A stretch of 64,000 nt of DNA from the NCBI GenBank assembly GCA_964187785.1, contig OZ076416.1, forward strand, positions 35,960,001 to 36,024,000. The letters are read 5' to 3'. Below the pieces are notes generated by a model that saw only the letters and a program-made list of their open reading frames with translations, was not told where the DNA came from and made no database searches. The DNA is from Amphiscolops sp. MND2022 (Eukaryota). Made by a program: the position numbers and the translations under genes. Position 1 is the first letter of the stretch. Each line of letters opens with the position of its first letter. This document shows, one piece after another, positions 1 to 64,000 of this stretch.

Positions 1-666
1 AACATAATTGTCCAAAGGGACAAAACTTGAAGGAAACTCCAAAAAGATGAAGGGAAGGGTGACTGCTGAAAGTGAGCACACCATCACAGTTCAGCCGAAA
101 GCCGGAAAACCGATAATATTGTCAAAGCGAGATGTGGCTAAAGGGAACGAAGGAGCCAGCACAAGCGCATTGAGGCATAATTTAGGAGCCAGCACGAGCG
201 CACCAAGGCCAATAAAATCAAAGAAGGCAAAGAAGCAAAAAGTGGCAGCTGCAAAGAAAAAGCCAGTCTGGGAGAGATGGCAGAAAAAGAGTATTATCGA
301 GGCAGACTCTCATCAAACGAGGGCGGAGAAAAGGAGGAACGTAATGAGCAACCAGAACCACAAGAAAAAAGCGCTGAAGCAAATAGCGCAGACGAATCAA
401 CAATACCGGCAAATGAGGAGAAAGAAATGAAAACAACAGAAAGTATGGAAGAAGAAGAAAAAGAAAAACAGGAGGAAAAGAGCAAAGAAAAGAAAGTACC
501 CGTGAAGGGACAGATAAAGTGGGAGAAAGTAGCACAAAGAAGCTCAACGAAAACCCAGAAAAAGCCTGATTGGCTAGGAAATAACATAATGGTCACAAAG
601 ATCGAGCAGGAATCCAGCGTCGGAGAAAGTTTACCCAGCGTAAATGAAATACTTCCTCCTCAGTAG
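1..666 (+). mobile_element. Probable 3' tail of a Ty3/Gypsy-like pol, frameshifted
   Basis: Overlapping ORFs 8-430 and 277-666 give a low-complexity K/E-rich tail ending RSSTKTQKKPDWLG, resembling the RxSxRxxxxPxxL/Y ending of many Gypsy integrases. No catalytic motif is visible in the window. Confidence 0.35.
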
Positions 667-747
667 AAGCAAAAACTGAAAAAGGAAACTCATCAAACAT
701 TGCTGAAAACCTTGATAAAAATGCGGCCTAGTTATATTTATCGCCCT

Positions 748-1009
748 TGTCATGTAAACTATAATCATGAACCCAGCCCGCAGTTTGAGTTTTAAAAGAA
801 CTGGTGTTGTAGTAACATTTGTTCACAGTTGTTTAATTGTGTTTTTAGTTGACAATTATACACCATGGAAAAATTAGCAGCCTGTAAAAGTATTGGCCAA
901 AAGACGGACCAATCACGTAACGATGTTAAGCTAATTGTAAATAAAGTACAATTGTACAAAACCCCATGACCTTCATTAATACCGAGGGAAGTGTGGTAGG
1001 TGCTCGACA
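748..1009 (+). mobile_element. Candidate LTR downstream of the pol-like tail
   Basis: Begins TGTCATG, ends CTCGACA, contains AATAAA near 940. No polypurine tract directly upstream and no partner LTR in the window. Confidence 0.25.
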
Positions 1010-3394
1010 ACTAACATTACATAACCTAAAGCTAATGTGAGAAAAACAATAGTGTGAAATACTTTATTACGTAACATATAAACAACCTGCCAAATTATGC
1101 CAAAGTGGCAAAATAACATCTATTGCCATAAATTGAAATACCGTCGAATTTACAGTTGCTATCATATTCTTCTTTACTTCCACCCCTGAGTCGTAGTCGT
1201 TAACAGTAGATCATATCTTATGTAGTTTCACTCCAACTAAACAAAAAATTAGGAAGTTTCGACTAACCAGCCAAGATTCGATATTACAACGAGATAAGAA
1301 AGCAATGACTTTTATCTGAAGCTGGAAACGCGAACCAATTCGTTTCTATTTTGCCATTTAAAATGGTGAATTTAAAATGAGAAAATCCAATGTAAGTCAA
1401 AATAAAGCTGACACTTGGAACAGTTTTATTTCAAAATGGGCTTTCTTAAAGAACTTGTATTCTAGCTGGAGCCTATTGTTTGTCGCATGGCTTCGTTACT
1501 CCCTAATTAAGCATATATGGGGTTACATAGATGTACAGGAAACTACTTTTACATATTCGTAGTAGGGTTTACTATCGTCATGTTTAGAATGTATAGGAAA
1601 TTGAAACAATTCCTAAGTTCGCATAAATACAACAAAAACAAGAATTTTAATTCGACATTACACGTGGTAAAATTACTAGATTATGGCTTTCGCTAAATGT
1701 TAATATTTTATCGAAGTCGCATTTTCCAGTTTAAAAGCGCTCCACTAACATCAACTACAACTCGTTATAACAAAACCTTGAAAGCGTTAAATAACAAACT
1801 CTGAAACCTATTATGGGTATCAAATTGTTAAAAGTCCAAGTTCTCCTAGAGACTATCAAAAATACAATTTTTTCTTTTGTATTGATCTTAAACTTAATCT
1901 AAATTCTTGCCTAATGATAATGGGCCTCAACAGTCTTGATTTCGTAGTAAATATTTTAAAATTTTACAACAAGTTGATGTAAATGATGTTCTCTCCGACT
2001 TTTTATGAGGCGCAAACAAAGGTAGCTAATTTCATACTGAAACGCTCTTTGGAAACTGGCGCTAATTTTTTCACAGGTCGCTTAAGGACATCATCGTGAG
2101 TTTTGATGGCCGCTGATCACACTACACCTTCTTTTCCTAAGTCAGTTTCCATTGTTCGTTAAACTTTGTAGTGTGACTCACATTGTTTTCAATCAAACCA
2201 CCCAGCAGATCCAGCATTGCAGCATTTGCTTTAGACATCTTCCATTGAGACCTAATGTTGTTCTGGGTTATGTAATATTTATTTCAATCTCTTTCAATTC
2301 GAATCCGCATAGGTTTGATATGATGGTTTTCCCCATTGAACAAATGGAATGCAAATGTTTGCAAGACACAGAATCCAAAGAAATTAGGTTATTAGGCAAT
2401 TTCCAAACATGAGGGTAATCGCTTGTTGGCATTTTTGCTCCCGCGTTTGCCCCACCAAAGACAGTAGTAGTCAAGGATTCATCTGTGAGTGACAAATTTT
2501 AGGAATGACCAACTTTTTCGGCCTTAACTTCTTGCAAATTCTCACCAACTTCTCTGGTATCCCGTCAAAATGAGCTTGTTCAATGGCTAGTTATTTGAAA
2601 ATCACGCAATCGCCTTGTTGTTTTTGTTCAAATTTCGGTCTTGTCTGAAGATTTTGAAACTTTCATTTACTGTCCCGGAATTTTTTCACGAATTCCACTG
2701 GTCAAGTTTCTGAGGTTCGAAATTTTGTTTTCTCACCTAGATCAATTATGATATCTATGGTGTTTCTTGTTTCCCGTGCTGAGTGAGCCTCAAAACTTTC
2801 ATGTGGAAGATCCCAACTTTTAAATACGTTTCATAAAAAACAATTGTCAGAAAATGACAGCAATTATTTGTTGTTGTAAATGCGATGGAGTTTGATGGAG
2901 TTTTACCCAAAGTTCTGCCTTTCAAAAAAATAATTATAGCCTAGAAATTGGGTAAGCAATTGATATCGAAACCTTTCAACTATCTCAGAAGTCAACGTCA
3001 TAGTAATGTGAAATTCAATATTGAGTACACGCTGCACTACAGCATAAAATCGATGGACCAATGCCGTCATCGGCAGAAGCTTCAAAACGAGGTGCTATGT
3101 CGTTCCAGACTTTTGCGCTCTAGTCGAAATTTCTTCAAGAATGTGGAAAGTGATTTTTCTGTGAAACGTTTTTTCTTCGTTAAATTCGTTCTGAGCTCAA
3201 GACTTCGTTTTTTCCAGTCTAAAACATTTAATGTTGTTGGAAGGATAAAACAATTCGTTCAAAGTCAACGAAAAATCAAATTTGCCAAATATTTTTAAAT
3301 CCACAATGCCTTTCTTTTGCTTGATTTATCAGTTCAAGTTGACTGTTGACAATAATTTTAAATCGTTCTGAACATGTGGCTTTTTTTCAACTAG

Positions 3395-3589
3395 CCGATT
3401 GTTCCATTGCGTGCACTGACTACCACAGAGTGTGTCCAGGGGTCCTCAACAAAACCTTCATCCATGACTTCAAAGAAGAAATAAAAGATGAGAATTATGA
3501 CATTCCAGAACTACTCGATACACTTCCTGAGACAGCGGATTGCTCCCACTTCTTTCTGAGGAGCAGGTGCCCAATGTCATGTGGAACAT
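3395..3589 (+). CDS. Internal exon encoding an ShKT-like Cys domain (CTDYHRVC...CSHFFLRSRCPMSCGT|C)
   Basis: Polypyrimidine tract plus AG at 3393-3394, GTGAGT donor at 3590, phase 1-1, 195 nt open. C-x-D-x4-C...C-x8-C-P-x-S-C-G-x-C pattern. Confidence 0.6.
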
Positions 3590-3633
3590 GTGAGTTTTCT
3601 CTTTTTCATTATTTCATGAAGAAGTTAATGCTG

Positions 3634-3929
3634 CCCTGGTTGAGAAAAAATACAATCCTTGCAAGGGCCTTGTAAGGTACTTGTACTTAATACGTTCCTT
3701 GAAAAATCTTGCAATAAAATGTACTCCTTGCAGGAATCTTACAAGGAAATGTGATCAGTTTAAGATCTTTCAAGGAATGCATTGTTTCCGAGGATCTTGT
3801 AAGGAATGCATTTTAAGCAAGGATCTTGAAAGATTCTTTTGAGAAATCCAAGGAAAATGCATCATATGGTAAGATCTTGAAAGGTTCTGGCAAAATCCTT
3901 GCAAGGAACGCATGTTTCCTCAAAAAGGG
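3634..3929. mobile_element. MITE with CCCT...AGGG termini and internal degenerate ~30-bp repeats
   Basis: Imperfect TIR (CCCTGGTTGAGAAAA vs CCCTTTTTGAGGAAA), flanked both sides by TGCTG, internal GATCTTGxAAGGAATGCAT units. Confidence 0.5.
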
Positions 3930-5657
3930 TGCTGTGGGTAATTGCAATTTTGTTCACACATGTCCGAGTTCAAACGCCCTCAAATACTAAGCAGCTATTA
4001 AGCCCCAAGTTTTGAACATCAACTTTATGAGCTTCATGGTGGTAAAAACCTGAATAAAAATCTAACTGTATGCATTTCTGGGAAAACAAAGCGTGAACTT
4101 TTGAATATTTACATTTGCATCTTCATTTTATTTTATGCCACATTTTATCCTTTATTTTTGCTTCTTTGCATTTTCTTTCACATTACCTCTGAAAGCAGAT
4201 TTTAACATAGGGTTGAGTTTCGATCCGTCAAGAAACATTAGAAGTTTCCACAAGCATTGAATTATGAGATCCAACAAGACGGGAACGTCCCAAGTGAGCG
4301 CCATATCTAAGGCTCAAAAATATTCAAGGAACAACTATTGGAAACATTTGGAAAATTTTTTTCAAAAAAGTATTTTTAAAAAAAGTCTCACAATGCCGAA
4401 AAACTAAAAAAGAGGCCATTTAGGCTCATTAAACGTTTTTACAAACCTAAAACTTCAAAAAAATGCATGGGGGTACCCTTTGGTCCCGCCTCTACTTTTG
4501 GAAGTAGAAAAAAATTGTGGTTTAGTGCGAGAATCGAACCCACGATCTCCTGCTTCTCAGAAATTTAGTTGAACAAATGGACAAAAGATTGTAAAAAAAG
4601 TGGACAATTCAGAGTGAGGTTGTAGGCTGAAAAAAACTACCCACTGTAATAGTCAGGCTTTTTCCTTAAGGGAAAAGGCGCCTACTAAAAAGATGCTAAT
4701 TAAATCAAGGGCATTCTGAAATTGGTTCAGCCCAAAGGACAGTGCAATTGGAAATTTTGGAAGGAGTCTGATTCCCTCTGATTTTTAAAAACTTTTATAC
4801 TTATTTATTCAATTAATTAAGCAACGCTGTTAACTTCACTTTACTTTCCGTTTAAGTATTACTGCTGCTCTAATGAGGTGTAAACGTTTTGCTTCATGAT
4901 TTTTAACCGAGGTCGAAAAACAAACAATGGCTTTTGTGGTTGTTCGTAGGCATACCTTGTTGGGCGGTCATGTTGAAAAATCTCAGCGATAATGGAACAG
5001 AAATGTCATCCCAAAGAAACTCTGGTTAGAAAAATACTTCATCTTCAATAATTTACAGATCTCTCTTTAGCCTTAGCAATCGGTACTAGTTTTCTTTTCT
5101 TATAAACTATGTTGCGAAGGAGAAAATTGACGGTAATAATTTTGATTTCACACTGGGTGATCCAAAGGCAAATCACACCCGAGTTTTCGAAACAGTGAAC
5201 AGCAAGATTTGATATGGATTTTTTGATACACAGAACTTAGAGTTTTTTTAAATCTTAGTTGTCACTCATGACCCTCCCATATTGAACAATCGTGTTCAAC
5301 TGAAATCGTGTCAGCTACGCTCGCACTTGTATTGGCTTTTTCATCATTGCAGATATAACATCGAGAATGTAAGGGCCTGAACTTTAGCGGAAGATGTAAT
5401 CGATATGCCCAGTTTGGACAAAGACACTTCGGTAGAAGAGATTAATGAGACGTCAATAGAAAGATAAAACTATAACCTGATCCATCAACTACGTAAACTC
5501 ACACTAAAACCAAAACTGCTGCTTCGCATTGTTGTCTTTTTAGTGCTATTTTTAGTGCTAGGTTTGTTTAAAATACGACACTGAACCTTAGATTTGCCCT
5601 AGTTGTAATCATGCAAACTCCCTGTGCTCTTTCATTGTAAGAAATACTACTTAGCAG

Positions 5658-6073
5658 GTGAAGCCCAGCTTGGAAACCAATCCAGTTTTTATTGACGTTT
5701 TGTCATTTGCCCAAATGCAACAATGAAAGCAATCGATTCTTTAACTAGGACACCGATGCTTTCCTTACGTTCATTGTTGTGACACTTTGACCAACGGTCG
5801 CCAGGTACTAAGGACCGATTTATAACAAATAGCTGCACAACCGAGCCAAATTTTAACGAGACTGGAGACTTGTACCAAGATCAAGTTTGGAAAGATTTGA
5901 AAAATCTGCTAGGAGGGACGTCTCCAAGTGGTCTTCTTGTGCTAAAGTCCGTAAAATGGGGACGAGAAAAGGAGGGGACAGCCCGCGTGCACGAACTGAC
6001 ACCCACAACCCGGAGATACCTCGATTTTGTTGAATGTAGCCAGCAGAACCAAAACAAACACCCAAATACGTGA
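5658..6073 (+). pseudogene. Putative exon or pseudo-exon with two in-frame TGA codons
   Basis: CAG acceptor at 5655-5657. The phase-1 start GT would complete the last ShKT Cys (CGT|CEAQLGNQ). One frame runs 138 codons with internal stops only at 5693 and 5780. True donor uncertain. Confidence 0.3.
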
Positions 6074-6519
6074 ATGCAACCCTATTTTGTTCCGTAAAGT
6101 ACAAATTTTGGAAGATTTTAAAGGCTATACGGATTATTCACCAAGTCATGGTCGATGATTCGATGTTTTGGTGGCAAAGTTATCGATTTTGTTTTGCTAT
6201 TCAAGGGTTGTAAATACCGGATCAATTAGAACTGTTATTTTTACTCGAGTATTGCATGTATTGCATCTAACTGATGTATCTCGAGTAATTGCAATTTTCA
6301 GACATCGGAGGAATGTATCAAAACTTAAGACACTTCGGATACTTTTTTACCTTGCTTGAGAATCGTGTCTCAAATTGGAGTATCCAGAAGGGCAACGACT
6401 TGGAAAATTAGAACAGCTCATTCGGGGTCCACGCTAAAATCTAAAAAGTTTGTTTGCCCTTCCAAGGCTGAATATTCAAATGATTTAGATTAGATATCAA
6501 ACAGTGAAGTAGTGTAATA

Positions 6520-7747
6520 CAGTGTAGCTCGCCTATTAACAACCCGGATTATAACATCCACCGTTTACTAGCAACAATCAACCAATCCCCTTTCCCGAGA
6601 ACATGTAAAATACATTGCATAATAAGAACTCGTTTATTAGCAATAATCGGATAAAAGCAACAGTTAACCACTTTATTTATCACATGTGTTGCTAATAAAA
6701 GATGACGTAGTGGATTATAATTAATCAAATTGCTGGAAAATTGAAGTTTCAATACAGTGCAGGTTTTTACATGTAAATCAACGGAACGTTTTACACATTT
6801 ATAACCAATCAACGCAATACATTAAACCGTGAATTACTGTGCGTACAATGGAGAGAAAACCACGAACAGAATTGACTCTGAAGGAGAAAATTGATATCCT
6901 TGGCAAAATAAATTCGGGTGTTAAACAAACAGATTTATCCATGCCACAAACAGCCAGACAATGCATCATGCCACAAACAGCCAGAATTTAATTTATTGAA
7001 TGTATCCATACGTTATTTCCCACCAAACGTAGCTTCAATCATACAGCCACTGGATCAAGGTATCATAAGGGCCTTGAAGGCACACACTACAGAACGAATC
7101 TAATGCGTCAACTCGGGCTTGCTATTGACAATGGCGAAATTTTGGAAAGTTATGCAAAGTCTGTCACTGTTTTGAAAGCAGTTTTTCTAATCTAAAGATC
7201 ACTTTTTCTGATATCTCCACAAACAATAACCAACTGTTTCAAAAAAGCCCGTTTTGTTATCGAAAGAGAAATTTAGGTCAATAGTGCATCAGAACGAAAC
7301 GAGATAGATGCTTTGTCAGAAGAGTTACGGTCTTTATTAGGCATTGAAGATTTCGATAGTTTTCTCGACATGGATGCAAATTTGAAATGTTTTGGTCTCC
7401 TGACGGACTCTGAAGTTTGCGAGGAAGTAATTTCGAATGACATTGATGTTTTTGAGTATCCGAGTCAATTTCCAGTTCCTCCATCGTCTCATCGAACCCT
7501 CCAAAAAATCGAAGAATTGAGATCTTATTTTGCGAACCATGAAGATTTTGTGCTCAAACTTGATACTATGGAAACTCATATTCTGTCCAAATCTCATAAA
7601 TTGATTCAAACTAAAATAACCAGTTTTTTCAATTTATGTTTTGGAAAATTTTTTAATCGTTTTTGAATCACCTCGGTTAATGTAAACTTCGGTTAAAAAC
7701 AACTTTATAAGCAACCCCGACCAGTTGTTATTATCCGAGATACACTG
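6520..7747 (+). mobile_element. Internally deleted pogo/Tigger-family DNA transposon
   Basis: TA target duplication, TIRs CAGTGTA(G/T)CTCG...AACAAC. Remnants of a CENP-B-type HTH (MERKPRTELTLKEKIDIL, 6848), the DDE_1 motif FPPNVASIIQPLDQGII, and the C-terminal QTKITSFF. Confidence 0.85.
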
Positions 7748-8304
7748 TATTTGGTTTGTAATATCGCAGTAACAACAATGATCCAACAATGGTCCAATAG
7801 ACTACAACGATAACTAGAGTGAAGCTATAAGTGCATTTGGTTGGATAATGCAATCTGGACAACACGTCAACTTGACTGCAGCAAGTACCAGTTGAACGCG
7901 TTTGCTTTCTATTTAAAGTAACAGAGCTAATTCTTCCGTTGTTATTATTACTGCAAATTAACTGAAATTGGATAATACATTACTCAGTCATTACTAATAA
8001 AGTGTAGTATACTCAATAGTACCTTTGTTAAACAGAACTGGTTCACAACAACGTTAATGCATGTATGAGAATATAGCACTTGTATATTTCAAAGTAAAAC
8101 GCACTTTTAATGTAGGGCGTTCTTATTGACCTTTGGTCCAAAATAACTGAATAGTAATTTCCAGATTAACTAGGCGAATTTAGCTAAAAATATGTAATCA
8201 TATGGCCAAATTAGTAGCATTTATTAGGTATCAATTGCTTTCTAAGTTTCAGATGGGATTTGGTACGCATTGTCATTTGTTAAAAACTAAAGTTAAGGTC
8301 ACTG

Positions 8305-8889
8305 TTAGACCAAGATCTCCTGTCTGGGCGAACCTAAACATCTTCCCTGCTCTAGATCGTGCTCCTTTTCCTGGACGTTACAAAGTTTTTGTGATACCTG
8401 TAGCTTACAGAGTACTTTTTTATGTGTTGATTTCAAAAGTTTCAAGTTCGAAGTCATTGCTTGATTTTGAAGTTTCTCAAAAACGTTGTTCACACAAATA
8501 TGTGAAGTCAGAAGTTCTTCGATACGTTTTAGAAATTCTTTTGTGGAACTTGAATTTGTCGGATACCTGCTGACAAGGACAGCTGGGTTCTTCTGTTGTA
8601 ACAATTTGGGAAACACGCATTTCACATACAAGATTTGGCAATTTCAGTTAACAATAAACAATTCAAACAAGGTTTGTTCAGCGAAGTGATAAAGGTTGTC
8701 CGGAAATGAGACTCGGAAACTCTGCTCTGAATTGGTTTTTGGTTTTGGATCTTTGTGTATAAATCGTACCAATGATTTCAAAAACTTATTGAGCCTGATT
8801 GTCAAGAGGGTCATGTACTGACAACATTTTGACGTAGATTGACGTTGTGTCATTTCTTCTTGAAATCTGAAATGGATGGATTTAAACAT
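8305..8889 (-). pseudogene. Degenerate ORF, possibly a LINE endonuclease remnant
   Basis: ORFs 8644-8889 and 8305-8631 are in one frame separated by a single stop. VLVSRYPTNSSSTKEFLKRIEELL loosely resembles the APE YRPP..EF segment. Confidence 0.25.
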
Positions 8890-9018
8890 TTCGAATCAGT
8901 ATATTGAAGAATCGGTATAATTGAAGAGTTATATTGATACATAGTGAGATTTATAACCCATAATAGTCATGCTTAATAGACTTTAAAAATATTCTTAGAT
9001 GTAAGGCGTGAATTTCAG

Positions 9019-9237
9019 AGCTTCAGCCAAAGAGCGACCTCATTGAGATAATTGGTGCCGTGGCGACAGACCCTTGGTTCAAAGACCAAAGCGTAATCGA
9101 GAACACATTCAACGGGATAGAAGAGAAAACTAGGCATGAGGAAAACTGTTACGTCTCTTCTTATGGAGACCCACCATCTGTTTACTACACAATACCTCTG
9201 GCTACTGTCAAAGAAATAGCGCTTTTATCGATTGGTT
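9019..9237 (+). CDS. Internal exon, N-terminal half of an F5/8-type C / fucolectin-like domain
   Basis: TTTCAG acceptor, GTAAGT donor, phase 1-1, 219 nt open (ELQPKSDLIEIIGAVATDPW...NTFNG...CYVSSYGDPPSVYYTIPLATVKEIALLSIG). Joins the exon at 10037 in frame. Confidence 0.6.
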
Positions 9238-10036
9238 GTAAGTAGTTTATTATTTTAGTATATTGTGTTGACCCAGGTAGGGTTTAGATGAAGATCTTGA
9301 CACACTTCGCGCTTTATATGACCCATGTCATGCAACGTTCTTGTATTTTGTGGCAAACTGCTGGAAAGATCTTACGCAGACAAATATTCACCGGGGTGCC
9401 ATATCTCCAAATCGCAAAACATTTCCACGTGATCGAAGAGATGGAAACTTTATGAAATTTCGATCAGATTTTTGGCGGTGTTTATTTCAAATTAAGCAAC
9501 AAAAAGTACAGCACTTAGCTGATTTTGGCTATTTCCGAAGTATATTATGCAATATCGAGGAAACAGCTGTTCGTAACGAAGAAGGCCTGAGCCAATTTTT
9601 GTGACTTTGATTCAGATCTTCACCTTTAATTTCAACACTTTTACAAACACAAAATGCGAATTATTCTGTTTTTACTTAATAAGAGTATTGTCGCGTCGGA
9701 ATTACAGTCTTTGGTTGTTGATTTTGCAAGAAAATATCAGAAAAGTTATAAATAAGAAAATTAAAGACACCTACGGTAATGACCGGGGAAGATTAAGTTT
9801 CCATGTGATGTTTGAGATAATGCGTGAAGAAGGTCGAAAAAGTCCGGATTTCCTGCAAATGCCATTTACCTTTAATTTTCCAAATCTTCATTTGATTCTA
9901 AGACGAGAAGTGTCCTTGTTATTCTGAAAACTTTGCTATTGAATCTTTTTGTCAAACGCATGTCCCAAAAGTGCGCTATCCCTAACTCTAACTCAGTCTT
10001 TGATATGGTTATTGCTTTCGAAATTGGTATTTTTAG

Positions 10037-10249
10037 ACCGTTCTACATACAGTGAGTCACAATTTGCTGCCAGTGTTTGCGAGGGTACTTCTTGTGTGAG
10101 GTGTGGTCGCTTTCCAGACATACCGCCTTCAAAATGGGGAACTCTCAAATGTCCTGAAGGGGCCAAAGGCGATACCGTTAAAATTGTTTACGAAAAAAAG
10201 AAAGACAATCCGCTCCTGAAGTTCTGCGAAATCCAAATTTTCGGCCATG
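10037..10249 (+). CDS. Internal exon, C-terminal half of an F5/8-type C / fucolectin-like domain (copy 1)
   Basis: TTTTTAG acceptor, GTCAGT donor, phase 1-1, 213 nt. CGRFP...LKCPEGAKGDTVKI...LKFCEIQIFG matches the C..G..V.I...L..CEV.V.G pattern. Confidence 0.65.
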
Positions 10250-12675
10250 GTCAGTGGACAGAAAAGTTGCATACATAAAAAAACATCACCAGAATGCATC
10301 GGACAGTCAAATCCCATTGCTATTTTGTTTTTTTGCTAAGCAGCGTTGAGCTGGCAGTTGGTTTTTATGACGTGAACTGATTTGAACTAGTTGTTGACAA
10401 ATCTTTCATCAGCTCAGATGAAAGTCGGCGCGTTCGTGGGCAATTTGTTATAAAATGTTACGAAGTTGGTATTCAACTTGTCAATCATCCCAATGTTAGG
10501 TTATTGTTAAGTTTGGAATCTTGACCAGTCATTGAAAATTGGAAGTTTACTTCGATAGACTTATTTTAACAACAAAATTTAGAAAATGATTGAAATCGTG
10601 CTTCTAAAATTTAGTTTCACTTTCGCTAAAAATGATGGCAGATAATTGTTTTTTTTTAACTTAATAGTAGTAATTTACTCGAGACCAATTGAAAAACTAA
10701 AATGCAGGGTTACTTGAATAATCTGATGTAAAGATGAGAGGATAATGGGATGGAATGATGCAAAAACGAACGAATCGCCATCTTCTTTAGGTGTAGACTT
10801 AAATTTCTAAAACAGCTATTTAACAGTGTTTCACTTCAATTATGAGTCTATTGACCGTTTTTGTTGATTACTGTTTTGTAGAAGGTAAAAATCGAACTCT
10901 ACGCAGATGCAAATAGTGCTTATCAATAAAATACTAACTCTCTTTTTCTCTTACTTACTTTCCCTGTATACCTATAGTCAAAAATTAAAACGAAGGATCT
11001 TTGAAGCGGGAAGTTAAGTGGCACTGCAATATTTTGTATACTCCTACTACCCTCCCTCATAGAGAAATCGGACAATTTCCAGCCTCAATTGTTTGTCAAA
11101 GAGCCCGTAGCGGAAAGATACACTATTGTTCATTGAAGCGATTGACAAATGCAATCTCAAGCAAAATTAACAACCAGTCAGTTGTTACTTCATTCGTTTG
11201 AAACTTCATTCGGACTTGTCAACAGCTTTAGTGAACAATAGTGTATAATAAGCAGACGAAGACGGGCATTTCTCAAGTCGAGGTTGCTTTTAAGGCACAA
11301 AAAGTGTCGAGTCTTTTAAGTATGCTCAAAGACATTTCTCATCATAATTGCGATTTTTCTCACAACGCCAAAAAGAACCTTTAGACTTAGTAACCACAAT
11401 AAAAAAACCAAGCTGGAACTTTGGTGCGAAGAAACAATTCAAAACTTGTCACAGAGTGGTGAAAAAAGTCCATATAAGTCAATTTTTTTACTTGAAGAAA
11501 TGTTTTGTGACGCAAATTATCGAAAAAAATATCTAAAAGGGGACAACAGAATTTTTGATTGAAAGGAACTCAAGTGCCGAAAAAATTGGAGGACCCTTTC
11601 TTTTAGTATCAAGTAGTTTCGTATATCATGTTAGAATGTGAAAAATTCAGTGGAAGAGTGTAGAGAACTTAATGCAGAGAACCTGAAAAAAAATGAAAAA
11701 AAGGCGTGTCAAAAGTTCAAGCTAATGAGTGAAGCTGTAAAAGACAATATCAAAATCCTATCTATATCGTAGGTTTTTCGTAACAAAAATATTTAAATAA
11801 AAATTTTCCAAATTAAACAAATGAATCAAGTTGATAAAAATTTGTTTATGTTGAACAAAGGCTCTTGTTTCTCCCATTAAGAAGGCAACTTTTTGAGATT
11901 ATTTTTAGCTTTTCAAAGCAGCTGTTTCGGCCTTTTTGCCCATAATCCACTTTTTTGTGCCGATTTGCTTCTTTGTATTTCACTTTCATTCCCAAACTAC
12001 AATTGTTGCAGAATTTATCAAAGGATGATTCGGAACCGATTTCGACAAGAAGGAAATGCGACAATGACATCAAGATGAGTATGGTGGTGGGTTTATAAGC
12101 TGGGTAATTTTGTCCGAGTGCATGTTTTTAGTAAAAACCTGACACATATCAATTGATTCATAGCAGCTCTCTGGTTTTCATATTTTATAGCAGGCTCCGT
12201 CTCTTGACCACTTGGATGCAAAAATAGTACCATAGCTTGCTGTGGGCGACAGTAAAAAAATGCGCCGACTCAGAACTGTTTATTTTACGTCCATCCCAAT
12301 GAAATAAACTTTGGGAAATAAACTTTCTTGTTTTCTTTATTTCTCAGTTTGCACAGCAAAAATGCAACCTAGTGTGATACCTTTCGAAACTCTTTTTGAG
12401 AATCCATGAAAACCTCGGTAAGAAGCTTGACAACAGAACCAAGAATATCAACGATCGATCTGCTAAGATCTTTTGGAGCGTTTGAAGAGAAACACCAACA
12501 AGCATCAAAGAGAACAAAAAAACCGACATCAACTGCAGCACGATCAGCATATCAGATACAACGCTGCAGTTCATGCTACCAACAACGCTTTCATGTCCTG
12601 AATTTTATTACTATGTGTTGCACTTTCACGAAAAGTTCAAAGAATGATTGTTTAGCTGGTAGTGCGAACAGAAAC

Positions 12676-15181
12676 TGTTGTTTCAACTTGTGAATGCTGT
12701 AGCAAGGACAGCTGTACTTTGGTTGCTATAGCTTGGATAGCGAAAGGCTTTAAAAAAGGAACACGTGATATTCAAATTAGACGACAAAACAATGAAAATT
12801 TAACGCGGTAAAAGCGCTGAATAATACACATTGAAAAGATGAATCATCAAATTATCAATATGATACTTAAGTAATCTCAACATTCTGCACCCCTTGATAT
12901 GCATATATCTACAAATATAAATCAACAATTGATTATCTGTTAGTGATCAATTGGAAGTTTCCTTAACTTCACTACAGGTCTCAACATCTCTCCGGTAGCA
13001 GTTTTTACTTTGACCACTCTTGCGATGTCATCGTTTCCAGTATATGCATCAATGACACGGCCAGTTTTCCATGAAAGGGGAGGAATATTATCTTCCGCGA
13101 GAAGAACTAAGTCGCCAGCGCTGATTTGAGGCCCATTCTTGCACCATTTCTTTCGTACTTGGAGTGTTGTCAAATAATCTCTCATCCAAGCTTCCCAAAA
13201 ATCCTTTTGAATTTGCTGGAGCAAACGGAAGTGGCCATTCAAGGAAAGTTTTTGATTACTCAGAGGCTGTGGCGAGAAGGAACCACCAATTAGAAATTGG
13301 GCAGGTGTCAGCGGTGACAAGTCATTTGGTCTGATGACAAAGGTGTCAAAGGTCTGGAATTGAGAATTGCCTCAATCTGGTGGAGAACAGAAAGAAGCTC
13401 CTCATTACTTAATCGTTGTTGACCAACGACACGACGTAAATGCCGTTTCAGGCTCTTGATACCAGCTTCCCAGAGTCCACCGAAATGAGGGGCTCGGGGT
13501 GGAATGGTTATCCATTCAGATCCTTTTTTGTTTGCGTATGCAACGAATGATTCATGGTCCCTGCTAACGAGAATTTCTTGTAACATCTGTAGTTCATTTC
13601 TGTCACCAATGAAAGTTAGGCCGTTGTCACTGAATATTTTTGATTGAGTACCGTGTCCTGAGGAGAATCTTTTCAAGGCCAGGATACATGCTTCTTTAGT
13701 TAGATTAGAAACAAGTTCGAGATGCACTGCTTTAGTGGCAAAACATACGAAGAGAGCTATGTATCGTTTTTGACTAGTCGCTCCTCCGATTTTTGTCCAA
13801 ACAGGACCAGCGAAGTCCCACATTGAGAAAATGGTCTCGCTGGTGTACCTCGCTCCGCGGGTAAATCTCCCATAAGCTGGAAAGGGGGCTTTAACGAATA
13901 TCGACAACATCTTATGCAGTTTTTGATAAACCTATTTATGATTGGTTTCACTCCAACAATCCAAAATTGCTCTCTAATAGGAGAGTGAGTTAATTGCCAC
14001 CCACCATGAAGTGTCTCTTCATGAAAGTGACGAACGATTAAAGGAACCAAAGACAACTCTTTCGGAATGAGAAGAGGGAATTTTTTCAACTCATTCAAGT
14101 TTGAATTCCCCAAGCGGCCTCCAACTCGCAAAGCTTTGGCGTCTGGGTCATAGAAAGGACAGAGATTACGCAAATTTGAAAATTTGGAGAGCTCTTTTTG
14201 GTGCATTAGAAAATTGAAGTCTTGTTTCTGGAATCTTCTCTGCTCCATGCTTATCAAATCATAAATAGCTGACCTTATCTCATGAGGTGAAATAGGTTCT
14301 TGCAAATGATTGCCATCTTTTTTTGAGAGCTGCTAGAAAGCGCCGAACTATAGCTCAAACTCTACACAGTTTAGTGAAACTGGAAAATCGCGAAATCTCG
14401 ATCAACGTTGGTTCCGATGTTACCGTTAAAACCTGTTTCGGTTCGCGTTTGTCCGGAACTTCTTCATTTGTAGGTCGATAATGTGGCCACTTTTCAATAT
14501 CATCTCAGAGCCACGAAGGAACCTTCCACCATAACTCGTATCTAATATTTCAGACACAGTGGTTCCTCCCGAAGCAACATCTGCGGGATTTTCCTTCGTG
14601 GAAACATAATCCCAGTTTTTGCGGGGTAAAATTTCCTGAATATCAGAAACACGATTTGCCACCAAAGTGTTCCAAACTCGCGGGAGTTTAGCAAGCCAGT
14701 TTAAAACGATTGTGCTGTCGGTCCATGCGAAAATATTTTAAATCGCCAAAGCTTCACTCATGTGACATAGAAGCTGAGCTCCGAGTTGAGCAGCGCAAAG
14801 TTCGAGCCGAGGCATCGACAATTGTTTCACAGGGGCTACCTTTGTTTTGGCAGTGAGCAAAAACACCTGCACTTTTCCATCGCAGTCTTTAGTTCGCACA
14901 TAAACAACAGCTGCATTGCCCTTCTCAGACGCATCACAAAATACATGAAGTTGGCTCGTGTACTTTGTTCGAGGAACAACACATCGAGGAATCTCCAGAC
15001 CATTCAAACTGCTAAGCCCTTCACGCAATTTCATCCACTGATTCGCAATGGAGTCTGGAAGTTTCTCTTCCCAAGAAATATCTTTGACCCAAGTTTGTTG
15101 AATGAGGCATTTGAAGGCAATGATCACAGGAGCGATCCAACCGATTGGATCAAAAACCTTTGACGAATCGGACAAGAGAGT
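12676..15181 (-). mobile_element. 5'-truncated BEL/Pao fragment (RNase H, integrase, 3' LTR 12676-12882)
   Basis: LHVFCDAS, AKTKVAP, MPRLELCAA, DFAGP, APHFGGLWEAGIKS and WEAWMRDYL motifs. The LTR differs from 18203-18409 at 5 of 207 positions. Confidence 0.92.
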
Positions 15182-15580
15182 ACTGATATCGGCTGTTTTT
15201 TGTTTTCTGGTACCATAAATATACGTCTTCAACAAATTGATTCACTGAGCAAAAAAATGCTCCGGCTTCCACAAAATTTCAGATCTTAGTTTTCAATTTC
15301 GATTCGTATTCTCCAAATCTTTTCATTCAGTTTTCGTTTTTTTTCAAAAACTTTTCGCTATCTTCGCTGGCCATAAGCAAAACCCTTGTTATCAGGAAAA
15401 TGAGACTTCTAGTATATCAACCCTGAAGCAAACATTTCTTTGCAAGATTTCAGATGAAGTCAATTGGCTTGACAGAGTGTGAAACCGGGTTACATTGTCC
15501 TTTAATCCCAACCCTAACTCTATAACTAACCCTAATTCAGTCTTTGATATGGTTATTGCTTCTGAACTTGGTATTTTTAG

Positions 15581-15790
15581 ATAAAACATACAGTGAGTCA
15601 CAACTTGGTGCCAGTGTTTGCGAGGGTACTTCTTGTGTGAGGTGTGGTCGCTTTCCAGACATACCGCCTTCAAAATGGGGAACTCTCAAATGTCCTGAAG
15701 GGGCCAAAGGCGATACCGTTAAAATTGTTCACGAAATAAAGAAAGACAATCCGCTCCTGAAGTTCTGTGAAATCCAAATTCTCGGCCATG
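15581..15790 (+). CDS. Duplicated lectin-like exon (copy 2)
   Basis: Same AG and GTCAGT sites, 210 nt open, in-frame 3-nt deletion relative to copy 1. Confidence 0.55.
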
Positions 15791-18202
15791 GTCAGTGTAC
15801 AGAAAAGTTGCATACATGAAAAACATCACCAGAATGCATCGGACAGTCAAATCCCATTGCTATTTTGTTTTTTTTTTGCTAAGCAGCGTTGAGCTGGCAG
15901 TTGGTTTTTATGACGTGAACTGATTTGAACTAGTTGTTAACAAATCTTTCATCAGCTCAGATGAAAGTCGGCGCGTTCGTGGGCAATTATTTATAAAATG
16001 TTACGAAGTTGGTATTCAACTTGTCAATCATACCAATGTTAGGTTATTGTTAAAGTTGGAATCTTGACCAGTCATTGAAAATCGGAAGTTTTCTTCGATA
16101 GACTCAATTTACCAACAAACTTTAGAAAATGATTTAAATCGTGCTCCTAAAATTTAGTTTCACTTTCGATAAAAATGATGGCAGATAATTGTTTTTTTAA
16201 ATTAATAGTAGTAATTTATTTGAGACGCAATTGAAAAACTAAAATGCAGGGTTACTTGAATAATCTGATGTAAGGATGAGAGGATAATGGGGTGGAATGA
16301 CGCAAAAACGAACGAATCGCCATCTTCTATAGGTGTAGACTTAAATTTCTAAAACAACTATTTAACAGTGTTTCACTTCAATTATGAGTCTATTGACCGT
16401 TTTTGTTGATTACCGTTTTGTAGAAGGTAAAAATCGAACACCACGCAGATGCAAATAGTGCTTATCAATAAAATACTAACTCTCTTTTTCTCTTACTTAC
16501 TTTCCCTGTATACCTATAGTCAAAGATTAAAACGAAGGATCTTTTAGGCGGGAAGTTAAGTGGCACTGCATTATTTTGTACACTCCTAGTACCCTCCCTC
16601 ATAGAGAAATCGGACAATTTCCAGCCTCAATTGTTTGTCAAAGAGCCCGTAGCGGAAAGATACACTATTGTTCACTAAAGCGATTGACAAATGCAATCTC
16701 AAGCAAAATTAACAACCAGTCAGTTGTTACTTCATTCGTTTGAAACTTCATTCGGACTTGTCAACAGCTTTAGTGAACAATAGTGTATAATAAGCAGACG
16801 AAGTCGGGCATTTCTCAAGTCGAGGTTGCTTTTAAGGCACAAAAAGTGTCGAGTCTTTTAAGTTTGCTCAAAGACATTTCTCATCATAATTGCGATTTTT
16901 CTCACAACGCCAAAAAGAACCTTTAGAATTAGTAACCACAATAAAAAACCAAGCTGGAACTTCGATGCGAAGAAACAATTCAAAACTTGTCACAGAGTGG
17001 TGCAATTTTTTGACTTGAAGAAATGTTTTGTGACGCAAATTATCGAAAAAAATATCTAAAAGGGGACAACAGAATTTTTGATTGAAAGGAACTCAAGTGC
17101 CGAAAAAATTGGAGAACCTTTTCTTTTAGTATCAAGTAGTTTCGTATATCATGTTAGAATGTGAAAAATTCAGTGGAAGAGTGTAGAGAACTTAATGCAG
17201 AGAACCTGAAAAAAAATGAAAAAAGGCGTGTCAAAAGTTCAAGCTAATGAGTGAAGCTGTAAAAGACAATATCAAAATCCTATCTATATCGTAGGTTTTT
17301 CGTAACAAAAATATTTAAATAAAAATTTTCCAAATTAAACAAATGACTCAAGTTGATAAAAATTTGTTTATGTTGAACAAAGGCTCTTGTTTCTCCCATT
17401 AAGAAGGCAACTTTTTGAGATTCTTTTTAGCTTTTCAAAGCAGCTGTTTCGGCCTTTTTGCCCATGATCCACTTTTTTGTGCCGATTTGCTTCTTTGTAT
17501 TTCACTTTCATTCCCAAACTACAATTGTTGCAGAATTTATCAAAGGATGATTCGGAACCGATTTCGACAAGAAGGAAATGCGACAATGACATCAAGATGA
17601 GTATGGTGGTGGGTTTATAAGCTGGGTAATTTTGTCCGAGTGCAAGTTTTTAGTAAAAACATGACACATATCAATTGATTCATAGCAGCTCTCTGGTTTT
17701 CATATTTTATAGCAGGCTCCGTCTCTTGACCACTTGGATGCAAAAATAGTACCATAGCTTGATGTAGGCGACAATATCCGAAAAAATGTGCCGACTCAGA
17801 ACTGTTTGTTTTACGTCCATCCCAATGAAATAAACTTTGGGAGATAAACTTTCTTGTTTTCTTTATTTCTCAGTTTGCACAGCAAAAATGCAACCTAGTG
17901 TGATACCTTTCGAAACTCTTTTTGAGAATCCATGAAAACCTCGGTAAGAAGCTTGACAACAGAACCAAGAATATCAACGATCGATCTGCTAAGATCTTTT
18001 GGAGCGTTTGAAGAGAAACACCAACAAGTATCAAAGAGAACAAAAAAAACCGACGTCAACTGCAGCACGATCAGCATATCAGATACAACGCTGCAGTTCA
18101 TGCTACCAACAACGCTTTCATGTCCTGAATTTTATTACTATGTGTTGCACTTTCACGAAAAGTTCAAAGAATGATTGTTTAGCTGGTAGTGCGAACAGAA
18201 AC

Positions 18203-18409
18203 TGTTGTTTCAACTTGTGAATGCTGTAGCAAGGACAGCTGTACTTTGGTTGCTATAGCTTGGATAGCAAAAGGCTTTAGAAAAGGAACACGTGATATTC
18301 AAATTAGACGACAAAACAATGAAAATTTAACGCGGTAAAAGCGCTGAAAAATACACATTGAAAAGATGAATCATCAAACTATCAATATGATAATTAAGTA
18401 ATCTCAACA
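18203..18409 (-). repeat. 3' LTR of the BEL element
   Basis: TGTTGAGA...AACAACA on the minus strand, preceded by the purine tract. Confidence 0.92.
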
Positions 18410-18466
18410 TTCCGCACCCCTTGATTTGCATATATCTACAAATATAAATCAACAATTGATTATCTA

Positions 18467-21400
18467 TTAGTGATCAATTGGAAGTTTCCTTAACTTCACT
18501 ACAGGTCTCAACATCTCTCCGGTAGCAGTTTTTACTTTGACCACTCTTGCGATGTCATCGTTTCCAGTATATGCATCAATGACACGGCCAGTTTTCCATG
18601 AAAGGGGTGGAATATTATCATCCGCGAGAAGAACTAAGTCGCCAGCGCTGATTTGAGGCCAATTCTTGAACCATTTTTTTCGTACTTGGAGTGTTGTCAA
18701 ATAATCTCTCATCCAAGCTTCCCAAAAATAATTTTGAATTTGCTGGAGCAAACTAAAGCGGCCATTCAAGGAAAGTTTTTGATTACTCAGAGGCTGTGGC
18801 GAGAAGGAACCACCAATTAGAAAATGGGCAGGTGTCAGCGGTGACAAGTCATTGGATCTGATGACAAAGGTGTCAAAGGTCTGGAATTGAGAATTGCCTC
18901 AATCTGGTGGAGAACAGTAAGAAGCTCCTCGTTACTCAATCGTTGTTGACCAACGACACGACGTAAATGCCGTTTCAGGCTCTTGATACCAGCTTCCCAG
19001 AGTCCACCGAAATGAGGGGCTCGGGGTGGAATGGTTATCCATTCAGATCCTTTTTTGTTTGCGTATGCAACGAATGATTCATGGTCCCTGCTAACGAGAA
19101 TTTCTTGTAACATCTGTAGTTCATTTCTGTCACCAAAGAAAGTTAGGCCGTTGTCACTGAATATTTTTGATTGAGTACCGCGTCCTGAGGAGAAACTTTT
19201 CAAGGCCAGGATACATGCTTCTTTAGTTAGATTAGAAACAAGTTCGAGATGCACTGCTTTAGTGGCAAAACATACGAAGAGAGCTATGTATCGTTTTTGA
19301 CTAGTCGCTCCTCCGATTTTTGTCCAAACAGGACCAGCGAAGTCCAAGCCACATTGAGAAAATGGTCTTGCTGGTGTACCTCGCTCCGCGGGTAAATCTC
19401 CCAAAGGCTGGAAAGGGGGCTTTAACGAATATCGACAACATCTTATGCTGTTTTTGATAAACCTATTTATGATCGGTTTCACTCCAACAATCCAAAATTG
19501 CTCTCTAATAGGAGAGTGAGTTAATTGCCACCCACCATGAAGTGTCTCTTCATGAAAGTGACGAACGATTAAAGGAACCAAAGACAACTCTTTCGGAATG
19601 AGAAGAGGGACTTTTTCAACTCATTCAAGTTTGAATTCCCCAAGCGGCCTCCAACTCGCAAAGCTTTGGCGTCTGGGTCATAGAAAAGACAGAGATTACG
19701 CAAATTTGAATATTTAGAGAGCTCTTTTTGGTGCATTAGAAAATTGAAGTCTTGTTTCTGGAATCTTTTCTGCTCCATGCTTATCAAATCATAAATGGCT
19801 GACCTTATCTCATGAGGTGAAATAGGTTCTTGCAAATAATTGCCATCTTTTTTGAGAGCTGCTAGAAAGCGCCGAACTATAGCTAAAACTCTACACAGTT
19901 TAGTGAAACTGGAAAATCGCGAAATCTCGATCAACGTTGGTTCCGATGTTACCGTTAAAACCTGTTTCGGTTCGCGTTTGTCCGGAACTTCTTCATTTGT
20001 AGGTCAATAATGTGGCCACTTTTCAATATCATCTCAGAGCCACGAAGGACCCTTCCACCATAACTCGTTATCTAATAATTCAGAAACAGTGGTTCCTCTC
20101 GAAGCAGCATCTGCGGGATTTTCCTTCGTGGGAACATAATCCCAGTTTTTGCGGGGTAAAATTCCCTGAATATCAGAAACACGATTTGTCACAAAAGTGT
20201 TCCAAACTCGCGGGAGTTTAGCAAGCCAGTTTAAAACGATTGTGCTGTCGGTCCATGCGAAAATATTTTAAATCACTCATGTGACATAGAAGCTCAGCTC
20301 CGAGTTGAGCAGCGCAAAGTTCGAGCCGAGGCATCGACAATTGTTTCACAGGGGCTACCTTTGTATTGGCAGTGAGCAAAAACACCTGCACTTTTCCATC
20401 GCAGTCTTTAGTTCGCACATAAACAACAGCTGCATAGCCCTTCTCAGACGCATCACAAAATACATGAAGTTGGCTCGTGTACTTTGTTCGAGGAACAACT
20501 CATCGAGGAATCTCCAGACCATTCAAACTGCTAAGCCCTTCACCCAATTTCATCCACTGATTCGCAATGGAGTCTGGAAGTTTCTCATCCCAAGAAATAC
20601 CTTCGACCCAAGTTTGTTGAATGAGGCATTTGAAGGCAATGATCACAGGAGCGATCCAACTGATTGGATCGAAAACCTTCGACGAATCGGGCAAGAGAGT
20701 TCGTTTGGTGGTCTGACTGATGTCATCTAAGTCAATTGAAAAGATGAATGTGTCTGAGATTGGTTTCCAGCAAATTCCCAAAGTTTTAATTTTATATTCT
20801 TCTGAAAAAAGTTGAAGTTGATCCAAAGTCTCACGCAGTTCTGTAGGAAGTTCCATAGTCAATTCAGGATGACTTGAGGTCCACTTTCTTAACTCGAAGT
20901 CAAACTTCCAGACACAACGTTCCAGAAAGTTCCAGACACAACTCTTTTACAAGATTTCGTTCGTCTTCAATACTGTCAGCGCCACCAAGGAACTCATCGA
21001 CATAAAAACAATTATTCAATGCGTTTGCCACTGATTCAAATTGAGTCTGACTGGCGACTTCTTTAAGACATCTTGTGGAGTGGAATGCGGAGGATGCAAT
21101 ACCATAAGTCACTCGCTTTATCCTCAGATGTTGAATCTCTTCATTTTTGCTGTTACGCCAGAGCAAACGATGAAAATCTTTATCAGGACTATCAAGTTCG
21201 ACTTGTCGATACATTTTTGCTATATCAGCTGATAGTGCAACTACCTTGAAACGGAAACGGTTTAGAATTGTGAACAAATCGTTTTGAACAACCGGTCCAA
21301 CCATCAAGCTTTCATTTAGTGAAACACCGTTGGAAGTCTTAGCTGAACCATCAAACACAACGCGTAATTTTGTAGTTGTCGAATCTTCTTTAAAAACACA

Positions 21401-22246
21401 ATGATGAGGTAGATAGTAAACTTCATTCGACGGTTTATTGATTTCTTCTTGTGGAATACCTTCCATGTGGTCCAGAGAGATGAATTCATTTATAAAATCG
21501 GAATATCTCTTCCTCAAATCAGGATTTCCGTCCAACAGGCGCTCTAACGATTTAAATCTACTCTCAGCATGGGTTAGACTTTCACCCAAATGCATATCTT
21601 TTTGAACGGCAACTTGACAACGAATCTATTGTCAATAACCTTCGTTGTCGACTGGAAAAAGTTTTCACATTTGTTTTCTTCATCAGTGAAAATTGTCTTT
21701 TAGGTATCTCCCAGAACCTACGGAGGGTGTCATCAATCGAGAGATGGCAATGGAATGCTTCTCCAACCGTGTCGTCATGTTTCCCCAGGACAATCCATCC
21801 AAAAATTGTTTTTCTCAAAAAAAGTCTGGGTGAAATTTCTTTACGTTCATTCTCTATTATTTCTTCAAATACATCAACACCAAGTATCATGTCGACTGGT
21901 TGGGAATATTGATAGTCAGGATCAGCCAACTTATAGCGTTCAAGATTTTTAGGGTGCTGAAAGCTTTGCTGGGTACGCTAGTGGTAAGTTGTTTCAGTAT
22001 ATACGCAGAAACTCGAATTTCCTTTGAAACGGACTTCAATACGATGTTAGCAAGGCCTGCTTTGACATCGTTCGACTGTCCACCAGTACCACTGAGATTC
22101 AAGTGTTTCTCTGTTATATTCAAATTCAGTCTCCTAGACAAAGCTTGCGTGATCAAGCTCAATTGCGAGCCACTATCTAACAGAGCCCGACAAGGGATGA
22201 GTTGATTCTTTGAATTCAGTACAGAAACAATAGCTGTAGGAAGCAA
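18467..22246 (-). pseudogene. BEL/Pao pol remnants (aspartic protease, RT, RNase H, integrase)
   Basis: ALLDSGSQ, YYLPHHCV, LRVVFDGS, ADIAKMYRQV, VTYG, FYVDE, GLDFAGP and the RPVVKLRKL terminus; several frameshifts and stops. Confidence 0.92.
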
Positions 22247-23517
22247 AACACTGCAATTATCACTTTCTGTGACATTTCCGTCTTTTTCATGATGTAGACT
22301 GTTACCAGTACAGTACTGCTGAATGTACTGGAAGTAGGCTCCTCCCGATGTAGCAACGAGTGATGTTTCCTATTGCACTTCTGACAAGTTGATTTGGAAG
22401 TACAAGTCTTTATTCCATAACCTTCCTTCAGGCAGTTGAAACATAATCTCAACTGTTTGACCTTCTCATATTTGTCAGCAATTGAAAGAATTAGGCACTT
22501 GAGACATGTGTAAACACGATGAGAGTGTTTGCAGAACGAACAAATCATTGGAGTCTATTGATAGCTTTGACAATCTTCTGACTCGTTTTGAATATCAATA
22601 TCCTTACTGCCTAATGCTTCTCGTTTCATTTCAGGTTGTCGAGTCGATGCCTCTAGAGCTCTAGCTCTTCGTTCAAGAAACTGTCTCAGATCATCCATAG
22701 TCTTAATGTTATGTCATCCATAGTCATCCATATTAATGTTTACATTTGTCAATTGCCATTCCTTCGCAGTTTCGCTGTCTAATTTCTCCGACAAAATATG
22801 CACCCAAATGAAATTGCAGGCTTTTGTGTCAATTCCTAAAGCACTTAAGGCCATTTCATTCTCATTGAATGTCCCTATGAGTTTGCGAAGACTATCCGGG
22901 CCTTCCTTCCTCATGTTCTCAATCTTCATGATAATGGTTAAGTGTGCCTTCGTGATCAGAAACTGGTTGTCATATCGATCTTGCAATTTGATCGCAGCGT
23001 CGTAATTTGCTTCAGTGGTAGGCAAGTGTGACAAAACACGTTTGGCGTCACCTAATAACGCGCCCTTCAAATAAAAAAGTTTTTGCACTTTCGGCAGCGT
23101 TGGGTGATCATGGACTGTTCCTTTGAACATGTCAAAAAAGGATTTCCAATCTTTGTACTGACCGTCAAAGGTAGGTAACTCAATTCTGGGTAATCGAACG
23201 TTGTTCTCTCGGTGTATAGAACCGTCATCATCATCGGTGCTATCAGAAAGACCAGTTAGCCATTTCCCCCTCTGCTTCATCAGACTTTTCAGTCTAACAT
23301 CATTTTAATCCTGCGTGAAAATCTCAGCTTCCATGGCTTCGTCTGTGTTTTCGGTACCATTTAAGATTTCCAAGTTCAACTGATCGAGAACCCTAGCCTT
23401 CTCCTCTAGCGATTCAAGCAGCGTCTCAACAGTTAATTTATCTTCAGAAGTTTTTTCATCAACTAGTTTGGTCCTTATGTTATCGAATTCACCTTTCTTT
23501 CGGGTTATTATACACAT
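22216..23517 (-). pseudogene. BEL/Pao gag remnants
   Basis: LPRIELPTFDG..DWKSFFDMF and QKLFYLK (DUF1759-type), plus a triple Cys/His knuckle CSFC...H, CFNC...C, CQKC..KHHSLLH. Confidence 0.9.
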
Positions 23518-23556
23518 ATGAGCCTTTCGAGAATATATTGACTTCTCAAACCACTT

Positions 23557-24378
23557 TCAGACATTTTTAGCGCTAATTAGGACAATTCTACTTCGGCTGT
23601 TACGTAGGTAGACTGTGTGCTCAGCCCCTTTCAGGCAGGACACGTTACAGTTGCTAAGAAAAGAACGTGGAGTGAATGTGTCGTAACGTATGAACGCAGC
23701 CCCTTTCAGGCAGGTTCCTATGAATACAAGAGATTTAAGATAATACCTTGGAGCCCAAAATGGATATCTCCAAGACTCTTTCGTGGTTGTAGTAACTTTT
23801 TTGTTAGAATCTTTCGAATACTTCCTTTTAAGGACCTTTTCGTTGAGAAGTTTGTGAACTTTGGCAAAGGCCTTGCTTTCAAGATGACAAAGATCTTTCG
23901 ATATGTGCTTTAAATCATAAAGATAATGCGAAACACCAACATAAATAATATTTGAGCAAAGTTGCCCACAGAGTGAGTTTAATTCAGTGTTCAATTGGAG
24001 CACCTTACTCTGTAGTTCAGATGTACCTCGTGGTGGCACACCAACAACGAAAACCTTCTTGGTGCGTGAAATTAAAGCTTGAGCAATATCACAAATTTCG
24101 ATTGCTACTCGTGAACGTTCTTCTGCGGATCGAAAACTAACACTTTTCGAAACAAAATTCTCTAAGGCGTTTCCCCCTATAAATAACACAATTTTTTCGA
24201 ACTTGTCTGGAGGCAGTATAAAATCCCAGAGATCTTTGTGTCGTGCTCCAGGAACAGATAAGACGTCAAATGACGTAGTTCTAAACTTTTTCAGTAGGGA
24301 ATCAGACAAAATGAGGTTTACTGAATTATTCTTCAAAAGCAGACTTCGTTTCATGTAGATTCCAGTAAATTTTTCCAA
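23557..24378 (-). CDS. SGNH/GDSL hydrolase-like ORF inside the BEL element, between PBS and gag
   Basis: Four conserved blocks in the right order: LILSDS (I), VPGA (II), IVLFIGGN (III), DLCHL (V). 273 open codons; first ATG at 24354. Confidence 0.75.
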   Translation of the reverse strand: MEKFTGIYMKRSLLLKNNSVNLILSDSLLKKFRTTSFDVLSVPGARHKDLWDFILPPDKFEKIVLFIGGNALENFVSKSVSFRSAEERSRVAIEICDIAQALISRTKKVFVVGVPPRGTSELQSKVLQLNTELNSLCGQLCSNIIYVGVSHYLYDLKHISKDLCHLESKAFAKVHKLLNEKVLKRKYSKDSNKKVTTTTKESWRYPFWAPRYYLKSLVFIGTCLKGAAFIRYDTFTPRSFLSNCNVSCLKGAEHTVYLRNSRSRIVLISAKNV

Positions 24379-24407
24379 GAGAAAAAATTAAAACGGTCTC
24401 ACCATGG

Positions 24408-24427
24408 AAATCACGTCGGGGTCACCA
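24408..24427 (-). other. Primer-binding site complementary to tRNA-Trp
   Basis: Plus strand AAATCACGTCGGGGTCACCA matches the 3' end plus CCA of eukaryotic tRNA-Trp(CCA) as I recall it; it lies 2 nt from the 5' LTR. Confidence 0.85.
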
Positions 24428-24429
24428 AA

Positions 24430-24636
24430 AGTTGTCTCAACTGGTGAATGCTGTAGCAAGGACAGCTGTACTTTGGTTGCTATAGCTTGGATAGCAAAAG
24501 GCTTTAAAAAAGGAACACGTGATGTTCAAATTAGACGACAAAACAATGAAAATTTAACGCGGTAAAAGCGCTGAATATTACACATTGAAAAGATGAATCA
24601 TGGAATTCTCAATATGATAATTAAGTAATCTCAACA
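24430..24636 (-). repeat. 5' LTR of the BEL element
   Basis: Matches 18203-18409. Confidence 0.92.
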
Positions 24637-24713
24637 GGAACATTGTAACTGTAAGCGAAATTGTTGTTTCTTTCACTTTTTATTTGTTTTCTTGACACTC
24701 TTGAAAACACACT

Positions 24714-27700
24714 TGTTGAGACCAAACCAAACTAAATAAACTCATTCTAACACATGCTAGTTGACTTTCCTGTGAAAAGTATGTTCATGTGCTGACGTGG
24801 ATTTAACTGACGTTTTTCCTGCGTCTCGTTGATTTGTTCCCACTATGCACATGCTTCATTCGTTCTTTTCCGATCAGCTACTCAAACACAGTCTGTCAAT
24901 AGAAACAATTTAGTTCAAATTTTTCATCTGTTTCAAAAGTTCTGTGAACTCATAAGATTTTGGTACCGCGTTTACCAAGAGTTTCGAGCTTGGCAATTCA
25001 ACCTTGACCAGAAAAAGTATTAATACTTTGGAATAATGACACACGCACTCCAAAGATCGAGATCAGGCCATCTCGGATCAGTCACGCGAGTAGAAAACTC
25101 AGTGAAGACATTCTTGAGAAAGAACCTGCTAGAATTACTCTGCTAGAGGTATCCAAACTTGAGTACGCACTCGATAGTTGTCGAGACAATTCAGTCAGGA
25201 TTGAGATCTTGGACAGACAAATTCGTGCTGCATTGGAAGAAGCCGGAGTACCGGCTCAAGTAATAGACAAAACAAACCAAAGGTTGATGACAATGGTTTT
25301 CAGATTTGAAGCAATATGAAAGTCATCGAAAAAAGGCTCCAAAGATCTACATCAGCAGCTACGACAGCCGCAATGACAGTTCTTGAACCAAAATTTGACG
25401 ATGCATCGCCTTCGACGAGTGTTGGACTGAAATAACACAAACTCAGTTTGCCAAATTTAATGGTAAATGTACAGAATGGATTTCATTCTCGGGTATATTC
25501 AAGAACACGATGGATTATAACTGTTCACTAAAGAGTATCCAAAAGCTTCATTATCCCAAAAAGTCACTGAAAGACGAACCTGCAAGCCTTCTTGCGCATC
25601 TCCCAACTTCGAGTGTCAAGTATGAAGTTGCCTTGAAACTTTTAGAAGACAAATATGCCAACAAAAGTATGATCGTGCACGCTCGAATGAATCTTCGACT
25701 TTTGTCCAATGACAGAGTCTTCACCAGAGCAACTCAGAAAACTCATCAGTAGGGGGACACCCCTAGGGCTCTTCAAGCAATGGGTCTAGATGTTGGATCA
25801 TCTGACTTAAATTGGGTGCACATCATTGGCAAAACATTTGGATAACGTTACCAGACGACAATGGGAGTTGAATAGCAAAGGAAATGGTGTACAATGTACG
25901 ACTGAAGCGAAGAAGTTCTTAGAGCAACGGGCACGAGCACTTGTCGCCTCGATGCCAGCGACAAAAGTTTCATCAAAAATTAGGCGAATAAGTTCTTCTA
26001 AGAAAAATCAAGGAAACTAAAGCAACAAAGTCAAATTGTACCATCGTACCAGCTGCTCTCAAGAACAGGCAATTTACCAATGCGAGAAATTCATAGCGAT
26101 GAAAATCGAAGACAGACGCAACCTTGTAAACGACAAGCAGATATGTTTTAAGTGCCTACGGTGTGGCCATCCATGTAAGGACTGCCAATCGAACCCTCGA
26201 TGCCAAAGGTGTCAAAAATGCCACATCACGGTCTGGCATAATTCTAGCGAGGGATCTGACACCAAATCAGCTTCCAGTTTCCATTTGGGTTACGAAGTCA
26301 GTCTTATCCACTGTCCAGGTTTCAGTCATGTCAAAAATTGGAAGTCATGAAAAATGCAGAACTTTACTGGATAGTGGATCTGAAACAAGCTTCATCAGCG
26401 ATGAGTGCTTTCGACTTCTATAATTGAACTGTCAAAAGGGAAAACTATTGATGAATGGCATTGGATGTGTCTCAAAATCCTGTAGATATGGCCAGACAAA
26501 TATCAGAAGTATTGATGACAATGCGAAATCTCAGTTACCAGTATTCATTTTGCAACGCGCCTGACCCAAGCTATGCCTTCTAGTTCACTGCGGATCCCAA
26601 AATTCACGAATTTACCTCATGTCAAACTGTCTGACCCAATTTTCGCAAAACTAGGAAAAGTTGATCTTATCATTGGAATCTATCTATATGCAGAAATCAT
26701 CGAAAATGAACGAATTAGAGTCTCAGGAGGAATTTATGCACGCACGATGGTCTTTGGCTGGACAGCCTGTGGCTCTAGAGCTGGTAAAACCAATATTCAA
26801 CTCAATTCGTCACGATTATCAATTGATTCCGACCTTAAACAATTCTAGGAACTATAGGAAGTTCCGAAGGCTCGGCAAGTGTCAAAAAAGAAGCCTGCGA
26901 GCAACATTTCGTCAAATCAACACGCCTGGGATACAACTGATTTATGGTAAAACTACCCATCAAGCCGAAGAATTAATTGGATAAGAGCTTCATTCAAGCA
27001 AACAGAAATTTCGATTTTCTAGAAAAATAATGGATTCAAAACCTGAACTGAAAGAGAAATATAAACAGTTCATTGCTTAGTTCCTTGCGACTGGACACAT
27101 GGAGGAAGTGCCAGCAGACGAAGTAGATATCCAAGACAACAAAAGCTTCTACCTTCCTCATCAAAGACGACTCTACTACCATAAAAACCTGAGTCGTATT
27201 TGATGAATCAGCTGCAACTGCAACAGGCAAATCGCTCAATGACCTTCTCATGGTAGCACCATTTGTCCAAGACGATCTTAACTCCATTGTGATGCGATTC
27301 CCGTTGACCCCGATTGCCCTTTTTGCTGATATTGAAACGGTGTATCGGCAAGTTGCCCTTGACACGCCACACAAGGATTTCCACATTTTTTGACGCGAAA
27401 ATCCAGAGCAACCGCTTGGAAGCTGAAAAGTGTCACATATGGCATTGCATCTTCCGCTCTCCACTCCACAAAGTGCCTGAAGGAGATTTTGTTATTGACT
27501 GTTAATGAAAAGGTGAAACACCACCTGATGTACTCATTTTACGTAGTTGACTTTCTTGGAGGAGCTAAGTCTGCGGAAGCTGCCCGTCAACCCCTCACAG
27601 ATTTACACTAGGAACTACTCAAGTACGACTTGCCACTTTGCAATTGGGTTTCAAGTCACTCTGAACTGGCTCAAGAACTCCCGTGTGACCTGCAACAAAC

Positions 27701-30700
27701 TTCAGATTATTATTTTCCGACCCCTCATTTTAAAATGGGTGAGGAAAATCATCATCTGTGTTGCGTTTTTTCCCCCAAAGTCTGCCAAATTTGACTTACC
27801 ACCTCAGGTGGTGAGTTTTTCCAAATTCTGCCAACTTTGACTCACCACCACTGGTGGTGAGTCAAGTAACTAAATAGTCAAGTAACTATTTCTAAAATTT
27901 CAGGACGACAATAAGACGTAAAGGGAATAAGATCTGAAATCACTAAACTTTAGATCTTATTATTTAGATCCTATTCCCCTCTCAAAATAGCTATGGCTCA
28001 GTTGATGAAGGCGAAAAGGGAGGAAAATATCCCGGTGCTTAGCGGGCGTCCTGTATTCTCAAACTCTGTGTGACCTTTACAAAGCCAAGGCTTTGGGAAT
28101 CATTTGGAAACCAAATTCTGATACAATCTGCTTTGAAACCGATCTTAAATGTCAACTATTTCACGAAACGGAATTATGAATTAGTTGTCAGCAGTAGCGA
28201 AATTGTTCGATCCAAAGGGATGGTTGTCTCCAATCAATACCATTTTCAAGATTCTGTTGCAACAAACGTGGCTCACTGGTATCCAATGGGATCATCCCGT
28301 TCCAGAACCCAATCGAGAGCAATTCACTTACTCTGTATGCCACTGAGATGTCTCGTGAATCCATTCCCCCAACAATCGTTAAACATGGAAATATTAACTT
28401 CCAGTTTCACGTTTTCTGTGATGCCTCTGTGCAGGCATGTGCCGGAGTAATATACCTCATATCAATAGATGTATTGGGAAACTAGTCTGCTTGTTGATAG
28501 CGAAAAATCAACACTAGTCTGCTCGTATCTAAAACAAAGGTCTCACCTGTCAAAGTGGTGTCAATGCCTCGATTTGAAATCTGTGGAGCACATTTAGCTG
28601 CCAAACTTCTAGAACAAACGAAAGTCATCCTAGAACTTACAGGAATTAATCTAGTTTGTTACGCATGGACTGACTCAACAATCACACTTCAATGGTTAGT
28701 GCAACTTCCTAGAATCTGGAACACCTTTGTAGATAATCGTGACTCTTTTATTCAAGAAGTAATGAAGCAAAACTTTTGGAATCAAGTCCCTACAAAGTGC
28801 AACTCTGCAGATCTCGCTTCTAGGTGATCTCTGTGATGGAAACGATTACCTGTCCTTTTTGGTGGTCAGGCCTTGAATGGTTAATGCAATTCCACGAGAA
28901 TCAATGGCTACAACTGGACGGGCCCTGTGCCCTTGACCTTCCTTAGAAACGATCAGAAAATAAAGAAAAACGAGCAAAATCAATCAACAAGGAGACAATT
29001 CTTGCTGATCAAAATGAAAAGTTTCCATGTTCTATTGTGACAACTTTTCAGACGTCAAATCACCCTGTAATACCCATTGAACAAATCGGCAGCTTCACGA
29101 AGCTCGCCGATGTCGTCAGTAAAGTTCTACTATTCATCTGGATATTGAAGTTAGGAAAAAACCGCGATGAAGTTTCGACAATTTGCAAATTCCGAAATCT
29201 TACGACAGGATCAACTTCAAACTTTGCCACGCCAGCACGCACGACTAACTAGTGGTAAATAATTGCCAGTGACTGAGTGATTCTCAACCTATCACCTTTC
29301 TTTGCTGAAAAGTTCGACACAATCAAAGTTGGTGGTCGATTGTCGCAATCCAACTTTGACGAGGATAAGAAATTTCCTTTTCGGACTTCCAAGAATTCTG
29401 CTTTGAACACGTTACTCGTCCGTCGTTTCCATGGGAGGAAACCAATTGACCGTAAAAACATTAAGGTAGCATTTTTGGGTCGTAAATAGTAAATGTCATT
29501 CGGTAATATCATCAGAAGCTGTGTAAAGTGCTTCCGATTTCAGTCCAAAGTTGATGCCAGACCTCTTAAGCGAACAAGTGACACCTTCTCACCTCTTCAC
29601 AAATTGTGGCATTGATTTTGCGGGTCAACACTGCGTCAAGGGCAAATCGAACCCGAAAATATATATTGCAGTTTTCATTTGTCTCGCTACCAGGTCTTGT
29701 CATTTGGAGTTATTCTCAGGTTTGACGTTTGACGACTGCATCATGCTTTCAGACGTTTTGCTGCCAGGAGAGGAACTCCTAAGAAAATTCTAACAGACAA
29801 CGGAATTAATTTTATTGGCGCTCTCCTACGTTATATCACATGTCAGGGTACGGATTCGGTTAACCATTTACTGCGGGCCCCTCATTCCAGAGGAATTTCG
29901 GAAGCAGCCGACAAAACGTTGAAGCGTCATATGAAAAGTGTTGTCGGCCGGCAGGGGTTGACTTATGAAATCTCCTTACAGTCTTGGATCAAGTTGAAGC
30001 CATTTTCAACTCACAACTACTCTTGCATGACACTTCCCATATCAGATGACCCTAATGATCACATTAGATAAACCCATTCTCATTTTTGACTGGCGACTCA
30101 CTTTTAGCAATGGCTCGACAACATATAAAAATCCCTCATAATCAATAGTTGAAGCTCATGCAACACCTCCAAATTTTTTTTGGAAATCGTGGAGAAGAGA
30201 TTACCAAGCTTCAAATACGCAGAGAGTGGTTCCAAAGCTACTTGTGGGCAAATTAGTATTGAAACCTCAGGACAACAAAGCCCATCTTTTTTGAAAACTT
30301 GGTGAAATCACCAAAGTGTTCAAAGCAAATGGTGACATTTCAACGGTGGCAGAGCTTAAAACCTCAACTATAAATTCTTATTCTCCCAGTAATCAAACTT
30401 CGAAAGCTGCAAGGGGACGCTCCAAGCCATACAATTCACTGAGGGAACAACACATCAGCCTCAACAGGCTCTAAGTTACAAGATTGTACGAACTGACTAA
30501 ACTCAAGTTTACCGCACCTCGACCTATCTCCGCAAAAAATCTCCCCTTTGTGTATAAAACTGACCCGTTTGTTATGACGACAATGATTTTGTAACCAGAT
30601 ATTCGGTATTGGCCTACACTTCACTGGTATATGCTTTAAGAATCCATAGTTTCACTCAATTTTTTGAGTTTTGGCCAAAAGCATTACTTGGACCATTACG

Positions 30701-31954
30701 ATATCAGACACTCATTGGTTTTCGATTGTTTATTTAGTTCAATTCAAATATTCCCAATTTTTACACCTTTGATCTACTCCAGACGACTCTCTGCTCTATA
30801 GAGAATAATCAAAAAGCACTTTTGCTGCAAAATGAAAATTCACACACCTAATCTTCTATACATTCTTCAACCCGCCTCCTCCCGAGTGCCAGATACGTGT
30901 CTGCGAGTTTCATCTGTCGAGGCCTCCATTCCTCAGACACCTTCCTCTCATAGCTGTACATCGCACACACTGCTCGAGGCTGCATGTCGGTCCAAACGGA
31001 GTGCAGGAAGAGGTACAGGAAAAACACAGTACATCCAGACTACAGACGAATTCAGAAGATTTGACAAGCCCTTGTCCGATTGACGAAATCGATGGTCAGG
31101 AAGAAATTGTGGCGACAATCGCCGGCAACCCAGTTTAGCTTCCTTCCCACCGATGATGAAAGGCCGATAATCCATATCTTCCTATCGGTTAGAAGAGTCA
31201 AAAAAGAATGCCCAACCTCATTCAATTAAACATGAAAGGACCTGAAACGAGATTGTTTGGCACGAAAGCTCTCTTCAGCCATCTCACTTCGATTGAAGCT
31301 CTCGGGAACCAGAACTGCGCCCGATGGTGTCACCTCTGCTCCTACTCGAGAAGTAACTTCGCAACTGTTTTGGAGTCGTAAGATAGTTCTAGGAGAGGAC
31401 TTTCATCCTCCGAAGAACGTGTTGCCACCCTCTTCTGAATGACTGCCAGCTCCTCCGGTTTTTCAAGCACTTCGCTGAACGTCTTCACGGGCACGAGACA
31501 GGTGGGAGGACTTAAGCCACTCCAAGAAAGCGCTGAAGTACGGAAGCATCTTGGAACTGTCGGCCCGCAGATCATGGTCGTTCGTCGCAGAAAACTCTGG
31601 CACACTCCTCTGCCGACCACTCTTGGCTCGATTGGCGTCTCTATTGACGAATTCTGTCATCTAAATTCTGAAATTATTGAAAAGCTTCAACGTGGGCGAC
31701 ATGTTGAGATTAAAACAATCTAAATAAACTCAAGCTAACACATGCTTCTTGACTTTCTTGTGAAGAGTTTGTTCATGTGCTGACGTGGATTTAACTGACG
31801 TTTTTCCTCCAATTCGTTGAATTGTTCACACTTTGCACATGCTTCAATGTTCTTTTTCGATCAACTACTCATAAACAGTCTGGCAATAGAAACTTCTCAG
31901 TTCAAACATTTCATCTTTCGTTTCGTAAACTCACGTTTCGTAAACTCAACAACA
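24714..31954 (+). mobile_element. Second, older and heavily degraded BEL/Pao element
   Basis: Diverged LTRs at about 24714-24958 and 31700-31954, both starting TGTTGAGA. Remnants of gag (CFKCLRCGH), protease (TLLDSGSE), RT (VTYGIASS, FYVVDFLGGA), RNase H (SKTKVSP, MPRFEICGA) and integrase (GIDFAG). No TSD found; LTR ends approximate. Confidence 0.85.
27720..28078. repeat. Repeat insertion interrupting RT of the second BEL element
   Basis: The RT reading resumes at KALGIIWKP. The insert contains two hairpin units and GGGAATAAGATCT motifs shared with 48-49.5 kb. Ends approximate. Confidence 0.6.
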
Positions 31955-34900
31955 TTTACAAAAATCATTTTAAGGTTCTCGAGAGTAAAAGGGAAACATG
32001 GATGAATTGCAAGGTTGAAGCGTTTGAAATCTGTCGCGTCCCCAAAGGTGCGATGGGTCCGGTGTGCATCTTTAGGAAGATAAACAACGCCTACAATGTT
32101 GTGTCAAACTCTAAAAACTCATCCACTAGTCATGTAACTTGTGTAAATATATTAATTCTAATCAGGGTCTCTTAATTGTTTTACTTTGTAAAAGTAACAT
32201 CTTGATGTACTTTGGGCAAATCCAAAAGCCTTAATGATGATTTTATTAGTTCAAATAACACATGTGCAGTGCTACTAATTTCATTCTGAACGAATGGTAT
32301 TAATTGGATACGTCATCATGCAATATGATTACTATTGAATATGCATCACTGCGCGCATTTGTAACTCTCAGTATACGTCATTATACGTTTCAACCATTAA
32401 TGAGTATACGTCACTATACGTATTTGTGACTTTCATTATGCGTCATTATGCGGTTTATGCAGTGATGAATATACGTCAGTATACATATTTTCTCATCCAA
32501 ATTTATATGCGTCATCCCACGGTTCAAGGAGTAGCGAGTACTCGGCATTGTGCGTTTCTCGCTATGTTCCTTTTAATTTGAAGGAATAACTTTATGCTTC
32601 CATATATAGTGTTAAAAGTCCATAAAATATCGTTGTTTAATACCTTTCTAGGGTCTTTTAGACAGCGGAATCGTTTCTGTATGTCATAATTTGATGAATC
32701 ATAGTATATAAATAGGATAAAAACATTAAGGTAGCATTTTTGGGTCGTAAATAGTAAATGTCATTCGGTAATATCATCAGAAGCTGTGTAAAGTGCTTCC
32801 GATTTCAGTCCAAATTTGATGCCAGACCTCTTAAGCGAACAAGTGACACCTTCTCACCTCTTCACAAATTGTGGCATTGATTTTGCGGGTCAACACTGCG
32901 TCAAGGGCAAATCGAACCCGAAAATATATATTGCAGTTTTCATTTGTCTCGCTACCAGGTCTTGTCATTTGGAGTTATTCTCAGGTTTGACGTTTGACGA
33001 CTGCATCATGCTTTCAGACGTTTTGCTGCCAGGAGAGGAACTCCTAAGAAAATTCTAACAGACAACGGAATTAATTTTATTGGCGCTCTCCTACGTTATA
33101 TCACATGTCAGGGTACGGATTCGGTTAACCATTTACCGCGGGCCCCTCATTCCAGAGGAATTTCGGAAGCAGCCGACAAAACGTTGAAGCGTCATATGAA
33201 AAGAGTTGTCGGCCGGCAGGGGTTGACTTATGAAATCTCCTTACAGTCTTGGATCAAGTTGAAGCCATTTTCAACTCACAACTACTCTTGCATGACACTT
33301 CCCATATCAGATGACCCTAATGATCACATTAGATAAACCCATTCTCATTTTTGACTGGCGACTCACTTTTAGCAATGGCTCGACAACATATAAAAATCCC
33401 TCATAATCAATAGTTGAAGCTCATGCAACACCTCCAATTTTTTTTGGAAATCGTGGAGAAGAGATTACCAAGCTTCAAATACGCAGAGAGTGGTTCCAAA
33501 GCTACTTGTGGGCAAATTAGTATTGAAACCTCAGGACAACAAAGCCCATCTTTTTTGAAAACTTGGTGAAATCACCAAAGTGTTCAAAGCAAATGGTGAC
33601 ATTTCAACGGTGGCAGAGCTTAAAACCTCAACTATAAATTCTTATTCTCCCAGTAATCAAACTTCGAAAGCTGCAAGGGGACGCTCCAAGCCATACAATT
33701 CACTGAGGGAACAACACATCAGCCTCAACAGGCTCTAAGTTACAAGATTGTACGAACTGACTAAACTCAAGTTTACCGCACCTCGACCTAGCTCCGCAAA
33801 AAATCTCCCCTTTGTGTATAAAACTGACCCGTTTGTTATGACGACAATGATTTTGTAACCAGATATTCGGTATTGGCCTACACTTCACTGGTATATGCTT
33901 TAAGAATCCATAGTTTCACTCAATTTTTTGAGTTTTGGCCAAAAGCATTACTTGGACCATTACGATATCAGACACTCATTGGTTTTCGATTGTTTATTTA
34001 GTTCAATTCAAATATTCCCAATTTTTACACCTTTGATCTACTCCAGACGACTCTCTGCTCTATAGAGAACAATCAAAAAGCACTTTTGCTGCAAAATGAA
34101 AATTCACACACCTAATCTTCTATACATTCTTCAACCCGCCTCCTCCCGAGTGCCAGATACGTGTCTGCGAGTTTCATCTGTCGAGGCCTCCATTCCTCAG
34201 ACACCTTCCTCTCATAGCTGTACATCGCACACACTGCTCGAGGCTGCATGTCGGTCCAAACGGAGTGCAGGAAGAGGTACAGGAAAAACACAGTACATCC
34301 AGACTACAGACGAATTCAGAAGATTTGACAAGCCCTTGTCCGATTGACGAAATCGATGGTCAGGAAGAAATTGTGGCGACAATCGCCGGCAACCCAGTTT
34401 AGCTTCCTTCCCACCGATGATGAAAGGCCGATAATCCATATCTTCCTATCGGTTAGAAGAGTCAAAAAAGAATGCCCAACCTCATTCACATAAACATGAA
34501 AGGACCTGAAACGAGATTGTTTGGCACGAAAGCTCTCTTCAGCCATCTCACTTCGATTGAAGCTCTCGGGAACCAGAACTGCGCCCGATGGTGTCACCTC
34601 TGCTCCTACTCGAGAAGTAACTTCGCAACTGTTTTGGAGTCGTAAGATAGTTCTAGGAGAGGACTTTCATCCTCCGAAGAACGTGTTGCCACCCTCTTCT
34701 GAATGACTGCCAGCTCCTCCGGTTTTTCAAGCACTTCGCTGAACGTCTTCACGGGCACGAGACAGGTGGGAGGACTTAAGCCACTCCAAGAAAGCGCTGA
34801 AGTACGGAAGCCTCTTGGAACTGTCGGCCCGCAGATCATGGTCGTTCGTCGCAGAAAACTCTGGCACACTCCTCTGCCGACCACTCTTGGCTCGATTGGC

Positions 34901-35982
34901 GTCTCTATTGACGAATTCTGTCATCTAAATTCTGAAATTATTGAAAAGCTTCAACGTGGGCGACATGTTGAGATTAAAACAATCTAAATAAACTCAAGCT
35001 AACACATGCTTCTTGACTTTCTTGTGAAGAGTTTGTTCATGTGCTGACGTGGATTTAACTGACGTTTTTCCTCCAATTCGTTGAATTGTTCACACTTTGC
35101 ACATGCTTCAATGTTCTTTTTCGATCAACTACTCATAAACAGTCTGGCAATAGAAACTTCTCAGTTCAAACATTTCATCTTTCGTTTCGTAAACTCACGT
35201 TTCGTAAACTCAACAACATTTACAAAAATCATTTTAAGGTTTTCGAGAGTAAAAGGGAAACATGGATGAATTGCAAGGTTGAAGCGTTTGAAATCTGTCG
35301 CGTCCCCAAAGGTGCGATGGGTCCGGTGTGCATCTTTAAGAAGATAAACAACGCCTACAATGTTGTGTCAAACTCTAAAAACTCATCCACTAGTCATGTA
35401 ACTTGTGTAAATATATTACTTCTAATCAGGGTCTCTTAATTGTTTTACTTTGTAAAAGTAACATCTTGATGTACTTTGGGCAAATCCAAAAGCCTTAATG
35501 ATGATTTTATTAGTTCAAATAACACATGTGCAGTGCTACTAATTTCATTCTGAACGAATGGTATTTATTGGATACGTCATCATGCAATATGATTACTATT
35601 GAATATGCATCACTGCGCGCATTTGTAACTCTCAGTATACGTCATTATACGTTTCAACCATTAATGAGTATACGTCACTATACGTATTTGTGACTTTCAT
35701 TATGCGTCATTATGCGGTTTATGCAGTGATGAATATACGTCAGTATACATATTTTCTCATCCAAATTTATATGCGTCATCCCACGGTTCAAGGAGTAGCG
35801 AGTACTCGGCATTGTGCGTTTCTCGCTATGTTCCTTTTAATTTGAAGAATTAACTTTATGCTTCCATATATAGTGTTAAAAGTCCATAAAATATCGTTGT
35901 TTAATACCTTTCTAGGGTCTTTTAGACAGCGGAATCGTTTCTGTATGTCATAATTTGATGAATCATAGTATATAAATAGGAT
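29454..35982 (+). repeat. Near-identical tandem duplication, units 29454-32718 and 32719-35982
   Basis: ORF track repeats with offset 3264-3265; only about 15 differences seen by eye. Confidence 0.95.
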
Positions 35983-36269
35983 GACGACATTCTGACGAGG
36001 CGCTATTATTAGGTTTTCCTGGGAATGATGCTAGTAAAATTGCGTGTCATCCTTTTGTAATTTTTGGGTTTTCTTTAGAAATAGGAGGAGCTAACACAAT
36101 TTGAATAACTTTCCTCAAGTTCAGTTTGTTTTCTACTGGACCATAAAGCAATCATTGTAAATCATCTTCATATTTGGAGGTCCTAAACAACACAGTCTGT
36201 TTTCATACAAACTTTCATCTCAAATTCAAATTCTTGACCCTGCAAATTGATCGTTTTCACTTGAGAAAG

Positions 36270-36854
36270 ATGGGGAATAAGAGAAACAGGAGATCTAGAA
36301 GGCTAGAAACACCGTCTCCAGACAGAAACCCAATTGAGGCACAAGTAGATACGTCAACTCAAGGTAATGAGACTTTGACTAATTTTAACTCAGTTTTACA
36401 GGAGAATTTAGGTGAAAACGTCTCAGAAAACCCAATGGTTGAACCAAGCCAAATTAGTAACGAAATCCAAGCTTGGACCCAGATTATAGAACAAAAGAAT
36501 AATGATAGAATCGAGAGAATGAGAGAAGAAATAGACAACAAGTTCGAAGCAATTCTGAAAGAAATCAAGTCAAATAAAAGTGCATCGACAATAACAAACC
36601 CAAGATCAGAGCTTAATGAAAATCAGGAACCACAAGCGTCGGGGTCTAAAACTAACAAGCCTATAGGAGTTCACGCATCTTTAAACGAAAATTCAGATTC
36701 AGAAAATGAAGATCATCCTCTAAGAGCTTCTAAAATGAAAGACTTGAGACATCCTGCTAAGCCTATGTTTCGGGCTGAATCAGATGTAGATGTAACAATA
36801 CACTCAGACGAAGAATCTGATGCAGAGCCCATAGAGGATTATCACAAAATCTAA
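36270..36854 (+). mobile_element. Truncated gag/ORF1-like reading frame of an unclassified retroelement
   Basis: MGNKRNRRSRR...EPSQISNEI...NKFEAILKEIKSNK, a coiled-coil-like segment. A homologous decayed copy lies at 42600-43140, and LTR-like sequence precedes it. Confidence 0.45.
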
Positions 36855-39083
36855 GAACGTATACACTTTTTAAAGTATATTTTATTTTCTTTCTGTAAAA
36901 TTTTTTCTGTACTTTTTTCCGTGAAACAAATTGTTCAAAAAAGCCTCAGAAACTGAAAACTTGAAGATATGGCCAGTATAGGATCACGCTAAGTTGATTA
37001 GGAAATCACGCCTAAAGCACGGACAGAAACCTGGATTCAGGTCAATTTTCCGGAGTTTATCCTAAGTCGAAAGAGCCAAAAACTTATCGCAATACTTGGA
37101 AATACTTGGAAGTTGAGGCGTTCTACCTTCTTGCATCTGTTCGGTCTAGGCTGTCTTGCATCTATTCGATGTTACTTTTTTTACCATTCTGGGTCTTCGT
37201 AAACATTGACAAGTTCGGACTTTGAGATGTATGGTCGAAAAACGAAACAATAAAATATCAACTCTGTACTTGGTTCATTGTTCGTTGTTCATGAAAGCAA
37301 ATTTGCCCATACTGACGCCCTGAACCACAATTCAAAACCTTTTGCTATTTCTACTTCTTTGCACTTACTATGCACTAGAAAAAATTAGGCGTGACAGCAT
37401 CTCGACCTTGATTTTGAGCTGAAACGTTCATTGTTCTGCAGAAGTTGCTACAAAATGTTTATTTTCCAGGGCCCAAAATCATGTGAACTATCTCAGGTCA
37501 GGAAATTTTGATGAAAGAACTGAAATGATGAATGGAATCATTTTTCGAGAAAATTGGAAAATGTATTTGTGGCAGAAACCCGAATTCATCATACTACATT
37601 GATGGTACAAAAACTAGCCTGCATCCTTGTCGTACTTTCTGAGAATGGGTCCGGCTATTTTCTGTTCTGAGAAAAAACAGCTACAAAATAGAAATTAAGT
37701 TCATAGATTTTCATATCCCTTAATTTGCACAAAAATCCTAAACAAAAAAAATTTGACGTCACTTTTAGTCTGATAACTAGCTTACAGAATCCTCGAACAA
37801 TTTACGAATCCATGGACTCCGTATTTCGTCTCGACTCGAGATAGAGTAGATAAGTACGAAAGGACTAAGAAAAAAATGAAGAAAAGTATTCATGTACATT
37901 TGGCAGGAAAACGAAGGCGTCGTTCTTGATGCCAGAACCTTTGATAATACAAAAACTAGTCTACATATTTGCCTAAATTTGTCAGGGAGAATCATTTCTG
38001 TATGTATTTTCAGTTCTGAGGAATATGAGCTTCAAATTGGAAAAAACTTGCGACATATCCGCATCTCGCAACGCTCTGAGCCCCAAAAACTAAAACGATT
38101 TGTTTGAATTTCAATCTAGATTCAATCCATTACTTTAGTTCATATTACACCAGTTTTACTTTAAACCTTTGAATGGAGCATCTTCACTCATCTAATGAAT
38201 CGACCAATAATATTGAGTCGTATACTAATCATAGCACCGCTTTTAAATTCCACATTGAGTTAAATAATATCAGTTTAAGTGAGCTCTTCTAGTTGCGAAT
38301 GAAGAAAAACGGTGCTGTACACTTTTAGTTCGAATGAATTAAACTTCAATTTGAATGAATCAATCAATGAGAATGTACTCTTTCAGTTGGCAGCGAGAGA
38401 AAGATAGAAAAAGAGAGAACTCCAACAGTGATGAAGAAGCCTTTTGCGATCAACAACAGCGTCGGGTGTTTTGATTCTCCAAAAGTCATTTCAAGTGATT
38501 CTCTGTTCATTTCAAATTGAGATTAAGTTGACTGGACAATTAATTCCGAACGTTTGTAAACTCTGCTTTAGATTCGCTTGGAATATAATTTGCTTCACAT
38601 GTTTTGTAATCGAATTAGTTGATTTAGGTAATTTTAATTAGCTGTCACTGCCGCTTTGCTATTCAACTAAATTGGAATGCTCCTCATGTTTTTTAAAATT
38701 GTCGTTTTACATTTGGTAGATTTTTGTAGAAAAATTATTTCCGAACAATCATTCTCCGCCACAAATGATAATTTCTTTTAAATGGTCGATATCATGCAGT
38801 TGATAAGCACGTTCCAGAAGTGTTACTGGAAAACAATCTGATTCTGCCATTTTCAGGTTGGATGTAAACTCACGCTTTTGCACGGAGCACTCCGATTCAC
38901 TGAAAACTCACGCTAATTGACGCGGAATGATTTTATGCGGGCCTTATTTAAAGTCTAATAAAAGTTAATAAAAATTCGATTCACTAGTTTTGATAGCATC
39001 ATCGTGGAAGTTGGCAACAAAAAAATCGTGAAACTTGTGAACGTTCGAAATGAAACTCTGAAATACGTCCGAAAACTTTATGT

Positions 39084-40387
39084 TTTGCTCGAGAAAGTTG
39101 ATACAGCTGGATTTTGATTGGCAACTTAATTTTAGAAAATTTCGTGAAGCTGCTTTCATTTTAGGATGTTTTCAGCTGAGTTCTCTCTGATTTGCTAAAG
39201 GATATAGAGGTTACACTGGCGACTTTCACGGTACTTATAGCTGGGTTATAGTTAAGGATACAACTAGGGCATTAGTTGAATAAAAGTATGAAGTGGATTT
39301 TTTTGCTCGAGAAAGTTGTTACAACTGGATTTTGATTGGCAACCTAATTTTAGAAAAGTTCGTCAAGCTGCTTTCATTTTAAGATGCTTTCAGCTGAGTT
39401 CTCTCTGATTTGCTAAAGGATATAGAGGTTACACTGGCGACTTTCACGGTACTTATAGCTGGGTTATAGTTAAGGATAAAACTAGGGCATTAGTTGAATA
39501 AAAGTATGAAGTGGATTTTTTTGCTCGAGAAAGTTGTTAGAACTGGATTTTGATTGGCAACCTAATTTTAGAAAAGTTCGTCAAGCTGCTTTCATTTTAA
39601 GATGCTTTCAGCTGAGTTCTCTCTGATTTGCTAAAGGATATAGAGGTTACACTGGCGACTTTCACGGTACTTATAGCTGGGTTATAGTTAAGGATAAAAC
39701 TAGGGCATTAGTTGAATAAAAGTATGAAGTGGATTTTTTTGCTCGAGAAAGTTGTTAGAACTGGATTTTGATTGGCAACCTAATTTTAGAAAAGTTCGTC
39801 AAGCTGCTTTCATTTTAAGATGCTTTCAGCTGAGTTCTCTCTGATTTGCTAAAGGATATAGAGGTTACACTGGCGACTTTCACGGTACTTATAGCTGGGT
39901 TATAGTTAAGGATAAAACTAGGGCATTAGTTGAATAAAAGTATGAAGTGGATTTTTTTGCTCGAGAAAGTTGTTACAACTGGATTTTGATTGGCAACCTA
40001 ATTTTAGAAAATTTCGTGAAGCTGCTTTCATTTTAAGATGCTTTCAGCTGAGTTCTCTCTGATTTGCTAAAGGATATAGAGGTTACACTGGCGACTTTCA
40101 CGGTACTTATAGCTGGGTTATAGTTAAGGATAAAACTAGGGCATTATTTGAATAAAAGTATGAAGTGGATTTTTTTTGCTCGAGAAAGTTGTTACAACTG
40201 GATTTTGATTGGCAACTTAATTTTAGAAAATTTCGTGAAGCTGCTTTCATTTTAAGATGCTTTCAGCTGAGTTCTCTCTGATTTGCTAAAGGATATAGAG
40301 GTTACACTGGCGACTTTCACGGTACTTATAGCTGGGTTATAGTTAAGGATAAAACTAGGGAATTAGTTGATTAAAAGTATGAAGTGG
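39084..40387. repeat. Tandem array of about six 218-bp units
   Basis: GCTCGAGAAAGTTG recurs at 39087, 39305, 39523, 39741, 39959 and 40178; units nearly identical. Confidence 0.95.
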
Positions 40388-41280
40388 CAGTATCTAGTGA
40401 AGCTTTAACTGCAAAGGTGAAGTGGATAGGCACAGGAAAAAGGTATGTGCGAGTCTTATCAGAAAGAATAATAGAGGAAAAGGTTAAAGGATTGAGGGAT
40501 GAAACGGAGTCTGTGACTTACCTCGTTTTTTTGGTCCCATAGGGTGGGTGTCCAAACTAATTACAAATGATGTAGTGGACACGTCCTGACTTCTATCGGT
40601 ATTGGTTCTTTTGCCAAAAAAGATTTGCTGTCACCCCCATGGTATTGAACATTTTACTGTTGCTAGGCATTTTATCGTCCTCATGGGCGTTGAATTATTA
40701 TATCTAGAGTTTCCTCGATAATTGTCTCCTCTACAGTTGCCTCTGTGTTTCCTCGATAGTTGTTGTTCTGCTGGTTGTTTTGCTGACTGTTTTAGCTGTT
40801 TTGATTCTTTTTGGGGAAACTTCACTAATCATTTTGGTGAATGCCTTGAGGTCATTACTGATTTTATTTGAGTTCTCACTGAATTTTGTTTGGGCTTTTG
40901 CTATTTCTTCGACCCCTGCGAAGAAATCCTTGGAAAATGTACCACGCAGTTCGTTAAAGGCATTATCGTCATCTTCTGGAATTTCATGAGGTTTTGAGTG
41001 AAATCTGAAATGCTTTGCTCCATGTAGTGGTTCTTTGTCACGTGTTCTCTCTTTCTATTGCTGAATGCTGGACTCTTCTCATTGGTTCATCGATGTGATT
41101 GGTCCACGTCTTCGTTGGGCGTTTGTTGGTCGAATTCTTGTTATAGAATTCATGATGACTATCATGACAAAAGTGTATTCGAAATTATTTTCAGCAGTAT
41201 TCATGATCATAAGAGGGCGCGATTTGAAACTCCGGGGAGCTGTACTCACAACTTGTTTCTGTCAATGCTTGAACGTTGAT

Positions 41281-41360
41281 TGAATTAATTGACAATTTAC
41301 AGTAATTTATTGACAAATTACAGTAATTTATTGACAAATAATTACAGTAATTTATTGACA
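41281..41360. repeat. About four copies of a 21-bp minisatellite
   Basis: TAATTTATTGACAAATTACAG repeats. Confidence 0.8.
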
Positions 41361-41386
41361 CTCTGTTCATAGTATTTGGCAACATG

Positions 41387-42098
41387 GGTTTAGTATCATT
41401 TCACCCCACGTTCATTTCACCCCAGGTTCATTTCACCCCAAATTCATTTCACCCCACGTTCATTTCACCCCACATTTAAATTATCAAACGCGTCTCAGAT
41501 TAATTACTAAAGCCACCCAATTTCAATCTTAGCGCTAATAGAAAAGCGTCTTGAATCTAATTACCAATTAGATAAGCAAACGATGCTTTCTATGTGAACC
41601 ACAAATTCGAAACCGAATAGTTTCATTTATCGGAATTGTAATACTTCTGAAAAAGGCGCTGAAAAAACATTTTTCTTCTGTCAATCAAAATTTACAAATA
41701 TGGATGTTGCGAATCTTCAGCGAAAAATTTCTTATTCGGTGTTTCTACGGCAAAAAATCCTACAGGTCAGAAACTGACAATCAAATCAAAGCTGACTCAA
41801 AGACAGTAGGCATCAAAGTTTAATTGCTAATTGGTTAATTAAAGCGAGACGCTTTTGTATAATTACAATATGGTGTGAAGTGAAAATGAGTTGAAACGAA
41901 CGTGGGGTGAAATGGATGTGAGGTGAAATGAATGTGGGGTGAAATGAATGTGGGGTGAAATGAATGTGGGGTGAAATGAATGTGGGGTGAAATGAATGTG
42001 GGGTGAAATGAACGTGGGGTGAAATGAATGTGGGGTGAAATGATATGGGGTGAAGTGATATGGGGTGAAATGATTTTGGGGTGAAATGAACGCACACC
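41387..42098. mobile_element. Foldback-type non-autonomous DNA transposon with inverted 15-bp repeat arrays
   Basis: Perfect 8-bp TSD GCAACATG (41379-41386 and 42099-42106), GGT...ACC termini, TTCATTTCACCCCAC arrays in opposite orientation at each end. Confidence 0.85.
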
Positions 42099-42599
42099 GC
42101 AACATGAACCGTCTTTTTGAAGCTTTTGGAACTCGCGACTGCTTTTTGGTCATTAAAACAAGTTTCAGTAAGTTTTGACAATGCTTTTCCAGACGAAAAA
42201 AAACTGAGAAAGGTCACTTCAGTCCTCGTTTGCAGTTCTATTGATTAACAAATTGAGAATATAAAAGTGAAAAAATATTTCATATCAATGGCGCTGTTTG
42301 GAAGAAGGACAGCTATGGATGTGCCACTACAGATGATGGGAAACTCTGACTTTATGATAACTCAACTCCGAACGAAAAACCCGCGACTAATGGTACCAAA
42401 TAAGACCTGTTTCCTGGTTCCAGCTTCCTCGATAAAAACTGTGAAGACCAAGCGTAACAGTCACATGATGAAATCAAATACCGTTTCGAATTTCTTGATT
42501 TTTTCAGATCGCAATTTGATTCCGTTTGAAAATTATCTTCGTCAATTTTTGCATATCGAAACTTGTTATCTCTTTTGTCTCCCACTGTGATATTCAGCA

Positions 42600-43140
42600 C
42601 CCAGTATATCTTCGTTTTTTTAATGATGGTGTCATCTAGGGTCTCAGTTACCACTCCCAGAGGAGTTGAGGGTTGTCTGAATTCATTCCTGCCTGAGAAA
42701 TTATAGTGACTATCCTTTTACCTTTATCAACCTCTCTTTTTGAGGGGTGCTTTCTCCTGATTTCTTTTTGTTCCAAGTTAGCAGGACCGGACGTGTTATT
42801 CTCGGAATCCTTTTCTCTAGTTGTTGAGTGGCTGTTTCTATTTGTTCTGATTTCTTTGACCCTTTCTCCAAATTTGTTGTTCAACTGCTTCACAATCTCT
42901 GTCATTTCCGTGCTATTTTATTCTGCTAATCGTTGAAAAATTACTTCTATCTCATTGTTGATTTGCGAGGGTTATTTAGCTCACTGCCTAAGTTCTGTCA
43001 AAGATGGTATCAAAGGTTTCAGAAACATTAAATGAATTCACATTTCATTGAACGGAGTTTGTATTTTGAGCGTCTTGTTCTCTGTCCAGAGACTGAGATT
43101 TAATTCTCCTCAATTGTGTATTTCTGTTCGTTCTCACGAT
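42600..43140 (-). pseudogene. Decayed homolog of the 36270 gag/ORF1-like frame
   Basis: PSQINNEIEVIFQRLAE*...QLNNKFGERVKEIRTNR aligns with EPSQISNEIQAWTQIIEQ...EIDNKFEAILKEIKSNK; contains stops and frameshifts. Confidence 0.55.
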
Positions 43141-44434
43141 AAAAATCGATTCTCGATTAGGCGCAAGAATCTTTTATTTTGAGGAAACAGAGTGAAATAA
43201 ACTGATGAAGATTTTTTAAACCGAAAAACTGCAGGAAAATTAGAGCATTACAGTGCATTGGGAAGCTATTTTGCTGCTTGTCGTGGAATCCGGGACATGG
43301 AAATTGAGAGAAGTCGTGGAACCTAGGACAAAATTTCCCTTTGATGTTGAGCGTGTCTTGGATTCCATGACAGTGTTTCTCCTGGATTTCCGCCAATACT
43401 GCTGCTATAATGACGCCTTTGCAGCTTCTCTCTGATTGGTCAGCTGATTCTGAGCGATCATTATTGTAAGGGCAGAAGGATTTAAATTAAATCAGTTTTT
43501 TATCAATAGAAATTGTTTTGATTGACACGAAAATTCCCAAAGTACGAATAGAGATACTCATCACTGGTACCAAAATTGCAGCTTGTCATCAAATAAAGGC
43601 AGATTATGATAATCTGGCAGTTTGTTCAAAACTGGTACTAAACTTTGAAAAATACGAACATTTTGTTCGTGTAATTTTGGTGTGTTAGTCTGAATCAGTT
43701 CGAATTAATATACGAAAAGTAGGCATAATATTATGTTTGTTCAGTCATCCACTTGAATTTAATTCAAGAAGAGATGCCGCGTGTCGCGTCAAGCATTAAG
43801 TCGTGGAATCCAAGAATTTATTGATTTCTGCAATCTGATTGGTTCGTTTTGCAGAAGTTACGTTTTGTGGAACCCGGGACAAAGCGGCATGCCGACAGTG
43901 CGTACAGCTAAGCATTTGTTACTCGAATCCACGACAAAATCCGTGTAATCCGGGACGTAAGACGTAACTTGCCAATTTTGCACGGTTAAAGGTATGGACG
44001 TGGAATCCGAGGTATTGAAAGCACAAAATTCTGCTTTGAGCAAATTTAGCTTGCCAATGCACTCTAATGAGTCTCATTGTACACTGATGGAGAGTTGTGT
44101 TGCAAAATTCGGCAACAGTTTTGTGAGGGAGTTTTTTGTTGAATGGTTGTGGGGAAAATATTCTTTCAGGTTCTCTTTCTGAATGATTTTTTTGGTTGAT
44201 ATTGTTAGTAGCATGACCGTCATTTTCCTGTAATTATCATACCGTCATTATTTCATGGTCACAAGTGGTAAAACTTGTAAATAAACCAGTACATCAAATG
44301 CTTAGAAAGTCTAAAAAGAGTGTCGTGGCAGCGGCGGATGAATTCAGTGTAATATTCAAATTTTGCGGTTTATTGTTGTATTTCCGCATAAGATGTTTTA
44401 TAATAACCGGATATAACACCATTATATATACTGT

Positions 44435-44634
44435 NNNNNNNNNNNNNNNNNNNNNNNNNNNNNNNNNNNNNNNNNNNNNNNNNNNNNNNNNNNNNNNNNN
44501 NNNNNNNNNNNNNNNNNNNNNNNNNNNNNNNNNNNNNNNNNNNNNNNNNNNNNNNNNNNNNNNNNNNNNNNNNNNNNNNNNNNNNNNNNNNNNNNNNNNN
44601 NNNNNNNNNNNNNNNNNNNNNNNNNNNNNNNNNN
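44435..44634. other. Assembly gap (200 N)
   Basis: Run of N. Confidence 1.
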
Positions 44635-45199
44635 GTATAATTAAAGTATAAATTGTTAGCATAAGAGCATTAAAATCATCATGCAATTATGTGTGTAATA
44701 CCGCATATACAAACTTCATTTTTACAGTATAAAATGTAAACACATGTGTATATATATTTACCTTAATATGCTGTAACCTTTCATCATGCTGTTTAATCGT
44801 AGAAGCTTAGTCCTGTTTCCGAATGACTTCTGCATAACACCCTGGGAATATCGTGAGTCTTCATGCATGTTTTAGGTATCTAATATCTAGGCTCCCTAGT
44901 GGTCTCTGGTAGTAAAAACTTCTGAAGTAAAAATTGTCTTGCACCAAGTAATGATGGAGATACTCTTTTTTAGTTGATTTATTTGATCAACGCGCGGCTT
45001 TTCAAACATAGGAATATCAACAACAGCATTCTGAACAATCAATACAACAAAAAAGGCCTAGTTAAGGAAAGAGCTTAAATGTTCGTTATCTCTTTTTTTT
45101 TCTGAATTGCGGGACGTTTTGACTTGTGGATGACGTTGACTGCTTAAATAGTGCTGCACTCCGGACATCTCGAAGGGATAATCCCTCCGACACCCACAC

Positions 45200-45460
45200 A
45201 GGCCTTCTGCGAATAACATACCTCGTTCACCATTTTGTTTCACACCATATGCAATCAGCCTTTCAAGCTCTGGTTCAGTGACTACGCAGTTCGTCGAACT
45301 TCAGCCGTAACAACGCAGAGATCAATGGCACTGCCTTCTTCATCTTCTATTGAATATCGTTCCAAACTCAGACTTTCCTCTGTAAGAAGGTTTTCGACCT
45401 TGCACAGGAAATCTTGTGATGTCCTTGAAATCGCCCATATTGATCACATCATGACATGAA
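45200..45460 (-). mobile_element. LINE apurinic-endonuclease remnant
   Basis: VINMGDF and SAIDLCVVT motifs in shifted frames. Confidence 0.5.
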
Positions 45461-46385
45461 TAAACTCAATAAGAGCTTAGTGTATTACAATGGTTATTGA
45501 AACTTAAAAGTTAAACTACTATGCCGTCTAAGGACTAACGTCTGATTAGAACCTGCGAATAACCTCTAACGCTAAGTCATGCTCATTCCATATCATCATA
45601 CATTGAGTATTGATGTAATTCATTCAGATGTTATTCCTGAATTTTTGACATTAGTCCCTAGACATTTTAATGGTTCGTCAAAACACTCGGTCGAGAACCC
45701 GTGTACTTCGGTTTCCTGTTTGGAATTTCAAACTAAAATTGCCGTTCCGCCTGCCTTGTATACTCGTGTTCTACCTTGACTTTTGCATAGTTTATAATAA
45801 TAATAGTAATAATAACTTCTTTTGAATGCCACTAGATGCTGACAATGATAAACTATTGGAAACAGGGCCACATTAACTATGAAAAGTGTTTAAAAATATC
45901 AATATCATACTTTGGTCTTTAATCAATTTAAATGTCAAGGCGTCTGGAGTCTTTTATATAATTGAGTTTATAAAATTATGAATTGTTTGGAAGTCAATAA
46001 AACACTTTGATATAATTCTAATCAATATAATTCTAAACCAATCAAATAAACAATTTGACCGAAGACGCCACTAATTGCTGGCCATGATTTACAAATTGAT
46101 AATGAAAATATAAAATCGTTAGGATTACAATGTGTAAACATATGTCAAGCTGAGACACGAGTTTCGATTGGAGACAAATTTCCTTCGGGCCTCGAGCACA
46201 CACCCCAGCCCGGTAATGCTCAGTCCGCTCCCTCCACGAATATTGCTGGGGCCCTCGGTTGAAGAATTAGAAAATTAATTTTGAGCGGACTTTTGGATTC
46301 AAAGGCGGACTTGTGAACTTTCTTTTGATGTTGTTCCTCCCTATGTGATTCTAGTAATGTCGTTTCATTGTGACGTTATTTTGCA

Positions 46386-47150
46386 TCAGAAAAGCTTGCG
46401 ACAATTACGGAACTCCCCGTGAGACGTCTGAAGTCTCTGCGAGAATTCAACAAACTTCAGGGTTGTTTTCCAATTCTCCCAACTACAATTATCCAGCAGA
46501 TCATCCAGAGGCTTGGGTGGTTCTGAGCTACGCAAATTTGAGTAAAAGCGGCATCTGTATAAAAAGTGCTCTGTAGATTCTGCTTCTAACATGCACGTGC
46601 AGACCGGAGTGAAACATCGTCCAATATGCAACTGGAAGTTGCAGAGAACACTGTTGGGTTAGGAGTTGTACCATCCTTTTTGTGTGTGCCTTGGTCAAAT
46701 GTTTTGGCAGAATCCCTTCTCTCTTGGCCTGAAATCCGAAGTTGTCGGAGAGATTCAAGTTCCTCAATCGGTCGTTCCATCTTCTGTAGACTATTTTTTT
46801 CATTGAGTCTTGACTGTAGGATGAGAGTGAACCAAACGTTCTGCTGTCTGCGAGCAGTTTTCTGGTAATTGTTGACTTGCTATTTTCAAAAAGTCTCAAG
46901 ATGCGATCGTCCTCGGACTGTTGGAAAACTTTTGAAAATAGCAAGTCAACAATTACCAGAAAACAGTTTGATGGGAAAATGATATCAGTTCGTATCCGTT
47001 CTTGGTTTTGACTAACACTTCAAAGTGTTTCAGTGATTTGCTTCAGTGATTTGTCATGCCTCTACGGAACTTTTTGTGAAAAAAAGCGATTTTGGAAGAT
47101 TGAAGATCAATACCAAAAATTCTATCAACAGCTCATCGTCAAATAGTTCA
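46386..47150 (-). mobile_element. LINE ORF2 C-terminal remnant
   Basis: CTCMLEAESTEHFLYRCRFYSNLR is the C-terminal Cys/His motif of LINE ORF2; an upstream IFNLPKS segment resembles the post-RT region. Confidence 0.65.
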
Positions 47151-47197
47151 CACGAGAACCCTGACTCAAGGGAAACGTGGGCACAAACTACGTGGGC

Positions 47198-49920
47198 ACA
47201 AACTACGATCTAAGGAATAAGATCGAAACGCACTTCTGTAACTAAGATCTAAAGAACTAAGATCTAAATGTCATTTTTCGTAACTAAGATCTAGAGAATG
47301 CCAGCTCCCGAATCGTACCGAAAGTCTAAATTTCAGACGTTATTCCCGTTTTAATTTCCGTTATTCCCATTTTTTAGATGTTACGGTAAAGTATAAAATG
47401 CTTTAAAGTATAAAACGTGCCTCAGATATGTCCCAATTTCCTCTAGTGCCCTGCGGCCCCAAGGGGCCGCGGGGCACTAGACGAAATGGGGACATATCCG
47501 AGGCACGATATATGTAATATATTTTTTTTCCGTAATTTTTCGATCTTATTCCATTCGATCTTATTCCATTCGATCTTAGGCGATGAACGATTTCATTCGA
47601 TCTTATTCCGTTCGATCTTATTCCATTTTCGTATTTTCGATCTTATTCTTTCGATCTTATTCCGTTCTCCTTACAAACTGAACTGAAAGATAAATTCACG
47701 TCTTATTCATAAGACAACTGAAAGATAAAGTGTACAAATGTTAGGTACTTCAGTGGTGAGAAAGTATTTAAAATATAACACGTGCAATAATGAAAAAGTA
47801 CAGTATTGAAAAAGAAATAAAGTAAACTGTCATATAGATAATGTTCTTGAGTAAACATAACGCAGTTTTTTGAAAAAATCTGTGTCATTCAAGCTTGGGC
47901 ATTCCTCTAAATGGTTGTCATCCCCACAGTTTTGACTACAGTTCTTTCAGTTCAGTTCAGTTCAGTTCAGTTCAGGGAAACGGAAGGGAAACTGTTAAGG
48001 GAAACGGAAGGGAGAGGGGAATAAGATCTAAAGAATAAGATCTAAAATAATAGGATCTAAAATTATGACATGCTCAACTTCCAAAAGGGGAATAAGATCT
48101 AAAATTTTAGATCTTATTCCCTTCAGATGCTATTCTTTAGAGAAGGGGAATAAGATCTAAAATGCATTGATTTTAGATCTTATTCCCTTTAGATCTTATT
48201 CCCGTCCTGAAATTTTAGATCTTATTCCCTTTAGATCTTATTCCCTTTTTTGATTTTAGATCTTATTCTTTAGATCTTATTCCCCCCTCTAGAAACGGAA
48301 ATCGGACTAAAGAAATAGAACTAATGGAATTAGGACTAACATGCTCAAAATTTCTGAAACGTTCATGTGAAAAAGAACTAATTTCGTAATTTCTGAAACA
48401 GGAATTAGAACTAATTTGTTACCGGAATTGGAACAAAAAACAGGAATTAGAACTGATTCGTTACGGGAATTGGAACTAAAAAATTGGAATAGGACCTTAA
48501 ATGCGGAATGAGACCCAAGGGGAGAACGGAATAGTATCTAAAGGAATAATATATAAAGTTTTTCAAAGTATAAAACGTGCCTCTGATATTTCCCCATTTC
48601 CTCTAATGCCCCGCGGCCCCTTGGGGCCGCTTATGTTCCCATCTTGCTCAACGAGGTCGAACAGGAGCAAAGACCTAGCGGGAACGGAGATCGCGAAGCG
48701 ATCGTTGTGGGAGCTGGTCTTTGCGACGGCGAGGGTGAGCGTGCATACACCGCATATGCCCCACATTTTGATATTTTCGCTTTCAGAAAGCCTTTTTCGA
48801 AACAGGAATAACGTCTAAAACTTTAGACGCTAGTCTCAAAAAATGATTTATTTTAGACGTTATTCCCGTTTTGTATTTAGATGTTATTCCTCAGACGTTC
48901 TTTCCGCTGCCACGTATTTTGATGATTTTTTTACATTCAGACGTTTTTTCCAATTTTAGACGTTTTTCCCGTTTTTCAGACGTATTTTGATCGTTTTTTG
49001 ACATTTTAAACGTATGTCAGTTTTAGACGTTATTCCTCTTTTTAGACGTTGCTCCGCTTTTTAGACGTTATTCCACTTTTTAGACGTTATTCCCGTTTTT
49101 TAGACGTTATTCCCGTTCATTTCAGATTTAGATGTTATTCCTTTAGTCGTTATTCCCGGTGGACTTTTAGACGTTATTCCTTAGACGTTATTCCTGTTCC
49201 CCCGGGCACAGGGAAAAGGGAATAAGATCTAAAGATTAAGATCTAAATTAATAAGATCTAAAATTGTGACATGCTCAACTTCGAAAAGGGGAATAAGATC
49301 CAAAATTTTAGATCTTATTTCCTTCAGATCTTATTCTTTAGAGAAGGGAATAAGATCTAAAATGTATTGATTTCAGATCCTGTTCCCTTTAAAACTTAAT
49401 CCCCGTCCTGGAATTTTAGATCTTATTCCCTTTAGATCTGATTACCCTTCTTGACTTTAGATCCTATTCTTTAAACCTTATTCCCCCCTCTAGTGGTTAC
49501 AAACTACGATCTAAGGAGTAAGATCGAAACGCACTTCTGTAACTAAGATCTAAAGAACTAAGATTTTTCTCTCCCCTATCAGATATCATGGATCTTCGTG
49601 ATCAATCAAGTGCCATGTGTATCATCATGTTAGGGTGAGAAGAACTAAGATCTAAATGTCATTTTTCGTAACTAAGTTCTAGAGAATGCCAGCTCCCGAA
49701 TCGTAACTAAAGTCTAAATTTTAGACGTTATTCCGTTTTTTAGACGTTATTCCCATTTTTTGGATGTTATTCCCAATTTGGAATTGATTTGAAAATATAA
49801 AACGTGCCCTGGAGATGTCCCCATTTTCTATAGTGCCCCGCGGCCCCTCGGGGACGTTTATTTTCCCATCTTGCTAAGTGAGGTCGAACAGGAGCAAAGA
49901 CCTAGCGGGAACGGAGATCA
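47198..49920. repeat. Cluster of nested MITE/foldback repeats built on TTAGA(TC/CG)TTATTCCC motifs
   Basis: Two related TIR elements (about 48013-48290 and 49211-49491), a block at 47198-47350 repeated at 49499-49740, three copies of a GC-rich hairpin unit, and (TTCAG)6 near 47946-47975. Confidence 0.8.
49565..49640 (-). ncRNA. Candidate retroposed C/D-box snoRNA copy
   Basis: Minus strand: CCCTA-AC-ATGATGA (C box)...CTGA (D box)-TAGGG, then GAGAG and AAAA. Flanked by the 11-bp duplication AGAACTAAGAT; absent from the paralogous empty site near 47250-47265. Confidence 0.55.
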
Positions 49921-51493
49921 TTGAAAAAATGCAGCTGCGACATGCAGATGGCACATTCAAGGTAGTTCCTAAGCCATTTTTTCAGCCTGTTACTTTCCAC
50001 GCTGTTAGAATGGATACTGTCATTCTATTTTTCTATGCATTGCCCTCTTTCTTCGCTGGCGAAACTCTTACACCTGGTTGAAGTTCCAAATGGACAAATT
50101 TGTTTCCGCAATCGTTGTTGCAAATGCTGTGGGCATTCATCGCCAGGTCAAGTAGCATCAAGAGTGCGTTCGCAGATTAATAGTGCAAACTAAAATTTGA
50201 GACGAAGTAACAGATAGAAATCGACCCGGTCTCAAGGAAAGTTTCAAGGGGGCATACTTGCTGTATGAATGCTACCGCTCGATGCTAAGTGTTTTACTCC
50301 TGTTCGACATAGCTTAGCAAAACTACTGGCGCAAGAGGCAGTGGGACACTAGTAAAAGCGGTGGTGTGGTGTGGTCCAATACTCAGGCACATGGGAAACC
50401 CGAATCGTCTGAACAGAATATTGTCTCAATTAATCAGAAATCTCGAATCAACGTGAATGAGCTTTTCCAATAATCAGAACAATTTAGATGTTAATACTTC
50501 AGATACTATTCCTGGTCCCCATATATACCCTTTAGTACTTTTTTGAATATTGGGCCGCCTCTCGATCTTTACTAGCGCTCCGCCTTTTGAGATGCATCAA
50601 GATCTAATGTTCCAAAAATAAAACTTTTTGAATATGTGAAAGACGTGATTTTCGAGATGAATCTGTGGTCGACTACCGTCAGTTTACCTCAAATCTGATA
50701 AACAAAAGACTTCTTCATGTATTAGAAATTAGAAAAAATAACGTGTGATTAGTCCATAGTTTGTAGGGCTGTTGTTGACACTGCAAGTATGCTCTGGGGC
50801 CAACTAGTCTCTACAACAGACACACCCCGGCTTCTTTCACGGACAAGAAACTTTCACATTTTTCTGAATTTGTGTGCACATGGTCCATTGTTTCGAGTGC
50901 CAGTCAGATCTTGTGCATTATATTTATGGCTGTTGGATCCAGGGTCTGAAGAAAGCTTTGGTTTCAGATCTGGGTTGCTAGGAAATCGTTGTCAGTTAAT
51001 CATTCTAGCTATTAACTGACTTATTTACTTGGAAATTACTTCGAATTTTTTTCTGTTATGATGCGGACACAGTGATATCTGGTCTCGGGAAATTCGATTT
51101 GTGAAATGGTTTTTCTTCTGAAACTTTCCAAATTTTATTTTGTGAGTCTAGTTTTAAATTCGAAGTTCAATTCAATCAGGTTGTAAATTATAGTTTCAGA
51201 TTTTTTTTTCAATTTGGAATGAAAATCAGATCTTTTTCAATTTGGCATCAAAATCTTAACTGCTTGATATCGATAAGGGCTTCCCAGCGTCAGATAGTTT
51301 TCTGCAACATTTATTTAATGAATTGATTTAATAAATGAATCGATTTCCACCAAATAGGAGTTTCGAAGTGGAAAAAATAATGAGTATTCTCAATGTCCTA
51401 TAATTTTTTCCAAATCATTCTTTAAATCTCAGGGAATTGATTTTCTAAAATCTGACGCCAGTTTCAAAATGATTGTGATTTTTAGTTGCTATC

Positions 51494-52150
51494 ATGGAAG
51501 ACGGAAAAGTTATTACTGAGAAACCGCAGATTTTTGTCGAAAGGACTTTGGCTATTATTAAACCAGATGCCGTCAACAAATCCAGTGAAATTGAGGAAAT
51601 CATTCTCAGAGCTGGCTTCACCGTTCTCCAAAAACGACGGGTACATCTTACCCCCGAGCAAGCCAGTGACTTTTATGCCGAGCACTATGGCAAAATGTTT
51701 TTCCCGAGTTTAGTCGCCTTTATGTCGAGTGGACCCATCGTCGTGTACTCGCTTGGACGAGAGCATGCCATACAACATTGGAGAAAGCTGATTGGTCACA
51801 CGAAGCCAAAAACAGCGAAGGATTTGCAACCCGACAGTATCAGAGCCATATATGGAACCGACGATACTCGTAACGCTGTGCATGGCAGTGACTCGTTCAC
51901 TTCTGCCGAGCGTGAGATCCGATTCATGTTTCCAGAAGCCACTATCGAACCCATTCCGGCTGGCCAGTACGCCAAGGATTATCTGTCCAAAAATGTGAAT
52001 CCAGTTTTGTTGAAAGGGCTCACAGAACTGTGTAAAAATAAGCCAGCGGACCCTGTAACGTGGTTGGCTGACTGGTTGTTGGAAAATAACCCCAATAAAC
52101 CCAACGTCGACGAGCCCTTGACTCCGAAACAGCCCCCAATTCAAGTGTAA
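51494..52150 (+). CDS. NME5: Nucleoside diphosphate kinase homolog 5 (NDK domain + C-terminal Dpy-30 motif), single coding exon
   Basis: ERTLAIIKPDA, FYAEHYGKMFF, RAIYGTDDTRNAVHGSDS and VNPVLLKGLTELCKNKPADPVTWLADWLLENNPNKP; 218 aa. Confidence 0.95.
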   Translation: MEDGKVITEKPQIFVERTLAIIKPDAVNKSSEIEEIILRAGFTVLQKRRVHLTPEQASDFYAEHYGKMFFPSLVAFMSSGPIVVYSLGREHAIQHWRKLIGHTKPKTAKDLQPDSIRAIYGTDDTRNAVHGSDSFTSAEREIRFMFPEATIEPIPAGQYAKDYLSKNVNPVLLKGLTELCKNKPADPVTWLADWLLENNPNKPNVDEPLTPKQPPIQV

Positions 52151-52387
52151 TTAGTTTATTATAATCAGTAATTACTCTCTCAAATGACTCCCTTTCAATG
52201 ATTAAAGTAACCAATATAAATATTCAAAAGTACATCAGATAGACAAAATACTTTTAGTGTGATGCTACATCATTCAGAATATGCAAACTACTGTTTGTCT
52301 ATCGGCAACGAATAACTGAATTTACCTTCTTCTGGATATTAACTCTCTTCCTGGCTGAAGATTTTCTATCAGTCGATGTTTTTCTGT

Positions 52388-52689
52388 TCAGCCTTTTTGC
52401 ATGGCTGCAGCTTTCATGAATTCTGAAACTCTCGTTTCATCCAAAGAATTCATCCAAATACCATTTTGTTTCAAACTCGAGCCCACTATCATCCCATCAG
52501 CTCTGTAGAACTCGGATAAGTTTTCCCGATCAACACCTGACCCAATTAAAATGGGCAGAGACGTTTTTGACTTCAGGGGACGAATAATTTGGGAATCTGT
52601 CGGCTCGCCTGTCATTTTGCCAGTGATTATGATTCCATCGGCCGCAAAAAATTCGGCAGCTTGTGCGTGGTCTTCGATTGTGAGATCAC
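52388..52689 (-). CDS. BtpA-like exon 4
   Basis: TTTCAAG acceptor, phase 1, ends TGA. Confidence 0.88.
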
Positions 52690-55600
52690 CTTGAAACAGT
52701 GTTTGAAATTGCATTTCGGAATCGCCCATTTTTGATCAATGAGTAATAATTCATATAATTTTTTAAAACGTATCATTTTAATTTTGTACAAAACAGGTTA
52801 TTTATGAGGTAGTTGGGGTTTCTTGTTATCATCGAACTTTGTTGTTGAAGGACGCGTAACTAACACATTATATTGTACTATGAGAGTTCTACTGTTATTT
52901 TGGAATCATGCGAAAGCAAACTTTGCCCCTTTATTTTTTTGTATTTTGAGATTTTTTCAGATTTTTCAATGCAGACATTATTTTTTAACTCATAATTTTC
53001 CATTGTTTGATATTCCTCGAATAATTTTTTTTCTGAAGCTGCATTTTTGGTTTTGATTTTAGTTTTAAATTTTATGGTCATGCCAAATATTCTCATATTT
53101 TTCAAAAAAATTCCGAATAAAAAATGCCCTAAAAGACGGGAACGCCATTTTTCATTTTTCTCCTTTTCTAAAAAAGAATCATAATAGTTGCATCTTCATA
53201 GGTAAGGGTCTTTTTAGTTGGCGTATTTTGTAAGAAATTGTGCCCGACTATTACTGTGACTAGATTTTTTCTCCAGACCACAGAGTTAACACTGAAAGGG
53301 GCGTCCCTGGTTGAAATTGCTTGAATTTTTTACATGTTTTTGTAGGTTACCAAGCTAATTTTCCATGATTTGATAAAATTCTCAAAGAAATGTCCATGTA
53401 TTAAAACTTCACTGATTCGATTTAATTTTATAAAGCTGCCTATAAAATGCATCCTAAATTTGGCGGCAATTTCGCGCCGCAAACTTTTACAGGTTTCATT
53501 AAGACGCCGTTCTAATTTTGAAAGCAGCTGAGACCGTTATCAATTTTACCGCGCTTTCAATGCAAATAAACTTCAGTCACATTATAAGTTTCAAAGTAGC
53601 GTCAATATTCAGCGTGCTATTTGACTAACGGTGATTACATAAGTACACAAGGAACTTACTTGAGAAACTTACGAGTGAAAATAAAGTGATCGCGGCGGTG
53701 AAGAATTGGAAATATTTTCAGTTCTAATTCAAATAGTGGCGGCTGCATTGTAACCCTACAAAATGTTTCCATGCAGGATCCTGGAATTTTCCATGTTTTG
53801 TAAAAAAATTAGCCTGCATGTTTCCATGCAGCATGTAAAAAGTTTAAGCAATCTCGACTAGGGGTTGTTACAGACCCTACGCCTAAGAACTAAGGCGTAC
53901 ACCATAATGTACACCAAAATGTACATAAGCTGCCAAAATGTAACCCCTTTGAATTTTTAATCGTTTTACCGTATCCTCAAAACTATATGGTACAAAATGT
54001 TCCGGCTTGGGGTTTTTCGTGCATTTGAGACTTATATGAGGAATTTTTAATATTTCACCAAAGGGTCCCCACTTCATTTTTTTGTTTTCGGTTTGGGTAA
54101 TAAGTTTTAGGATCCTAGATGGGCCCCTTCAGGCTTTTCGCCTTTGTGCAACTTTTATGCGGTTGGTTTTATTTATTTATTTGGTTTTTCTTGGAGATTT
54201 TCAGTTAGAGAAAAGCGTTTTGCGAGCACAAAAAGCTCCCTTTGGGTATTTTTGACACTCATCTTTTTGTGATATTTTACTTATAAATGCCCTGAGCGTA
54301 TTTCAAAAACTTTGTGCTTTTTGAACCTTTAGCGGGGCGCTGACTTTAGACGTTCTCGGTTTGTTGGAGTTTTTCTTATCGTACTCATGATATTTTTAAA
54401 ATCTTTAGCGGATTGTTCTTGGTATTTCTAATTTCCACTTTCTAATTTTTGACTTACTTGTTATGCTGTGGGATGAATGTTTCTTCTGTATGTCGCAATA
54501 AACCCTGATGTTCTGAGCTCCAATTCTGTTGCGATATCTCAACAGATCCCCCGCACAACTTTCTATATACCCCTCGTCTCCCAAATGCCCATAAACAAAT
54601 CCTAGTAGTGGATGGTCTTCTATAGACAAAGAAAAAGACGCCTTAATTTGTACGTCGAAAGAATGTTTCAGAAAAATTAGAAATGTATAAAATGGTTTAA
54701 GGTACGAGAATGAAAATCATAATGAAAGTTGCAAAAAAGCAAAAAAGCTTAGTTCGTCAATTTGATGCACTTTTAGGTCTTGAACTTTGAATTTAAAATT
54801 CTTGTGGAACGATCAAATGAAGCCAGGTTTTTATTCGAAGCGGCTTTTGCGATCGACTTTACGATTCAAAAAAGTTAAGTTTAGACATTTTAAATGACTG
54901 AATTAATCGAGTTTTGAATTTTAAAAAATTCAGCAAATTTAGCAAATTTACTCATCATCGCCCCTGCCTCGATGGTTGATTTTCTATCATATTTCCAAAA
55001 AAAATTATAATACTGTCGCAATCATTAAAACAGAAGAGTTTTGAGTGCGCACGGTCCATTGTTTCGAGTGCCAGTCAGATCTTGTGCACTATATTTATGG
55101 CTGTTTGATCCAGGTTCTGAAGAAAGTTTTGGTTTCAGATCTGGGTTGCTAGGAAATCGTTGTCAGTTAATCATTCTAGTTATTATCTAGAGATTTACTT
55201 GGAAATTACTTCGAATTTGAATTTTTAACAATTCAGCAAATTTGGCAAATTTACTCATCATCACCCCTGCCTTGATGGTTGATTTTCTATCATATTTCCA
55301 AAAAAAAATTAAAACTGTCGCAATCATTAAAACAGAAGACCATCCTTCTGCTCTTATGAAGTCGCAATCTGCAGCCAAGGCTATTGCAAGGGACTCCTTG
55401 TTGCCCCCGGTTAGGGTCTGAACCCCAACTTTAAAGTTTTCCTGCCTCGGTAAAATTTTCCTGACTTCGTGTGCTACCAAGGTCATAGTTGTTACAGTCT
55501 GGGGCTCTAATTTGCATGCTTTCAAGTAAGGCACATCATGCATGTTTTCCACGACCACACCAGAAAAGTTGTATTTTTTGTAGATTTCCGCCTCGGCCAA

Positions 55601-56107
55601 CGCTTGATCTATCGTTTTGCTGATGGGTTCACCCTAAAAACTTAGATGGTAAATTTCCCACTTTATCATCGACGTTGTTTTCGTCTTTAATGGAGGACAA
55701 AACACATTTCATACATACAAACTAGGATTTATCGAATACAATTTGACGGCCACAAAAATTAACCATTCAATATATTCGTTGCATATAATCCTTTGTTGCG
55801 GAATTTTGCTTTAAAACCTTTTGCTAAAGGTCCCACACAATTTGAAAAACCTGCATTGGACACCCGTCAAATAGAGCTACATCAGAATAGAATTTAGTGG
55901 GTTTGAAGTCGCTTTTGACTGTCAGAACATTTTCTTTCAAAATCTTTTCTGATTTCAATTTTTCCTCAAAATCTGAATGTTTATGTTACTGACAATATTT
56001 TGGTGAGTAGTACTAACTTTCCACAAAGGAGCCGCTGGAGTTGGTAGTAGATGAATCATGCCATATATGGCAGGTTTCCATTTTGTACACAGACGGGCTT
56101 GTATCAT
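52388..56107 (-). CDS. BtpA/SgcQ-family TIM-barrel protein, 274 aa; exons 56107-56018, 55633-55345, 54601-54458, 52689-52388
   Basis: Joined exons give GMIHL.PTP, VENMHDVPY, FIRAEGFV, DIQKKHS, ADGIIITG..TG, LIGSGV and GMIVGSSLK..G.W. Phases 0,1,1 are consistent; intron 2 has a GA donor. Confidence 0.88.
53305..53863. mobile_element. MITE with CCCT...AGGG termini in BtpA-like intron 3
   Basis: About 30-bp imperfect TIR (CCCTGGTTGAAATTGCTTGAATTTTTTACATG vs CCCTAGTCGAGATTGCTTAAACTTTTTACATG), GT on both flanks. Confidence 0.65.
54458..54601 (-). CDS. BtpA-like exon 3
   Basis: TAG acceptor, GTAAGT donor; GFVYGHLGDEG...DIQKKHSSHSIT. Confidence 0.88.
55345..55633 (-). CDS. BtpA-like exon 2
   Basis: TTTTTAG acceptor; GEPISKTIDQALAEAE...DFIRAE(G); non-canonical donor inferred. 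Confidence 0.85.
56018..56107 (-). CDS. BtpA-like exon 1
   Basis: MIQARLCTKWKPAIYGMIHLLPTPAAPLWK, GTTAGT donor. Confidence 0.75.
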
Positions 56108-56550
56108 TTATTCAATGAAATTAAGTTTCGAATTGTAGTTACCAACAGGGTTACATAATGTGCATTATCTTTATACCAATAGTGACGTAATATTTGCTTG
56201 TCAGCTCTGAAGCTCGCGTAATTCAAAGAAACCAAATGATGAGTTTCTTCACGCTGAAAGAAGAACAACTTCAGTAGCACTGCGAACATCAAGTTCGTTT
56301 AAATGTGATTTAAATTTCGAACTGTTTCAATCAAATGTTCTACAGTTTCTGAAAGTTTTAGTGGTTATTAATATCGAAACAGTTCAATGATCATCATTGA
56401 ATAATTTTACCACGCTATTTTTGTGATAAGTCTTAGAGTTTTTAGAGGGTCCCTTTTCGGAGAGGTTGATTATTCGCAGAGTTCAATGACAAATAAATAG
56501 TCTACTCAGCACGCTGTTTTATTGCAATGCAGAAATTAATTGGTAATCAG

Positions 56551-56965
56551 CAGTGAATTAGGTTCTACCGAAAAACGCGCTTATCGCTTGTTGCACTTTT
56601 GACTGACCCACTTACGCTTAAGCGGCGCTTTTTCTAAGAAAACTTAGGTCCAGCGAATTTAAGTTTTCAAAAGCTGCAATTTCTTGACATTCCAACTTTT
56701 GGAAATTTCGATCTGTTACTCCCTTCTTTCAACAAACTACCACAAGAGACAAATCTTTCTAATATACTGGTGTCGGGTGAAACGCCCGGTACAAAAAACT
56801 TGTCACTGTAAGAACTGGACATTTTTCGTTACCAAAATAGCTAAAATGTTCCACGAATCAGATGAGCGCAAATTTCAGTCGTCGCTTTCGCTCCCGGCGC
56901 TTATTCGGATATTACGTCGCTTTCGCTTCTTTTGCGCTTTCGCTTATAAGCGATCTAATTCACTG
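56551..56965. mobile_element. hAT-like MITE
   Basis: 11-bp TIR CAGTGAATTAG and perfect 8-bp TSD GTAATCAG. Confidence 0.8.
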
Positions 56966-57968
56966 GTAATCAGCGAAAAACGCTCCAAAAATCGATCAAT
57001 TTTCGACGATTGTATACTGATTTGTGCCTTTTTTGTATGTTTTCGTGAATATGAGTAGTTTAACAATAGAACAATAAGCTACTAAGCATGCTTTTGTATA
57101 CAAAGGATCTGATTTACTTTTTTCAAAAAAGGGTTAAAATTAATCAAGAAGCGCAAAACTTTTTTTTACAAGTTTCGTAGTTTAGTGGCTAAGCTCGAGC
57201 GTTAAGACTATATCGCCGCTAGAAGATTCCAAAGCGGAAATATCTCGTTATTCAGTGGGTGTCTTGCTCAAGTATGAAGCCTGGCTACATGATTAAAATT
57301 TTGCCAAAAGCACAGGTTATATTCTAGGACGGGTTATAATCAATTAATTACGGTAACTCACAATAAGATCAGTTAATAATTATCGGAAAATGCATTAAGC
57401 GTTGAAAATAATTGTTAAAAAATTCCCCTTTCACCCCTTGGGAGCTCAAAGTTTGGAAAACATTTTTTTTAGTTTAAACGTCCGGAGTGAAACATCCAAT
57501 AAACCATTCTGCTAGTTATTTGCATTGAAGATAGGATCCCCATTTGTTAGTAGCTGTAGGATGATAGTCAGATAAATGATCGTTATTGACACTATAAGGA
57601 GGCTCTGCAGCTTGCAGCGTACTGACACCTAAACTCTTTCCACTGACATGCCCTCCATGTACTAAGGGCAAAAAAATTCATCTCTCTCTACACCATATCC
57701 CGGTTTCAGTACGCGCGGTCCTTTTTTCTTAGATTAAAAAGATTAGAAGAAAGGAAGGAAAGAAAAAGAAGAAAAAAAGAGGATAATAGTTTCAGTTCTT
57801 TTAACCATGAAGAACATAAAAGAAAATCTATTCTGGAACTTCGACTATTTTAACTGAAGTCTTGCCATTTTATTTAATAACTCAACATATCAACTTTTTT
57901 TTCAGATTGGATGGCTTCTAGTGGACTTTTATAAACAGTCGCTAGAGTTTCATCGATTCTAGCCTGAG

Positions 57969-58064
57969 ATGCCGACCGCGGTACCCCCATCGTCCGCAAA
58001 ATCCAGGGTGAAAGTCCCACCCAAAAACCCTAAAGTGGTCAAGCAACTACTGGAAAAACGCCCG
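57969..58064 (+). CDS. HYDIN: HYDIN coding exon 1
   Basis: MPTAVPPSSAKSRVKVPPKNPKVVKQLLEKRP, GT donor. Confidence 0.7.
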
Positions 58065-61000
58065 GTTGGTGTTCTCTAGAATTTTGTTTCTGATGTTAAA
58101 AGACTCTGGAAATAAGTTGACCTTATGAATTTTCGCTGTAACCTGTGAATATTTGTCTATTTTCAGTACCTGCCTTCTGAGTATCTGAAGATAGCGAAAC
58201 AAAATACCGAGGAAAAGCGAGATGACATCACTGAGATCAGAGTACCCAGGGTTCTGGAGCTTCTGGACATCAGGGACCAGGGAAACCAACTTGTAAGACC
58301 ATCATCGAACATCTTTCATGATACATTCAAAAGAAGCAAAATCCTTTTATCAGTGAAGAATGGAATAATTAGGGGTCCCAAACAAGTAAATTTTGAAATT
58401 CCAGTCGAGTGAGTCAGTCGCAAAGCCAGGATTAGCTAACCGGTTAATCGAATACAGTTTAACTTCAGTATTACACACCTCGTTGGGAGAAAACGCTCAA
58501 GTATGTTATTCTGAAGTGTGTGTTATAAGCGAAAAAGACCAAATGATGAAATCCAAACACGGGGGCACAAAATATGTGCGTTATTCTGAAGGTTACACTA
58601 TAGTGCACGTGTGTGATACTGAAGTTGAACTGTAATCGGTTTGTAATTCGTGTACCTGTTGGAAAAATTTAATCAGTTAACTGATAAAGCTGTGTAAAGT
58701 CAGATTTAAACCCTGGCAACTATAGTGGATGCCCTCAATAATAAAGAATGAAATGAGTTTTCCAAGGTTCTACACGTAAATTATAAAAACTAGTTACTAT
58801 TTGCTAACAAATCTCAGAAATTTTGGTCGTAGGTTTTAAATTAAAAACCACGGAATTTGTTTTGTTTTTGATGGAATAATGTCTGAATTTTAATAGGACA
58901 TCATCCAAAATCGTTGTTCTGAAGTACACTCAACTCCGCTTATAACGATTGCCCGGGTCCAGCGTTTTTAATAGTTATATCCGAATATCGTTGTAGGCGA
59001 AAATTGTTATATACTAGCATCGTGGCCGTGAAACTTTATCGCTATAACCGGAATATCGTTATAAACGGAGTTGAGTGTATTTGAGATATCTTATCGGTTA
59101 ACCGATTAACCGGTTAATTTTAACGATTAATTGGTTAAGCAAAAATCCTAACTGGCACAAGCTCTAGTTGTTGGAGAAAAACGTAAGTTCCATTCAAACT
59201 CATATTGAATGAAAATACAAAGGAGTGTTTTGGTCTGTTTTTACTGACTGAGATCTTGTTTCAGAATTGCGGGGTGCCTCTAGATGAACCCATTTTCCAA
59301 CCTTTTCCCAGCGAAATAATATTCCAGAAATTCGAACCGTGCAAAGTGTATGAGCAGAGTTTACAGGTTAGCTTTCACTCGATAAATTCGAACGCGGTTG
59401 CAATCCTGAAAATCATTAACTTCATCAAGTGAAACTTCACTAGTTTTTCGAAATTAGACTCTCAAAGTAAACTCAGTTGTTGCTCGATTTTTTAAAAAAA
59501 ATTTAAAACAAAAACTACAAGAATTCAAGTGAACAGAGTTGAATATTTGCTACTCCATAAGATCTGAAGACTAGTTGTTAGACTTGAACTTCTTACCCGT
59601 TACTTTTTCTGGCGGTCTTGCATGTATACCCCTAGAACCCGCTCTCTTTCCTCTTTAAGTGGCGCTAAAGAAAAAATAATATGTTTGGGTTTCTTGCATG
59701 GAAGAAAATTTAGCCAGAGTTCAATTTTCATGTGCCTGAGGTTCAAATAACTATATTTTGAAGTGATAGGAATCAACTATCGTTGTATCTACATTGTGGA
59801 CGAATGGCACAAAACGTAAATGAGCGACCCTATTGTTTTATACTTTCATAACAGTTACACAATGACATGGATTCCTTCAAAAAGCAAATTTTTATACGCG
59901 GGCAAGCTAGATTCGAACCCTGTCATCCTGATTGGGAGGTATACTCAATATCGTTTTGGTAATACTCTGCAGTATCCATTACAGTCTGTTCGTTCTATCC
60001 GAGACCGCCGACTAAGAACTACCGCAAAACTTTTATGTTCGTAGTGCAGGGTATTGGAAAAATTTTCAGAGTTTTATTCAATACCTCGCAGAACAGATAT
60101 GGAATATTTCATTGGATACTCCTTTGAATATTAAATTCCTCATGTACTTGAGGAATACCCTAGGTATCTCGATCCGTTTTAAGGCGAGTTTGTTGTACTA
60201 TTTTTTGTATTTTTTCTCTTTCTCTTTACCCCTTGCTATCCGATCTCTGAGTGATCTTGCTGACGAATGATCTTTGAAAGAATGACGATTAATTTCATTT
60301 TGTTGTTTTCTGTAGCTTCGCAACAACGATCAAAATGCCAGACTTGTCAAAGTGACTCATGAGAGCTCTGCCTACTTCACAATTGTCCCCCCAAAGAACC
60401 CTGGTGACAAGATTGCCCCCGGAATGGCTTGCACCTTCAAAATTCAGTTTCTACCCGAAGAACGGAAAGTACGTCATGGTCTCCTTTTTTGTCACACCAA
60501 AGACTTTTTCGGCATACATCGGAAATTTACTATCCATCAGCTCAGTTGATCGAAAGATTCTTTCTATGATCAGCAAAGGACTTCCCGTAGGGGTCGTTGA
60601 AAACTGCTGTTTTGTTGTTTTCTGAAAGAACAGGGTTTCGAATAAAAGTATTTTCACTTTTTGTGTAGATTTGAACAGTTCGAAAGTCGAACAATTTCAA
60701 GAGTTTTATCCCTTTTTCACTGAGTTTTTTCAAATTCAGTTGTGCTTATAAGAGATTGTAGATGCGCTAAATTACGTAACAGCCACGCACGGCATTTTAT
60801 CTCAAAATGTTTCGAATCATTCTTTTGCAACCAAAAACGTGTCATTCAGGACAATAATATATTACAGTAAATGAATTTATCTGGTATCAATTAAAGTGAA
60901 CAACTTGGACAACAATGAGTTCGGTCTAATCTAAAAGCTTTGAAGATGACCCCAGAAAGACCGTAAAAACCTTCAATTTTTGGCTTAGATCTATACCACG

Positions 61001-63337
61001 TAAACAAAAAATGGAAAGTAATGCCTAAACCGCCCATGCGATTCGTACTGCGAAGTAGCATTTTCCATGATACAATTGTATTTTTTCAGGATTATCTACA
61101 CGAGCTGTACGTCATAACAGACCGAGAAAAGTTCACGATTCCCGTGCGTGCCATCAACGGACGTGCCATTCTGGACCTACCGGATGAAGTCAAGTTCGGG
61201 GTGAACGCCGTCCGCAACCTTGCGTGTAAAACCCTGTTTGTACGAAACATCGGGGACCGCGAATGCCGATTCACTTGTAAATTACCCCAGCCCGATTCTG
61301 CTTTTAATGTCGAACCCAAACAGGGTTCAGTTGCAGTGGGAGCTAACATTCAGTTTGTCATCAGTTTTTGCCCCATGAAAAATGGCAGCCATGTTTCTCA
61401 TTTGCAGTTACATTACGACACAGGTTAAAACTGGTTTCAAATTTGAGGTGTTGGATCTCGTTGATGTCATAATTGAACAACTATCATAAATAATATTATG
61501 AAAAATTAATTTCTTCGGTAATATAAAAAAAGAATTCGTTTAAAGAATTGCTAATCGAGCTCTAATTTTCATCCAAAGATCAGTTTAATAATAACACAAA
61601 GCATTATGGCCTCATTTTGTTGAAGAAATGTTCATGGAACTCATCTGCGAACCATCCATCTGTGATTTCACTAAGTTATTGGGTGAAAGTTTCCGCTATT
61701 TTCAACCACTATCTTTGTCATAACTCACAAGACACCAATTCTTTTTTGCAGCATTCAATTTTTCTATCAACTGCATTATTTTTTTAATTTGGCAAAAAAC
61801 GACCGACTGTAGAAAGACCTGTACAAGCCGTTCTTTTGATTATGGTTGCAGCTTAAAATCAATTACGAATCATTGAATGACTGGCCTTTTTTGGCGGATT
61901 GCAATTTTGATACCAATTTTTGTCGAAATAACCCGTTTTGTTCACCCTAATGAAATTATATCACTAATTCAATTCGCAGACAATTTCTTGCCGCTTCGCT
62001 TATTCCTCTAATTGGCAGTGTCATAGCCCTGAGTCCAGTACTTGAAAAACATCACGACTGTTACTAGTTTTTTGTTGGTGTGGGTATGAAATGAACATTC
62101 AGTAGGCTTGCTCCTAAAATTCAATCGTACGGAAACAACTTATAGATTGAAAAATCATTCAAGGTTTTTAGAAAGCTTTCAAACGCCCAAATCATACATC
62201 CAAAATATTTCGATCACTATAATACCATAGGGACTAAAGAACAGACATAATGATTTTAGTAAATAATTTTTTCAAAAGAGATTCGCTTAATGACAAGTAC
62301 ATGTATTAACAAAGTTCCGCTGACTCAAACCATATATATTTCAGACACTTTCGTTTTGTGTATATTTGGCCCAAGACCAACTTTTTTTGGTTCCGTCGAG
62401 TTATAAAGCAAATTCAACTGTGGTTAGCTGCAAATAGAATTTGAATTTTTGATACTCAGATTTCTATTGCACCCGACGTTATTTTACTTGAATTTTTTTC
62501 CACAAATTTTGTGACAGAGTAACGATTTCGCTTGTGATATTTACCAAGATATATTTTACAATTAAACACCATGGTATCAAAGTTTCAGTTTTTTGGATAT
62601 CTTATTTGACCGTATATTTTGACTGTATGATATGTTGTCTCCTTTGGGATATATATCCTATGATAATACTTTGGTTCCTGGTAGTTTGACCCGTAACCCA
62701 GTGTGAGTATATTTAACACAAATTCGAATTTCTCATCTATTGGACATTTCCCAGAAATCGTTTTTTTCCTAGGTGAAGACATCTGCGTAAAGTTGGAAGG
62801 AACTTCAGTGGATGTTAATGTTCGACTAGATAAATCGACTGTGCGGATGGAAAACACTTTTATCTCGTTGACCACCAAGAGGAGCATCGGCATCACCAAC
62901 AGAAGTGACCTCATCGCCAAGTTCTCATGGAAAATATTCGCGTCCCCCGAGGAAGACCAAAAGTTCAAACTAAGGTCAGTAACCTCACTGGTTTCCAAAC
63001 TACGGTTGTGACTTTTGAGGTGGTTTATCCTTCTAGGAAAAATTTTTGGGTTGAAATTGTTGAAAATCTGAAGAGGTTTGTGAAACCGCCATTACATTGA
63101 CGAGAAGAGTTACTATGTCTCAACTTTAGTTGCAAGGAGGAATTGTCTGCTCACGAAGCCAACGAATCTCGATCGATTACAGAGTATGCACAGGTAGCAG
63201 AAGATGAGGATGAATATTTGGACAAGAGCTTGGGTCAAAAACAAGCACTCATGAATCAAACGTTTGCTAATCGTCGCAGCTTACTGGAAAATGAAGAACT
63301 CTTGTTTTCTAACGAAGTGTTTTCTCTTTTTCCATTG
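57969..63337 (+). CDS. HYDIN: Hydrocephalus-inducing protein (axonemal central pair), first 7 coding exons; gene runs beyond the window
   Basis: Exons 57969-58064, 58167-58292, 59265-59366, 60316-60468, 61090-61423, 62773-62974 and 63130-63337; all GT-AG, phases consistent. FQPFPSEIIFQ, LRNND, TDREKF.IP, VRNIG and NRSDLIAKFSWK match the HYDIN N-terminus. Confidence 0.93.
58167..58292 (+). CDS. HYDIN: HYDIN coding exon 2
   Basis: YLPSEYLK...RVLELLDI; CAG/GTAAGA. Confidence 0.85.
58455..58632. mobile_element. Tc1/pogo-type MITE
   Basis: TA TSD; TIR CAGTT(T/C)AACTTCAGTAT(T/C)ACACAC. Confidence 0.8.
58927..59077. mobile_element. Tc1/pogo-type MITE
   Basis: TA TSD; TIR CACTCAACTCCGxTTATAACGAT. 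Confidence 0.8.
59265..59366 (+). CDS. HYDIN: HYDIN coding exon 3
   Basis: LDEPIFQPFPSEIIFQKFEPCKVYE. Confidence 0.92.
60316..60468 (+). CDS. HYDIN: HYDIN coding exon 4
   Basis: LRNNDQNARLVKV...KIAPGM...FLPEERK. Confidence 0.92.
61090..61423 (+). CDS. HYDIN: HYDIN coding exon 5
   Basis: DYLHELYVITDREKF...HYDTG. Confidence 0.92.
62773..62974 (+). CDS. HYDIN: HYDIN coding exon 6
   Basis: DVNVRLDKS...TFISL...NRSDLIAKFSWK. Confidence 0.92.
63130..63337 (+). CDS. HYDIN: HYDIN coding exon 7
   Basis: TFANRRSLLENEELLFSNEVFSLFPL, GTTAGT donor. Confidence 0.85.
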
Positions 63338-63486
63338 GTTAGTGTTTCCTTTTTATCGAATGTGAAAGTTCTTTTCAAATCTAAGTGAACCAGGCCCAGC
63401 TCGGAAGCACCTCTTGAATCTGTTCTATTCATATTGAATCTGAATGTGAATAGTTTTTGAAGCTGTTAACTAACTAGTGCTTATGT

Positions 63487-63557
63487 TCATCCTAGGTGTA
63501 GTGGTATCATAGTAGCCATCCGAGCCATTGACATGGGTTGGTTTCCCGTACGATGCA
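63487..63557 (+). tRNA. tRNA-Gly(TCC)-derived pseudogene, copy 1
   Basis: Aligns to the Gly-TCC cloverleaf; broken acceptor stem, loop CATCCGA, altered T loop. Confidence 0.7.
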
Positions 63558-63745
63558 ACTGACTTCCATTAGCGACTGTTTTGGTGCAGTGCTTTGTCTC
63601 CAATTTTGCCCGTCGATAGTAAATCAATTTTCGACATAAGAGTATTGACACTCCATTTTATGATTACACTTGCGATGAGCAAGTGTTATGGGAAACTGAG
63701 GGTGCTTTTTTGCTCTCGTTTCAGCCCGCAACTCGCACAGTTCAG

Positions 63746-63817
63746 GCGTTTGTTGGTGTAGTGGTAGCATAGTAGCCTTCCAAGCTATTGACATGGGTCC
63801 CTTTACCGTACGATGCA
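63746..63817 (+). tRNA. tRNA-Gly(TCC)-derived pseudogene, copy 2
   Basis: Intact anticodon arm GTAGC-CTTCCAA-GCTAT; T loop mutated (GGTCCCTTT). Confidence 0.75.
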
Positions 63818-63942
63818 ATTGTCATCCGTTAGCGATTTTTTTGGTGCAGGATTTTCTCTCTGCACTTTTTCTCTCCGATCGTCAATCAATTTTTGACACA
63901 AGAGGACCGTTTCTCATTGTATAATCACAACTCTTGATGTGA

Positions 63943-64000
63943 GAATCGTTGGTGTAGTGGTAGCATAGTAGCCGTCCAAGCTATTGACATGGGTTCGATT
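63943..64000 (+). tRNA. tRNA-Gly(TCC)-like copy 3, truncated by the window end
   Basis: A box and GGTTCGATT present; loop CGTCCAA has G in place of U33. Confidence 0.7.

Follow-up and report, generated by a model that had tools for sequence, protein, structure and literature searches.

Capture of SGNH esterases by retroelements is already known; such a capture has reportedly been described in a Helitron as well, and Vesta, one of the LTR retrotransposons concerned, is Ty3/Gypsy-like. The ORF1 proteins of ZfL2-1 and of CR1, L2, RTEX and Penelope elements contain an SGNH fold with intact S-G-N-D-H residues, encoded in the first ORF, before the replication genes, as a domain of a coiled-coil protein in non-LTR elements that have no Gag; according to the sections of PMC3905857 considered here, the ZfL2-1 esterase is active and binds lipid, membrane targeting being the favoured role and host deacetylation a listed alternative. 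In the bdelloid Vesta elements the GDSL/SGNH enzyme is a stand-alone ORF3 with intact catalytic residues placed after pol, in the env position, and the esterase pool is common to unrelated retroelements (PMC5408684, in part). Amphibian Ngaro-like YR retrotransposons have an extra SGNH ORF of putative function beside gag, which follows the recombinase, in overlapping frames, within elements that have split direct repeats (PMC9210276, in part). An extra ORF before gag-pol has been described in the plant LTR element Retrosat2, whose divergent ORF0, of unassigned function, is loosely predicted to be an ester hydrolase in some members only (PMC3485330, in part). For the Belpaoviridae, gag, pol and env are the sole genes given in the ICTV profile (PMC8742986). 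Why unrelated retroelements capture SGNH esterases is a standing question in the portions of PMC3905857 and PMC5408684 covered.

The window analysed here is a stretch of 64,000 nucleotides from Amphiscolops sp. MND2022 (GCA_964187785.1, contig OZ076416.1, forward-strand positions 35,960,001 to 36,024,000). It contains, on its minus strand, a decayed BEL/Pao LTR retrotransposon with an esterase gene between a tRNA-Trp primer binding site (PBS) and gag. The 206 bp 5′ LTR (24431–24636) begins with TGTTG and is identical to the 3′ LTR (18204–18409) at 196 of 206 positions; no target-site duplication was found around this copy. The PBS (24410–24427) pairs with the 3′-terminal bases of a tRNA-Trp whose gene lies in the same genome, plus CCA, and the polypurine tract is located at 18410–18422. 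Downstream of the PBS are a motif, GGT(G/T)AGA(C/T)CGTT, conserved in all six subfamilies of the family described below, overlapped by a five-codon upstream ORF with a weak start (24388–24405), then the esterase ORF of 199 aa (23755–24354), a spacer (23565–23754) and a degenerate gag-pol (18467–23564) in nine segments with changing frames and seven stops. The Pfam order in gag-pol is DUF1759 (E 5e-34), zinc knuckles, protease, RT (RVT_1), Peptidase_A17 in the RNase H region (E 7e-17), integrase (Integrase_H2C2) and DUF5641 (E 3e-31); in sibling copies Gag and PR-RT-RH-IN are in one frame. LTR pair, PBS and domain order agree with an earlier note on this DNA, which had placed the ORF inside both LTRs of a BEL/Pao element, in the interval from PBS to gag. 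The limits that it gave to the ORF need revision. On the minus strand no stop interrupts the frame between 24387 and 23557, and the note had the ORF run from 24378 through to 23557. That it starts soon after the PBS stands, but position 24378 is an upstream TTG, and the conserved ATG is at 24354, 55 nt past the PBS. The far end was misplaced: the family ORF stops at 23757–23755, and the 66 extra codons were read because the window copy has a private TGG at the family stop, giving 265 aa from the ATG at 24354. Positions 23754–23557 are non-coding spacer, overlapping the gag ATG at 23564, and are read through in the window copy only.

With the Belpaoviridae (PMC8742986; PMC3118150, in part) the element shares short LTRs, PBS, polypurine tract, a single gag-pol frame, the PR-RT-RH-IN order and Pao-type Pfam domains, and differs from them in the extra non-env gene 5′ of gag and in its tRNA-Trp primer, as opposed to Arg or Gly (PMC8742986); a conserved non-env ORF before gag departs from the canonical layout of gag, pol and optional env. 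As in the ZfL2-1 type, the SGNH fold with intact catalytic residues is encoded in the first ORF, before the replication genes, but here by a free ORF in an LTR element with Gag, and a host element with LTRs, Gag and integrase falls outside the class of LINE ORF1p esterases. The gene resembles Vesta ORF3 in being stand-alone, catalytically intact and harboured by an LTR retrotransposon, and the Ngaro-like ORF in being an extra SGNH ORF beside gag, whereas it is situated, within a BEL/Pao element, between PBS and gag. In position it recalls Retrosat2 ORF0, which is divergent and belongs to a plant element. A literature search, with Repbase, Dfam, GyDB and subscription journals outside its scope, found no BEL/Pao esterase; the word "esterase" is absent from the main text of PMC3118150, whose supplementary element sequences lie beyond that scope, and the parts of PMC7599744 and PMC12451622 covered gave nothing further on the question. 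What is new is an arrangement of known parts, SGNH and BEL/Pao, and the lineage extends SGNH capture to BEL/Pao in a new position. The reading that we favour, with rather more confidence than doubt, is that of a separate, conserved SGNH gene whose product is likely active, likely translated together with gag-pol by leaky scanning, and probably a lipid-handling accessory in particle assembly or transport.

All four SGNH blocks reported in the earlier note are present with their catalytic residues: I, SDSL (S19); II, PGA (G36); III, GGNAL (N62); and V, DLCH (D154 and H157). Among 67 sequences the catalytic columns S, G, N, D and H are kept in 60, 59, 60, 55 and 52, respectively. The AlphaFold2 model, for which the 67-sequence alignment was the input (pLDDT 86.9), has the three-layer alpha/beta fold of the superfamily. 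Its top Foldseek match is a PAF-acetylhydrolase (PAF-AH; E 7.6e-7), and VIA-align superposed it on a sialic acid esterase with Z 17.7 and rmsd 2.3 over 161 aligned residues, in a list dominated by SGNH enzymes; the structural matches are mostly acetylesterases and do not indicate the substrate. By profile, the best PDB match was 4c1b, the ZfL2-1 LINE ORF1 esterase (E 8e-4), to which all four blocks align, and a PDB search with the single sequence gave no match. The first Atlas match of the window protein was a GDSL cluster (0.94). Pfam returned for the window protein DUF459 alone, below cut-off, and five of 19 aligned relatives weakly matched each GDSL model (Lipase_GDSL and GDSL_2; best E 5.5e-5). 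The SGNH fold match on which the earlier note had made its reading depend was therefore obtained and, on predicted structure together with profile results rather than Pfam alone, the product is an SGNH hydrolase; the catalytic residues make it likely that the enzyme is an active esterase. The esterase proteins are basic (pI 9.3–9.7), with a lysine/arginine-rich C-terminal tail, and a strongly hydrophobic segment is absent from them.

The esterase is a family trait under purifying selection. In the genome search 150 of 789 candidates were scored; 112 of these 150 rows and all 128 rows of a search with the gag N-terminus were merged to 119 gag loci, the 38 rows left out, at ~30–38% identity, belonging to other lineages. 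An esterase match lies at most 1.3 kb upstream in 100 of the 119 merged loci, and the remaining 19 comprise 11 with a decayed esterase, two truncated loci, three of a more distant family and three of a close family without esterase. In total, 111 of 119 related gag loci have the esterase (100 by search and 11 on inspection), contrary to the possibility, raised with the initial claim, that other copies would lack the ORF. The family is divided into six subfamilies (A to E, with D split into D1 and D2) that are 52–95% identical to the window protein. In most full-length copies examined the LTRs are 97–100% identical, the esterase is open in young copies, and a 5-bp target duplication is evident for 8 of 12 siblings. 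Values of dN/dS are 0.07–0.20 where dS is finite, between-subfamily dS being near or at saturation. A quickly searched RT-RNase H tree (46 rows) unites the 21 rows that carry the esterase in a single clade (SH-aLRT 97), which is nested within BELs with gag directly after the PBS; the RT trees are quick searches without bootstrap whose rows are elements of this genome. The window copy was left out of the tree because its aligned segment is too short, and its esterase falls with subfamily A. A low-copy, decayed family (L099, L104 and L105) has the same tRNA-Trp PBS and a related gag, and has neither esterase nor spacer; it is placed inside the clade by gag and outside it by RT. The three decayed loci of this close family imply that near relatives can do without the gene, which is thus not essential. 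In the loci L040–L050 and L068 the PBS has subfamily-wide insertions of 2–3 nt (B, C and D) or matches over only ~9–10 nt (E); these subfamilies nonetheless have near-identical LTRs.

Of 45 parsed entries, five of which repeat a copy already present, 41 have 0–2 ATGs in the 720–790 nt from the esterase ATG to the gag ATG, versus shuffle means of 8–11; the counts reach 3–6 in four decayed copies. Internal Met is absent from the esterase in 6/6 subfamilies, with 1.9–3.6 expected, and out-of-frame ATGs are scarcer than under a codon-aware null in five of the six (P ≤0.007), subfamily E not being significant (P 0.35); the out-of-frame ATGs that survive open frames of 2–10 codons. In scanning, a pyrimidine at −3 makes a weak start and a purine a strong one. 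In every subfamily the base at −3 is a pyrimidine for the esterase ATG and a purine for the gag ATG, an agreement that does not amount to six independent tests, the subfamilies sharing ancestry. Depletion of ATGs, together with a weak esterase start followed by a strong gag start, makes leaky scanning the best reading. Some ribosomes would start at the weak esterase ATG while others would scan the nearly ATG-free stretch of ~750–790 nt to the gag ATG, and it is probable that the esterase and gag-pol are obtained from one RNA in this way, which would give an LTR element a means of translating two proteins. Another SGNH-bearing BEL lineage, the third described below, includes a subfamily with 6–8 ATGs before gag, and scanning is therefore not universal for the layout. 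The spacer also holds an 18-nt motif, CCTGCCTGAAAGGGGCTG, in 2–3 copies per element in 6/6 subfamilies (23697–23714 and 23622–23639 in the window), which is a candidate cis-acting RNA signal with perhaps a role in packaging or reinitiation; it has 154 genome matches against 0 for the reversed control. A hairpin at the motif found no support: its inner stem is invariant, covariation is not above shuffles (47/500 reach the score) and the folding z of the spacer ranges from +0.5 to −1.6. Additional base-pairing between the post-PBS motif and tRNA-Trp was rejected (P 0.06–0.68), and an Rfam search returned snoR27 alone, below threshold (E 0.9).

Other origins and routes of expression have to be weighed against these data. 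The window copy, being old, broken and devoid of a target-site duplication, could by itself be taken for the site of a one-off nested insertion or the carrier of a neutral passenger; the esterase at 111 of 119 related gag loci, the ORF open in young copies with LTRs 97–100% identical and dN/dS of 0.2 or less at saturated dS speak against both readings, which the survey of copies refutes and which are extremely improbable. Fusion to Gag had been suggested for intact copies; the esterase would then form the N-terminal part of Gag-Pol, either in one continuous frame or through readthrough of its stop. In favour of fusion, most subfamily A copies have an uninterrupted 62-codon spacer in the gag frame, and one copy (L008/L035) has, through a private change of the family stop to GGA, a single frame of 1975 codons from esterase to integrase. 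Against it, the esterase terminates at a conserved PF-stop in 6/6 subfamilies, with an ORF of ~199 aa; subfamily A keeps the stop in 23 of 25 copies (19 as TGA by pattern and four in translation), B, D1 and E have gag in a frame different from that of the esterase, the spacer has several in-frame stops in C and D2, and a strong gag start is maintained in every subfamily. The open spacer of A is best read as chance, because in the window copy's own branch of A the spacer is shifted. A frame common to SGNH and gag, for which the earlier note had proposed a check, is present in the L008/L035 copy. A search of 7993 candidates for longer, fused relatives turned up none, a result that carries little weight. 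Fusion is largely refuted for five subfamilies and very unlikely overall; as far as the reading frames tell, the esterase is a free ORF, not joined to Gag. Gag-Pol might instead be reached by splicing out the esterase, for which every one of the six subfamilies offers a donor-like G|GT(G/T)AGA after the PBS, or by reinitiation or internal entry through the repeated spacer motif, to which its 2–3 copies per spacer and its specific genome matches would lend themselves. No acceptor common to the subfamilies precedes the gag ATG, however: D1 has no candidate beyond the first spacer bases, and those of E are pyrimidine-poor only. The motif-guided routes find no backing in covariation or folding energy, and none of the three routes needs the purging of ATGs from the esterase ORF. 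We regard them as unlikely.

By analogy with the ZfL2-1 esterase we propose, tentatively, that the product, with a pI of ~9.5 and without a transmembrane segment, is a basic lipid-handling accessory protein in particle assembly or transport, whose basic surface and tail would bind acidic membranes or RNP while the enzyme hydrolyses or holds an acyl chain; such a membrane or particle accessory role is possible, at somewhat less than even confidence. Alternatively, with the layout as described, the enzyme could act on a host target instead of the element's particle, by deacetylating glycans, lipid messengers or proteins, or by blunting a defence. The closest folds, acetylesterases and PAF-AH, suit this proposal, as do the free state of the protein, with no coiled coil noted, and the occurrence in this genome of related esterases within a LINE as well as close to a copia element; in the sections of PMC3905857 at hand such roles are left open. 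On the other hand, the fold stands shortly before gag in three BEL lineages, and a pI of 9.3–9.7 is maintained in both related families, which fits coupling to Gag synthesis. A host target is somewhat unlikely. The lineage provides a small soluble enzyme for assay.

SGNH ORFs recur among the BEL elements of this genome. A distant lineage (L051–L062; RT ~30% identical) has a related esterase (~30–35% identical) inside its LTRs, which are 1.27–1.67 kb long and 97–99.9% identical in 6/6 pairs. This esterase, also ATG-depleted, stands ahead of gag as well because it is inside the LTR. A metagenome scan gave two loci, among which the focal layout was not found; one of them, the contig L094, has the same in-LTR esterase layout. 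A third lineage, forming a family larger than the focal one (L081, L083–L085, L115–L139), has a ~200-aa ORF between PBS and gag (at 2.2–2.9 kb in L083 and L084) with a predicted SGNH fold (pLDDT 91.8; VIA Z 10.4, rmsd 3.4, 141 aligned), and gag is downstream of the ORF in 25/25 sampled loci. In addition to the subfamily with 6–8 ATGs before gag it includes one that is ATG-free there. HH-align found no sequence link between the focal esterase and this family, an Atlas search with the family was uninformative, and its rows were counted as esterase-negative in the RT tree because the focal profile misses them. From the RT distance and the intervening lineages without the ORF, the captures would be independent across BEL lineages. 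The focal lineage has young subfamilies with many copies as well as close relatives that lack the gene, and two more BEL lineages hold an SGNH fold in the corresponding position, which makes this convergence measurable. A wider proposal, which we consider rather doubtful, is that SGNH folds are recurrently recruited, separately translated substitutes for a matrix protein in BEL/Pao: in at least three independent lineages of this genome leaky scanning would set the ratio to Gag-Pol, and env-less particles would gain a lipid-binding or lipid-cutting membrane route, possibly between cells. Outside the BEL elements, a related SGNH ORF (L063:2685–3299) precedes a cysteine-rich ORF1 and an endonuclease-RT frame in a LINE-like element. 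A different kind of additional ORF, antisense and JmjC-like, is situated within or next to the LTRs in other BEL families: at L093:1614–2492 (minus strand; PF02373, E 2.6e-5, above cut-off), with similar ORFs in L086, L088 and L074–L076.

Some further features of the window were recorded. A near-palindromic GCTATC...CTATAGC in the 5′ LTR (~24480–24500) is shared by subfamilies A, C, D2 and E, whose LTRs have otherwise diverged. A second, older BEL element, with LTRs 85% identical, lies head to head with the focal one at 24711–31916 on the plus strand; an esterase match is absent from it. The 3′ part of this second element is duplicated (29453–32727 and 32718–35991, 99.5%), and a 5.2-kb tandem duplication (9976–15181 and 15520–20700, 96%) includes the 3′ end and LTR of the focal element. 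At 39083–40473 and 41394–42075 there are a 218-bp tandem array and a 16-bp minisatellite in both orientations.

Follow-up and report, generated by a model that had tools for sequence, protein, structure and literature searches.

The GT with which introns begin is among the most constant signals of eukaryotic genes. To our knowledge, the animals previously seen to break this rule at scale comprised only one copepod and the larvacean tunicates, and a literature search found no description of large-scale non-GT donors in acoels. A gene on the minus strand of the window (the whole 64,000-nucleotide stretch of DNA analysed here) raises the question of whether a working gene in this genome depends on an intron that begins with GA, and whether the complementarity between the two ends of this intron has a part in its removal.

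Structure of the BtpA gene and the borders of intron 2

The gene belongs to the BtpA family, and its spliced model comprised 274 codons and no stops. Its components were as follows.

Exon 1, 56018..56107, minus strand: from the ATG to ...PLWK in the gene model, followed by a GT donor (GTTAGT)
Intron 1, 55634..56017, minus strand: GT-AG (GTTAGT...TTTTAG); control intron with a terminal duplex of -8.2 kcal/mol
Exon 2, 55345..55633, minus strand: ends in ...DCDFIRAE plus G; matches Pfam PF03437 positions 24-109 (E = 4.7e-14)
Intron 2, 54602..55344, minus strand: 743 nt, GA...AG, phase 1; the sole junction restoring FIRAEG/FVYGH, and the sole one that the relative (see below) has too
Exon 3, 54458..54601, minus strand: FVYGHLGDEG...HSIT; Pfam positions 116-155
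Intron 3, 52690..54457, minus strand: GT-AG; control intron with a terminal duplex of -6.2 kcal/mol
Exon 4 to the stop codon, 52388..52689, minus strand: Pfam positions 169-253 (E = 5e-20)

As evident from the profile matches of exons 2, 3 and 4, the gene is a member of PF03437, and the full protein could be aligned with animal and bacterial members of the family. The gene, which is of a housekeeping type, is single-copy in this genome, and no retrocopy or paralogue recording the spliced BtpA junction was found there; nor did the protein collections contain a copy derived from a transcript. It lies head-to-head with HYDIN, an arrangement that is alike in S. roscoffensis. No Rfam family was detected in 50-60 kb of the window.

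On the minus strand, intron 2 reads GATGGT...CACTACTAG. The original prediction held that the conserved motif at the exon 2-exon 3 junction is restored solely by removing 55344-54602, and both the coordinates and the letters were confirmed. Removal of exactly this segment restores a conserved, open and selected frame. The Pfam positions are contiguous at the junction, where residue 95 of exon 2 corresponds to BtpA position 109 and residue 5 of exon 3 to position 116, and FIRAEGFV was found without an insertion or deletion in 10 homologues. The borders share AGGAT, and sliding the junction along it yielded AG..CT, GG..TA, GA..AG, AT..GG, TG..GA and GG..AT, none of which is GT-AG, GC-AG or AT-AC; the absence of a canonical slide, which had also been predicted, was thereby verified. 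Other junctions with canonical ends either destroyed the motif or were present in one species only. Twin (nested) introns, or the decoy GT at +5 as the donor, left a frameshift or a stop in each scheme, and excision at the DNA level was rejected, as no joint between 55345 and 54601 was present in DNA contigs. The other introns had been called as GT-AG, which proved correct for introns 1 and 3 of the gene.

The A at the second intron position had been argued not to be a sequencing error. In agreement with this, four short-read runs yielded contigs with A at 55343, and no other letter reached 10% there; the four runs share one sample, so that an assembly slip is excluded, yet they are not independent of the individual sequenced. 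At the level of genomic DNA, a real GA-AG intron is well supported, and the predicted cut site is GA..AG or an equivalent pair one or two bases off within AGGAT (e.g., GG..TA).

The orthologous intron and the age of intron 2

A relative, known from a metagenome contig, contained an intron at the same site and in the same phase, which was also GA...AG but 1645 nt long. All four exons were intact in both species; the peptides of exons 1 and 3 were 90% and 81% identical, and exon 2 shared 78% identity with an open reading frame of the relative. In the relative, exon 2 ends in GCAGAAG followed by GATAG, and the intron ends in CTTCAAG followed by GATTTG; since an in-frame TAG stands right after the donor, a downstream donor is impossible. 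The border contexts were GAAG/GATGGT...CTAG/G in this species and GAAG/GATAGA...CAAG/G in the relative, such that both have a G-purine donor after an exonic AG and an AG acceptor. The intron interiors of the two species had nothing in common. Over the 274 codons, we obtained a dS of 1.6 and a dN of 0.13 (dN/dS = 0.083), indicating purifying selection on the spliced frame. A protein search for further relatives with the relative's exon returned short, distant fragments only, the JGI metagenome contigs returned a single GC-rich bacterial chance match, and no tRNA was found in the relative's intron.

The closest named BtpA proteins were those of Convolutriloba macropyga (59%) and Symsagittifera roscoffensis (54%), and the source genome looks acoel-like from its sequence. 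Intron 1 occupies a position common to Convolutriloba and Symsagittifera. Intron 2 was absent at its site in Convolutriloba, Symsagittifera and a bryozoan and present in the relative, and it is thus lineage-specific and older than the split from the relative; a crinoid orthologue did not yield its middle exons. Intron 2 would have been gained in the lineage of this probably acoel animal, after the split from Convolutidae and before the split from the relative, and its non-GT donor would have been retained since then. The annotated RefSeq orthologue of Symsagittifera itself requires a separate GG-AG intron.

Pairing between the ends of intron 2

The 12-mer at 55345-55334 had been described as the exact reverse complement of 54621-54610, and we found this to be so, with 8 nt between the 3' arm and exon 3.

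5' helix arm, 55334..55345, minus strand: GGATGGTCTTCT; exon base -1 and intron +1 to +11, holding the GA and a decoy GT at +5/+6
3' helix arm, 54610..54621, minus strand: AGAAGACCATCC; intron -20 to -9

The helix lengthens to 14 bp with an energy of -24.1 kcal/mol (RNAduplex). Among 4000 random pseudo-introns drawn from this genome at matching length, three reached this value (P = 0.00075), and of 2000 shuffles none did; the terminal duplexes of GT-AG introns in the same and neighbouring genes ranged from -4.5 to -14.0 kcal/mol. In the ensemble of the whole intron, the pair probability of the 5' arm was 0.82; a local donor hairpin of equal energy rivals the long-range helix. The first two bases of the 3' arm coincide with the AG of an apparently cryptic, in-frame upstream acceptor, TCTATAG, which lies behind a pyrimidine tract. 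The donor of the assembled species is itself buried in the helix, which under standard models should hinder U1 binding.

The relative also has an end helix, formed by AAGGGTCTTTC and GAAAGAGCCTT with 10 of 11 bp paired and an energy of -13.9 kcal/mol, although at P of about 0.05 (0.02 to 0.065) it is marginal against chance. It is weaker and shifted, with the GA outside the helix. GGTCTT is present in the 5' arm of either species, and in each the arms are no more than 6 nt from the 5' splice site and no more than 8 nt from the 3' splice site. The apparent compensatory changes between these two species say no more than that both have a helix.

Non-GT introns and the splicing machinery of this genome

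We called junctions with fixed anchors for 43 introns in 15 dynein paralogues of this genome. The survey left out paralogue g07 (odd junctions, maybe broken), the low-scoring junctions g10 h267 and g05 h269, the g06 h78 junction (no candidate or reference found), the g12 junction between profile positions 119 and 143 (exon not found) and two more paralogues. GT-AG borders were found in 37 of the 43 introns, and six were non-GT, including GC and even CT starts. Together with the GG-AG intron of the Symsagittifera orthologue, these introns point to frequent non-GT donors, and intron 2 adds to the signs of what may be a sizeable class of rule-breaking introns in this lineage. PGK was intronless, and the one AASS junction examined was GT.

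The mean terminal duplex was -11.7 kcal/mol for the non-GT introns versus -8.6 kcal/mol for the GT introns (Mann-Whitney P = 0.004). A genome-wide link between non-GT donors and terminal complementarity had been envisaged, and an excess was indeed present at the scale of these 43 dynein introns, six of them non-GT. The six non-GT helices were modest (-10 to -14 kcal/mol), so that pairing is not a strict requirement. The proposal that end-pairing defines or regulates the splice site of intron 2 received suggestive support only: the helix in the relative and the stronger pairing of non-GT introns speak for it, whereas in Symsagittifera the ends of the GG-AG intron form no significant helix (P = 0.18).

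As for the machinery, the ACAGAGA box of U6 was unchanged and the standard 5' end was present in most U1 genes. We found no U1 copy with U at position 7, the variant that would compensate for A at +2. Intron 2 does not fit the U12 type: its donor, GATGGTCT (slid, ATGGTCTT), departs from the required /RTATCCTT, and no TCCTTAAC-like branch motif stands 10-15 nt before the acceptor in either species. No U12 snRNA match appeared among the 43 scored of about 88,000 candidates, a search in which the controls were unable to give a match.

Interpretation and alternative explanations

The reading that we favour, and hold to be somewhat better than an even bet, is that intron 2 is a genuine spliceosomal intron, that its lineage tolerates donors other than GT and that the end helix probably assists splicing. 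It would be a nuclear intron of a functional gene, whose removal must join exactly 55345 and 54601, and the ordinary major spliceosome would be the agent. The lineage would tolerate any base at intron position 2, with about one in seven sampled introns lacking GT. The helix would most likely bring a weak donor and the acceptor to within 8-10 unpaired bases of each other, and would most likely hide two decoys: a GT at +5, and an AG at 54621-54620 that lies upstream and looks the better acceptor. A broader proposition, which we put forward tentatively as the less probable case, is that acoels recognise roughly one-seventh of their introns without the GT rule, the donor keeping its first G and often a yeast-like G-N-A-U-G-U core that fits U6; an end helix would help to define or protect the sites and would have been selected over the long term despite turnover of its sequence and of the remaining intron, as exemplified by intron 2 and its orthologue, independently of a recognisable transposon.

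The pairing might instead be a relic. On this account, a small DNA transposon with inverted ends inserted into the exon and is today removed by splicing, the pairing is its decaying terminal inverted repeat, the borders derive from the insertion site and the helix has no function. The lineage-specific occurrence of intron 2 fits such an origin, the 12-nt inverted repeat and 5-nt border direct repeat resemble those of Amoebophrya introners (PMC7789003), and the anatomy also fits the case of Fritillaria (preprint 10.1101/2025.08.15.670264). The perfect 12-nt repeat, however, overlaps an exon base and ends 8 nt before the 3' end, and both exon base -1 and the splice site's conserved GAT lie in the helix. 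No target duplication stands beside the arms, as had been noted originally and is borne out by their differing flanks, GCAGAA and ACTACTAG, and the AGGAT border repeat does not exceed in length those of related genes' GT-AG introns, which offer 3 to 7 slide options. In 1.07 Gb, neither the ends nor the body of the intron recurred, matches being confined to its own locus and one internal segment of 180 nt; the search skips very common words, so that high-copy families could escape it, yet the read depth argues against them. Moreover, the intron is older than a split with a dS of 1.6 and its interior has wholly turned over, over which time a neutral repeat matching at 12 of 12 positions should have decayed. 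The suggestion of a transposon relic is not supported by these data, and we regard it as unlikely.

In a further alternative, the GA donor could be joined to the upstream acceptor TCTATAG, with the exon starting at 54619, adding the six in-frame residues EDHPLL either always or as a helix-switched isoform. The AG of this acceptor follows the only good pyrimidine tract and preserves the phase, and two conformations are conceivable, since this AG lies within the helix, with which a donor hairpin of equal energy competes. Given that no homologue has an insertion there and that the relative has no in-frame upstream equivalent, this seems improbable. Still smaller is the chance that A at +2 is edited to inosine within the end helix, so that the spliceosome sees GG, or undergoes another RNA change before splicing. 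The A at 55343 does sit centrally in a perfect duplex of 12-14 bp and GG donors are seemingly accepted in this lineage, but in the relative the GA is outside the helix, as an ADAR substrate the helix is short, and the product would still not be GT. An assembly or sequencing error, a defective allele or a pseudogene, with GT as the true donor, is already largely refuted and hardly credible, in view of the concordant contigs of the four runs, the GA of the relative, the low dN/dS with all exons intact in both species, and the single-copy state of the gene.

Comparison with known non-GT introns

In budding yeast, introns reportedly fold on themselves so that splice signals come effectively closer together or decoy AGs are concealed (Goguel and Rosbash 1993; Libri et al. 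1995; Meyer et al. 2011). The yeast introns are alike in that a stem internal to the intron draws the reactive sites close and masks competitors, which is the function that we propose for intron 2. They differ in being canonical GT-AG introns, whose stems link the donor to the branch region and not to the last 20 nt.

Introns with GA and GG donors are known from the copepod Eurytemora affinis and the tunicate Oikopleura dioica (Robertson 2017, PMC5714493; Frey and Pucker 2020, PMC7072748). These introns share a G-purine donor after an exonic AG, a normal AG acceptor and standard spliceosomal RNAs; they make up roughly a tenth of introns and are concentrated among lineage-specific, recently gained ones. 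In contrast to the present case, they occur in another phylum, have A at +3 in the published flank where both of our species have T, and have not been described with end-to-end pairing, and GC and CT starts occur alongside in our sample. As the genome looks acoel-like, the tunicate comparison is an analogy only.

Non-canonical introns of Fritillaria borealis, as summarised in a preprint (10.1101/2025.08.15.670264), are non-GT introns with complementary ends that the major spliceosome removes, and the U1 5' end there is conserved. According to the same preprint, the proportion of non-GT/AG introns exceeds 90%, the deviation extends to both ends, and these ends are formed by the inverted repeats of transposon families that can be recognised, whereas intron 2 keeps its AG acceptor and first base G, is old and belongs to no detectable transposon family. 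In the introners of Amoebophrya, an inverted repeat of 8-20 nt joins the intron ends, a direct repeat of 3-5 nt borders them and the cut is ambiguous (PMC7789003), which is similar to intron 2; they are, however, repeated families of a protist without preferred end dinucleotides, and here a single unique animal intron keeps G...AG. In human FGFR1-3, a GA donor is used efficiently (Brackenridge et al. 2003, as cited in PMC7072748); in that account, it is an alternative site that needs a canonical GT six bases upstream, whereas intron 2 has no upstream GT and its site would be constitutive by necessity.

Intron 2 provides a clean test case: it lies in a single-copy gene under selection, sliding does not rescue it, its orthologue stands at a saturated neutral distance and its helix is unlikely to arise by chance. 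If confirmed by RNA, it would mean that annotation of acoel genomes, which are relevant to early bilaterian evolution, needs to allow for non-GT donors and that tolerance of such donors arose at least three times in animals, and whether RNA structure can replace a splice-site letter would become experimentally addressable. A helix-assisted class in acoels, if true, would be a case of RNA structure helping to define splice sites in a bilaterian animal, without dependence on a recognisable transposon.

Repeats inside introns 2 and 3

Intron 2 contained the following internal repeats.

Direct repeat copy A (125-nt), 55216..55339, minus strand: starts 5 nt past the donor; 94% identical to copy B
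Segment U, 55038..55215, minus strand: lies between copies A and B; occurs once more 4 kb off, at window positions 50869-51048 (93% identical)
Direct repeat copy B (125-nt), 54913..55037, minus strand: the pair of copy A

The read depth of intron 2 was about 1.7 times that of its flank, which is attributable to the internal duplicate. Intron 3 contained a very high-copy repeat at about 53255-53880, with a summed contig depth of about 5e5.

Structure of the BtpA gene and the intron 2 junction

The gene model of the BtpA-family gene contained four exons on the minus strand and 274 codons, and the gene was single-copy in the assembled genome.

Exons and intron 2 of BtpA in the window (profile positions refer to Pfam PF03437)
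56107-56018 (-), exon 1, from the gene model
55633-55345 (-), exon 2, profile positions 24-109
55344-54602 (-), intron 2, 743 nt, GATGGT...CTACTAG
54601-54458 (-), exon 3, profile positions 116-155
52689-52388 (-), exon 4, profile positions 169-253

The original prediction of a 743-nt GA-AG intron between FIRAEG and FV was borne out by the residue count across the exon 2/3 junction, which showed neither gap nor overlap relative to the profile, and by the FIRAEGFV(Y/F) motif, which aligned with zero indels to ten homologues that ranged from acoels to a crinoid. It was also correct that no sliding yields a canonical pair, as all six equivalent cuts over the shared AGGAT were non-canonical, and that the other introns of the gene (1 and 3) are GT-AG. 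All frame-keeping GT-AG, GC-AG and AT-AC pairs within reach were tried as alternative junctions, and each deleted or replaced the conserved motif. Both intron ends were covered by contigs of four short-read runs with no other letter at 55343, and an intron-less joined form of exons 2 and 3 was not found in these contigs. The predicted A at 55343 is thus no assembly slip; since the four runs represent one sample, it may still be a private allele.

The orthologous intron in a related species

Using the 96-residue exon 2 as a query, we found a relative of this animal in an ENA metagenome assembly, on a contig of 152 kb. The match was a 122-residue open reading frame with 78% identity that ended exactly after FIRAEG, and the contig also held the neighbouring NME5 gene, at 96% identity, and the beginning of HYDIN, arranged as in the window. 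Exon 2 of the relative ended in GCAGAAG and was followed by an intron starting with GATAG, the TAG of which is in frame, so that no donor is possible further downstream. This intron was 1645 nt long and ended in CCTTCAAG, followed by GATTTG. Among the frame-open pairs within reach, no GT-AG, GC-AG or AT-AC alternative was common to both species. Comparison of the two species revealed no detectable likeness inside introns 1 and 2, and the 274 BtpA codons gave dS = 1.6, dN = 0.13 and dN/dS = 0.083. Both lineages thus retain a working gene, which would function only if an intron starting with GA were precisely removed, and the GA has persisted over a divergence that saturates neutral sites. HYDIN, which starts at window 57969-59368 (+) and continues onward, lies head-to-head with BtpA; its first three introns had GT donors in both species, with GTTGGT conserved at the first.

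The closest named BtpA proteins were those of Convolutriloba macropyga (59%) and Symsagittifera roscoffensis (54%), lineage-specific residues were common to these two and this animal, and HYDIN is also head-to-head with BtpA in S. roscoffensis; on these grounds, the source genome looks acoel. Intron positions in other species were obtained by mapping annotated proteins on their own loci. Introns 1 and 3 were present in both convolutids, and an intron between FIRAEG and FV was absent from both of their BtpA loci, which instead had an intron 20 codons upstream. A bryozoan BtpA had an intron 7 codons upstream of the site, and one further animal BtpA had a GT intron 3 nt upstream. With no intron at the site itself in these other animals, the GA intron is particular to the clade formed by this species and its relative. 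NME5 (window 51494-52150 (+), NDK plus Dpy-30 domains) and phosphoglycerate kinase (C5:18142715-18143905 of the assembled genome) were without introns, which fits an intron-poor lineage that also gained new introns.

Pairing between the intron ends

The claimed 12-nt perfect complementarity of the intron 2 ends was confirmed on the sequence, and a G-U and an A-U pair lengthened this inverted repeat to 14 bp (-24.1 kcal/mol). This energy was reached by 3 of 4000 random 743-nt pseudo-introns of the same genome (P = 0.00075), and chance is a very unlikely source of the helix. When the whole intron was folded, each pair of the 12 had an ensemble probability of 0.82; a competing local hairpin, in which the end of exon 2 pairs with the intronic TCTTCTG, was equal in energy. 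The 5' arm comprised exon base -1 and intron +1 to +11, and it therefore contains the GA donor and the GT at +5/+6. The 3' arm spanned -20 to -9, and its first two bases were the AG that ends TCTATAG, which is in frame as an acceptor and directly follows the sole good pyrimidine tract.

In the relative, AAGGGTCTTTC (+7 to +17) paired with GAAAGAGCCTT (-15 to -5) at 10 of 11 positions (-13.9 kcal/mol). This helix stood out only slightly: P was 0.054 with pseudo-introns as the reference, 0.018 with shuffled sequences and 0.04-0.065 with windows from the interior, and 1 of 17 GT-AG control introns matched its energy. The 5' arms of both species contained GGTCTT; compared from the inner end, six pairs were identical, four had changed on both sides yet remained paired, and two were lost. 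From two sequences, these changes indicate no more than the presence of a helix at the same location in both species. With the helix formed, the splice sites are 8 to 10 unpaired bases apart in either species, and the nearest downstream GT is enclosed.

Other non-GT introns and the splicing machinery

The comparison literature covered GA and GG donors in Eurytemora and Oikopleura (PMC5714493, PMC7072748), Amoebophrya introners (PMC7789003) and Fritillaria (preprint 10.1101/2025.08.15.670264), together with PMC9911081. The RefSeq model of S. roscoffensis BtpA contained a species-specific 226-nt intron (OY783240.1, L043:3756-3981) readable only as GG-AG (CAG/GGCTCT...AACAG), with a 5-nt AACAG repeat over its borders. 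Within the genome of this animal, introns were sampled from 15 dynein heavy-chain paralogues at the AAA1 domain (PF12774; 79 exon matches), and each junction was set by alignment of a spliced peptide, with fixed anchors, to paralogues lacking an intron there. The unconstrained best junction was GT-AG in most cases, and this validates the approach. The 43 evaluable introns comprised 37 GT-AG and six non-GT cases; one of the two GA-AG introns was only weakly supported.

Non-GT introns of the dynein sample
C6:66020625-66022933, GG-AG, restores the P-loop GPAGTGKT
C1:36781783-36782129, GC-AG
C11:1727242-1726784, GC-AG
C11:6167176-6165237, GA-AG
C1:15528581-15529855, GA-AG
C7:65116615-65115866, CT-AG or GC-TA

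Intron 2 appears to be a real intron, specific to its lineage and conserved in two species; its donor is non-GT, and the lineage tolerates such donors. In the paralogue g07 (C2:30139851-30144316), three junctions fitted no G...AG, and arbitrary borders scored far better; this may be a broken copy, or small exons may be missing.

The mean terminal duplex was stronger in the non-GT than in the GT dynein introns (-11.7 vs -8.6 kcal/mol; Mann-Whitney P = 0.004; 6 vs 37), whereas the pairing of the S. roscoffensis GG-AG intron was not significant (P = 0.18). The non-GT dynein helices were modest (-10 to -14 kcal/mol), so pairing accompanies non-GT donors and is not a strong requirement. The idea that end pairing defines or regulates the intron 2 site gains from the rarity of the helix by chance, its weak recurrence in the orthologue and a tendency in other non-GT introns, and loses from the modest helices and the marginal one of the relative. 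On balance, the helix probably helps the splicing of intron 2. It could draw the splice sites together, and it could mask the decoy GT at +5/+6 and the decoy AG of TCTATAG.

The U6 genes had the standard ACAGAGA box, and the donor that pairs best with ACAGAG of U6 is the yeast-type GUAUGU. Three of the six non-GT dynein introns had the donor form G-N-ATG(T), which corresponds to GUAUGU minus its U; the intron 2 donor, slid by one base, also reads GGATG. Most U1 genes had the standard 5' end ATACTTACCTG. Three copies (L016, L022, L023) had ATACTAACCTG, a form that would be able to pair with T at +3, the base present there in the common GTTAGT donors and in the GAT of intron 2; T was the commonest +3 base among GT donors of the dynein sample (16/37). 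Three others (L010, L017, L024) had ATATTTAAACCTG, all preceded by ttgaa, and belonged to three different U1 subfamilies with identical upstream letters. No U1 copy had a change able to pair with A at +2, and no U12 snRNA match was found among the scored candidates (43 of about 88,000).

Origin and internal repeats of intron 2

An intron-forming transposon had been suggested as an alternative source of the paired ends. As originally noted, no target duplication was present beside the helix arms; the 5-nt border repeat did not exceed in length those of ordinary GT-AG introns in related genes, no further copies of the intron ends were found in the genome, and a perfect 12-mer is not expected of a neutral relic after so much time. 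A transposon may have been the source long ago, but nothing in the intron shows this. The intron body contained a young 125-nt direct repeat (copies 94% identical) around a 178-nt segment (55038-55215), which occurred only twice in the whole genome, the other copy being 4 kb away, upstream of NME5 (window 50869-51048, 93% identical). The segment resembles a templated insertion that is flanked by a long duplication, and the repeats reflect recent reshuffling, not a transposon family. Inside BtpA intron 3, window 53255-53880 had contig depths summing to about 500,000 vs 60-85 in the flanks and is a very high-copy repeat.
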